Assembly: GCF_006345805.1 (NCBI RefSeq)
Contig: NW_021832226.1
Coordinates: 434,001 to 498,000, forward strand
Direction of reading: 5' to 3'
Length of the DNA: 64,000 nt
From: Octopus sinensis
Taxonomy: Eukaryota
Under the pieces are notes generated by a model that worked only from the letters and a program-made list of their open reading frames with translations, made no database searches and had not been told where the DNA came from. Of the stretch, positions 1 to 64,000 are shown piece by piece. Positions within the stretch are counted from its first letter, which is position 1; the number at the start of each line of letters is the position of its first letter. A program made the position numbers and the translations under genes.

Positions 1-400
1 AGAAATTTGTTCTGAAAATGTTAAGTTTGTTTTTTTAGCTTAGAGCTATCTTATAATTTATGAAATTGAAGAAAACATTTATTTCGTGTGCAGAATTAAA
101 AAAAATAAATCTTACCAAATCGATGGAAAACGTGATTTTTTTCATAAATATGTTATGGAAGTTGTAAAAACTGTTAATTTTACCAATTTTTTTATTGGAA
201 TTGCAGATTAATATTTATTTTTGTGTTGTTAAATGAATAAAGATTAAACGAACTTAAATTATTTCTGATGACAACTATTTTGAAACTATTGCATTGAAAT
301 AAATCTGAATGATTCACACATATACTTTAAACATACTTAATTTAAAAACTTTCATATTAATCCTAACCTTAGCGTGTATGAAATTTTTTATTGTGTACGG

Positions 401-3400
401 ATGGTTAGTTTACAAAATGGAATAACCATATCTATGGACGCATCTACTCAAAATAATAGTGAAAATTGTAATGGAAGAGTGGATTTAAATGTTCATGGTC
501 GTCCTTATTCCTCCGGAAATTCACTCACTGGACCTCCCCAGCAGATATCGACAAGTCTGCTACCTCTGAAAGCTTTGTGTGACTCTGTCAACTCTTCGAA
601 TCCTGGAGAATGGATGACTCAGCTCTTCGGGCTCGTCAAAGATCGGTTTAAGCGGATGCCTAGAGGAGGATGGCCTTTGACTGTGGATTACTTCAATCTG
701 AAGTTTGGGAAGAAGAAATCAATATCTGAACTAAAGAGGCTTATTGCTTTATTTAGAAATAATGCTTCAGTAAGAGATAACGCTAGGAATGATGCCTCCA
801 GCAACGATAAAGGTGGTACAAATTTAACCTTATATACTAAATGCTATGAAGAATTGTTGAGTCAGATAGAAGAAAATAGTTCACTACCTTTTGAAGAAAG
901 AATGCCTACTCCGAAAGTCCCTGCTCAATATATTAATCATCTGGTTATCGATTTGATTAACAGGGCTTTGATCCAATATACATCAGATAATCCTCCAAAA
1001 TCGATTAATGACATTTCTACTTTGATATATTCCTCACAATGTACTTATCATCGAATTACAATGAAAGAATTTTCACCATCAAACTGGGTGGACAATGTGA
1101 AAAGGAAGATTGAGTCTTTAACTGAAAATGAGTCTATCATTACAAAGTTTTTTACCTCAGCAGTAAGTGATGAGGAGAAGAAGAAAGCAACGGATATTCT
1201 TTGCTCTTTTAATTATAAAAAATTGAAAAGTGGTGAATTTGAAAGAATTTCGACAGCCATAAATGATAAAATTAAAAATCTCAATAAGAAAGTGAATATT
1301 TCTGATTCAAGAAGACAGTTCAGGAAGGATAACAGAAATTTTGAGTTGTATAGAAAATCCTTTTATAGAAGACTCAATTCTACCATCCAACATAATGTCT
1401 TGACACTGACCGTTGCTTGAAGTTTTGGACTAATGTATGGAAAAAAAGAGATATAAGTGAGTATCAATTGGGTGTGAATAGAAGAGTCACTGGTGCCGAA
1501 TATCTCGAACCTGATGTTAATGACACCTCAATTTTAAAGATCATCGAATTTCTCTCCAACTGGAAAGCTCCTGGCTGCGATGGAGTTTACAACTTCTTCA
1601 TCAAAAAATTGGACTCCCTGCATAAGTTTCTATTTGATGAGATCAGAAATATCATTATTGGAAGCAGTCAACCCCAGAGTTGGTTTTATACCGGAATAAC
1701 TTATCTTATTCCGAAAAAGGATAATTCCACTGAAGCCAGTGATTTCAGACCAATTACCTGTATGCCGTGCCTTTATAAACTCGTCACAAAGTGTGTAAAT
1801 GAGAAATTGCTGTACAGTCCGACCCCAAAATGGGCAGACCCCAGGGGTGGGGCACCCTCGGATTTTGGGGCACCCCCGCAATTTGGGGCACTTTATTCAA
1901 AAGTACATTTTGGCAGAAAAAAAATAAAAATCGATAAAAAATTATGGAATTTTTGGGGCACCATAAAATCATTTATAAGGAATTAAATAAAATTATAATA
2001 AATTAATTATTTTTTGTTTTATTTTCAATTTATTTTTATTGTTGTGGTTATGGATTACGAAACTAAATTGAAGATTGCTAAAGAAATTTTGAAGAAAAAT
2101 TTATCTGAGAGGCAACTAATGAAAAAGTACAACACAAGTAAAGGAACAATATCAAGAATAAAACGAAATATTGTACTTTTCTTGCAACACGGCAATACTA
2201 TTTCTGAGGAATATGACACATTTAAAGCCGATAAAGATAAATTTGATGATCAAGTCTTTGAAATATTTCAAAGACTACGCGTAGATAAAATTCCGATTTC
2301 AGGCCCTATTTTGAAAAAATTGCCTTAGTTACAGCTTCAAAATTGGATTTACTTCTTTTAAAGCTTCCAATGGGTGGCTTGATAGATTTAAATTGCGGCA
2401 TGAACTTCAATTCAAGTCAATATGTGGTGAAAAAGCTTCATGTGATTTATCTTATGTGAAAAATTATTTTGAAAAATATGACCAGAAAGTATTAAAATAT
2501 GGACCTGAGAATATATTTAATTGTGATGAACTGCGCTTTTTATAAAAAGAACTCCTCAAAAATCATTTGTGAACAAGGCGAACCGTGTTTTGGTTATAAA
2601 CAAGGGAAAGAAAGACTCACTGTTCTTCTATGCTGCAGTTTAATCGGGGAAAAACTTAATCCATTGATTATTGGAAAATATAAAAAAACCTCGGTGTCTA
2701 AAAAATTTTGATGTTCAAGATTTGGTTAATGCGAAGACATGAACAATAATGTTTATGATACATATTCAGAAACCGAAAATAGTGAAAATGTCGTAGCAAA
2801 AACAAAAGATCTGCTTAACAATTTAGAAGAAAAAATTTCTAATGTTGCACCAAGTATGCTCCGAGATTTTTTTGATTTTCGGCTGAATTGACGAACAATA
2901 TCAGACAAAACTCTACAAATAAAAGAAAATAACTGAATATTTTAGTAAAAATGTTTTTTGATGTTTATTAATGGTTTAATTTTTAAAAAAATAACAAACC
3001 CCTGTTTTTGGGGCACCCCGCATTTTGGGGCACTTGGTGCCCCATTTGGGGGTCGGACTGTATGTGGAAATATACAATCTAATCTCTGAGTGTCAACTTG
3101 GCACTAAGAGGCATTGTCAAGGTGCAAAGGAGCAAGCACTTATTAACTGTTGTGTGAACAGGTCACATGAGTATAAATTATTTTCTTCATGGGTAGACGT
3201 AAAAAAAGCCTTTGACTCAATCAATCACGAATTCCTTGCAGTGATTCTGAAAAACTCCGGGCTTCCTGAATGGATAACAAAGTTTGTAATGTCAATAATT
3301 CCAAATTGGAAGGTCTCCCTCAAATTAGGAAAGCAGCATCTAGGAATTGTTAAAATAGAACGTGGAATACTCCAAGGAGATTCCCTGTCTCCTCAGTTGT

Positions 3401-3860
3401 TTATTTTGACTTTGGATCCGTTGAGCAGATTGTTATCAGCTAAATACCCAAATTTATCAGTCAATACCGATCAAGAAAATTCAGTGTTTTTTTCTACGAA
3501 CCATTTTTTGTTCATTGATGATTTGAAACTCCTCGCCAAAGATGAGGTCACACTCGGGTGTATGATGAAAGACGTGGATTTATTTTTTAAAGCTTCGGGT
3601 TTGGAAAAGAATTGTGAGAAGTCGGCAACAAATAGTTGTTTATTGAGAAATGATGCCAAATTGCTAGATGGACTGGATAGTTACCGTTATTTGGGTGTAT
3701 TGGAAAATAAGTTTAGTCAGGTTGTTAAAGATGAAGTTTTGAAAAATTTACGGATTGAGGTTCAACAACGTATCGAAAGATTGTCGAATACGAAACTAAA
3801 TTCGGTGAATTTGTTTAAGGCAATTAATGAACATGCTTTATCTTTGTACAATTATTGGTA
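401..3860 (+). mobile_element. R4/Dong-like (RLE-class) non-LTR retrotransposon, N-terminus plus RT. One frameshift near 1400, interrupted by the pogo element at 1815-3060, 3'-truncated.
   Basis: RT motifs KAPGCDG, FRPITC, KRHCQGAKEQ, WVDVKKAFDS, RGILQGDSLSP and LFIDDLKL. Removing 1815-3060 plus one TA restores NEKLL-YVEIYNL in frame. Confidence 0.9.
1815..3060 (+). mobile_element. pogo/Tigger-like DNA transposon, internally deleted and inactive
   Basis: TIRs CAGTCCGACCCCAAAATGGG / CCCATTTGGGGGTCGGACTG. TA target duplication at 1813-1814 and 3061-3062. HTH-psq/CENP-B region (FKASNGWL) and partial DDE (IFNCDE, KERLTVLLCC). Confidence 0.93.
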
Positions 3861-3869
3861 CTTTTGCAT

Positions 3870-4610
3870 TTCATCCTGCACGAAAATAGTCACTAAATGA
3901 ATTAATGAAAATGTTTGCAAATGTGAATTCACCTGAAAATAAAGAAAAAAGAATATATTATTTGGATTGCTTGTTTAAAGCAAGGTCTGCTGGAAGAACT
4001 TTAATTTGGATCGATGAATCCAATTTTAATTTATATTGTAAAAGAAAAGAAGGACGATCAAAAACTCGTTCTTTTGTCATTACTCCAAATTCGAGAGACT
4101 CTAACTTACATTGCATAAGTGCAATGTCTGCTCCAACATTGTTTAATTTTCAATGCAAAAGAGGTTCTTACAGAGGAGAAGATTGTAAAAAATGGATGAA
4201 AGAGTTAATTAATGAATGCAGGTCTTCAGGCGTACAAGATCCCACTTTTATAATTGACAATGCTCCTGTTCACAATCAATTGGAATCAGTTGTTGATCAA
4301 GAAGAAAATATTGAACTTTTACGATTGGCTCCATATTCCTACTTATTAAACCCAATTGAATTAGCCTGGAGTACTTTCAAAGCAGAAGTAAAAAAAATGC
4401 TAAGAGAAAAGATGCCAATAATTCTCAATTATAAAAAAACTTCGGATGGTTCTTCAATTTCTGAATATAGGCTAAAAATGTTGGAAGAAATCGCAGGAGA
4501 GGCAAAAAAGGTTTTAACACCACAAAAATTAATGGGATTTGTTAACCGGGTTGAAAGGTATTATCCCCGAGTTACTCGTGGTGAAGACCTTTTTGATTTT
4601 TAATTTAACA
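3870..4610 (+). mobile_element. IS630/Tc1-mariner superfamily transposase, catalytic part, 5'-truncated
   Basis: ORF 3905-4603 with WIDESNF, IIDNAPVH and PYSYLLNPIELAWS. No TIRs seen. Confidence 0.85.
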
Positions 4611-4619
4611 AATAAAATT

Positions 4620-7195
4620 TCAGCAAAGGAGAATTACAGATAGGATTTCAGCAATCCAAGTACAAATCGGCGGTAAAGGCAGGCCCAATGCAGTCGCAAC
4701 GGTCATTAACGTATACGCCCCGCATAGTTGCAGAATCGTCAACGCTCCTGAAGAAATCGATGAATTCTATGAGGTACTGACCCGGACATACCTATCCTTA
4801 CAATCGTCCACCTTCCTGCTCGTCGTCGGCGACTGGAACGCCAAGGCTGGTATCCGTCGAGGCACTGAAACTTTTATTGGACGGCACGGAAAGAGGATAT
4901 AGAAACCTCCCAGGAGCCCTTGGCTAATTTCTGTAAACACTCGGGCTATTCCTATGCAACACGGCCTTTGATCACCCTGCTCGGCACAAGTCTACCTGGA
5001 CTGGCAGGAGACGTGGTGAAGACGGGAACTATGTGCCGATCTACAACCAAATTGACTACATTGTGTGTCGCCAAAGAGACACATGGCTTCTACAAGACTC
5101 TCGTCTTATGGGCTCGGCTCGTCGTGACAGTGACCACAAGATAGTCATCGGCAGATTCAATCTGAAGAAATTATTTATGCCTTCAGCCGCTTGGAAGGTA
5201 ATGTCAGCCAACATTCACTCGGCGGCAAATAAATATGTTGGAAAGCAGCCAAAAAATACGCACTCTATCGGGCTGTGTCACCCGGATGCTCTTGCCTTGT
5301 CAGTTGTGCAAAAGGAGCTTAAGCTGAGGACTGAGAACACCAAAGATATGGATACCAAACTCGCACTGAAAGGCCGGCGTGCTGCCATCCAAAAACAAAT
5401 AAAGACCCTAAACCTCCAATATGGCGGGATATCCTGGCTTCCCGTCTTGGAGAACTGGAAACCCTCAAAGATAATGCACGCACGTTTATGGCTTTACGGT
5501 TGCTTAAGAGAAGAAAAACCGCCCCAAACTTCGACTCCAAACCGTAATGAGTTCAAATATCTGACCCGGGAGAACGGGGAGTCATTGCGGACTATTTTGA
5601 ACAACGATTTAACGCTAACACCGAACAAATCTCGCCTTTCTCTGGCCCAGCACGACGACTGAAGAATACAATCTCCTTGAAGGAAGTTACAAAGGCTGTT
5701 AGCAGGCTCAAGAATAACCGAGCTGCGGGACCGGACAACATTAATGCGGAGCTGCTGAAATACGGGCCCGAATCTCTTCTATGCATCCTCAACGATATGT
5801 TTGCTACAAATGACTCACTCCCGCTGGGCTCTGGAGTTCTCATCCCTATTCAAAAGCCGAACAAACCTCTTGGTCCAGTAGAAAATCTCCGCCCAGTCAT
5901 TTTGTTAAACTCCCTGAGGAAGGTCCTCTCGCTGATCGTGCTGGATCGTATTGGAGACAAAGTCAATGACTTTCTGTCACTGAGTCACAGTGGATTCAGA
6001 GAAGAACGTTCAACCGCAGATGTTCTTTGGGGCCACCGATGGCGGTGTGCAACCCACCAAAGATACAAAAGTGCCACGAGAATCCTGGGTATCGATATGT
6101 CAAGAGCTTTTGATTCCATCCATCGCGATCTCCTCATGAGGGTTCTACGGAGTTTCTTAGATGAAGATGCTATCAGAATGATACAGGTCTTATTGGCAAA
6201 AACGGACCTCACTGTTCGCCTTGGGACAACGTCGTCCAGATCCTTCCAACAAATGTGGGAACCCCCCAAGGAGACTCTCTCTCGCCTCTGTTATTTGTGA
6301 TCTACCTTGAGGCTGCTTTACGAGAGCTGAGAGGTCTATATGACAAGTCAATAACTGAAGTGATTTACGCTGACGACGTCGACTTTGTGTCCACTGACAA
6401 ATCCGCCATACTCAGACTATTGGAGATTGCACCGGATAAACTTGGAGAATGGTTCTTAATCATGAACACGGACAAGACTGACGTGGTCGATGTATCACGC
6501 TCGATACCCAAACCATGGAAAAATGGAGACTTTCGAAGAAGCTTGGCTCTCTGCTTGGAGACCGAGAAGACATCATGTGGAGAAAGCTACTGGCCGCTGT
6601 TGCTCTAAAATCTGTCATGAAAGATTGGCTACGATATTGTCCCGGGAACCCATCACTACGCTCTAGAATCTACAACGCTTTTGTCAAACCGGTACTACTG
6701 TACAACTCATCTACATGGGGCATCTCTGACACCGAACTAAAGAATCTTGACTCGTTTCACAGAAAATAGCTTCGCGTCCTAAATGGCCTGCATTGGCCGA
6801 AGAAAATTAACAACTCATCGCTCTACAAACTCAGTAACTCAGTGCCAGTCAGCCAGGACATCATAGATGGCCGCTGGAGGCTCTTCGGACACGTCCGAGA
6901 ATGGACCCGTCCTCACCTGCTTACCAAGCCATGGAAGAGTACTTCCTCTCGGATAGCCCAAAGTTTCGCGGACGTCCCCGCACAACACTGCCGGTTGCGC
7001 TGGAACACGATCTGAAACACGTGGGCAAAACCTTGAAACAATGCGAGGACTTGGACGAACTGCGATGGCTTGCACAAAACCGCAGAGGATGCCAAACGAT
7101 GGTTAAGAAGATTGTATCGTGTGTGGCACGTGTGGGGATATAACTCTTTCCTTTCCTTGTTTATGTTCCTAGGGGAAGTGCTAATAATAATAATA
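4620..7195 (+). mobile_element. RTE-clade non-LTR retrotransposon (APE remnant, RT, C-terminus), frameshifted, with (TAA)n tail
   Basis: APE motifs INVYAP, VGDWNAK and DSDHK. RT motifs AAGPDNI, GIDMSRAFD, GTPQGDSLSP and YADDVD. RTE-type C-terminus KLGSLLG, PVLLYNSSTW, RGRPRTT. TAATAATAATAATA at 7182-7195. Confidence 0.9.
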
Positions 7196-7209
7196 TAGAT
7201 CAGTCTATT

Positions 7210-8667
7210 GACAAAATCGAGTGATGCAAATTTTTGAGTGCAAGAAAAGTGGCAGTTTGGTATAGCATTTGTTGAAGATTTATGCGTGTTAATGGTTCCA
7301 TAGCCTTTGATCTGTTTTCATTTATTTTCTGCCAGCAATTAATTATCGTTGTCTCTGACATCATTTTCCATGCCTCCCCGACAACTGTAATGACTTGTCT
7401 AAATTGACATTATTCAAATTCAAATCAGAAAGCTGTTCTTTTTCAAATAAGAGTAAAATCAATCAGTTTATTAAAATAGAGGGACTTGAAGGATTTTATT
7501 ATTCCCATATCTAGGGGTTGAATTAAAGCGGTCGTATTTTGGGAAGAAAAAGTAAATAAACATTGGAATATTCTGATTTCTGTGACAGCTCGCATTATCC
7601 AGTATTAAGACAATTTTTCTCTTTTCATTGATCATATCTTGATTTACTTTCCATAACCATTTCCCAAAAATATCACTAGTCATCCACGAATTTTTTGATG
7701 CAGCATATAGTACTCCGTGATCCTCAGCGTTAAAATTTTTTAAACACCAGGAGATTTGAATTTTCCAATTAATAGAGGTTTTAACTTTTCACCAAGTGCA
7801 TTACAACAAAGGAGAAGGGTAACTTTCTCTTTGCTCATTTTAATTCCATTGCATTTGTCATTAAATTGAACAAAAGATTTCGACGGCGTTCGCTTTATGT
7901 ATAAAGCTGTTTCATCACAGTTAAAAATATTTTCACTTCCTACAGTTCCAAACAGTTGTCATAATCAGCAAAAAAATTGGAAACCGTAGAAAGGTCAGAT
8001 GAATTCTTTTCTCCACTTATAGTTTTAAATAGCAACTCGTGTCTTTTCTTGAACCGGTCTAGCCATCCATTTGATGCCTTAAATGATTCATAATTTATCT
8101 TTTTAGAATAATTTTTTTGCAATCAGTTTAAGATAGTTCCAGAAATTGGAAGAAATTCATCTCTCAGACGTAGAAAAGTTTCAAAAACTAATCTATCTAA
8201 TTCATTATTTGGATCATGTGATTCCTTGATTCTATCGGATTCAGTTAATCCCGCGTCAAAAAATAAACAAAATTGTTTAATGCGAGAAATAGTACCTGTA
8301 ATTAATAATTAGTTAAAAAGATACCTTTGCTCGTTTTATACTTTTTAGCAAGATCTCTTTCTGAAAATTGACCATGTTTTATATCTTTAGCGATTTTATT
8401 TTTGTTTCATAATTAATCTTTGAATTCTTTTTACGAACCATACTAAAGTCAAAATAAACACGTGAAATAATAGTATTAATTAATAATTAATAATAAACTA
8501 ACATTTTGTAATTAAATAAATTAAATAAGTGCCCCAAACCGGGGTCATCAAAAATAAATAATAGAATGAAAAATTTACTGTTTCAAAAACTGCCCCTAAA
8601 ACGGGGGTGCCCCAGAACCCGAGGGTGCCCCCACCCATGGGGTCTGCCCCAAACCGGGGTCGTACTG
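7210..8667 (-). mobile_element. pogo/Tigger-like transposon, decayed, one TIR
   Basis: Terminal CAGTACGACCCCGGTTTGGGGCAGACCCC plus TA at 8668-8669, related to the 1815 TIR. Minus-strand peptides FKASNGWLDRFKKRH, LILDNASCH and AWKMMSETTIINCW. Confidence 0.88.
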
Positions 8668-8717
8668 TAATAATAAAATTTGTTCTGGTTCCCATAATAT
8701 GATTACAATTAGTAATA

Positions 8718-9336
8718 CACCCCTCGACATTAAAATCCGAACACTTAATTTTTAGCAAATTTTTAATCATTTTTAATAAAAGAATTTATTTGAGCTTCTT
8801 TATTTGTATTATTTTAATTATTTATATTTTAAATATATATTCGAAGATATAATTTTCAAATTAAAGCAGAAACGTGTTTTCTAGTGACAAAAAATTCCGA
8901 ACGGATTTTGTTCAACTCTCAGAATACAATTTTTATTAGACAGAAATGAATATTTCAAAAAAGGACAAATTATATCTTTATATATAATCAAAATTTCTCC
9001 TATAAAATGATTTCGGACATCGTAAATATACCGAAGACAACTGTTTGGGACTTTGTTAAAAAATATCTAAAAACCGAGATTACGTGCAGAAAGGCTGGAT
9101 CTGGAAGGCCACCCAAGTTCAGTCAAGATGAAATTAGGATTCTTTATTCGTTCGGTTTTTTTGTCATGAAATTTCCGTGTTTTTGCTTTATTCTTTAAAA
9201 TTATATGTTTGAATATATATTTAAATATATAAATAGTTAAAATAATACAAATAAAGAAGCTCAAATAAATTCTTTTATTAAAAATGATTAAAAATTTGCT
9301 AAAAATTAAGTGTTCGGATTTTAATGTCGAGGGGTG
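8718..9336 (+). mobile_element. Internally deleted Tc1-like element / MITE with long TIRs
   Basis: About 150-bp inverted repeats starting CACCCCTCGACATTAAAATCCGAACA, TA on both sides. Internal paired-HTH remnant IPKTTVWDFVKK...GSGRPPK. Confidence 0.9.
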
Positions 9337-9394
9337 TACAATATTTTGATAAAATGCAAACTTGAATTTCAAAATTGTAAATTTAAGTTTTGCA

Positions 9395-9570
9395 GATGAC
9401 ATTTGAAGTTTATAATTGACAAATTGAATTATTCAGATGACGTTTGAAGTTTATTATTGACAAATTGAATTATCCAGATGACATTTGAAATTTATAATTG
9501 ACAAATTGATTTTTTCAGATGACATTTGAAATTATAATTGACAAATTGATTTTTTCAGATGACATTTGAA
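9395..9570. repeat. About 40-bp minisatellite (CAGATGACATTTGAAATTTATAATTGACAAATTGATTTTTT), about 5 units
   Basis: Direct tandem units visible. The same unit recurs at about 11770-11805 and 12118-12200. Confidence 0.9.
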
Positions 9571-9578
9571 ATTTTTTT

Positions 9579-10058
9579 TTGAATAAAAATAATATATACA
9601 ACAACGAGGTTAGTATCAAAAATTTGATGGCTAACGTAATAGAGGCGACGACATTAACAGGTAAGTATAGAGGGAGGATGTTATATCCACGAATTCCGAT
9701 AATTTCTGATGAATCACCATTTAGATTTAAAAGGCTGCAATTTCCTTTGAGGATGAGTTTTGCAATGACAATAAACAAGGCCCAGGGACAGTCATTAAAG
9801 GTAGTTGGGTTATTTTAGAGAGTGAGTGCTTTTCACATGGACAGCTGTATGTGGGATGCTCGAGGGTAGGCAGAAGAGAAAATTTATTCATATATGCCAA
9901 GGAAGGACGGACGACAAACATCTTTTATCAACAGGCGATAGAATATGGTTACATTAAACCAGGTAGTTTTATACATCTACATAAACTTATAGTTGTTTGA
10001 TGAAACAGGCCCTCCGCAGGAGCTAGGTCGCGGTGAGAGAAGCGAGCTGCCGAGCTAG
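9579..10058 (+). mobile_element. Helitron 3' fragment (PIF1-like helicase C-terminus and terminus)
   Basis: RLQFPLRMSFAMTINKAQGQSL followed by frameshifted HGQLYVGCSRV. GC-rich imperfect hairpin, then CTAG|T at 10055-10059. Confidence 0.85.
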
Positions 10059-10069
10059 TAAAAAATATT

Positions 10070-10490
10070 AGGAAAAAAGAGGCATACAGAAAATAATTCT
10101 ATCTTTACGAAAAACTTCTTTTCTTAGGTCGTCTTCCCTCCTTCGGTTATCTATTGAAAAAATTATTTTTGAATAATAAAAAGTTTAGGAAAAGAGGCAT
10201 ACCGAAAATAAATTCTATCTTTACGAAAAACTAACTAAATAGTTAAGATTTTTACGCAAATTCTTCTGATGGCGCTGTCAATTGGTGGTAAATTGTATTA
10301 ATGATTGTGCTATGTGGTTTCAACTATCAAAGTGTTTTTCAAAATCTGTTAATTGCACACTCTATTCAAGGTCGTGCGTCAATTGGTGGTAAATTGTGTT
10401 AATGATTGTGCTAATGTGGTTTCAACTATCAAAGTGGTTTTTCAAAATCTGTTAATTGCACACTCTATTCAAAGTCGTGCAATCTGTAAT
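10070..10490. repeat. Two local duplications (about 45 bp x2 and about 100 bp x2)
   Basis: GGAAAAAGAGGCATAC..AAAATA.ATTCTATCTTTACGAAAAACT twice; CAATTGGTGGTAAATTG...GTCGTGC twice. Confidence 0.85.
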
Positions 10491-10694
10491 TGCACATTCT
10501 GTCAAAGTCAAATATGATAATAGCTTTAATTTTGATTCATGTCGAGAATGGTATATGCATTTATTTTAAAGAGAAAAACATAGGATGAATTGAATTTCTT
10601 TCTCGCGAATAATTAGGAGTTCATCAGTGTTAATATTCTCGCTGTCGTTTTCATCAAAGATATTCTTAATACGTAAGATTTTTGCCTCGAAGGT

Positions 10695-11463
10695 TTAATG
10701 GACCTCATCATGAATGTCGAGGACATTAACGTTGTTCATTTTAATCAAATGCAGAAAATATTTTTGATTTTTTGGCGGGAAGGTTTCAAGGACCTCATCA
10801 TGTAAATCGAGGACATCGTAGTTGTTCATTTTAACCAAAATGCAGAAATTTTTTTTTAATTTTTTTTGGGGAGAAGGTTTTAAGGACCCCATCATGTAAG
10901 TCGAGGACATTGTAGTTGTTCATTTTAACCAAACTGCAGAAAATTTTTTTTTATTTTTTTTGGGGGGGAGGTTTTAAGGACTTCATCATGTAAGTTGAGG
11001 ACATTGTAGTTGTTCATTTTAACAAAATGCAGAAATTTTTTTTTAATTTTTTTTGGGGGGGAAGGTTTTAAGGACTTCATCATGTAAGTCGAGGACATTG
11101 TAGTTGTTCATTTTAACCAAAATGCAGAAAATTTTTTTTTAATTTTTTTGGGGGGGAAGGTTTTAGGACTTCATCATGTAAGTCGAGGACATTGTAGTTG
11201 TTCATTTTACCAAAATGCAGAAATTTTTTTTTAATTTTTTTTGGGGAGAAGGTTTTAAGGACCCCATCATGTAAGTCGAGGACATGTAGTTGTTCATTTT
11301 AACCAACTGCAAAAAATTTTTTTTAATTTTTTTTGGGGGGGAAGGTTTTAAGGACCTCATCATGTAAGTCGAGGACATCGTATTGCCAATTTGAAGTTGG
11401 TGTGCACACACAGACAGACAGACAGACAGGACAGACACACACCTACCATTTTATTATTAAGAC
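10695..11463. repeat. Minisatellite of roughly 90-bp units (about 7-8 copies) ending in a (GACA)n microsatellite; architecture like non-autonomous Helitron-type elements
   Basis: Unit GAAGGTTTTAAGGACCTCATCATGTAAGTCGAGGACATTGTAGTTGTTCATTTTAACC... repeated, then CAGACAGACAGACAG and TTATTATTAAGA. The repeat is certain; the Helitron assignment is inference. Confidence 0.75.
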
Positions 11464-11579
11464 TACAAGTAATCGGGAACGCGCGGGAACGCGCAAGCAA
11501 TCCGTTCGGCTGGGTTAATTTAGTTAACTGACAATTGTTTTGTTATTTATAAACCTAAAGATTCAAAAAAAAACTACAA

Positions 11580-11768
11580 GTTAATTAATTAAAAGCTTCA
11601 TGGGCGGGAAGCCGACGCAATCGAGAAAGAATTAGAGCGTACTATCGCAAGGGATATCCGCTCGAAAAACCATCTCGATTCGCGGGCGTCGCCTGTGATA
11701 GCAGACATGCGGGACCCGATCTCCTGAACGAAGCTGATTGCCTTACTGCCCAAGGAACCGGAAGTCTC
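11580..11768 (-). mobile_element. CRE-like non-LTR 3' tail
   Basis: Minus-strand translation GSLGSKAISFVQEIGSRMSAITGDARESRWFFERISLAIVRSNSFSI, matching the C-terminal pattern of the other CRE copies. Confidence 0.8.
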
Positions 11769-11805
11769 AATTTGAAATTTATAATTAACAAATTAATTTT
11801 ATAAT

Positions 11806-12101
11806 TACGCATGTGCGCTGGCAGAAGAAAGGAAGTTGACGAAGTACGCTGTGCTTCCGAACGTCGTTGAGTTTGTCCCCCTAGCCTTTGAGACCTCCGG
11901 TGTGGTTGGAAAGAAGTAGAAAATCTGTTACGGGGTGGGAGGAAGAATCTCACAGAATACAAAGACCGGAGGGAGACGAGTGGCTTTTCCAGCGCATCTC
12001 GGTTGCAATTCTTCGCGGGAACTGCCTCTCTATCCGCAGTGCTCGTCGTCGGACTAACCCTCAAGTTCACGACATTAATTCTCTATTAATTAATTTGACT
12101 G
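11806..12101 (+). mobile_element. CRE-like non-LTR 3' fragment lacking poly-A
   Basis: AEERKLTKY...FVPLAFETSG...QRISVAILRGN. Nearly identical to 33350-33650. Confidence 0.9.
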
Positions 12102-12234
12102 ATTTTAAAATTTTCAATTAATTTTTTCAGATGACATTTGAAATTTATAATTGACAAATTGATTTTTTCAGATGACATTTGAAGTTTGTAATTGTAAATT
12201 TGGGGTTCATTTTTGACAAATTGACTTGAAAATG

Positions 12235-13010
12235 GTATAGATCCAACAGGATGCTTAATTCGGATTATACGAGAAGACACAATGAAATTGTGAGATGCAT
12301 CCACATGCACTTGTGCCGTAGATTTGGATTCAAAAAATCAAGAAGACTGAAAAATCACTCTGTCCAGAGTATTATGTGCAACACCTTGGCAGAAATACGA
12401 GTTGATACAACAATTCCAACAGAGTTGAAAATTCAATATAACAAACCCGACATTTTCTTCTACGACAAAAGAGAGAACCTAATATGGCTTATTGAAGTGG
12501 GTGTGACTTCAATAGATAACCTAAAGAGTGTGGAAGTAGAAAAACTGCACAAATACGACATTTTAGCTAGTGAATTACAACTGATTCACAAGGCTAAGGT
12601 GAAGATTGTGCCAATTGTCATTACGTGGGATGGAATCGTTTCAACAATCTACCGCAAGTACATGGAGCTCCTTGGGATTGAAGAACGTGTTCGGTCTTAC
12701 ATCCAGACTGTAACGCTGAAGGCCACTCTGGATAGCATGTTTGTCGAGTACAAACATGGCTTCAGTGAAATTCTGGACTCTGCAAATTCCGTAAATAGGG
12801 ACTGGCGGAAATATAATTTCTCTATGAAGATCAGCAAGTCCCTTAAGAGGCCCAGAGACTGCACGCCCCAGGAGGAGATTGAGGATCATGGCGGGGAAGA
12901 TCAAAGTGGAGTTATGGGAACTCGGGAAGCAAAAATTTGAAAGTCGTCTAATTATTAGTTTACCTTAACTACAATATTAATAATATCCTAATTTTAACTT
13001 TAGCTATTAA
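12235..13010 (+). mobile_element. R4/Dong-like 3' end, restriction-like endonuclease (RLE) domain
   Basis: YTRRHNEIV, NKPDI, LIEVG and EKLHKYDILASEL form a typical RLE PD-(D/E)xK layout. Confidence 0.88.
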
Positions 13011-13887
13011 TTAAGATTTATTCTTTTTTTTGACATTAAATCGTTGACCCTTCATATCCCGATATCTTCACGATTTGTTTATCGCAAAATTTTACGATCG
13101 AGTCACAGACACTAGAATCAAAGATTATCACTTTCAAAATACATTTTTGTCAAAAATTTGGATAATTAACAACAATTCTTGCATTTTTTTGTAATTATTT
13201 GAGCATGAAACTAAACGATAACAAGATTTTGGGTTTAAACGAATTTGCCTTAAATCTTTATTTGCTATATTTAAAAATTTGTGTCAAGATTCAATCACGT
13301 TTTGACACAAGACTAAGTTAACTCAAATCTTAACTCAAGGCAAGATTGATTGAATCTAGATTGAATGTATCGTAGAAATGTGTATTTTGAGATTTAAGTC
13401 ATTAAATCAAAATATCTGTTTTTTTCGTTGTCAACCTTCACACCGTGTCTAAGCTCAATGAACATACTCCTCAGCTTCTTTTAAGCATAACCGACTGGAT
13501 TTATTTCCTAGTTCCTACTTCAATGAATAACTGCATAAGAAAATCTGATTAGCCTAATTTAACTCGGAATTGATAATTTCTATGGTCCACGAATTAAAAC
13601 GTAAATTTGATTGTTTTGACCAATTTATAAGTTTAACCTTGGAGTTTTTTTTATATCTCGTCTTAGTTTTTATAATTGGTCTGAAAAAGCATAATTTGTT
13701 TTGAAAAAAGTCGTATTGTAGGACGAGTCATTTTAATTTCATTTAAAAATTACAAATTTTTCACATTTCTGAGCAGTTTCTATTAAAAATAATTTTTATT
13801 TATTTTTTAAATTATATTAACTATCTTATTTTTATTTGAAAACAATAATATAATACTGATTTTGCATTTTAAATAACAAATTAAATA

Positions 13888-14694
13888 ATGGAAACAGCGA
13901 CATTCAAAAATGGAGTTATAATTTTTTTATCTATATTATTGCTGGTTTTAAATGTTTCTAACTTATTTTATTCATAGTTACTTTCATTGGGATTTATTGC
14001 AATCTCATCTCTATATGGAATAGAGTTTAAATTTTTAAACACTTATGAAAATAATCTCATTCTATATTCACTTCCTATTGCGATAGGTTGCTTATCTGGA
14101 ATTTTCATCTTTTTGATTTCAATTAGTGGATTCATATCTATATCCAGAAAAAATAAATGCATTAAAATATTAGTATTCTAATAGATTTTATCTAATTTTA
14201 GCTTATTGTCGGTCTTTTAACCGTCCTGATTCTTTGCATAGCAATTATTTCGGCATTGTTAAGCTTTCAGCCTGTAATAAAAATGGGAATTCGTTCATTC
14301 TTCAAGGCTTTAATTGATGATTACGATAAAAACATCAAGTTTATTGACGATCTTCATAAAAAAGTGATTAAATCTTATATTTATCTAATTCTTTCTAGCT
14401 TAACTGTTGTGGTTATAATAACGGGACTTCACAAGATATACGAATATTACCAGAGACTTGTTGTCTTAGCCATAATTGCGATATATCAAAGGTTTTAGTA
14501 TTTATTTTATTTTAGACTTGTCCGTCAGTTTTATTAAATAATATAAATGAGCTTTCCCTCTACATTTATATAGGAACTGGAATAATGGGTTTTCTAATTG
14601 TAAGTGCTTTAATTTTTACTAATAGTTGTTGGCAATTTTTTTCACATGTTACATGTGGAAATTTAAAGATAAAAATATCTTCGAAACACAATAA
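13888..14694 (+). CDS. Tetraspanin (4 TM, CCG motif), 5 tiny introns, one unexplained frame change near 14255
   Basis: Introns 13945-13977 (33 nt), 14173-14201 (29), 14364-14398 (35), 14492-14515 (24), 14600-14625 (26). The spliced product has LNCCG...PETCC...C...CP and four hydrophobic segments. Confidence 0.85.
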
Positions 14695-15712
14695 AATAGT
14701 ACTAATTGACATTTTAACCCTTTATTAAATAAACTCATTAACTACTTAGTCTGCTAATTAAGTAGTGAATTTTCTGAATAAACTCGACGCTCGATAAACC
14801 TTCCTCTTGGTCATCTTCTCAGTTTCTGTAAACCTTTGAAAATTATGTCGAGGCTTATTTAAATCTGTCTGGCTGTAAAAAACTATTTTTTAAATTACTT
14901 TTTGTAAAAATAGTCTATATTTCATGTTAGAACAAATCGTAAAACTAACTTCATTTCGCTCTTATAGATCTAGAAGTTGTGTGGAGTTTAGATACTAAAA
15001 ATCAATATGATGTACTTTGTTTTAATAATATCTTTGTGTTTATATATTCAGACTAATTTAACGGGCTAAGTATGAATTTTATTCTTTTTTAAAAACCATC
15101 TTTCTACGTAACAACTACAGCATTTAAATGGATTAAATAACTACTTATTATTTATGGTAGCCATCGGTGTCGATTCTCGTGTTTTAGATTTTAATTAACT
15201 GATTTTATTCATTTAATTTATATTTTATAATTATTCAAAATTCATCAATTAAAAATTCTAATGAATCAGGTAATTTAAGAAACAGAATAGTCAAGATAAC
15301 ACACAAAACTGAACATAGTGAAAATTTTTAGAAAATATCTGATTCACTAAAGATTAATTCTGGAATCTCAATAAAAGTTTTTTACGTTTAACGTTGCTAT
15401 CCAGAGCGTATTTATATCTGAAACATTCTTCAATCATTGCCAAATTTGTTTTCTAGGAGATTTTTGGCGGAAGAATTGAAAAATTAATGTTGCAAGAACC
15501 ATTTCCAAGTTTAAAATCAGAGATAAATCTTACGAGCATAATTGAACTGATCGTAATCTTTTTCCAGTTTTGTTACCGGATAAGTATAATTATTGCTTGT
15601 TTGCTTCGAAAATCTAATAATTTGTATCGAATTATTTTATTTATTACTTTAACCTCAATTAGACCAATATACTTGTTATATAGAGATAGCACATGTTCGT
15701 TTATAGCTTTAA

Positions 15713-16520
15713 ATAGGTTCGAGCAAAAAAGTCATGGAACGCTTGCATATTTTGATTAAGTTTAATAATTCTCCTTGAAAATAATATTAAATACTGTAGT
15801 TTAAAAAAGAAATTAAAAATATAGGAAATTGTAGATTAATTGTTCAAAAAAAATATACTAACTTGAGTTATAATGAAATAATTAGCGATTTTTATGTAAA
15901 AGTTAATTTATTGAAGGAAAAAAGTCATGGAACGAAATCAAATTAATATTTAATTGTATTCCCTTTGCTGGCAGTACTGCTTCCAATCTTGTTTTGTAAG
16001 GATAAATAGGCTTCTGACATTTAAAAAGAGTAATATTTTCCCATTCTTCATAGCAAATTGTTTTCAATTCGTGAGTGTTTTTCGGGTTTTTTTAAACCAA
16101 CTTTCATTTTTAACATTTTCCATAAATGTTCGATTGGATTGAGGTCTGGAGATTGACTTGGCCATTCCAAAACATTTATTTTGTAAGTCTTTGTCATGCT
16201 TGGATGTCCATTGTTATGTTAAATTTGATCTACCGACCGAACGAAACAGGCATATTTCCAAGATTTCGCAAAAAAACTGAGATCCATTCAAATCCTTTCC
16301 ATAATTCTCCATTGATAAAATCCCTGCTCAAGTGTGTTTCAAGCTATCAGTAAGTTCATCGCCAAAAATTTCCTTATATATTGACTACTCATTTTGTGCT
16401 GTTCCTGTGGGATCACCTACTTGGATTATACGATGGAAAGTTACTCCATTGTAGGAGGCCATCTTGCTTAACTGGGCAAAATTTCTGCATGTATTTTTTG
16501 CATAATCTCAATATAATTCA
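15713..16520 (-). mobile_element. Tc1 transposase remnant with IR/DR-type end
   Basis: Minus-strand [18 protein letters not shown]. Direct repeats AAAAAGTCATGGAACG at about 15725 and about 15919. Confidence 0.8.
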
Positions 16521-16849
16521 AATTTAATCTATCCAAAAATAGATTAAAAATTCTCACACTCCTCTTTCTCTGACTTACTACGTGATAGGCATACAACTAT
16601 TACGTGGACTTGATATCCGAAGACAAGTCCTCATTAATAGAACTTCTCGAACTTGCACCGGAGCAATTAAGAAAATAGTTCCTTTATGTAAACAAAGAAA
16701 AAAACTGAATAGTTCCTTTTTGTAAAAGTAACAAGATAAAGTGACAAAATCGATGAAAGATGACGCCATGTACAAAAACTCTCTTCTGAGAGACAGTGAG
16801 GATATTGCAAGGAAAAAAATGCTGGTATCTGCAGCAATGCACAAACTCT

Positions 16850-17408
16850 AGAAGGAATGGCTATCATATGGATCAGCGAGTGTTCAACTCCGGACAAGGC
16901 TTTACAATGCCTTGTGAGACCCGTGTTAATGTATAACTCCTCCACTTGGGGTTGCACAGATACGGAACTGACACGTCTTAACAGTTTTCACAGAGGACAA
17001 TTGAGAAAACTGTTCAAAATGCAGTGGCCCTATAGAATATCCCGGGAGTCGTTATACAAAAAGTGTTCTACAAGGCCACTTTGTATTGACATTTCTGAAT
17101 CCCGGTGGAAGTTATTTGGACAAATACTGCGAATGGACCACAGGGGACCCGCAAATACAGTGATGGAGGATTACTTCCAATGCGGCAAACCACGGTTCCG
17201 GGGACGCCTACGCACTACGTTACCTGTCGTTTTGAACGCGGATTTTGCCGAAATCAAATCCTGTCTCAAGACCGGTGAGGACTTGGACAGGCTGCGGCTC
17301 ACAGCGCTTAACCGAGGAAAATGGAGGAGACTCGTCAATAACATTATTTTGGGTGTTGCACAGGTGGGACTATATGGCACTACAATAAGTGCATTAATAA
17401 TAATAGTG
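16850..17408 (+). mobile_element. 5'-truncated RTE 3' end with TAA tail
   Basis: RPVLMYNSSTWG...RWKLFGQILRM...RGRLRTTLP, then TAATAATAATAG. Confidence 0.88.
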
Positions 17409-17528
17409 TAGATTCAAGCTCTCAGAGAGACTCCTGATTTAATTAAAAATTATCTAATTAATATTAGTTTAAAATATTTCATAGAACAATATACTTTTAT
17501 ATTAAATAAAAATAAAATCGCATTCCAA

Positions 17529-19514
17529 ATGATAAGCCCATTGTTATGTCGATATTCTTTTCCTACCAGTTTAATATGGAGATCTTCAAGTTCTCAAGTA
17601 GAACAAAGTCTAAGAGCCATGAAAGACCTCGAAGCTGCTAAAAAATCCTCAAAAGAAGGCGGTGGTTCCAAAAGAATTCAATCTCAGCTGAATAAAGTAA
17701 AAACATCTACAGAACATTTTAAAGGGAAAACTTACCGCCAGAATGAGAATTGAATTGTTATGCGACAAGAACTCTTTTGTAGAGTTTGACGGACTGGTTA
17801 CTCATCAGTCAACAAACTTTGGTCTTGATAAACAAAAATTTTATGGAGATTCAGTTGTGACTGGCCACGGGACGGTCAATGGAAAGAAAATATTTTTATT
17901 TAGTCAGGTTAGTTAATAATAAGCTTATTTAAACCCTTTAAATTATGGTATTTTGTATGCCACGATATCACGCCACATATGACTTAAAGTGGCGTGTTTA
18001 TTAAGATTTATATTCCTTTTATATACAAAATTTTATTTTATGTCTAGGATTTTACTGTTCTCGGAGGATCTCTCTCAGAAGTGCACTCAAATAAAATATG
18101 CAAAGTTTATTTTATAGTTCAATAAATAGATAATGGACATGGCTCTCAATGTAGGAGCCCCTGTCATTGGATTGAACGATTCTGGAGGAGCAAGAATTCA
18201 GGAAGGTTGCAGTTCGCTGACTGGATTTGCTGAGATATTTAAAGTAGTGATTATTTAATGAATCGTACAGAGAAATGTGATTAGTTCTGGTGTCATTCCC
18301 CAAATTTCTGTAATAATGGGCCCATGTGCTGGCGGAGCTGTATACTCTCCCGCCATTACTGACTTTGTTTTTATGACCAAAGAATCTTATATGTTTATTA
18401 CCGGCCCCGACGTTGTCAAGGTTGTATTTGTAATATCTAAACAACAAAGACGGTTACAAACGAGGATGTCACCCAAGCACAGTTAGGAGGATATAAACCT
18501 CACACAACACTCTCCGGAGTAGCTCATTTTGCTTATGAGAATGACATACAATTGCTCCTCAACCTTAGAGAATTCCTTTCATTTTTACCATCAAGTAACC
18601 GTTCTGCAGTTCCAACAATTCCTTGCAACGATCCTTGGTTCCTTTCGTAACAGCGTAATTTTCTTACAGGGATAGAAGTGTTCCCTCTCTACGCTCTGCA
18701 GTTCCTTTGGAGTCTACAGCTGCTTATAATATGTTGGATATTATAGGAGATGTATGACTCATTAACATTTTATATTAGGTTGTTGATGACCGTAAAGTAT
18801 TTGAGATTATGCCTAACTTTGCGAAGAATTTAGTTATTTGTTTCGCACGTATGAATGGAAAGACTGTGGGAATTGTTGGAAACCAGCCTAAAGTTGCTGC
18901 TGGTTGTTTTCAATTATTTATTATGACAGGATGTCTCGATATAAACGCTTCCGTTAAAGGAGCCAGATTTGTGAGATTTTGTGATGCCTTCAATATACCA
19001 ATAATTTCGTTTGTGGATGTGCCGGGATTTCTACCTGGTTATTTGAAAAGATTGAGTCCTTAGGAGTCAAACAGGAACATGATGGAATTATTCGTCATGG
19101 GGCAAAATTAATTTACGCTTATGCAGAAGCAACTGTACCTAAAATTACAATAATTACTCGGAAGGTAAGTTTTTATCAAAAAATTATCGTCAGGCTTATG
19201 GGGGAGCTTATATCGTTATGAGTTCTAAAAGTCTCCGTGGAGACGTAAACTATATCTGGCCTTCTGGAGAAGTAGCAGTTTTAGGTGCAAAGGCAGCTGT
19301 TCAAATCGTTTTCCGGGGTTCTGCCGATCCAACTGCGCAGGAAGATGAATACACGAGGAAATTTAATAGTGCAATTCCCGTGGCAGAACGAGGCTACGTC
19401 GATGACGTAATAGATCCTGCGGACACCCGCAGAAGGATTATTTCTGATCTGGAAATGCTAAGCTCTAAGCAAGTACATACTCCATGGAAGAAGCATGGGA
19501 ATATTCCTTTATGA
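17529..19514 (+). CDS. PCCB: Propionyl-CoA carboxylase beta chain, 10 introns
   Basis: [55 protein letters not shown] and [10 protein letters not shown]. Nine introns of 25-32 nt and one of 140 nt (17908-18047) restore the frame. Confidence 0.96.
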
Positions 19515-20399
19515 TAATTCTAAGTTTTTTCACTTTTCTGGTCATTTATTTATGTTTTTTATTGTTATTAACATCATTGTTTTATGTCAACGATTTGAAG
19601 AATCAAAAAGGGCAATTTAAAAGAGGATATCACCAGAAGAATAGCTTGAAACCATTTTAGCAAACAAAGTTCACTATATTGCTTGTGATAAAAATAAAAG
19701 CCATTATCAGATGAACTCATCAGAACTTAGCTCGATTGTTTTAGGATTATTAGCTTTTAAAGAAACAGATATAAATCTACGTAAGTGTTTTTTTAGAAAA
19801 AATAAGTTGATTAGTTCCACAATTTGGTCAGTAGCAAAAGCTTACTTTTCATTAGATATTCTCATTCCGTGCAATGTCCTATTTCCCGTAATCTCATTTT
19901 AATTTTTTTGTGAACAAGCATATTTGATTCATTATTGAACTGAATTTTTATTTCATCCGAATCGACGTATCAGCTTTGATTTTAAAGTTTTGCGTCGACA
20001 GTATTGACTTAACTAAATGTTCCTTCAACTTCCTTGCTTTTTTGATTCCACTTATTTGGCACAGATGAAGATTGATACACTCGACAATTTTATTGTATCT
20101 TCCATGTTTAGCATTTATTCAAAAACTATCAATATAAAGACGAATCACACAATTATAGTTCTTATTTAAAATGACAGAATATATATTTTTTCCTGAAAAA
20201 TTTACTTTCCTCTAAGCGATAATCTTGGGTTCGATGCTCAAAATCATAAAAGGAAAATTACACCAGAAGATTAGTTCTATAAAGAGTTACGTATTTGATA
20301 TTAAAGTGCGAGAACCGAATATCAAATAAGAATAGGAAAAATGTGTCAAGGTACTAAAAATAAGCACTAGTTGATAAAAGGGTGAATAAAGCAAGCAGA

Positions 20400-21440
20400 T
20401 GTGGATTATGTGCTGCATGGAATAACGTTAAAAATTTTTGAGTCAGTATCTTTCTGGAGATTGAATCAAAGGCTTTCTGAAGATCGAATGAGCATACAAT
20501 TGATTTGAGATGAGGTCTAGTTGCAAAACCTTTCATTATAAACTGGGTTAATGTGGTAAGATGTGTCGAAGTAGAGAAATTACTCCTGAAGCCATGTTGG
20601 ATGTATGTAAGGGGGAGAATAGGGGTAATCAAATTGAGAATTAGTTTTTCAAGAATCTTTGCAATTAAACATAAAAGTGAAATGGGTCTATAGGAGGAGG
20701 GGACGTTCTTCGGTCGGCTCGGCTTGAGGATTGGGCGTATAAAAGAATTTTTCCATATATTTGGTATTTGATTTTGGTTAACAGAATAGTTGAAAATGTT
20801 TGTCATTGAATCAATTCCGATCGGACCAAGGTGCTTTAGCAAGGTTGTTGGAATCAAGTCTGGTCCACAGGATAGGGATGATTTTGTACTGGTAATCACC
20901 GCTGCAACTTCAGCAGGGGATATATAGGTGGGTGTGTTTGATTTCTTTGGTTCATTGTTTACATAATATGAGTTTATCTTAAGATGATTCTTGTGGCTGA
21001 TTCCGGCGTAGAATTTCACGAGTTTACTCAATTCAGATTGACTTGTCTGTTCTGAGTCTGTGCAGTGGTTGGCAGGTCAGAACTTTTTGAGAGCGTTCCA
21101 CATGCGTTGGGCAGATTTTTCTTTTCAAAGCGTTTTGATTTGTTTTTCCCATCTTCTTTGGGATGCTTTTAGTTTCTTAGCGATGGAATCGTTGAGGTTT
21201 TTTTATTTTTTTTCTTCCTTCGGGAATAGAAATTAGATTCTTTTTAAGAAAGTTTCTTTTCCTGGTAAGGATTTTTGTCTCCTGATCGAAATTTTCGTCG
21301 AAGTGATGGTAAGTGCATTTTGGAATAAATAGTTTTCTACCCAGCAAGATCGCCTCATTTAGGTACTTGACAGCTCCGTCGATTGATTTGAACAGTTTAG
21401 TATCAGAGTTTTGAAGTTAGCATATCCCTCCCAGTTTGCG
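20400..21440 (-). mobile_element. Jockey/I-like LINE RT fragment
   Basis: SCGPDLIP, SYRPISLL, QHGFR and FDLQKAFDS. Confidence 0.85.
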
Positions 21441-21446
21441 CTCTTG

Positions 21447-22270
21447 TAATTATTATTATTATTATTAATTAAGCCAAAACAGAATCACCGTCTTAACCAT
21501 TAACTAACGTGTTCAGGTGATTCCGACACTTCTCAACAGTCGAGCCATCTTTTCCCGATGTTCAGACCGTGACCCCACACACTTTCTGTATGTACGTGAA
21601 ATGCTTGTGGTCCATCTCCACGATCCCTCCCACTTGCCTCTACGAGAGACTCCACTGTTCGATGGATAATTTTCCTTCCGGTATGGTCCTTCAGTAGGTT
21701 TAGATTTTTCTTGGATTTTCTCGATTTTTAGTTGGTTCGTTGCCGCCAGGTTACAGCCCCAAGCAGCACATGCATAGCCTATTGTTGGCTCGATATACTG
21801 CTTGTAAAGGGTCTCTACCCCTGGCGGACAAGTTCTCCCACAGTTCCAAAGAAAGGCTTTCACAAAATTGATTTTCTTTATACAGGTTGACACGATCGAT
21901 TCAACATGAGGTGAGAAACAGAGGAAAGTATCAAAACGTTACACCCAATATCTTCTGTGTTTTCTTTTGTGGTATTGGGACTCCATTCAGCGTGACTTCA
22001 ATAGTTTTCGTCCCCATCTTCCTGTTTTCGTGAATAGAGTGACTGCTGACTTTTCGGAACATGCATGTAGTCTGTTTTCATATAGCCATCCATATAAGTC
22101 GTCCAGTATTCTGAAAAAGACATAGCTTTGTTCGTACGGGGAAAGGCTTTCTTGATCCTGATGATGATTGGATTGTGATCTGAATGAGAATTGGCCAATT
22201 TATTAAGAAAATTAATTTTTTTCTTAGTGTCCGGTACTTAGTGTCCATTTCTCGGAACATCATTACGTTC
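21447..22270 (-). mobile_element. LINE 3' portion with (TAA)n tail; near-identical to 61030-61675
   Basis: ILGVTFD and YIEPTIGYAC motifs, TAA tail at 21447-21467, SDHNPI (APE end) immediately upstream. Confidence 0.85.
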
Positions 22271-22279
22271 AACAATCTT

Positions 22280-22600
22280 TGAAGCATGTGAAAGTTGAGA
22301 AATTACATAAATACAATTACTTGGCAAGCGAATTGAAGTTAATCAAAAATGCAAATGTGAACGTCACACTACTGATTCTCACATGGAATGGAATAGCATC
22401 CAAATTTTACAAGCATTACCAAAACTTCCTACAAGTCCAAGATTTAACTCGTGCTGTTGTTCAGACGATCGTGATAAAAAACACTGGAAAACATGCGTCT
22501 GGAATACAAACTTTTACCTACGGGAGGAAATCATGCAATCAATGAATAATGAACGAACAATCACGCAATCAATGAACGACTTGAACATTTCTTAAAAACA
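22280..22600 (+). mobile_element. Decayed R4-like RLE C-terminus
   Basis: VEKLHKYNYLASELKLI...LTWNG matches the 12251 ORF. Confidence 0.75.
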
Positions 22601-22830
22601 AAATAGTTGATACCGAATAGTTTAAGAATAAAATAAAAAAGTACATTTTCTTTAGTAGAGTCTCTTGAAATATTCAAATAAATTTACCCTTATTATGGGA
22701 TCATCAAAATTCACCATTTTCCGCAATCGAATTGCATGAGAAAATTGGATTGATGATTCTGTGGATATGACTACTTTTTATAATTAAAAAAAAGACTTTT
22801 ATAAATATAAAGTTAAATATTTTTTCGATC

Positions 22831-23347
22831 TTATAGTAATTTGTTATTATAACAAGAATTGTCGAAAATTGGATCAAATTCCATGATTCCAGTACCAGTA
22901 AGATTATCAACATTAATGCTTGCAATACATATGACGCTAACTCCATTAAAAATGCAACGAGATTTCAGATTCATCTAAAAAATTGACATTAGAAGGATAC
23001 TTTGTTTGTTAGTTGATCAAAATGAGCAAATTTTATGAAATAGAGGTTTCTATTTTGTTGATCTTCCAAAAATGTTATTGTTATCCCGTAGCATGTAAAT
23101 ACCTTGAAAATTTTAATAATTGTGATAAAAAATAAAGATCTAAAGCATACTAACCAATGAAACGTTTCCAGCTTGACAGTCTTGAAAAAAATGACTTCTT
23201 TTCTCGTCTATTGTACAATCCTTAATCCCAATATATTTCATCTAAAAATAATCTTGAAATCACTATTCTAACATCAGTGTAAGAAGTTAACTTCCTGATC
23301 ATTGGATCCAAGTTAAAAAGAGCGCGTTGTTGAGCTGCAATATCCAT
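22831..23347 (-). CDS. CBFB: Core-binding factor beta (Brother/Big brother) homologue, about 136 aa, 4 exons
   Basis: Exons 23347-23273, 23241-23155, 23102-23001 and 22974-22831 (introns 31, 52, 26 nt). Product MDIAAQQRALFNLDPMIRKLTSYTDMKYIGIKDCTIDEKRSHFFQDCQAG...MNLKSRCIFNGVSVICIASINVDNLTGTGIMEFD aligns by eye with CBFB DQRSKF..RKLS..IKYTGF..EERQARF..LNGVCV..G.G.LEFD. Confidence 0.85.
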
Positions 23348-24494
23348 TACACACGCTATGCCGCAATAATTCTATAGACTTTAAGCATCCCAGCTTGTCA
23401 AATTAACGATGAAACCGCAAAAACCACTTACTCGTTTGTAATGTTTCCTTGACAAATTACCAAAAAGACGACAAAGCATAGAAATCAGATAATTGCTATT
23501 CAAGGTCTCGGATTATATTAAATTTTTCCATCCGAATAAATTCAAATAAAATTGATGTCATCAATTTTGTACTTGTTGGAAAAAATATTAATGACGAAAT
23601 TAAAAGCCTAATAACGTATTATTCTCGAAATTTTTATTGAAAGAGAAAAACCATCTCTTTTTTATGGCTTCAATCTTTAGAGCAGAGAAACACTACATGA
23701 AGGAAAAGCCGTATATAAAAGAGTTGTCGTAGGAGAAGGCGAAAAGGATTCCGTTCTTGCGAGAATTGAAAGAGTGGAAAGCGTTACAGGGTGTAGGGTG
23801 GCCAAGAAAGAAAATGTTTTGATGTTGGGACCATAAGAGTTAGACTGATAGGATCAGAGAATGGCCAAATCAGAATTTAAGAAATGATTGAGAGAGAAAT
23901 TAAACAGAACAATATGAGAAAAATAACTATTACAAATTGTGAGAAAAGATATGGAAAACGGACGAATTTGGTTTTCGGATCCAAATATTCTTTAATCTTT
24001 TGAAGGCGACAGCAGTTGATATTTTTCTGTAAAGAATGTTTTCGGTATCTTCCAGTAGTGTTTCCTGGTTCTATGTCTACCTCCATCTTTCCTTTCAATG
24101 GAAATGAATTCGGTTTTATAGATGTTAACGTTCAATCACCTCTTGCAAAAGATTTTTTTGGTTTTATGTGAGATTGTGTTTAGGAGCCCCGTATCATCAG
24201 ATAGAACAGGGCTAGAATTGCTAGTTGTCGTTGTAAAGATACAACATTATCGTGCAATAAATCAAGTTTGTCAGGTACTAAACAGAAACTATCAATATTT
24301 TTTAATAAAAAAGCACAAAAGTGAACAAAGTTATAGGAATGTGATTAAAATAAAAGACAAATCATATCGAATTTTATTGATAAATTAAAAAAATATACTC
24401 AACTATCTTCTGGTAAAAACAAAGATAAACTTTCTTTATCGTATACAGTTGAAGATAATTAAACGTTGGCATACGTGAGATCTTTCTTAAATTA

Positions 24495-24690
24495 ATTTTA
24501 TTTATTAGGACCAAAAACACCGTCATAACCATAATTAACTATTTCAGGTGATCCCAGCCTCTTTTAGAAACCCTCGCATCTTTTCTCTGTTTTAAAACAC
24601 AGAGACAGCCTTTTACAGCCCATTGTCTAAGAGGTCGAAGATCCCGAACATGGAATTTTCTCCTGAGGTCTCCACCGTTTTCATTCAAGA
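24495..24690 (-). mobile_element. Short LINE 3' tail
   Basis: Terminal GATCACCTGA...TGGTTATGACGGTG...TTGGTC..AATAAA resembles the 21.5/61.6 kb tails. Confidence 0.6.
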
Positions 24691-24896
24691 TTTCTTCTAG
24701 TACCTTAAATTAATGGTTCAATGATTAAAACAACAACTAAAACATCACTCGAAAAATAATATTAAAAAATTAAAAATGTCAAATAAATAGATATTACATA
24801 CTGAATAAATATTTACACAAATAAATATTGGTTGTTGTGAGTATTTTATTGAAGCAACATTTGCACATATTATAGTTTTTTTCATATATTTTTAGG

Positions 24897-25514
24897 ATGC
24901 CAACAGCTAGAAAAAGTTCCAGACAGTTTTCAAATAGAGTAAATACTCGGACTGCACGAATAACAACACCTCAGAATAGTCTTAGAACACACCTACGCCG
25001 ACGAAATGCTATTCAGATCATCACGAACAGTTAATTTGAAATTTCCCTTTAAAATTTAGATAGCATCAACTTTTCTGATATAAATCAAATTAATTTCGAA
25101 TTAATCCCAGAGGAACTACCTGGAGTGGAGTTGAATGATCAACTGAATTTCTTTTTCACAAATTTTGTAATATTTAAGAATGCAAAATAATTTATTTAAA
25201 TATGAAGATACTTTTCTAAAATTATAGAATATCGCATATTCGAATTTGACGAAAAAAGCCATTTTAAATAAACTCAAGATTATTACTTTGAAGAAATTAA
25301 AACCAAATTTAATGATTAAAAATCTAGACTTGTGTTCGATTTGTCTAAACAAGTATCGACTTCGTTCTTTAGTCATTGAACTCGAATGCAAGCATTACTT
25401 TCACAAGTTTTGCATTGTCAAATGGCTAATGGTTCTCAATTTCTTTTATCATTAAAGATGCATCACAGTCCAGAGTGTCCTGTCTGTCGAGACCATGTTA
25501 ATCTTAGTGTTTGA
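24897..25514 (+). CDS. Small C-terminal RING-H2 E3 ligase-like protein
   Basis: Spliced CSICLNKY...ECKHYFHKFCIVKWLM|MHHSPECPVCR with short introns. The N-terminal exon structure is less certain. Confidence 0.85.
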
Positions 25515-25639
25515 AAAGTTATATTTTTTCTTTTAAAAGTTATATTTTTTCTTTTTTGGAGCAGTTGAATTTTTCCGCATGATTTTTTTAATTCAATAAT
25601 TTAAATATGTTAATGATGAAAATATTTAATAGTTAAATG

Positions 25640-25890
25640 ACAGGAGTCTCGGCCGAAGTCTCCGCCACGCCTCGCTAAATGACGTCGTGCTTAGAGACCT
25701 TCAAGGCTGCGGGCTTTCCGTCAACACTCGAGCCTGTCGGATTGGACCGTGGAGACGGCAAACGCCCGGACGGAATGACGGACGAAAGAGCCACGCGAGT
25801 TTTCGTGGCTATTGCAGAGGATATCCATCGCCATTTTCCGTGGCAACACGCATGCGGTACTTACCCCAGGAGGGCGCGTGCTTTGGCCCC
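25640..25890 (+). mobile_element. CRE-like fragment with internal deletion
   Basis: [30 protein letters not shown], fused directly to the QRISIAIFRGN tail. Confidence 0.8.
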
Positions 25891-26082
25891 TCGGAGATTC
25901 CTTTTATTAAAGTAAAAATTATTTTCCTATTCTGTGCATATAAAATTTTTGATTAAAAAAAGTTAAATGACAAGTTTGTTAAGTTGTATTAACGCATTTT
26001 CATTATTCTCAAAATAAAATTTGCCAGCACAGCTAAGGATTTGTTTGAATGCAACAATATTTAGCATTTTGCCGTTCCAAAG

Positions 26083-26535
26083 GTGTTTAAAAAACTACAG
26101 AATATAAGATTTTTAAAAAATTCAGACTTTAGCTCATTTGGGAGTAAATTACAATCATATGTTAGAGATGCTCACCGGAGCAATGTGGATTCAGAGCTAG
26201 CAGGTCCACTGCTGATGTTATATGGACACACAGATGGACTGCTCCCTTATCTCACAAACGGTGGTTTGAGATGCTCTGAATTGATATGTCCAAAGCATTC
26301 GACTCAGTTTACGGAATTAAACTTGTGGAAATGCAGTTTTAAATCAGGATATCCGAATCCTCCTAAAGCTTTTTCAAGACACTCAATTATCATCTAAACT
26401 TGGTGTCAAACTATTTTTACACATCATCGCTGTTTTCAGTTTTTTATTGTCTACCTAAAGGCAGCACTCCGAGATTTTAGGCATCTTGTTGACAATAAGG
26501 CAGCACTCTGAGATTTCAGGCATCTAGTTGACGAA
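26083..26535 (+). mobile_element. Possible Merlin/ISXO2-like transposon remnant
   Basis: Zn-ribbon-like ICPKH...LWKC and two about 40-bp direct repeats AGGCAGCACTC.GAGATTT.AGGCATCT.GTTGAC. Weak assignment. Confidence 0.3.
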
Positions 26536-27499
26536 ATAATATACATAATAAAAATAATCCTTTATTGGTCCCATTTAGTTCGTTGTTAAATTTACTTAGT
26601 TTACTGTTAGTCTCACTTAGTTTTCTGCTAAACCCACATAGTTTGTTATTGATTTCACTTGATTTCTATTCCAATCAGTTTTGTGTTAATCCTATTTAGT
26701 ATGGGGAATAATATAGAAAAATCAAAGAAATGAAAAACCTCAAGTTTGATAAATCAAGCGGCATTAACGATATAGGCTCACCAAATTAGCGATAAATTTC
26801 CATTTTGAAAACGAAAAAACATATTTTCTAAAATTACGTTAGTAAAAAAACATTTACGTGGAGAGGCCTCGTGCTCCTCAGACACAAGGCAAAATTGGAT
26901 TGATGAGCCTGTGCAAATGGAGAAACTTTTAGCATTTGATTCGAGGGAATTATTAGAGTCACAAGAAAGTGCATTAGGAAATTTAATTATTGCTAGCAAA
27001 AAAATGATTGAAAAAAATTGAAATACGACGAAGAAAATATCAAGGTTGGAATAACTGTACTTTAAACTTGCAAACAAAAAAAGGCTTTACTTCTAAGAAA
27101 CCAATTTGGAAAAGGAAGTAAAGAAAAAAACAATTGCATTCGATTTTCTTCGAATGTCTAAATAATCCCAAAGTCGATACCTGAATCTTCCCATTGGTTA
27201 TCACATGAAATAATTGACCAAGAAATAATTCACCGAGAACCGAAGTGCTGCTATGTTTTATCCAGGACCGTAATTTATTTTTTGACAATGCTGAGCAATT
27301 ACTGTAACTTAACCAAGAAAACAACATCCAGTTAGCAACAAAATCTGGTCGAATTTTAAATAGTGAATACATACGAAAACAACGAAATAGTGAAATGTGT
27401 ACATCTGGATTTATGCGGGAAGTGTGAAGTTAAGTAATATAGGAAATTTTAAACTTATTTTGTTTAGTCAGTGAGTGCAAATAACTATGTGGAGATTCG

Positions 27500-28250
27500 T
27501 CTTTTCACGACAATGAATACAGATAAGAATTTGAGAATAACAAGCCGGACACGACAAAATGAGATAAATCGTTTTAAAGAAAATTGAGGTAGAAAAGCAC
27601 CATACGTACGACATGTTTGCAAGTGAACTGAGAGTAATCCACAATGCCAAAGTAATTACAGTATCATTGGTACGAATATGAAACGGTTTTGTGAGAAAAT
27701 TCTATAAACTGCGATTCAATCGGTTTCAGAGGACCTACACGAGCTTACATTCAGTCGGCGGTTATCCGGAAAACATTGTAGAATATGTGCGTAGAACATT
27801 AATTTGAAATGATCCCACCGGAAGAATGAAAAAAGTCTCGGTTTACAAATGAATTAACGGAGTAAGCTTTTCCATGTGAGTCCATTGAGTCGTACTTGAA
27901 AATCTCCACAGAAGATTACAGCCTTGTAAGAAAAATGAGTAGGCCCATCAAAGAGATTGGTTGTAACTAGAAGAAAAGGAAAATCAATTGAGAATGGACC
28001 CATTAATGGAAAAGGTTGGGTGCTAGCTAGGGTAGGTGCCTGAAAGAGAAATCAAGAGCCTAAGGGTCAGTTTAACGACAGCGTATTAAATGGCAGTTTC
28101 TGTGGAGCACGGAAACAGAGATTCCCTGAAAGAGCCACCTCCTCTCCCTCGGGTTGTTTGTTTTTTAGGAAATTCTCCTACCAATATCAATGAGGAATTA
28201 AGTCGCGGCTTTGCCGAAGATTCCTGAGGATTCGAAGGCAAAAGGGCAAA
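27500..28250 (+). mobile_element. Decayed R4-like RLE 3' end
   Basis: NKPDT and EVEKHHTYDMFASELRVIHNAKV resemble the 12251 ORF. Confidence 0.6.
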
Positions 28251-28612
28251 CTCAAAAAATTCTCAAATGCACAGGTATTTCGTTTTATTTAACTCTTCAG
28301 CCTGAGCACCGGCGAAATAACAACACACTATTAATATATCTATTCGAAAAAACTATTTCTTTTTTTTAAAGTGGCACTATCGGTAAGTTGTATTCCGAAT
28401 CATCAACTGTTGTTTCGTATTTGATATTTATGTACTAAAAAAATAATAATTTATTATAATAAATTTGTAATAGTTTTTTTCTAACATTTAAAAAAGCACT
28501 CATTTCATAATTAATTTTCTATTTGAAGAATAACAATTCATCCGTTAGGAATATTGAACATAATTTAAATGATTTATGTAATACATTTAAAAAAATGACA
28601 TTTTTGCGCTTC

Positions 28613-28755
28613 ACTTACCTGGTCGTGGATGTTTGTTATCACTCAGGCAAGCATCCCATCCTTTAGTCATCCATTGCACTTTGGATCGCTCTGGGGTGTG
28701 GTCGGTTCCAGTCGGGCTGTCCTACGGCGTATTTTTTTCGTGTGCTTTTTGTGCA
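28613..28755 (+). ncRNA. RNU1: U1 spliceosomal snRNA (divergent)
   Basis: 5' ACUUACCUG. Closing helix GUCGUGG/CUACGGC. SL1 GAUGUUUG/CAAGCAUC with loop UAUCACUCAG. SL2 AUCC-AUUGCACUUU-GGAU (U1A site). Short SL3, U-rich Sm site GUAUUUUUUUCG, small terminal hairpin. Confidence 0.9.
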
Positions 28756-28809
28756 TTTTTTACTTAGGCTTTTCCTTTGAGTTTTTTTGCTCTATCGAAT
28801 ATTCCTTAA

Positions 28810-29150
28810 GTTTAAAGATTCCGTCCTAAGATTGGGATTCTACATGCTTGACACATTCTCCAACGGGAACCTACACATGTCGACCCAGGTTTCGCTTCTA
28901 ATCGTCTTGAAGATCTTGAAATCCGGAAGTACGGTCACCTCTCTAGTCTTATTTTCACGCTCATCGCCGTTGAGACCTCTGGGGTTTTTGGCTCGAAGTC
29001 GCTTTGTTTCTTACGTGGTTTGTGGAGAAGAATCGCCAAAAGAAGGTACGACCTAAGAGAGTCCTTTTGTCTTCTTCAACACCTTTTCATTGCCGTAATC
29101 CGCGGCAACTGTTTTGCAATCCGTGAGGCTGGGAGGACGTCCTAACCTGC
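28810..29150 (+). mobile_element. CRE-like 3' fragment just downstream of U1
   Basis: Frameshifted WDSTC..TFS, RKYGHLSS, IAVETSGVFG and IAVIRGNC. Confidence 0.8.
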
Positions 29151-30017
29151 GTAGTCTTCTATGCCATTGACGACTGGTTTATATATTTCTAACAATTTTT
29201 TTCTATTTTTTTCGTTTAAAAATCTCTGTGATCCAAACAGATGTTTAGCTATCTTCTACTGGTTTAACTTACTTATAATCTGCGTCCTTACAAGCTCGAA
29301 ATATCCAGTGAATTTGAAAGCGAATATAAACATGATTCCCACCTTATTAGTCACTAAATTTCAATTAATTAATATGGTCTATATTACAATGATTTTTCTA
29401 ACTGAGAATGAGATAGAACTTTGTAAGATTAAAGGAATTATCCAGCATATATACTGACTGTTTGTTTAAAGAAACACTGTCATAAAACACAAATATGATT
29501 TCAACAATATGTTTTATTTTGCTAAGGAATTTAACAAAGGATGTTAATTAGTATTGAACTGGGTGTAAATTTGATACAGGCATGATAATCATATCATTGA
29601 AAAACATACGAATAAAAATGATTTAGTTTTCTTATATGCACAGATTTTAACTTTTCAGCTCTAAGTTTTATTTTAACATTTGAATAGTTGATTTTTTAAT
29701 GGTTAGAGTTATGGTTAAGATTGGTCCCTCATCCTCAAAGGTAATTCGCTGATTAAACAACTTTTGACGGATTTTCAGGGATATCAAAATTAGTTCGGCA
29801 TAACAAATAATGCTGTCTAAACCGAGATACGGGACCTTGTACCTCCTTCCCGTAATTGCAACATCTGGCTCAACTGCCAGTTTTTCCGGGAATAATATGT
29901 TTATCGAAGTGAACCCACAAGTAATTCCATCCTTCACAAACATATTTGTTAATACCTGTTAAATTCAGCTAAATTTGATTTAAACGCTGAAAAACAATAT
30001 TTTCAACTTAATGGTCA

Positions 30018-30205
30018 ATATTATTATTATTAAAGCAATCTCGCAGAATCAAAAAGTTAATTAAGATTCCACTTTTGCCATCCGACTCAGGATACGATCT
30101 GTTAGTCGTATCCACGCTCCCCTGTTACGTGCGAGGTGTCCCAGTTCGTCCAGATCATCGGCCGATTTCAGTTTCCTTCCAATCGACGTGAGATCATGGC
30201 CTAAT
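30018..30205 (-). mobile_element. RTE 3' tail
   Basis: KLKSADDLDELGHLARNRGAWIRL* followed by a TAA repeat. Confidence 0.75.
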
Positions 30206-30487
30206 GGTCATATGACGAAAATAAAATTAAATATCAAGTTATGAACTATTGATTTATGTTTTCCGATAGATATCGTTAACGATTATTTCCCAATCACCAC
30301 TTTAACTATCACGAAATCTCTCAGAGAGCCCAGATTTTGGATTTCATAAAAAAGAGTGCAAGCTTTTTCACAAATAATTTGTTTGCGCGGAATGCCATCC
30401 TCTGTTCACTTTGAAGGCTCTGGACATAATTAGGAATTAATTAGTTAATTAGTTTCTTTTTATTAATGATGTATAGTCTTAAAAAGT

Positions 30488-30732
30488 GTCGCCAGAATCA
30501 AACCCGGATCTAGAACGGTCAATTGGCTGAAGAGCTATCTATCCATGAGGAGGTCATACATACGATGCGGAAACCGTTTGTCGGAATCTGTCGATCTCAA
30601 AAGAGAGGTACCTCAAGGCTCGGTCTTGAGCCCTTTACTTTTTAATATTTACGTTGAAAGTGTTCTTGAGAAAGCCTTTTCTTCTCGAATCTTGAATTAA
30701 ACATTAAAAAGAGGGAAACAACGCAGAAGGTT
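30488..30732 (+). mobile_element. Internally deleted copy of the 57-60 kb LINE family
   Basis: Matches the reverse complement of about 57780-57615, joined to about 57045-56970. Confidence 0.8.
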
Positions 30733-31880
30733 AATCTGAGGGCCCTTTGTTGAACCTCCTCGATTCGTCTCCTCTTGGACCACGATAACTGCGGACCCCA
30801 TGATTTGCAGACGTAGGCGATAGATGGTTCGAAGTACTGGCGGTAGATATTCGCCAGTACCGGGTGCAACCCGTTTTTCCATATGCCGGATAGAGTTCGG
30901 AGGATGTTCAATTTTTTTTGCATTTGCAAAGGAGGTTGTCTGCGTGTGGGGAGAAACAGAGGTGCATGTCGAGGGTTACCCCTAGGACCGTCTGACTCCT
31001 GTAGAAGAGTACGGACATGTTGTTCAGTTTTATTTCGACTGAAGTCCTTCCCAATCTTTTGTCGGAAGTGAAGAGGAACGTGGCGAACTTCGCCGCGTTT
31101 ACCACGAGCCGGTTGTCCGTCAGCTATAGGTTCAGCCGATCCAAGCTAGCTTGGAGCCTTTCAGAGGCTTTCTGGATGTCCCGGTCCCGTGAGGCTAATA
31201 CGATGTTGTCCGCGTATGAGAGGACAATGTCATTATTGTCAAGGGAGGGAGATCTTCCAGGAATAGGTTGAAAAGGCCCGGGGATAAGGGGGATCCCTAA
31301 GGTACTCCGTTGGGTAGAAGACGAGATTTGGACTTCAAACCATCAAGGCACACCCTTCCCCTTCGTCCACTTAGGAAGTTGAGCTTCAGAGGAAATTCGG
31401 ATTGGGATATCTTCCTTAAGAGAAGCTTCCTCGAGACAGAGTCGAAGGCTTTGTGGATGTCGACGGAGCAGAGCACGGTCTTTTGATGACTCGGTTTGCT
31501 GGCAAAACCGGTACAGATGAAGTTTGACAAGGATTGAAGGTACGAAGACGTGGACTTCGCCTTCTTAAACCCATGTTGAAAAGGTCTTTTGGGTAAGAAT
31601 TCTTCTATTCTGCCAAGAACCGAGCTTTCCAGGATTTTTGACATCGAACATAACAGAGAAATCGGCCTGAAAGATGCCGGGTCCCCTCTTGGTCTTCCAG
31701 ACTCAGGATCGGCCTTATTAGGGCCTGTTTCCATATTGACGGAATCACATTGTTGTTGATTGAATAGTTGAAAATAAATGTTAGGAACCTGACTTCTTCG
31801 ACACCAAAGTTTTTTAATAGAATGACCGGGATTTTATCCGGGCCGTGAGAATATGTCACATGGGCGACTATGTCGCTATG
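30733..31880 (-). mobile_element. Jockey/I-like LINE RT region, decayed
   Basis: HGPDKIP, FRPISLL, QHGFK, VDIHKAFD, NGVP, YADNI and LGVTLD. Confidence 0.85.
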
Positions 31881-32249
31881 GGCAGCCAGTCTTTTACGTG
31901 TTTCTATGGAAACCGCAGAAAAGGTATTAAATATTGAATATAGCAATTTATATATGGAAGAGTGTAGATTAATCAATTATTCTAATTTAAAATTACATTT
32001 GAATTATCTTTTAAAAAGGCTTACCAAAAGTATATTATTTTAACAGCGTGGTTACTCACACTTTGTGATGTCTGGGTTTAAGGGTTACGTCAGAAATATT
32101 AACGAATACAATCAAATTAAGGAAGCGTTAATCGGGATATTCCCGGAGGATATGAATGCTCGAAGCAAACACCGGTTGGCCAAAAAGGCTTCCAATTTTT
32201 GTCAAAAATGTCTGAAGAATCGTCAGCAGAAACATCATTTAATTTCTAG

Positions 32250-32445
32250 TTTGGGTTAAGGTTAGATTTTGAATATTTATGTTGTCACTTTCCAACGTTA
32301 GGGTTTGGGTTAAGGTTAGGGTTAGATTTTGAATATTTATGTTGTCACTTTCCAACGTTAGGGTTTGGGTTAAGGTTAGGGTTAGATTTTGAATATTTAT
32401 GTTGTCACTTGCCAACGTTAGGGTTTGGGTTAAGGTTAGAGTTAA
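32250..32445. repeat. About 60-bp tandem repeat (3+ units) containing TTAGGG/TTAAGG telomere-like motifs
   Basis: GTTAGGGTTTGGGTTAAGGTTAGGGTTAGATTTTGAATATTTATGTTGTCACTTTCCAAC repeated. Confidence 0.9.
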
Positions 32446-32604
32446 AGTTGTTGCAAAAAATTTGATGTAAATTATAATTTGCTAACTTTCTTTTTATCCC
32501 CCGTTTACCCTTTTTGCTCCGAACGTCTCCTGTTTTCGCTCACGTCAAGAACTTTTGGATTTGGATGACGCGGTTACTCATCATTACAGTTACTACTGAA
32601 CACT

Positions 32605-33693
32605 TTGTTCACTGACGTGGGACGTACACGTGCCGCACTTCCACTCCGCTTTGGTGGCCTTGGGGTTCGTTCTTGTGCAGATCTTGCTTTGCCTTGTTAT
32701 CTCTCGTCGATGTCTGCTTCCGGCAATTTCGTTCGCTCTGTTCTTATCAACTCACTCGAACTTGATGAGCTTACGGAATACCCTGTGCTGTTCTCGCCTG
32801 GAGATCGCTCGGACTTGGCCTTCCGGAGATTCCTTCAATACAGAAGAGTTGGGATGTCATCTGGTGTGCACACACTGTTGGAGAGTCTTCGCACGCGAGT
32901 CGACCAGTTGGAACTGGCTTCTTTGAACTGTGCCTGTCAGCCTCACTCAGGAGACTGGCTAAACGCACTTCCGTTGGCGTCCAATGGTCTGCTTATGGAA
33001 GACGAAACTATACGTATCGGAGTGTGTCTTCGACTTGGACTTGAAATCTGCAACCTCACCGTTGTCGCTGTGGTTTTTTGATTCCTTCGAACGGTTTACA
33101 CGCATTGCTGTAGGAGGAGTGCTGGCCGATTTCCCCGCCATGTCCTCCTCAATGAAGTGGTGAAAAGGGCTTTGGATTCTGCGGGATTCCCATCGACCCT
33201 TGAACCTATTGGGCTCTGCCGCAGTGACGGAAAGGTCCTGACGGGATGACTATATTCCCTTTAGAGGAGGAAGGTCTCTGTTTGGGATGTAACTTGCGTC
33301 GACTCCTTTTCAGATACTGTGCTCACAGGAACAGCCAGTACACCAGGCTACGCATGTGCGCTGGCAGAAGAAAGGAAGTTGACGAAGTACGCTGTGCTTC
33401 CGAACGTCGTTGAGTTTGTCCCCCTAGCCTTTGAGACCTCCGGGTGTGGTTGGAAAGAAGGTAGAAAATCTGTGTTACGGGTTGTGGGAGGAAGAATCTC
33501 ACAGATACAAATGACCGGAGGGAGACGAGCTGGCTTTTCCAGCGCATCTCGGTTGCAATTCTTCGCGGGAACTGCCTCTCTATCCGCAGTGCTTCGTCGT
33601 CGGACTAACCTCAAGTTCACGACATTAATTCTCTATTAATTAATTTGACTGTATTAAAGTCCCTAATATAATTAAAAAAAAAAAAAAAAAAAA
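32605..33693 (+). mobile_element. CRE-like non-LTR retrotransposon 3' kilobase with poly-A
   Basis: [46 protein letters not shown]; A-run at about 33673-33692. Confidence 0.9.
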
Positions 33694-33899
33694 TTTGCTA
33701 ATGTTGCAATTTATATTATCAAAAATAAAAATAATTCACATTATAATTTGCTAATGTTGTAATTAATTTTACTATTTTAAAGCAAGCATGGTTCAAATAT
33801 AAAACATCATTTTCTCAAAAATTTAAAGTTCAATCATTAGTTCGCATCGTTTGCCTTTTTATTAGTTGGCCTTTTAGTAAATATTTGCTATGTAGTTGC

Positions 33900-34960
33900 C
33901 ATGGAAATACGTAAAGGCCAGGTTGCCCATAGGGGTCTGATCACCCACGTGACAGAATACGATGATTTTGTAGAGTGCAAGGTATCTTCCACCTTTTTAC
34001 CGAGAGGAGAGGTTCCGCCCGTTTCTTTAGGCTTCTGTTAGAGGGGAGTGAATCAGATTTCCTGTGCTCCTTGTGTGCAGTTTTCGCATAGAATTTGATG
34101 AGGTTGTTCACGTCTTTTTGATCGTAATCTTCGGAAGATTTGGGAGCGTCCCCCCTGGCCACGTGCCGAATGGCTTTCCACACTTCTCCCGTTGAACGAT
34201 TACGGTTCACGGTAGTAAGAATGCGTTTCCATTTCAGATAGGTGTGCCTGTGTTCACTAGTCTTCAATTCCTTGTTCAAATATCTGATGCGGGTAATTAT
34301 GTCGGAAGACATTCAGTTTGACTTCTTGAGGCGATTTCTCTCCTTGGCCAGACCGGATCTCCTTCGGTTACAAGCTGCATGAGGTGGACGTTTTAATATA
34401 GCCATTGCTTTCCCTTTCAGAATAATCTTCGAGAAGAAGCCAATGGCCTTGTCAAGCTTTAGTCTTGTGGTCAATATCTCTTGGAACCATGGCCAGTTGG
34501 CCGCTTTGTAATTGTAAGGAATGGAAACTTTCCTGGTGACAATTTCTCTTTTGATCTTTACCGCGAATCGGGTTGTGGTCGCTTCTCATTTCATAGAGGA
34601 CTGACCACTTCGTAGATGATGCGAGGGATGAAGAGCATAGAGTTAAATCGGGTGACGTAGGTTTGTCAGTCACTCTGAATGGGGTTCTTGTGTTCCTCGA
34701 TGGGTCGTTCAGGATTGTTAAAGAGTCCAATTTGGAAAGTAAAGATTTCCCTCTCCTATCCGCCAACTGATTTGAAAGCCAAAAGGTGTGTTTCGCATTG
34801 AGGTCTCCGCATAAGATGACCCCGTCTATGCGTGCCAGATTGAAGAGAGTTGGAAGGCTATAGCTCCTTGGACAAAAGCCGGGAGGTGGAATGTACATGT
34901 TGACGAGCCATAAACGTCCCTTCGTTGTGCCAAGCGAGATTCCGATTAACTCGGAAACCT
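33900..34960 (-). mobile_element. LINE fragment: APE endonuclease and linker
   Basis: NMYIPP, CGDLNAKH, SPDLTL and SDHNPI. Confidence 0.85.
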
Positions 34961-35164
34961 CGTCAGCCTCAATCGAAATTTAATAGATTAAAAGTTATAT
35001 TTGTTAAATTTAAATATTTAAAGTTTTGGAAAAAATAATACTGTTGATCAGTCTCTGAGAGGATACTTAAAATGTGAAGATTACAAATTAATTCTTTCTT
35101 ATTGACTGTGAATCCAACTTTTTTGATAAATAAATGCATTATTAAAAATAAAAATTTGATAGAA

Positions 35165-35570
35165 ACCTTCAATCAATCAATCAACAACTTTATTTATGTA
35201 ACAACGGATAGTATGTGGGGTAATAATTAATGAAACGGTAAGGCTTGCTCACCGACTTCTTCCGCGAAACAAAAAAGAAAGGAGGGACCCCAACCTCTCA
35301 GTATAGAATTACCTTTGCAGGTAAGTCCCAGTGACTGTTGTCCAGAATTTGTAGTTTTAGATGCTTTTTTCAACGATTTCCCCTACCGTAGGCGTTTTAG
35401 CCTCGAGCCATGGGGGAATCGGGCATTCCAGGCTTTGGGAGTAGGCGATTTTAAGTCCAGTCTCCGAGTATTCTCAAACTTCCCGATAGAAACCTTTTTA
35501 ATTTTCACGCCCTTTAAGCGAGACAAGTTTCTTTAAGGAAGTGCTTCCCGATTCATTTTGAGTTCGCACC
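35165..35570 (-). mobile_element. Probable LINE 3' end with (TTGA)n tail
   Basis: (TCAA)n at about 35168-35184 next to a GC-richer segment. No diagnostic motif read. Confidence 0.4.
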
Positions 35571-35619
35571 CCCATTTTTAAATCTAACAGAGAAATTTAT
35601 TAAAAAATCATTTAAAAAA

Positions 35620-36240
<621 letters not shown>

Positions 36241-36586
36241 TTGTTATCGGTTGAACCCGTTGACAACGGAACACCGAGATTTAAAGATTTGTGAGAAAAA
36301 AATTAAAAAACACAAATACTGCTTAATATTTCAATAACTACATTTTTTATTTCTTACCTATTCTTTCGCACATCTGTCTGGATAAAGATTTAGCACTAAT
36401 CATTTCTACGAAATCAATTTTTACTATGTTCATGAATTTTATTTATATTTTATAAATTATTATTATTTTTTATTTTATTTAATTAAAAAAATACCTTTTT
36501 GTATAAAATCGTTAGTTTCTGCCTCTTGTTGGTTTATTTTTATATTGCTATTGCGACAATATTATTTGATCATATCTAACGTAGAA

Positions 36587-37096
36587 ATGGAACATGATGA
36601 AGGAAATGAAATTTATGACCTTTTCCCGTATATGAATCGCATGTTGTCTGAAGACTTTGAACTTGGTACCAACATGATTGACGCTACTTTCGAAATCGAA
36701 CTTGATTTTTCTACATTATACCAATTTGAAGAAGAATTATATTCTCCATATGCATTTTTTTCTGACATGGTGACATCAATGGTTGACCAAGATGTAGCAT
36801 CCGCGTTTATTCATTTTAGGAATCAAAAAGAATTACAAAACAAAGAATTAATTCCTTACTTAGTAAGACTAAAAAATACAAATCAATTCTTAAATCTCTC
36901 AGGACTTTGAAGACAGAAAAAGATTACGATGTTTGTTCAATTTGCCTTGAAATGTACAAAAGAAATTCGAAAATTGTCCAATTCACTTGTTCTCATTTTT
37001 TCCATTTATCTTGTGCTAGGAAATGGATTTCAGTTTGATTATTTTTATACTATTTAGAACAATCTTACCTGTCCATATTGCAGAGCTGATTTGTAA
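36587..37096 (+). CDS. Small C-terminal RING-H2 protein, paralogue-like to 24897-25514
   Basis: A 38-nt intron after ...TSM restores the frame to CSICLEMY...TCSHFFHLSCARKWIS|NNLTCPYCRADL*. Confidence 0.85.
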
Positions 37097-37479
37097 CTTG
37101 ACATTTTTCTATTTTGAATTTGTTTCCTTCCATAGGAATTAAATAATCGATTAATTTTAAACTTAGTACTAGAAATGATAGTTAAGTGTAGCCAGCTCCT
37201 ATGCTCTCACGCTAATGTCCCAGTGGCGTAAAGACTGATTAGTTTGGCTACCACACTTTCTTATGTGATAACGGATTTGGATGATCCTCACGACATTCTG
37301 AACTAAACAAGAACATCTGTCGGTCTCTCGGAAATGCTGGATTCAACTTTCAATTTAAACCTGTAGAAATCCTTGCCGATGAAAACAAAAGATATGATGG
37401 GATGATTACGTTTTTTAAAGGGGAAAGTTTCTATTTTTTGATATTTTTTTAAATAAACATTTTTTAATGAAATAAAATC

Positions 37480-37780
37480 AGGCACTAGTAGAGCTATATC
37501 GGAAATGGGGGGTCAATCCGACGAAGACGCACTGCGGATCGAGAGGCAGTTCCCGCGTAGAATCGAGAGCCAGTTCGCCTCCCTCCGGTCATGGGTCTTC
37601 AAGGTCTTCAATGCATACGCAACAACCTCTCGGCCTCCTTACCGACCACGCCAGTGGTCTCAAAAGCAAAAAGGACGAACTCTTACTCGCCAGAAAGGAA
37701 TACGTAACACACGCCGATACGGACGGCTTTGTCCTCCAGGAGCAGATCATTAGACTCCAGTAGGAGAGCATATAACCAAT
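37480..37780 (-). mobile_element. CRE-like 3' fragment
   Basis: ILRGNCLSIRSASSSD*; similar to 52255-52600. Confidence 0.85.
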
Positions 37781-38122
37781 CCTCAAAATGAGGCTGGAAA
37801 GCGCAATTTTCTTTGATACAAGAATTTTAAGAATCAATATCCATAATAATAAATAGTGGTAAATAAATTGAAGAAATAAAATGAAAATGCAATAAAATTT
37901 CGTTTTGGGCTCTCAGTTAAATTTCAACGAAAAAGCTTATAGTTAATTTCCGAAAACGCTATTAAAATTCAATACTTGGAACCTTAATGATAATATTTAT
38001 GAATTAAGGATAATAAGCTAGGAAAACCCTATATATTATTGAATTACTGATTTGATTTGAATACTCATAAAAATTATCTAAATCTAATGAAGTTGTTAAA
38101 TGAAATTGTATTAGTTAATGAA

Positions 38123-41100
38123 TTATTGTCTTTTACAATATTTGGCCAATCCTATCAGATTCACATTTATTCGTTCAACGACATTTGTTTTAAGTACTAA
38201 TATAACACGTGCGGAAACATTTGTTTGTTCACTCTCGTTATTTTCCAGAACATTATTATGTGGATTCCATGTTATTCTAATCACTTTAAACGAATTAGCT
38301 TCAACTAAACCCTACATTTGCTTCACATAATTATTTTTTACCTTGACTGTATCTATTTGAAATCCCATTGATATCGATGGTTGAAATTCCTCAATTACAA
38401 ATTCTGCATTCTATTGATAAAATATTTATTTTCATATAACTTTTTGTTGACTTACTGCCATTGACCGAATGCAGTGAACAAATAAGCTACGTTCGGAAAG
38501 GTCAAAGTTTTGACCATTATGATACGAATAAAAGTATAAAACGATTGAGCTTTCTTCTATGTATAAACATTATTAACTATAATACGTTTTGTTTCCAAAA
38601 TTCTATGTATTTCATTATCTTCAGAGATTTCCTCATCGGTTGTTACGTACAGCAAATTTTCTTTAGCTTTCCCTACAACTCTAAAGTCGATATAATTCAT
38701 CTTCACGATAAGGAAAAAAATTGTTTTACATGCTCAAATAATATTCTAAAATAGTCGGAAAAGCTGTTGCTGCTTCGGTCTGCAAAAAATGTCAACTTCA
38801 ATTGAGTTTCAGAATCTACTTAGTGGATAAATTTAGTTTACTCTCTAAAATTTGATCTCCACGAGGAGTTAAGTCGAAAACAGTTGTTCCATTATTATTT
38901 TGACTTCCTTAAATAATTAAAAATATAAAAACCGACAAAATGTTTTACTTTATCATAATCGCGAAATTCAATTTCGGTAGACCTACTTAGTTGTAATATT
39001 TTGTAAGAAACGTTGATTCCAACCGAATTATTTTTTAGCTAAAAATATTTTATTCTAGATTTTACTGTTATTATTTTTTCGACCCAATTATTAACAAGTA
39101 TCGCTCCCATTGATAAAAATCCAGTATTCACAGAACATTCAATAGATGGAGTAACACCTTCTCCAGTGACTGATATAATACAGCGAGATATTTTGTAGTC
39201 AAATTTGATGATATCATAATACTTAAATTAGTTTTAATAATATTATTTACTCCAGTTTCTTCTCTTGGTCTAAATCTTAATTTAATGGCACATTCATTTC
39301 CGGGAGGTATAGGTCTCAAGACATCTCTAATTGAAAAAACTTCTTGTTCGTCAAATGCAGTTGTTGTCAGCTTAAAAAATCGTGTTTCAAAACAGACCTG
39401 CAATGTTTTCGACGATGTGTTTAGAAATACAAGTTTTTTGTAAGTAGCCGTGTTAATGCATTTTCTTCCAAAATCAATATGTCGATTTCCTTCTGTAGAA
39501 ATTAAAAGTAACTCTGGTCGAATTACGGGGCATGATATTTCCAAATATAGTGTATATTTATCACTAATAAATATTTTAGAACAATTAACTTGTATGTCAA
39601 GTTGGTTTCATTTTGGTTTATTTCGTCCGAAATGAAACAAGGGACGTGCCAAGTTTTTACACTTTTTTCAAATTTGCTTAAAATATTATATGTTTCGTCT
39701 CTGACTTTTAACCAATTTAAGAATTAAAACTTTAATAATTTATTTGAAATTGGTTTATGATGATTGGATTCCACGTATTCTTCGGTATTATTCGACTAAT
39801 TTTTTTAATTTGATAATACCTTTTTAGAAATTAGTCGGTTATTTGTTTCACTTTGATATATTTCAGAAATTTCATTTTTCTCTGGAATCGGTTTTAATTC
39901 TATGTTTATTGGACATCTCTATTGAAATATTTATTTGAATATACTTCGCCTACTTTCACTAAACCAACTAACGGATTGATATTAAATGGAAGATTTGTAT
40001 CTTCTGGGATCATAAACTGAAATTTTCTATCTCCGACATTTGCTGGTTTGTCTAAACTAAAAATATAAACTGAAATACCATTTCCTATTTTTGGAAGACT
40101 GTGCAAGAACTCGTTGGTATCGACATGGTCATTTACAATACTCAATGTCAATATTGAAATATCAAAAAGAGCTGTTGGCTTAAATTGTATGAGATTGTGT
40201 GACAACTTCAACGGTGACTGAACTCCAACAGCTTTTATAAAAAGTTCAAAAGACCTTTATAAAGTAATAAAATAGTTGCACCTTCCATTCTCATTTTTAT
40301 ATATTATTTTTTCGTTATATAAACCAGCACGAGGAGCTGAAAAAATAAAATGTATTTCAATTGACTGTCCAGGAAGAACTGTTCCATAGCCATCATTAGG
40401 TTGAACTTCGACATACTAAATCAAAATCGATTAGTCGAAGGACCTCAGGTTTTTGTATGAAGCCATATTCAAGTGGTATAAGTGACTCGTTCCGTAAATG
40501 TGATGATCGCAGAACACTTTCTACATTCGTACAATATCCAAAGTCAATTTCATTATCATCCAAAGTCAGCTTATCATCGGTTATTATTGCATTAACATAA
40601 AATTCAATTTTATGTTTCTACTATAAATTTGATTTAATAAAACTTGATTCTTGACATTCACAATTACTGGAACTTGCATTATTGATAATTCGTTGTGAAA
40701 ATATTTAGATGAGAGGTTCAATATAGATAGTCTCGAATGTTTAATAAAAATGAAACTTTGGCAATAATTTTACTTGAGCTATAAAAGATGATTTTGCTTG
40801 AATGTATCCCATAGCTGGTTTTACGCTTAAGAAATCTGCAAAGTCGTCCGGTACTTTGAAATTTATTTGCAACGACGTATTCGCCCTGTTCATTATTTAA
40901 AATGGATACCGGTTATTTAAAATTACCGAATCTTGATATAACTTATTGACTGTGCATATGTCAAATTGAAGAGTTGTATTTTTAATATAAACTGGCAAAT
41001 CGGAAGCGTTTCCTTTAACCACGAAATCTATCTATCATTTATTAAAAAAATTATTTTACAGCGTATTGGTCATCTGGATAGTCCGTAAAAGAAATAGTGA

Positions 41101-43524
41101 ATTCTTCTTCGTATTCTTTCGCAATATTTGGAGACCAGGTGATTAAAATTTCAATATACGAAAATGGCTTCAAGTTTCCAGTTTCATTTTCAAAAATTTC
41201 GAAAGTATCTTAAATAAAATTTATAAAAATACTTTCTAAATTGAGCTCTGTCATATTACAACTTTCTACAGCAGAACCATCTGAATTCGTTCCATCGTGG
41301 TTAACGTTTAAATCTTTTGAATTATTTAATGTCTGATTTTGTATAAACAGTGATTCGGCATTTATAGATTCTATATTCCTTTCTTTTCTTTCAATTTGAA
41401 AGTCGCTTGCTAATGCTCCCATATTTTTTAGTTTTATGGATTTAATTCGAGTTTCCCCTATTATTAAACTACCAAATTCTAATGTTCGATCAGTCACTGA
41501 TGGCTAATAGTAATAATTTTCAAACATTCACCAAAAACGTCTTGGTCTTACATATTAACGGGATTTCAAAAATTCCATTAGTGCTACTGAAGGATATTTT
41601 TCCAGACAAATCTTCATTTATCTATAATGAATAGTCCATTTTTAAACGAATACTTTAGGTTTGAAAGACACACTGAACTCCCATTCCATTCCTGGTGATA
41701 TTTTTCCTGGTATTTTAAAACTAAGTTGGAGGTTAAAAATAGATTTATGACTCAATATGAATAAAATCATTTAATCTTGTATCGCCAGTCACTTTTAAAA
41801 ATCGGCATGAAGATATATTTGTTGACGTGTTTATTAAGGAAACTGTTTTTATATATTTTTCACCGACGTCAAAATCCTTTTAAAGTTTTACTAAAAGGAA
41901 AATACTAAAAATAATATTTCGTTTGGTTTGCTTGTAAACTCGACTTCATTCACACTGTTTAGTTCTTTATTTGTTTTTTTACTGTCGTTGTTCTTAAAAT
42001 AATTAACAATAAAATTGCTTTAAATGTTTCAAATTTACGCGACTCAGCAATTTCTTCAAATTCCGACAATTTTCCCCATAGACCAGAAAATTCAGGAACT
42101 GAAATATTTTTTCCTAGATTTGTATCTAACATTGAAATGAATAAAATAAAACCATTGGAAATGTTAAAGCAATTATTTTGATTTTCAGAAAAACATTCAT
42201 CGCTACTTAGATTACTAAACTGTTCAACTTCAGGAGCGTTCAGAATAGAAAGTCTAAGGGCGTGGATTTAATTGAAAAATTTCTCATACTTGTTAATGTA
42301 TTTCGAATAATCATCGTGGAATTTAGTCTCGCGATTTTTCATTTCGATTTGATTCTATCTCAAATTATATCATTTGTACTTTATTTTTAACATCGTCTAT
42401 TTTAGAAAAATCATGTATTTTAGTAAATAAATAAGGTTGTCGCTCCTTCATTCGATTCTGGTAATTACGTTCATTCGTCAGTTTTGTTGCAACGTTAACA
42501 CAAGCAAGGTTTTGTTTTAACTTGAATTCTCTATGTATTAATACTTTTATATGGATTAAACCTGGCTTTTTTATTTCTTTTTTCTAGTTCTTTTTGTTTA
42601 CATAATTCATATACAGGATTTTTTCCTTCAGAAATCATTTTTGAAATTAAAAGTTTATTTTTTTGATTGGTTTTTTCTTTCATATGATTTTTATATCGCT
42701 GAGTAAATTTCATATTTTCCTTTAAATTTTACTTTTATTTTTAACTTTCATTTGAGCTAAATTTGATTGAAGACTTTTAAAATTATTGATTCTCTGATCG
42801 AACTCTTTCTCGAGAATTTCTAATTCCGCTGTTCTAGCGTTAAATATTCTAAAAATTTATTCTAAGCTAAAAATCACTTTTTACAACTTTTCTGATAGTA
42901 AGGTTTGATAAAATTTTGGGATTCATGTCCATTTTTCTTAATGTTAGTACTTTTTTCAACTTTTGATCTTTTTAATAAAATTTGAGTAATGCTAACGGTT
43001 TTTTCATTTTATCATTTTTAAATGAAATTGTATTACTAAACACTGTTCTTGAAAAATCGTTATTTTTGGTAGTTTGATTATAACCAACATTTTTCTTTAA
43101 GAGTTCTTGATCCATCTGAGCTTTTTTTAATGTTATACTATTGGTTTGACCACAAAATATGAAATACTCATTAGCTTCTATTTCTTTTTTAAGATTTATT
43201 TCCATTTCCAAATGTTTATTTAGTTCTTTCATTATGCAGTTATATCTTTTTGAAAGGCGTTCCTTCCGAACCCTAAAATAAAAAAAATATCATACATGTC
43301 TTCAGATTCTAAACTTTCTTTTAATTCCAAAAAAGTCTGATCTCGTTGTGATTCTAATTCATTTATGTTGTTCTGACAATCATTTATTACATTACTAATT
43401 TTTGTAACTTTTTTATACATCATTACCTTAATTTTTCATGATTTTTATTGATTTCGACTATTAAATTGGAACTTTCTTTGACAATTTTTCTTATATCTTG
43501 ATTTCCACTCATATTTATCACCAT
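38123..43524 (-). CDS. CFAP74: Cilia- and flagella-associated protein 74-like (N-terminal coiled coil plus Ig/ASH-like repeats), many tiny introns
   Basis: KDFDVGEKYIKTVSLINTS...DFIHIE|FKIPGKISPGM..FKPK|INEDLSGKISF matches the recalled CFAP74 KDFDVGK..DFIHVDFDPPG..FKPMINKDLEGNISF. Also LEFGSLIIGET and IDFGRKC. Start uncertain. Confidence 0.75.
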
Positions 43525-43649
43525 GGTCTTTATATTTTGTTTCCAAAGAAATGAATTAGTACTATTAAATATTATTTAATTTTCAATATAATATTTAAAA
43601 GGGAAATTCAGCATTTAAAAAATTATTGTTCAACAGTTTTTTGAAAAAT

Positions 43650-44271
43650 TTTACATTAAGAATAATTTATAAGTTCAGTGAATTATAACAGGAGAGAAGA
43701 TGAGTTTCTTCGAATAAGCGCGAGCTAGATGGAGAAAATGAGTAGCGGAAATTATCTCCCAAATAAGAGGAAGACCAGAATTTTATGAGAAAATACTAAT
43801 CTGACTATTTCCATCTCCTACGTTCAGGCTAGTTAGCTCGACGTCGAATAGAAAGCTAGTCAATTCCTAGACATTTCAATATCTCTTTAATTGTTATGGA
43901 CTCTGTCTGCAAGATAAAGTGTGAAAATTTTTAGAATTGACAACTCGTGACAGGTGTCAAGCCCTAATCGGAGTTGCACTCAGATTTTTATTACCACATT
44001 TCAAAAGAGCGGGAATGAAGGACGTCAAGGCACAAAGCTGAGCATAAAATAGCAAATGAGCGAAACTAAGATAATAGTCTTTGTTAGAGTTTAAACTAGC
44101 TTTGAAAAAGATTTTCGTAATTTCCCTCTTACAAAGAACGCTGAGAGCAAGAATTGAGAGACATACCGGTAGCGCCCATGCGCGGTCATAAAAATAGGTT
44201 TTGAGGATTTTTTTAAAGTTTTTTAAAAGATTGCTACATAAGAAGCCGTATACTGATGGTGAATTATTCAA
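43650..44271 (-). CDS. Probable intron-containing gene of unknown product
   Basis: 104-aa ORF plus a downstream reading FDVELTSLNVGDG...LIWEIISATHFLHLARAYSKKLIF. No family recognised. Confidence 0.35.
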
Positions 44272-44490
44272 GGAGGTAATTCAGATATTTGCAAATGAAT
44301 GTTGTATTAGCACAATACAAGACATTTCTAGAAAATTAACGCTCGTTTTATAGACTCTAAAGGATTTCTACGCTGATACGACTCTTGATTATAATTCTGC
44401 ATCCCGTACATAACCCTTATACACTGTAGTTCGTGACGGAAATAAAACTCTTAGTAATAACAGAAATAAATTGTAATAATCCCCGATAAC

Positions 44491-44697
44491 GCGTATTTTA
44501 TCGATTATAACACGCATATTTTTGCTATAAAATTTCTCGATTTTAACGTGAATCGAAAATAACACGAATGAAATTTTTGGCCAAAAACATCTGGAAAACC
44601 CAGTAATCGAATATAGTGCGCACCTAAAGTTTCCAGCAGACGAAAATCAGAAATTTAATATAGCAAAAATCTGAGTGTTATAATCAAGAAAATACGG
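44491..44697. mobile_element. MITE (about 205 bp) with pogo-like TIRs
   Basis: Imperfect roughly 50-bp inverted repeats CGTATTTTATCGATTATAACAC.../...GTGTTATAATCAAGAAAATACGG followed by TA. Confidence 0.75.
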
Positions 44698-44944
44698 TAG
44701 CTTTTCGTTAATAAGAGTGACATATTTAGCTTTCTATTTTAGTCGGACTTTTCTAACCTTTCACGTTTTGCCCTCAAAGATTAATTTCAGAAAATTGTAC
44801 TCTGCATCATCTTTAACAAACATTCTGATATAGATCATTAGGTTAGCGTAATTATTTTAACGTTGATTATTATTTTAGGGCAATTCATGACGGCGCTCAG
44901 TATTTTGACTAGAGCAACCAAAATTCAATACATTTTTACAAAAT

Positions 44945-45020
44945 AATTATTCAGCTTCGCCAGCGCATCGGCCTGGCCATTGTTCGGGGCAACGCACACT
45001 GCGTCCTCGCCGCTGGAACT
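44945..45020 (+). mobile_element. Very short CRE-like tail
   Basis: LRQRIGLAIVRGNAHCVLAAGT*. Confidence 0.75.
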
Positions 45021-46229
45021 TAACGATTTTCGGTGTTAGTTGTTTTTGTAAATAAAAAAAATTATTCAGCTATACAAAATATTAGAAATACACGTAAAAA
45101 CTTTCATTTTGAAAGTTTTTTTATGTCAATTTTGTCAATTTTTGTGTCATTTTTTAAATTTCCGTCTAAAAATTAAAAAAATCTTTTTATCCTAACATGT
45201 ATTAATATGTAACATGTATTAGAAAATTTGATTCAAAATTTTTGCATTAAAAATAAAACTAAATTATCCTGTAGTAGATAATGTAATGGTCACATAAAAA
45301 ACTTTTTCTGAAAATAATAGTCGAAGGCAATTATTTGCTGAAATAAAACCACTTCTTAACTTTCCAATGATTTAAGGAAATATGGAATCAATATTCTCAC
45401 TTTTTGATGCTCTTAGTGATATTGTGTCCAAGAACTTTTTATCTAGAAAGCTTACAATTTTTCCGAGAACACTCGATCTACAGGAAGATACATATATCGA
45501 GAAGAGAATGAACTCAAATAAAATTCTAAAAATTGCTAACGAAGATAAATTTGTTGGCTTTGGAAAAGTTTCAACTGCTTAAGTTCTTTATAAAATTTTG
45601 GCTAAAGACAAAAATTTTTTAACTGGGAACGTTAAATAGTATATGATTCTATATCATTCATGTTTCTATAAAAAAATTAGTGTCTAAAAATTATATATAA
45701 ATTCTTTTGAGATTTAATTTTGGTCAACTTTCTTCTTTTTAGGATCAACTTTGTTGACTATTAGGAGGTTAATTTTTGATTTTTAGGCAACCTGTGATTT
45801 CCCTAATTATGAAACATGTCATTGTTTAACCCTCGGCTCGGTTTCACTCTCAGTTCGACAATATATATACGTACTTCCGCAAAAACAGAGACACGCATGT
45901 ACATGAGTCTTCACTTGTGTCATTCAAACAGTTTTCAAGTTCCAAAGAAAACAAGAAGGTTAATTACAATATATTTCACAAAAATATATATCTCAAAATA
46001 TATTTTAAAACCGGGAAAAGTTTGGATTTGTTATCCATAAAGATCTCCGTTTTACACAAAATTTTATATAATATTGATCTGTTGGTTACGATTCACCTCG
46101 ACGTTAGATAAGAACACAACATTTAATGATTGACCTCGCATTATTCTAGAGACCAATTAATTAATTTTTCAAGAAACAATAATTAATAAATCTGCGTACT
46201 CCTTTTTATCTTCAATCGATGGGTACTCA

Positions 46230-47040
46230 CCTTTCGTTATTTTATTTGCACTCTAGATTTGAAGGTATTCTACAGTTGGTAGAAAATTTTAGGACATATT
46301 AGAGGACCATTAAATTTCCCATAAAATTAAATAAATTAACAATTAGTATATTTATTAAAATAACTATTAATTCTTTCAACCAAATTGTTAAAATGATAGT
46401 TGGTTGCCAAAACCTAAAAAAGTTAAAAAAAACAAAATTTACCAGATCATTAAATCCATTTGCAATTAATGAAAGTCTTTCATTTTGTTCCTCACATTTA
46501 GACTGAATATTTAGCAATAAAAAACTTTTATCAATAAATAATTTTTGAATAATTCGTGCAATTCATTTTCTTTTAAAAACACATCTTAAATTATATTTAA
46601 CTTTTATGTACTTTGGAGCTTGTCTTGGGAAATATAGCACTGATTTTCACATATCTTTTTAATATCGGCCAATAACGACAAATTGGCTAAAATAATTGTT
46701 ATTAAAACAAACAAATGAGCTTATTAAATTGTGATTTAAATTCTGGATTCGTAATGCTATCGACAATGTTCAACAAGTCGTGAATATCTATGAATAGTTT
46801 AAATATTTGAAAACTCGTTAAATCTTCATAAGTAGATGAAGTAATTTTTATATTTTTATTAATTGTTTCGTCAATTTCAATAAGATTATCAGATAACTAG
46901 AATAAATTTGTTTTAGTGTTAAAAACTGTTTTTTCTGGAATTTTAACATATGAGTTGTCATCTTCTCCTGAAGAAAGTAAGATAAGATTATTTAATCGTT
47001 TTTCTAACGAAGTTAAACAATTAGATGCATTTTTGTTCAT
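46230..47040 (-). CDS. Coiled-coil gene, possibly dynactin p22/p24 (DCTN3-like)
   Basis: MNKNASNCLTSLEKRLNNL..., then several short exons with heptad character. End uncertain. Confidence 0.35.
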
Positions 47041-47149
47041 TATATTACTTAATATATTGATTGTACAAAACAACACAACAAACTAAATAAATAGTCAAGC
47101 TAAAAATTAATATAGAAAATAATATTTGATTTTTTAAATATTTTTTTAT

Positions 47150-47760
47150 AGGTTTAATTATTTTACTACAAGGATTCAAATACAATTTTAGTATTTATTT
47201 TCGGGTCTCATAGGGGTTTAGAATAATGTTTTTTTATAGGTCTCTGGTAAGCTTTCTCGTTCGAATTTGTTTAAATAAATCTTTCGCCAAAAATCCCTGA
47301 ACATTTGATAAATTATTTAGTAAAGAAATTTTTTTATAGAGTCAACCCTCTTTAGAATCAACAAAACGTCCACTTCGAAACAGCATGGAATTCAATATCG
47401 ATTTTTGAATTTCTTAAGTCATCCATTTGATGCTTGAAATCCTTGAATATTACAAACTTTCGCCATTTTTAGAGACATGGACTTCAAAAGATATTCATGG
47501 ATTGTAAATCCAAATGATCATTTTTTAACGAACCATTCAAATAGATCTCTATCGAATGGTTAAGACTTTGGCAAGTAAATTTTTTTCTTTTTTGATCATT
47601 TTGAAATGTAAGTATTCCTTCTGAATTTTGTTTATGGAGCCCAGAGAAACATTGAAATAAAGGGATAAATCACGCTGTTTGTAATGTCTATTTTTATAAA
47701 TTCGATTATTTCCTTCTTTAGAAAAACAGACAGGTGTTTTCGATTTTCCACCATGCTAAC
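47150..47760 (-). mobile_element. pogo/Tigger remnant
   Basis: GFQASNG*LKKFKNR CENP-B HTH motif with stops. Confidence 0.65.
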
Positions 47761-47949
47761 AACTGTAGGACTATTCTTTGATTGTGAACACCAAAATATT
47801 TAAATAAATAATATTAATACTAAAAATATCAATTTATAACTGACACAATATTTGTCGTTTGTTGCTCTCTATTAGTGCTAGTTGATTAGAACTCGAAAAC
47901 TTTTTTATATTGTTGTTATGCACATATGCATGTAGTTATTCTTTATTTT

Positions 47950-50900
47950 CTATGATGAATTGGGACCTGTACTGATAATAGTTGAGAATAAATGCTCAAA
48001 TGAGAAATTTTTTGTGTTAATAATATTCCCAACTGAGGGTATTTAAAATTATGTTTAAAGTACTGTTTTATCTCAAAATGACAAATGTAAAGAATAACCT
48101 AATAATCAATTTTTACATCATAATGATCACAATATTTTACAAATACTTATTTCTTGGTTAATTAATGTTGACCGGTTCATAATGAGATACGGTTGATACG
48201 ATGTTATTAAAAGATCGAATTAATATTCTGATTCAAAATAATTACAATAAATGCAAACGTTCCGAATTAATGATGACTTTAATTTTGAAAAAATGATGTT
48301 TTATATTTGAACCATGTTGTTAAAATAGTAAATTATTTACAACATTAGCAAATTATAATGTGAAATTTTTAATGTATAAATGCAACATTAGCAAATTACA
48401 AGTTTGTAACAATAACTCTAATCTTAACTTTAACTTAACTATATGATTTCAACGTTATTTATAAACATATTCATCATAAAAAGACAATAAAGAAAACAGA
48501 CCATAATCCCTGATTACCTATAACCCTGACGCAACCCGATAAATGATAACTGACGCTGACCTAATGAATTAACCCTAACCCTAAAACCCTAATGATAATG
48601 ACCCTAATGTAATAATGATAACTGACCCTAACCTAATATGATTAACGGCATTCACATTTAATCGATAACGCCACTTACGGTCGTTTAACGGCTCGTATTC
48701 ATGGGCTCGTATTCAAGGTCACAATTAATTTCTACCAATATATAGGATTCAATGAAAGACTCGGTGTCAAGCTATATTGAACAAAATTCAACATACGGAA
48801 ATGAAATCATATCCGTTATTTCTCGAATTAAATAAACCATACAAAACTATTATTCTTAATTACTGAATTCTTTTTTACTTTACTAGTAGTCATTATTAAT
48901 TTTTAAATCAAAAATAGAATTGAAAACTCGTGATATTGTCATAGCAAAATATCAATTACAATCGATAACATGGATTTATTTTGATTAAATCGTTACTTAT
49001 TTTATTTGTTGTGAAGATTTGAAAAATGCTAATCATACTTGTTTTTATTAGTTCTGTCAAAAATAACGACTATCATATTCATGTTGAGGTATTTTACGAA
49101 TTCTTACAAGTTTTGTTTAGCAACAAAATAATTATAAATGGTTAAAAGTTACAAATTGTTCTAGTCGTTGTGGCTCCGGATTTCTTATTGAACAACTTAA
49201 ATGCAAGTATTTTTTGTTCCTCATATTTCTAAGTGATAAAACTATATGTGACCGAATTCAAATGAGATACTCAGATTGTAGTCAAAAAGTAAAATTGTTA
49301 AATTATATTGTTTCAGAAATGCATCGGAGAAGAACAAGATTTTTTAGAAATGCAGTGCTCGCGATTTAATTCTGTTCGATTTTCAAACAAAAAATATAAT
49401 TGGAAATCACTGATTTTGCAATCTGAACAATGCAGACTTTATTGCTTTCCATCTAACAAGCAATTCTACAGCCTTCTATCAGATAAAGTACTAGATAACA
49501 CTCCATGTCGCAATCCACTACCTGGGCTTTGTATTAATGGAATTTGTCACGTATTAAATTACTAAAAAATTAATACAGCAATATGAATGTGACAATAATA
49601 CTGAAATATGTCATCCATGTAATAAACATCCCTCAAAATGCAGAAGAATTGAAAAAAACATTTTAGTGAATGACCAAAAATCTAGTTGGAATTTTAAAAT
49701 AAGTTAGAATATCGTGACGTTGTCTTTCTTCCGTTAGGTGCGTATGAAGTCTATGTTGAGATAAAAAATAGAATACCTTCATGTTTTCTTGGTTATCATA
49801 ATTCAATTTTTAAAACATAAAAGCACTTAGAAAATTAGATGGAATTGTTGTCCTTAATTCAAACTGGACTGCCACTCAATTGGATGTTATACAGAATGGA
49901 AAAAAGTCATATATTCACTATAAATGTGGAGTCAATTCAGAAAACATAGAAGTCATTCACTCGCAAGCACCTTTAAAGAATAATTATTTTGTAATGGTTA
50001 CAAATAGTAGTACAAAATAGATTAGATTGCCGGATCATTATCAAATAAAACACTTAATATTCATTATTCATATACTTATGATTTTGAAGATATTAACAAT
50101 AATACTATTAAATATAAATGGAAATTCAAAAATATTGATGAGTGTTACAGTGGATGTCATGAAAGTAATTCTTTAAAAAATTCGATAGAAATCATAAAAC
50201 TGGAATATTTTTGCCAAGATATATATTCGAAATCAATCGTGTTTGAAAGTTTGTGTGACATTAGAAAACGACCAGTTGGATTTAAAAAATGTCAAACAAA
50301 TTGCAGTATCAAGTTTAGGCTTTAAATATATTTGTATAGATGGGAAATTTCAAATTGGTCAATATGTGCTTATTCATGTCCCTATCTTTACCGAAAAAGA
50401 ACTATTAAATGTATTGATGCTCTTAACAAAACAATTTTTCCAAACAAAAAATGTGCACAAATTTACGGAAAATATATCAAATCGAAAGAAAGTTGTCTCA
50501 ATAATTCTAAATATACATGTCCTCGTTTTGATATAACAAAGTGGTCCGAGGTAATTATTATATATTCTTATAATTTTTGAAAATCATATTGATTATTCGA
50601 TTATAGTGTTTTAAGTGGAGAAATAACCAGGAAATAAAAATTGGTTTAGTAAAGTGTCTTTCAATAGAAATTGAAAAAAATAAAACTCATATTTTAGACA
50701 GAAATGAATGTTTTTCACCGAAACCTAAAACTATTCAAACTTGCAATTTTAGGCAGAATCAAGTAGAAACAGCTGGAATGACATCATGTGAATATTCAAT
50801 TTTCGGGTGTTGTCCCGATGGTGTCAATCAAGCTAAAGGATTGAATTTTGAGGGATGTCCGTTTTTAAAAAGTAATATAAATTTAATTTTATTAAAGATT

Positions 50901-51914
50901 TTAGTATGTGCTTGATATTGCCTGAGAAAGGATCATGCTCGGGATATCAACTACGTTGGTACTACAATATTAAAACTGGAGATTGCAAAACATTTGTTTA
51001 TGGCGGTTGCAAAGGAAATGAAAATAATTTTAAAACTCTTTTTTCGTGTAGAATGACCTGTGAGTATCCACTTTATCGAGGTTTAGACACTACTCAATAA
51101 TTAATAGAACCATGCCAAATGGCGAACCCCAAAGTTAAAGAAAATCTAAAAAATAAATTTTCATCATTATTTTATTATGATATTCATATTTCGAAATGTA
51201 AACAATTAAAGCACGTCGATTTTTCACCACAAATTAATTTTAATGTTTTCACAAATTTAAATGAGTGTGAAAACAAATGTATTCATACGGAAAATAAAAG
51301 TAATAAAATGGTTAAAGATTATTTTTATTAGAATTTGATTGTGTTGAGAAACTTAATTACGGAAATTGTAATAGTTTCACGGAAAAATGGTATTTTGATA
51401 TAAAAGAATTGTCGTGCAACAAAATCAATTATGGCGAGTGCAAAAAGCATGCAAATAACTTTGACACAGATTTTGAATGCCGGGAAGAATGCCTAACACC
51501 ATCAGTATTAGGTTTGAAAAATTAGAAAGTATAATATAGGATTGTGTTATCAACCACCAAGGTATGGAAATGGAAATAAAAGTTTAAAAAGTTGGTATTT
51601 TGATACAAAAACTGTACAATGTACCAAATTTATTTATTCCGGAGCGGGTGGAAACCAAAACCGCTTTGATAGTCGTGGTGAATGTATACAAGTATGCGAA
51701 AAATCATTTCTTAATAATCATGGTATTTACTAATTTAACTATAAAAGGAAAGGAATGTTTTTCAGTTGCTGATTATGGAAATTGTAAAGGAAAAGTATTG
51801 CGATATTATCACAAGAATGGAATTTGTCATCCTTTTTACTATAGTGGTTGTGGAGGCAATAATAATAATTTCATAAATATTAACGAATGCAAAAAATATT
51901 GCATTGATATCTGA
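47950..51914 (+). CDS. Papilin-like ECM protein: TSP1, ADAMTS Cys-rich/spacer, TSP1-like, CCPDG repeat, about 5 Kunitz domains
   Basis: CSSRCGSG, QCSRFN...CRLYC...LCINGIC, GCCPDGVNQAKGLNFEGC, and Kunitz patterns such as GSC..YQLRWYY...CKTFVYGGCKGNENNF...C...C. Start uncertain. Confidence 0.82.
48170..48722. repeat. Intronic insertion with TAACCC telomere-like tract; related to the 32.2-33.8 kb repeat
   Basis: TAACCCTAACCCTAAAACCC at about 48570. 48320-48395 is the reverse complement of 33694-33780. Ends TGTTGACC / GGTCACA. Confidence 0.65.
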
Positions 51915-52254
51915 TCAAATATCTTTCTCAGATTTATATGATTCTCATTTTAGATATTACATATCAAACTATACTAACTGTCCCATTCTTGTAATCGAAA
52001 TCGTTTAAAAATTAATTACAGCACCTATAATCTGTTTTTATATTATTAACATCCTTAATTTTATTATCAGATAAGCTATTTACTGCTTGCAATTAAATAG
52101 CAAATTTAATTATGCTTTCTGAAAAATATATTCATGTCTTGAATAAGACTGGAAAGAGTTTCAGACATAAAGAAATGATATCAGTTGGCCCGACAGTGAT
52201 TATAATTATTCACATAATGCTTATTTATATTTTTTAATATAGCGTAGAATAAAC

Positions 52255-52975
52255 ATTTTTAATAAAAGAAAATCAGAAACTAGCAGAGCTATATCAGACC
52301 TGGGGGTCAGCCGACGAAGACGCACTGCGAATTGAGAGGCAGTTCCCGCGTAGAATAGAGACCGAGACGCGCTGGAAGAGCCAGCTCACCTCACTCCGAT
52401 CATGGGTCTTCAAGGCAATTTTATCGTCGAGCATTCGTAAAAACCTCTAGGCTCCTTACCGACCACCCCAGTGGTCTCAAAAGCAAGGGGGACAAACTCG
52501 TAAGCGCCTGAAAGGAGAGTGTATTTCGACATGCTGTCCAGGACAACATCGTCTCGGAAAAAGAATCTACACAGGTCACGTCTTAAACGAGTGACCTACC
52601 TCCCTTGAAAGGGAACGTCGGGACGTTTCCCGTCGTTCCGAAGGAGTCCAACAGGTTCCACTGTAGACGGGAATCCGGTGGAATCCAAAGCCCTCTTCAT
52701 GACATCATTGAGAATTGCATGGCGCGGCCAGCACTCTTCTTGCATGACAACGCGTGTAACCCGTTTTTTGAGATTATCGAACCACACCGACAACAATGCG
52801 GTTGGCATATGTCCAATCCCAGTCGCAAACAAACGCAGATACAGACAGCTTCATCCTCCAGAAGACCATTAGACGCCAGTGGGAGAGCATTTAATTGATC
52901 CCCAGAATGAGGCTGACAGGCGCAGTTCAACGACGCCAACTGCATCTGGTCGGCTTGCGAGCGAAAACGTTCCAC
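52255..52975 (-). mobile_element. CRE-like 3' fragment
   Basis: [25 protein letters not shown] and ILRGNCLSIRSASSAD*. Confidence 0.9.
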
Positions 52976-53183
52976 TAAATGAAAACACCTGATGGCATCC
53001 CAACTCTTCTGTATTGCATAGAGTTAGGGCTTTTTAAGAAAGTTTAAAAAAGTGTCATTTAGAGATATAAAAAATGCTTTTACTAATTTTTATCCCCAGG
53101 AAACAAATGAGTTATTTCTATAATTTCGGCCTGGATCATTTTTTGCAAATATGATTTGTCGGTTTGAGGAAACAATAAATCTC

Positions 53184-53380
53184 AAAACCCACTCGGAAGG
53201 CATTGCACACTTCAGCATCCGAGCTGACTCAAATGCTATTAGCAGCTTAGCGGACTTTGTCGGAGAAGGCGGTATCGACCGCTCGCAATGTGGCTTGCAG
53301 GCTTCACATGCCTCGCCACCCAAGCGGACTTGGGAGGTTTGGCCTGCTTTGACTGCTTGCCAGTGGGCCTGCACAGGCTT
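53184..53380 (-). other. GC-rich, self-complementary island; candidate structured ncRNA or decayed retroelement
   Basis: CCCACT/AGTGGG terminal pairing, internal hairpins, TTTT just after the 3' stem on the minus strand. Confidence 0.3.
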
Positions 53381-54149
53381 ATGTTTGTTATTTTCATAGT
53401 TTCATTTTTTCGAAATAACAAGGCTTTTAAACGGAGCCTAAAAATATAATTAGTCGCATTACCAGTGTAGAAGCACCACTCATTGTGACAAAACAAAGTG
53501 AGGTATACAAGCTAACCTTCCAGAAATATTCATTTCTAAAAAATTACTTAAAAATGACATAAAAAGTAAACCTCTATTAAAATAGGACAAAATGGAAAAT
53601 GCTTTATCTTATCCTAGCGAATGTCACAATATTTTATTTAAAATTCCAAAAGAAATAATTTCTCTTATAGAGGTTACTTTCATGAAGAGGAGTTATTTAA
53701 ATTTCAAAATTGGAATTCGGCCTGCATAGGCCTGCTCGTTCTTTTCATAGCTTCGATTTTTTTGCCACTAAAGTCCAGGTATTCAGATTGGTTAGACAGG
53801 TCAAGTATCATTATACAAAATCATTTGCTTATTCCCCAATTTGTTTTAAAAGTATTTTTTATATTAGTACGTGTTTTATACTTAATCTTTGTTTTGTTAA
53901 ATATGCTCTCAAAATATTTGATACATTATTACATGAGTTTTAGTCGCATTGTACAAACAAATACAGAAATCACTTTCAAAATGTAAATTTTATAGGTGTA
54001 GTCGGAAAAGATTTTTGATGTAATGTTGCAACAAGAGCTGGCATATCTCTAATTAACGATTAAAAAAATAATATTTGAAAAGATGACTCAGAAAAGAATA
54101 AAGATTATTCAAATAAACAATTCCTGTTTCTAAATTTATCCCAGTTATT

Positions 54150-55560
54150 TCTCAAAGACATGGCAATTATGAGATTAAAAGTATTCAAGTACGCTTTTTA
54201 ATTCAGATTTGCATTTAATGTTAATCTTTAAGTTTGATTTTGTTCAGAAATGAGATAATATTATTCGTTAATATGCTAATTTCTCATCCAGATAGATTGA
54301 AGTTTTTTAAGTGCAATTGTTGATAATACTTTTCGTCTGGTAATATCTTCGGAATCGCCAAGAAGAGATCCGAGTTTTCGGACGTTTCGCCACTTCTCAT
54401 CTATGCGAGTTGGCATACGTTCGACGGTGGTTATTTCGGTTTTCTCTTCATTGACTTTGAGTGACCATTTATCGAAAATTGTTCTTGCTTTCTCCATGAT
54501 AATTTCTATTAATTTCCAATCCTCCGTAATAAAATCAAGATCATCCGCGTATATGAGTTCCACAACTTGGTTGTCCATATATCCAATTTCTGCTTTTAGG
54601 TCTCTCAGAGCTGCCTTAGGTCTCTCAGACCAAATTTCGACTAAGATGCGCCTACGATATGATGCATTTGTCCAACCTGTGCTCATGTACAACGCAGGTA
54701 CTTGGGGAACATCAAAGAAAAACATGGAGCAACTTGACTCTTTCCACAGGGGTCAACTGAGAAAACTCCTCGGCTATTCGTGGCCGAAGAAAATATCAAA
54801 TGATAAATTATACAAGTTAGCTAATTGTGGGCCTATAAGTCTAAATGTACTTTAAACCCGCTGGCGCCTGTTTGGACATATTTTACGAATGAAGAAAGAA
54901 ACACCTTGCAATATGGCCATGGAAGAATTTTTCGGCCATACTGAATACTCTAAATATAGAGGACGTCCAAGAGACTGTCTTCCGGGAATACTTACGAAGG
55001 AATATGCTATGATCGGAGGCCGATTGATGGATGCAGACGATCTGGACGAAATCGGAAAGAGGGCAAGACGACGGAAGGGATGGAAGGGGCTAACGACAAG
55101 AATAGTTAAAAACATGGCACAAGCAAAACCATAAACTTTGTTTACTGGCAACGCGAACGTGAAATAACTAACTAATATGTTAACATACAGAGCTCCACAC
55201 ATATTCTCTTTTATCAAAACCAAATTACTGATTCCAATAATGCTTATAGCACCCCATAACATGATAGTTCATCTATCGAATTTTACTGTATTTGTCACAT
55301 TCTTTGTTAAATATTTTTCCTTGCGATTTCTCCATAAAAAAGTTCTTCCATCACTATTGTACATATTAAATTTACTTTCATCACTTAAAATAACTTGCTC
55401 CCAAAATATTTTGAGAGCATATTCCATGTTTGGCATAGCGTCAATCATTGAAGTTTACGGTTTTTGGTAAGAAGTAGTCCTATTTCTTCAGATGTTCAAT
55501 GACTAGCCATGTAGAGAGGTTACAAATGTTTGAATTAGAACGAATTTAAAAAAAATAAAT
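54150..55560 (-). mobile_element. Tc1 transposase remnant split by the RTE insertion
   Basis: LSDESKFN and MLWGAISIIG...LYVNIL|TNNIISF read through once 54280-55172 and one TSD are removed. Confidence 0.8.
54280..55172. mobile_element. RTE insertion with 5' inversion and 11-bp TSD
   Basis: Minus segment 54280-54630 (YADD...KLGSLLG...QSIWMR); plus segment about 54632-55172 (PVLMYN...RGRP, TAAC tail). TAATATG(C/T)TAA at 54269-54279 and 55173-55183. Confidence 0.88.
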
Positions 55561-56909
55561 TTATAAGAAAAAACATGTTCAGTTTTTATTTTTGTTCACT
55601 GTATATTGCATTATTTTTAAGTGGTCACTTTTTTTCTGCATTAAGTGTATTTATGCATCAAGTATTTCTCAATAGTGGCCAGATGAGTTTTTTCAGCACT
55701 TCGGCCTGAAGAAACGAAAAGCTTTTTTTGAAAACATTACTTCGGTTTTTTAAATCAGCAAGAAATCCAAAAAGCATGCGTTCACTTAGAAGAGAAATTG
55801 AGCTCAATCACAAACTTTTGCATCCAAAATAAAATTATTTTAGCCTTCTTTTTTAACTGCTCATTTGCTTGCCGTTGTTTCGGCGAATGAAAATCCATAT
55901 TAGCATTTTCTCGGAAACCAATCGAGGTGAAGAGTCTTAATGAATTTAACGACGATGGAGAATTAGTTTTGGTTGACGGAACGTTGAATTCTAAGGAACT
56001 ATTTAAACTTTTTTGCTGTTTGTGAGTTGACAGGATTTGATCGTAGAGCTTTGTGCGAAAGAGAGGGAACTCAAAAGAAATGTCAGGTCTTTGCCTTAAT
56101 GAGCTATAAACTGATACTCTATTTTGTAATAACGGAGATTTTGATTGGAAAATTCATTCTTCCTATATTTAAATCAATAGCTATGACTGATTCTATGAAC
56201 AAAGTTCATGAGAAAATGTGACTGGCAGTTCCTGTTCATGTAAAAATTGTCCAAATGTATATGCGAGTAATAACACGAATAGCATACGAGAGTTTGTTTT
56301 ACATGTGATGGTGAAAAAGCTGATGATATGAAGATGAAATCACGGAAGAGGCCAGTGCTAGGAGCGACTCAAAAACAGCAAAAAATCCCAAATTGACTCG
56401 CAGAGATATTCACTTTGTGCTCGAAGATATTTAGCACTTTGCTTGCACGGAGATAATGTCCTGGGAACGTAGTTTTCCCTGTTAATGCCATAACACTTAT
56501 TCCAACACTTGTAAGGATTTCAAATATCAGAAAAAGTTCTCCCGGACATTACAAAACACCTGAGTACAAATAAATTGTCAAAATCCTTTTCCCCCAAAAT
56601 GATGAGGCTCTCCAAAAAGCTTCCACCTAAAAAACGTCGTGATACGAGCTGGCTTTTCAGCGGATATCGTTCGCGATATTACGTGGAAATTGCCTGTCCA
56701 TCCGCTTGGCGACTCATCTAATTTAGTTAACTTCTGTTTTATTTTGACCTTAATTGAACTTCGGTTTAAAAAAATAAATAAAAAAAACCTAAAAAACTAA
56801 CATATTAAGAATATCCTCAATGCCAATATATCATTATCGACTATGAATCAAAATTAAAGCTGTTATCAAATTTATCAAATTTGATTTTTCCTCAATATGA
56901 ATGAATTAA

Positions 56910-59900
56910 TTTTTTTTATTAAAACGGAAAAGCCGAAAAAAAGAGAAAGAAAGTTAATGAGACAACGTATACCTCTTCTCCGTTGTTTCTCTTTTTTTTT
57001 ATTTCGAGATTAGAGAGGAAAAGATTCTCTCAAGAACACTTCCAACCGTTTCCGTCGCGTCTTCCATCTCTTGAGGGATGTGTTGGTCCAGCTGGAGTCC
57101 ATTTGCCAATTTGATAGCATATTGTCTCGTCTTTTCGAGCTTAGCGATAATGCCATCCCTCTCAGCAGTAGGGTACCATCCCTCGAACCCGTAGGTAAGC
57201 AATGGTTCGACGCACGTTTTATAAACATATAAAAACGTTTCCGGACAAAGGTGGAAGTGAATTATGCTCCTGAGAATTTGAGCGCATTTCCTTCTCCTCG
57301 AGTCGATGTATCTGAAGTAAGAACCCTTGGATCCAACTTCAACCCCAAGGTATTTCAAGTTCTCCGTTACTGTAAACCCATAAAGGTTTCTCGACGGTTT
57401 TCGTTTAGTTCCCTGTTTTGCAATCCAAGTGGCGGTGCACTTTTCTTTTCCAAGCGTCAGTACTTTTGATATGCACCACTCTTCCACTCTTGTCACGTAT
57501 CCTTTTAATTTCCTCCACGAGATGTCTTTTCTCCACGAAGCATCCGTTATTAGTATGTCGTCCGCGTAGATCATGAGACGACTGGTAGGATCTTTCGGTT
57601 TTGGAATATCAGCAACGTAAATATTAAAAAGCAGAGGGCTCAAGACCGAGCCTTAAGGTACCCCTCTTTTGAGATCGACAGATTCCGACAAACGGTTTCC
57701 GCATCGTATGTATGACCTCCTCATTGATAAATAGCTCTTCAGCCAATTGACCGTTCTAGACCCGGGTTTGCTTTTGGCGACACTTTCCAAGAGGTCAAGG
57801 TGCCATACGCTGTCAAAAGCTTTTGAGACATCGAGGCAGATAGCAATAGTCGCTGTATTGTTAGCAAAACGAAGCGAGATGACTTTCTCGAGTTCTCCGA
57901 AACAATCTCCACATGATCTTTTTCGTTGGAATCCCCACTGCTCCGCTGCAAGTGCAGCTGATTCCTCTACGAAGTTCGAAAGTCTTGTGAAGAAAATCCG
58001 TTCCATAATTTTAGAGACGGAGCTTATCGGCCTATAGTTCTCTCCATGGTCCTTTATTTTTCCAGGCTTTGGAATCATACGTACGATTGACTTTTTCCAA
58101 GAGTCCGGTACGTATCCAAGTCTCCAGCTTGCATTGTTTAATGCGGTCAAGTATCGTAGGAGAATAATTGGAGCATGTTTGAATACAGTAATTGGAATGT
58201 AGTCATGGCCGGGTGCATTGTTCTTGCAGCTCATAATTGCGGCATACGTTTCTTCCAACGTTATGTCTCTGCACAGTGGTCCCGTATAACTCAAATTAGC
58301 TCGCAGACTTCTCTGTGCCTCACATATAAATTCTTTCGGAACCATGTCGATCGGATCCACCTCTTGAACTTTTGTCAGTTGACTTCGCAAATGTGAGGGA
58401 ACTTCATCGAGCGGGATAGCTATTCCTTCAGTTGTTTTTAGTTGGATCTCTTCTCCTTTATTCTCCATATTACTTAGTCTGTGGAAAACCTTCCAAAAAT
58501 GAGGGTTTTTCTTATTCAGTTTCGAGCATTGACTCTTCCAAGCAAGGTCTGAATGTTTTTTTGCGACATCATTTATCTCTATTTTCACGGTACGAATCTT
58601 ATCCCGAAGACGAATACGATCTATGGGGTCACTGCATCGTCTTAGCTTCTTTTCAAGGTTTCCTTTCCAATTTATAAGTTTTCCCAAAGATTCGTCTATC
58701 CGGGTTTTTCTGTTAGTATTTGACATGATGTATTTTCTGATTGAAGAATTTCGGAGAAAGTCCAGTATAGCTTCTCTGAGAATTTTATCAAGTTTTTCAA
58801 TTTGTATATTCTAAGAGATGTTTTCTATTGGATACGGTATCAAATGCATTTTCATTGATATCTCGAAGTCAGACCAGATTGTCCGAGACGTATCATATCC
58901 GATGAAAAGATCTTCGCATATCGTAGATGATGTTCGCATACATAAAGATCACTACCAATGTTTATCTCAATTCTTGGTATGCTGCATTGATGAACAAGAT
59001 CACCCGATACGAGGAAAACTCCAATACAATCCTCTCCATAACAAGAGAAATGGTTTGGTTCTCGTGAGGTCAAAACACTAAAGCCGCAGTTCTCCGATAA
59101 TCTGAGGAGTATATGACCGTCCGAATTTGTATTAGCACATCCGTACGATGTGTGTTTTGCGTTAAGGTCTCCTATTAGAATTCCTCTATCATTGTTTTGG
59201 AAAAATTCTTCAATAAGATTTGGATAATTCTTCATTGCTTTGGAGTACATAGCTCCTACAGATATCCATCCAAGGGATGTTAGTAGTTTCAATGTAATCA
59301 GTTCGCACAAATTTTGTTCGACGATTTTTAAGTCCCTCACCATCAGATTGTCTTTATAATATATGGATGTCTCAGTGCCAGCCACTGCGTCAGGTCGCCA
59401 TGGGATATCAATCGACTGAAAACCATGGATTTTGTGATGCTGCTTTCCCTTAAGCTTTGTTTCATTAACAACCAATATGTCCATGTTTACCTATCTAACC
59501 AAGTAGGTTAGCTCCGTAGCCCGTTTCCGAATTGACCGGGCGTTGATAAGCGTAAAAACGCTCATCTCGTCAAGTTTTGGTGACTGTCCTCCATAACGAG
59601 CGCACCAGTTCCAATAAATTTTTAAACGTTTTTTTAGTCGTCGTTTTCGATTTAAGATGGAGATCATCCAGTTTTGCTTTTAAATGTTCAATTGCACTTG
59701 TTTTTTCGTCTGCCACCAGTATGTTGCATGGTGGTTGTCCCGGGATTGATTTAGAAGTGTCCCCGAGTTTTAAAGATGCCATTCCTTTTTTGGGTTGAAT
59801 CATATATTCGGTTGTGTTTACGCCTTGTTCCAACTTTAATTTTTGCGTAGATATAGTGAATGTCGCAGTTTTCGAAGTGTTTGACATGGATTCATAGATA

Positions 59901-60055
59901 TCGTCAATCTGAACTTGAGCGTCCACGAATTTTGTACTTATACTAAAGTTCCATCCTTTCCAGGTATTTTGTACTTTAACTTTTTTTGTTTCCGACAAAG
60001 ATTGGTATTGATGACAGCTGTCAATCTGGGCTCGCTTTCATTCTCGACTCGCGAC
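56910..60055 (-). mobile_element. Near full-length APE-RT LINE (short ORF1 plus disrupted ORF2)
   Basis: ORF1 59998-59570. ORF2 begins LINARSI and contains GDLNAKH, APGHD, YRPIS, LDVSKAFD, RGVP, YADD and YLGV. A-rich 3' end. Confidence 0.88.
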
Positions 60056-60380
60056 ATATTATAACTTAAATCATTATTCGTTCTCTATAAAAGGAAGAAC
60101 GTTGATTCTACATTTTACCATTGGAGACTAATATAATTTTTTGAGAATATTAAAATTTAATACGACTGGGCATTACCCCAATATTCGTATCATTTTAAAA
60201 TTCTCTCAAATATTTAAATCCCTCTGTTACATTATAATGAATTTTGTGAAGGTTCGTCATCGAAAGAAAATAATTTTTTTATATTTAAGATCTCTGAACA
60301 AATCGATTCTTATTGTATATTTTCAAAATCGTTATTTAACTAAATTAACACTAATTTAATTCATATGTATAAATAAAAAT

Positions 60381-60883
60381 CTAATCTTCAAATTTTTGAT
60401 AAAATGAATTGTTTTTTAGTTTAGTCCTCGAAAACTCAATGTCAGAATTTATCATTTTTATTAAATTTTCTAAGCATAAAACAATCAAAAACTACCAATA
60501 GAAGAAAACGATGTCTCATTTCGTATGAATCCAACAATGACTACTTTAACTGTACTTCCATAGAACGAATGTTCAAATTTTGAATCAATGTGTACTTCCT
60601 TGAACGTTAAATTATAAAATTACTATTGATCTCATTGTATTAGAATAAAATGGATTCCATCCGATACTGCAAACCATGATGTTGTAATTACCACCATCTA
60701 CTGAGCAATATCCATAATAAATCCCTCCGGATAGTTCATCTGGGATACTATTGACAGTATCTTGATTTAGATTTGCTATATTTATTATAAGATTTTCTTT
60801 AAACCAGTTGGAATTCCCAATTCTTTAGAACCTCGACCAAATCCATGAACAACTGTACCACTAAACGAATATGGGAAATTCAT
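60381..60883 (-). CDS. RFK: Riboflavin kinase, 3 introns (29, 25, 26 nt)
   Basis: [35 protein letters not shown] and GFIRNE; introns 60776-60804, 60599-60623, 60470-60495. Confidence 0.95.
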
Positions 60884-61029
60884 AACGTGAATTTAATTTA
60901 ATATGAAAAAAACAGTTAAGTTTAAGAAATAACTAAAAACTCGATAATAAAATCCGATTTGAAACTAAAATCAGTTTTTGAAAACAAAATCAGATTCCAG
61001 GTTACGACTTTTTTTTAATTAAATTAATA

Positions 61030-61675
61030 TTATATGGATGGCTATATGAAAACAGACTACATGCATGTTCCGAAAAGTCAGCAGTCACCCTATTCACGAA
61101 AAAACAGAAGATGGGACGAAAACTATTGAGTCACGCTGAATGGAGTCCCATACCACAAAAGAAAACACAGAAGATATTGGGTGTAACGTTTGACACTTTC
61201 CTCTGTTTCTCACCTCATGTTGAATCGATCGTGTCAACTTGTATAAAGAAAATCAATCTTGTGAAAGCCTTTCTTTCGAACTGTGGGAGAACTTGTCCGC
61301 AGGGGTAGAGACCCTTTACAAGCAGTATATCGAGCCAACAATAGGCTATGCATGTGCTGCTGGGCTGTAACCTGGCGGCAACGAACCAACTAAAAATCGA
61401 GAAAATCCAAGAAAAATCCATAAACATACTGAAGGACCATACCGACATGAAAATTGTCCATCGAACACTGGAGTCTCTTGTAGAGGCAAGTGGGAGGGAT
61501 CGTGGAGATGGACCACAAGCATTTACCGTACATACAGAAAGTGTGTGGGGTCACGGTCTGAACATCGTGAAAAGATGGCTAGACTGTTGAGAAGTGTCGG
61601 AATCACCTGAACACGTTAGTTAATGGTTAAGACGGTGATTCTGTTTTTGGCTTAAATAATAATAATAATAATAAT
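61030..61675 (+). mobile_element. 5'-truncated LINE 3' end with (TAA)n tail
   Basis: Inverted near-copy of 21447-22110. Confidence 0.88.
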
Positions 61676-61944
61676 ATTAATCATCCCTACTGAGATTGCA
61701 AAATTTTCCAACAATTTTGACAATGTTAAACAAGGATAATGTAACAGAGGTATCTTTTTAATTGATGTGTTGATTGGTGTGTTTTATTGTAATTTTTGAT
61801 TAGTGTGTTCGTGTATTAAAAACTTCCCCTCGCTCAGCAATAACAAAATAAAAACTAAACAGGAAAGAAGATACTACAAAATCGAAAAAAGACGCATGAT
61901 TTTAGAATGCGAAATTTACACAGAGAGATTCGAACTGATTATTA

Positions 61945-62230
61945 TTATTATTATATTATTTAAAGACCAATACGGGCAAGCCAGTTAATTATAGTTAATC
62001 CGTGATCGCCGATCCAAACGAGGGAGATCCTTCTGAAAGGTTCAATCCTTCCCGCAAGATCGGCCTGAGACGACGGTGTCCCAGGGTCTGAGAAGCTAAG
62101 AATCCTTTTTCGGAAGGCATTAAGTGCCTCCTGAGCGTTGCCATATCCGAAGGAATTTCCAACTGACATGGTGGACCCCGTAACGCCACGCTAAGCCCGG
62201 AAGGTAAGAGATCCCCATTTCCAACTGTGT
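61945..62230 (-). mobile_element. LINE 3' tail with (TAA)n
   Basis: Tail motif related to the 61.6/24.5 kb tails; ATT repeats at about 61937-61960. Confidence 0.65.
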
Positions 62231-62289
62231 ATTTGACATTCTTTTCGTCAAGAATCTAAAAAAATTTCTAAATAACATGTTCAATTTGT

Positions 62290-62420
62290 CAAACAACTTA
62301 ATTATTTAGTATTTAATTAGCAGCAGAGGATAAGATGGAATGGCAATTCCCACGCAAGATGGCTATTGATATGGCTTGGAAAAGCCATGTCCGTTCCCGA
62401 TGATCATTTCTCCTCCTGCT
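62290..62420 (-). mobile_element. CRE-like tail
   Basis: RRRNDHRERTWLFQAISIAILRGNCHSIL. Confidence 0.8.
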
Positions 62421-62499
62421 TGCCAGATCCCCCAGTTTAATAAGGAATATCTAAATTGTATAAGCCTGATCAAATCTATAATCTGAATGAAACTGCAAT

Positions 62500-62570
62500 T
62501 TACAATGCCGTTATCCGGGGGAACAGTTTGGCGATCCGTCAGGCATCTGGCCTTCCCTTCGATTAATCGA
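62500..62570 (+). mobile_element. Very short CRE-like tail
   Basis: AVIRGNSLAIRQASGLPFD*. Confidence 0.7.
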
Positions 62571-62732
62571 TATTAATTGATAAAGCTTAGTTTATTCAAA
62601 AAAAAAATTTACAATGTTATGCCTTTTCCATTTGAACTTGTATAGAATGTTTTTATTATCGCAAATCAAAAAATAACACTTATTAATTTAATAAAAAGTC
62701 ATAATAAAAAACAGAAAATTGAATTAAGCAAG

Positions 62733-63110
62733 CTATGCCTTTTCCTTGTCGGCAATTAGTTTCGTTTTAACACTTTCCTGAAGAGAGAAAACATCGACAC
62801 TATCAGATGGAAGTTGCACATAACGAACTACAGATCCCCTGATGAAGCAATCCTTTATTCCAATCTATAAATTAAATATTCTATAGGAGTAGGACTAAAT
62901 GTGGAAATCTAGAGGGCTCCATGACATCTACGTTAATTAGTTTTATGTTAAGAAATTGATCAACACTTTCTATTGTACCGGATATACTACTCTGTTATGG
63001 TTCTTTTAATACCTTAAATCATTTTTAACCTCAACTGCGACTTGTTTTCCCACGAGTGACTTGAAGAGTTTATAGAATATCTAATTTTATAGCATACACC
63101 ACATAACCAT
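62733..63110 (-). CDS. LSM2: U6 snRNA-associated Sm-like protein LSm2, 3 introns (27, 26, 31 nt)
   Basis: M|IFYKLFKSLVGKQVAVEVKNDLS|ISGTIESVDQFLNIKL...PHL|IGIKDCFIRGSVVRYVQLP. Confidence 0.95.
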
Positions 63111-64000
63111 TATAAACACAAGATTTTATTTTATAATTATTTATAAAATTTAGAGACGTATATATTTAATATTTCAAAAAATAAAGATAAATAATAATCC
63201 GTAAACATATTTTTAGACTTAATGATTTGAGTGATTAAATATTTCAATATTTAAAATTTATTTCAAATTAGAATGAAATCATGTTTGATAAATAAATTCT
63301 AATTACCAGATCTTGTGGACTGATTAAAAATGATTTTTAACGTCTTTCTTATTTATAATAAAAATTATATTCATTAATCTTAAGAATGCTGAGTTTTAAT
63401 TTTTAACTTGTTATTGAGAAAGGTCTCAATCTTAACACTCGGGAGTAACCAAATAGAATTCAAACTACGTCGGGACCACATGATCTGATAAAAATGAAGT
63501 TTATAAGTATTTTCGGCATCCTGTCTATGTTGGATTTTTTTATTTCTCTTTCTCTGTTTAAGATTCTTATTATTGTTATAGATTACGTTGGTTAATCCGT
63601 TTTCGGCTGTTCTATTTTTTTGTTGGACGCTTTATTTTTCAAAAAACGGATTAATAACATGGAATTTGTAATTAAGCATTACACTTTTATATTCAACAAA
63701 GAGAAACTTCAAAAATCTCCTTCCCATCTTCAGTGTACATCTTCTAATGCGTGCAGTCTAGCCCCTTCTGCTGATCTTGATCGGCGAACATTAGAAATGT
63801 TATACTTCAAAGTTCTTTTAATAATAGTTGACTACAGAGATTTTCTACATAAATTGTTTTAGTAATTCTTGTATTCGGTCGCCAATCAGTCCCATTTTTT
63901 CACACAAGGAATGACATAAACTTTGAGGTGATTTGGCCCTAGCTCGCAATCTTCTCTGATGTGTTAATCAAATAAATTAAAATATTTAAATCATAAACTC

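Follow-up and report, generated by a model that had tools for sequence, protein, structure and literature searches.

The U1 locus and its predicted fold

Within the window, by which we mean the whole 64-kb stretch of DNA that was analysed, a relaxed Rfam scan returned a single RNA-family match, a U1 snRNA. The Rfam U1 model RF00003 aligned end to end (model positions 1-166) with positions 28611-28757 of the plus strand at a score of 58.0 bits, with E = 6.8e-14 for the local stretch (551 bases searched) and E = 7.9e-12 for all 64 kb against all 4227 Rfam families. The covariance search with RF00003 that the preliminary description had proposed thus did produce a match, though at a score under the gathering score of the family (69.5 bits); a default scan at gathering thresholds returned nothing for the U1 locus, and the relaxed scan was needed. 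The gathering threshold is a curation cut-off and not a biological feature. No tRNA genes were found within the window.

Folding of 28611-28760 by energy alone, independently of the model, gave a minimum free energy (MFE) structure of -48 kcal/mol (z = -3.8), and none of 200 shuffled sequences was as stable. In the fold, the 5' arm is unpaired, a closing helix of 5 bp leads into a four-way junction that bears three stem-loops, and an 11-nt single-stranded stretch with the Sm site is followed by a terminal hairpin of 6 bp. The full-length match and this independent fold, with all of the elements listed before, bear out the complete U1 snRNA of the preliminary description. The mature RNA would most likely extend from A28613 to about 28757 and be 145 nt long (145-147 nt depending on the start) instead of the about 143 nt first given. 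G-U pairs make up 13 of its 44 pairs (30%). The features of the gene and its surroundings are as follows:

28081..28316, minus strand: C-terminal fragment of a transposon (ETSG...RGNC motif), 5'-truncated; left flank, found by tblastx, context only
28586..28595, plus strand: TATA-like run TTTAAAAAAA, candidate promoter element at -27 to -18 from A28613, in A/T-rich DNA
28613..28757, plus strand: U1 snRNA gene, from RF00003 and the MFE cloverleaf (Rfam alignment 28611-28757)
28613..28621, plus strand: 5' splice-site pairing arm ACUUACCUG, 9/9 bases canonical, unpaired in the MFE fold
28622..28626, plus strand: 5' strand of helix H, GUCGU, forming 5 bp with 28724-28728 (ACGGC)
28627..28656, plus strand: SL1, 10-bp stem and 10-nt loop UAUCACUCAG at 28637-28646, the predicted U1-70K site
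28657..28698, plus strand: SL2, loop AUUGCACUUU, with the exact U1A loop motif AUUGCAC at 28673-28679 in the 10-nt loop position
28700..28722, plus strand: SL3, 8 pairs, 3 of them G-U
28724..28728, plus strand: 3' strand of helix H, from the MFE fold
28731..28740, plus strand: Sm site A-U7-C-G, single-stranded in the fold
28740..28756, plus strand: SL4, 6 bp, 3 of them G-U, loop UUUUU, 15 nt fewer than the consensus
about 28880..29150, plus strand: another diverged fragment of the left-flank transposon type, 5'-truncated; right flank, found by tblastx, context only

SL3 retains the same eight pairs as the RF00003 consensus with a single 1-nt deletion, and 15 of the 20 model positions deleted in the Infernal alignment fall in SL4. 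The earlier view that SL3 and SL4 are both short and rich in G-U pairs therefore holds for the length of SL4 and for the three G-U pairs found in each, but SL3 is of normal size.

The 5' context of the gene reads TTCACTTACCTG, with TC rather than AU before the arm. As read from the sequence, a start at A28613 is plausible, and TCA at this putative start fits a YYA(+1) initiator. In such A/T-rich DNA, the TATA-like run and the initiator together would be a faint sign of a promoter. Two unrelated, high-scoring U1 genes in metagenome contigs, L024 (122 bits, at position 8812) and L117 (105 bits, at position 1633), likewise have TC ahead of ACTTACCTG, and in both a TATA box lies 30-32 nt upstream of the A. 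These two genes suggest that U1s starting at ACUUACCUG form a natural, though minor, class. No clear snRNA-type PSE or 3' box was recognised at the U1 locus, and neither the window nor L121, a related contig piece, yielded further snRNA genes for a promoter comparison. The run of seven T inside the gene argues against polymerase III.

The two flanking transposon fragments lie head to head, and the U1 gene sits within the roughly 530 bp of A/T-rich DNA between them, with about 290 bp of non-transposon DNA upstream and at least about 100 nt separating it from the downstream transposon homology. Neither nucleotide repeats of the locus within the window (blastn) nor a flanking direct repeat longer than 8 nt that could mark a target-site duplication (k-mer search) were detected, and the locus has no A-tail. 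With no A-tail, no target-site duplication and no 5'-truncated LINE fused directly to the gene, we saw no sign of a retro-pseudogene or a LINE-snRNA chimera. The U1 gene is overlain by a pseudo-ORF of 66 aa, for which a homology search gave no match; exact look-ups of five window ORFs, two of them at or beside the U1 gene, likewise gave none.

Structural constraint and comparison with other U1 RNAs

Base pairs were counted from the parsed Infernal alignment, in which 39 of the 46 consensus pairs are represented by a base in each strand. Despite differences from the RF00003 consensus at 42 of the 78 paired bases, 35 of these 39 pairs are standard (14 are as in the consensus, 7 differ from it in one base and 14 in both), and 4 are broken. 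Random placement of 42 changes left 17.8 +/- 3.0 standard pairs and never more than 29 in 20,000 trials. The observed count is somewhat inflated, as the alignment was fitted to the model structure; the independent fold agrees with it. Judged from the sequence, 35 standard pairs where about 18 would be left by chance indicate that the lineage of this U1 has evolved under structural constraint. Decay of a canonical U1 copy cannot give such a pattern. The single-stranded motifs are intact as well, including all nine bases of the 5' arm, AUUGCAC and the core of the SL1 loop.

The RNA shares with metazoan U1 (RF00003; human RNU1, 164 nt) the arm ACUUACCUG, helix H, the four-way junction, a 10-nt SL1 loop with AUCAC..AG, AUUGCAC in SL2, an Sm site and a 3' hairpin, and it is about 62% identical to human U1. 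In contrast to the human RNA, it has A-U7-CG instead of AAUUUGUGG at the Sm site, TC instead of AU before the arm, an SL4 of 6 bp instead of about 10, a length of only 145-147 nt, and a G-U content of 30% of its pairs.

We then set the gene against U1 sequences from the environment. A metagenome scan with the pattern ACTTACCTG..ATCANNNAG..ATTGCAC gave 120 loci, from which 100 distinct sequences passed a check of the SL1 stem; a sample of this panel was verified with Rfam, and L009 and L069 were false positives of the pattern. The two bases before ACTTACCTG are AT in 88 of the 100 and TC, as in the window U1, in 2. Positions 34-35 of the SL1 loop are GA in 55 members of the panel and CA, GG, GC, UA or others in the rest; the UC of the window U1 is absent from all 100. 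Its first loop base is U, where 96 of the 100 have G. The Sm run of the panel comprises three U in 56 sequences, four in 1, five in 42 and six in 1, so that the seven U of the window U1, with C before G, form the longest run in the comparison. The deviations of the 5' context, SL1 loop and Sm run that the preliminary description listed are all present on direct reading. Two U1s of 144-147 bits (L030, L086) have AUCACUAAG loops. A U1 with the AUCACUCAG loop had no match in bacterial or archaeal genome contigs, nor in viral contigs.

The human U1-70K loop is GAUCACGAAG, and the window loop differs from it by G28U, G34U and A35C, while A29, U30, C31, A32, C33, A36 and G37 are kept (numbering of PMC4383343). 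In the crystal structure of the human U1 snRNP, the A29-A36 pair closes the SL1 loop, U30 contacts Leu175 and Asp177, C31 and A32 stack on phenylalanines of the RNP motif, C33 and G34 are held through stacking and through salt bridges to their phosphates, and G28 is flipped out and stacked (PMC4383343). In SL4, the human protein SF3A1 reads a GCG/CGC stem and a UUCG loop (PMC8833184); the window SL4 has neither.

Low-scoring U1s of about the same length also occur elsewhere. The environmental loci L037, L064 and L084 carry U1s of 145-149 nt that score 47-78 bits and lie within snRNA/5S/tRNA clusters, and environmental U1s inside snRNA clusters score 46.7-66.7 bits, as low as the window U1 or lower. 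Their source organisms are unrelated, and no member of the panel exceeds 67% identity to the window U1. The clusters are compact: L064 (1-2022) and L084 (1-1882) hold U5, U4, three or four U1 variants, 5S rRNA and tRNAs within 2 kb, with some U1 copies at 46.7-47.1 bits beside copies at 78 bits, and L089 packs U1, U3, U4 and SRP RNA into 1.2 kb.

Short introns and the source of the window

The context of tiny introns, which the preliminary description had reported, was confirmed by a papilin-like gene at 50026-51911 (plus strand). Its introns measure 27, 56, 23, 27, 32, 25 and 25 nt, the length of 56 nt being tentative, and its spliced product contains four Kunitz domains (Pfam E = 4.8e-56) and one TSP1_ADAMTS domain. 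Because splicing yields intact Kunitz and TSP1 domains, this is the best-supported of the genes. Its donors are GTTTAG, GTAATT, GTATGT, GTAATA, GTATTA and GTATTT. A second multi-exon gene, at 38100-44300 (minus strand), has introns of 24-41 nt, some of which were mis-called by the intron finder in the 38-41 kb part. It has weak similarity to ASH / Cep192-D4 domains (E = 0.006) and is possibly a ciliary, hydin-like gene; its largest exon had no detectable homologue among 5.8 billion proteins. Adjoining it is a small RING-finger gene at 36386-37057 (plus strand; CSICLEMY...CSHFFHLSCARKW) with a putative 25-nt intron.

Taken together, 14 donors were called in the window. They are invariant at GT alone, have A at +3 in ten cases and match CAG/GTAAGT at 4.6 of 9 positions on average; the calls are heuristic, made without a transcript check, and all 14 enter these figures. 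This composition agrees with the reduced "GTa" donor logo of Dicyema japonicum and of myxobolid myxozoans (PMC13644364). Animal introns of less than 30 nt were documented genome-wide only in 2026, in a study that looked at U2, not U1, in myxozoans only, and stated the recognition of such introns to be open (PMC13644364).

The window has about 34% G+C and is dense in non-LTR retrotransposons and in transposase of the Tc1/mariner type. One of its LINEs (56897-59992, minus strand) is 94% identical in DNA to L121 (9497-12614), with 95% protein identity in the reverse transcriptase (RT) ORF. The matching RT model is LOC115229389 of Octopus sinensis, an uncharacterized RefSeq entry on the unplaced 428-kb contig VCDQ01013128.1 (GCA_006345805.1), and 21 kb of this contig share transposons with the window at 92-98% nucleotide identity. 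D. japonicum was collected from O. sinensis, its host, and has a genome with 36.7% G+C, 49% repeats, many LINEs and a mean intron of 38 bp (PMC6736024). Given the tiny introns in animal genes together with transposons that match a contig of the octopus assembly, the window is probably DNA of a dicyemid, a parasite of the octopus kidney. Since the window carries animal genes with 23-35-nt introns, contig VCDQ01013128.1, and perhaps the window too, is probably dicyemid DNA inside the octopus assembly; the window may in this way come from parasite DNA within that assembly. Sharing of transposons between host and parasite is the alternative to such an inclusion. A myxobolid origin was judged less likely than a dicyemid one, given the transposon match to the Octopus sinensis contig and the possibly ciliary ASH-domain gene.

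Interpretation of the U1 gene

We consider it probable, on the sequence evidence above, that a fast-evolving animal with tiny introns, most likely a dicyemid, has a working U1 gene at this locus and that the gene product would act conventionally. RNA polymerase II would start at or near A28613, and the transcript would then be capped. The Sm ring would assemble on AUUUUUUUCG, U1-70K would bind the SL1 loop and U1A the AUUGCAC of SL2, and the free arm ACUUACCUG would pair with the first few bases of each intron. Since the donors hold little more than GUA, base pairing would add just about 3-5 pairs, with protein contacts and the very short span of the intron supplying the rest. What is unusual about the window U1 is, in our judgement, its lineage; the gene itself is of an ordinary kind and not a re-engineered one, and its deviations are as compatible with general fast evolution and A/T pressure as with adaptation. 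We found no description of a dicyemid U1 in the literature searched. The locus supplies a concrete U1 sequence for the lineage, one that is missed at standard Rfam thresholds, and it shows a 5' splice-site arm that stays canonical while the donors have decayed to GUA. It is of use for annotation, as a probe in RNA-seq or cap-IP studies and as a starting point for experiments on the recognition of tiny introns, and does not by itself establish a new mechanism.

Several points speak against a functional gene and for an inactive or minor paralogue, that is, a pseudogene or variant U1, with the working U1 located elsewhere and maybe more canonical. The score of 58 bits lies below 69.5; four pairs are broken, G-U pairs are many (30%) and SL4 is truncated; TC replaces AU at positions 1-2; and the gene is solitary, between two transposon fragments in repeat-rich DNA. 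Many variant or dead U1 copies are common in animal genomes (PMC10870369). Against these points stand the full length of the RNA, with every functional motif intact, the absence of the hallmarks of retroposition, and the 14 pairs changed on both sides, which are not attainable by decay of a canonical copy. Because of these double-sided changes, the divergence of the parental U1 would be recorded even in a dead copy. We therefore regard the paralogue as unlikely, though it deserves to be kept in mind.

The preliminary description went further and proposed that U1 had been remodelled for tiny introns with degenerate donors. A functional U1 specifically adapted to 25-nt introns, in which an arm shorter by 2 nt, an altered U1-70K loop, an Sm site of U only and a minimal SL4 would alter the contact between U1 and U2 across a very short intron, appears improbable to us. 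Its best arguments are that SL4 is the sole strongly reduced element and lacks the GCG/CGC-UUCG features read by human SF3A1, and that the U7 Sm run and the UC at positions 34-35 occur in none of the 100 other U1s. A short SL4 also accompanies introns of 18-23 nt in the Bigelowiella natans nucleomorph (PMC6461891). The U1 of that nucleomorph, in a genome whose donors show little beyond GU, resembles the window U1 in its cloverleaf, its fully conserved 5' motif and its strongly shortened SL IV; however, with 102 nt and no recognisable U1A site it is far more reduced, and it belongs to the remnant of an algal endosymbiont and not to an animal nucleus, with expression shown by small-RNA sequencing (PMC6461891).

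Several observations run counter to remodelling. The nine bases of the arm, ACUUACCUG, are unchanged while the donors match poorly, and a canonical arm means that there has been no co-evolution with the donors. The situation differs from that in Entamoeba and Mastigamoeba, whose U1s are likewise divergent, needed a relaxed covariance search and belong to a lineage with transformed splice signals, but whose pairing arm has changed (ACAAAC, ACGUAC) to fit atypical donors (bioRxiv 10.1101/2022.06.08.495308). The main U1-70K contact bases are kept, and the changed loop positions 34-35 vary widely in ordinary U1s, with GA in only 55 of the 100 environmental sequences. SL3 is normal, and only the short SL4 and the U7 run stand out; TC before ACTTACCTG recurs in two high-scoring U1s, and other environmental eukaryotes have below-cut-off U1s of about 145 nt. 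The ciliate Stentor coeruleus, with introns of 15-16 nt, shares a conserved arm (ACUUACCU in Stentor), and its U1 is conventional, reportedly conserved in sequence and structure with no shortening noted and with conventional U1 core proteins (PMC9505925). Moreover, one sequence cannot separate adaptation from drift.

A more specific form of this idea is that the whole dicyemid U1 snRNP has been reshaped for spans of about 25 nt, with a start at A3, no bridge to U2 of the SF3A1 type, and a U1-70K that has co-varied. We hold this to be a doubtful proposition. If it were true, the RNA would start at A3, which would bring the cap up against the 5' splice-site helix; the bridge to U2 of the SF3A1 type would have been dropped by the minimal, G-U-rich SL4, and U1-70K would have co-varied with the altered loop. 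The parallel to SL IV of the Bigelowiella nucleomorph would then hint at a steric rule that holds for ultra-short introns in general.

That the fold resembles U1 by chance, or that the locus is a fragment of a mobile element derived from U1 (a SINE or a LINE-snRNA chimera), is very improbable, for E is 8e-12 and no other copies exist in the window or in L121. A 5'-truncated transposon fragment on the same strand does follow the gene at a distance of about 100 nt or more, but there is no target-site duplication, no A-tail and no direct fusion of U1 to transposon sequence.

The transposon type that flanks the U1 gene is common in the window. Its C-terminal region, (A/P)FETSG...WLFQRISVAILRGNC.SIR, occurs in many diverged copies and has no Pfam match; further copies of the ETSG motif lie at 11604-12061, 33349-33611, 37468-37572, 52303-52447 and 62334-62538. 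A minus-strand LINE at 30642-34898, with its endonuclease at 34452-34898 and its RT at 31297-31976, seems to be interrupted by an ETSG-motif element nested within it on the plus strand at 32605-33640.
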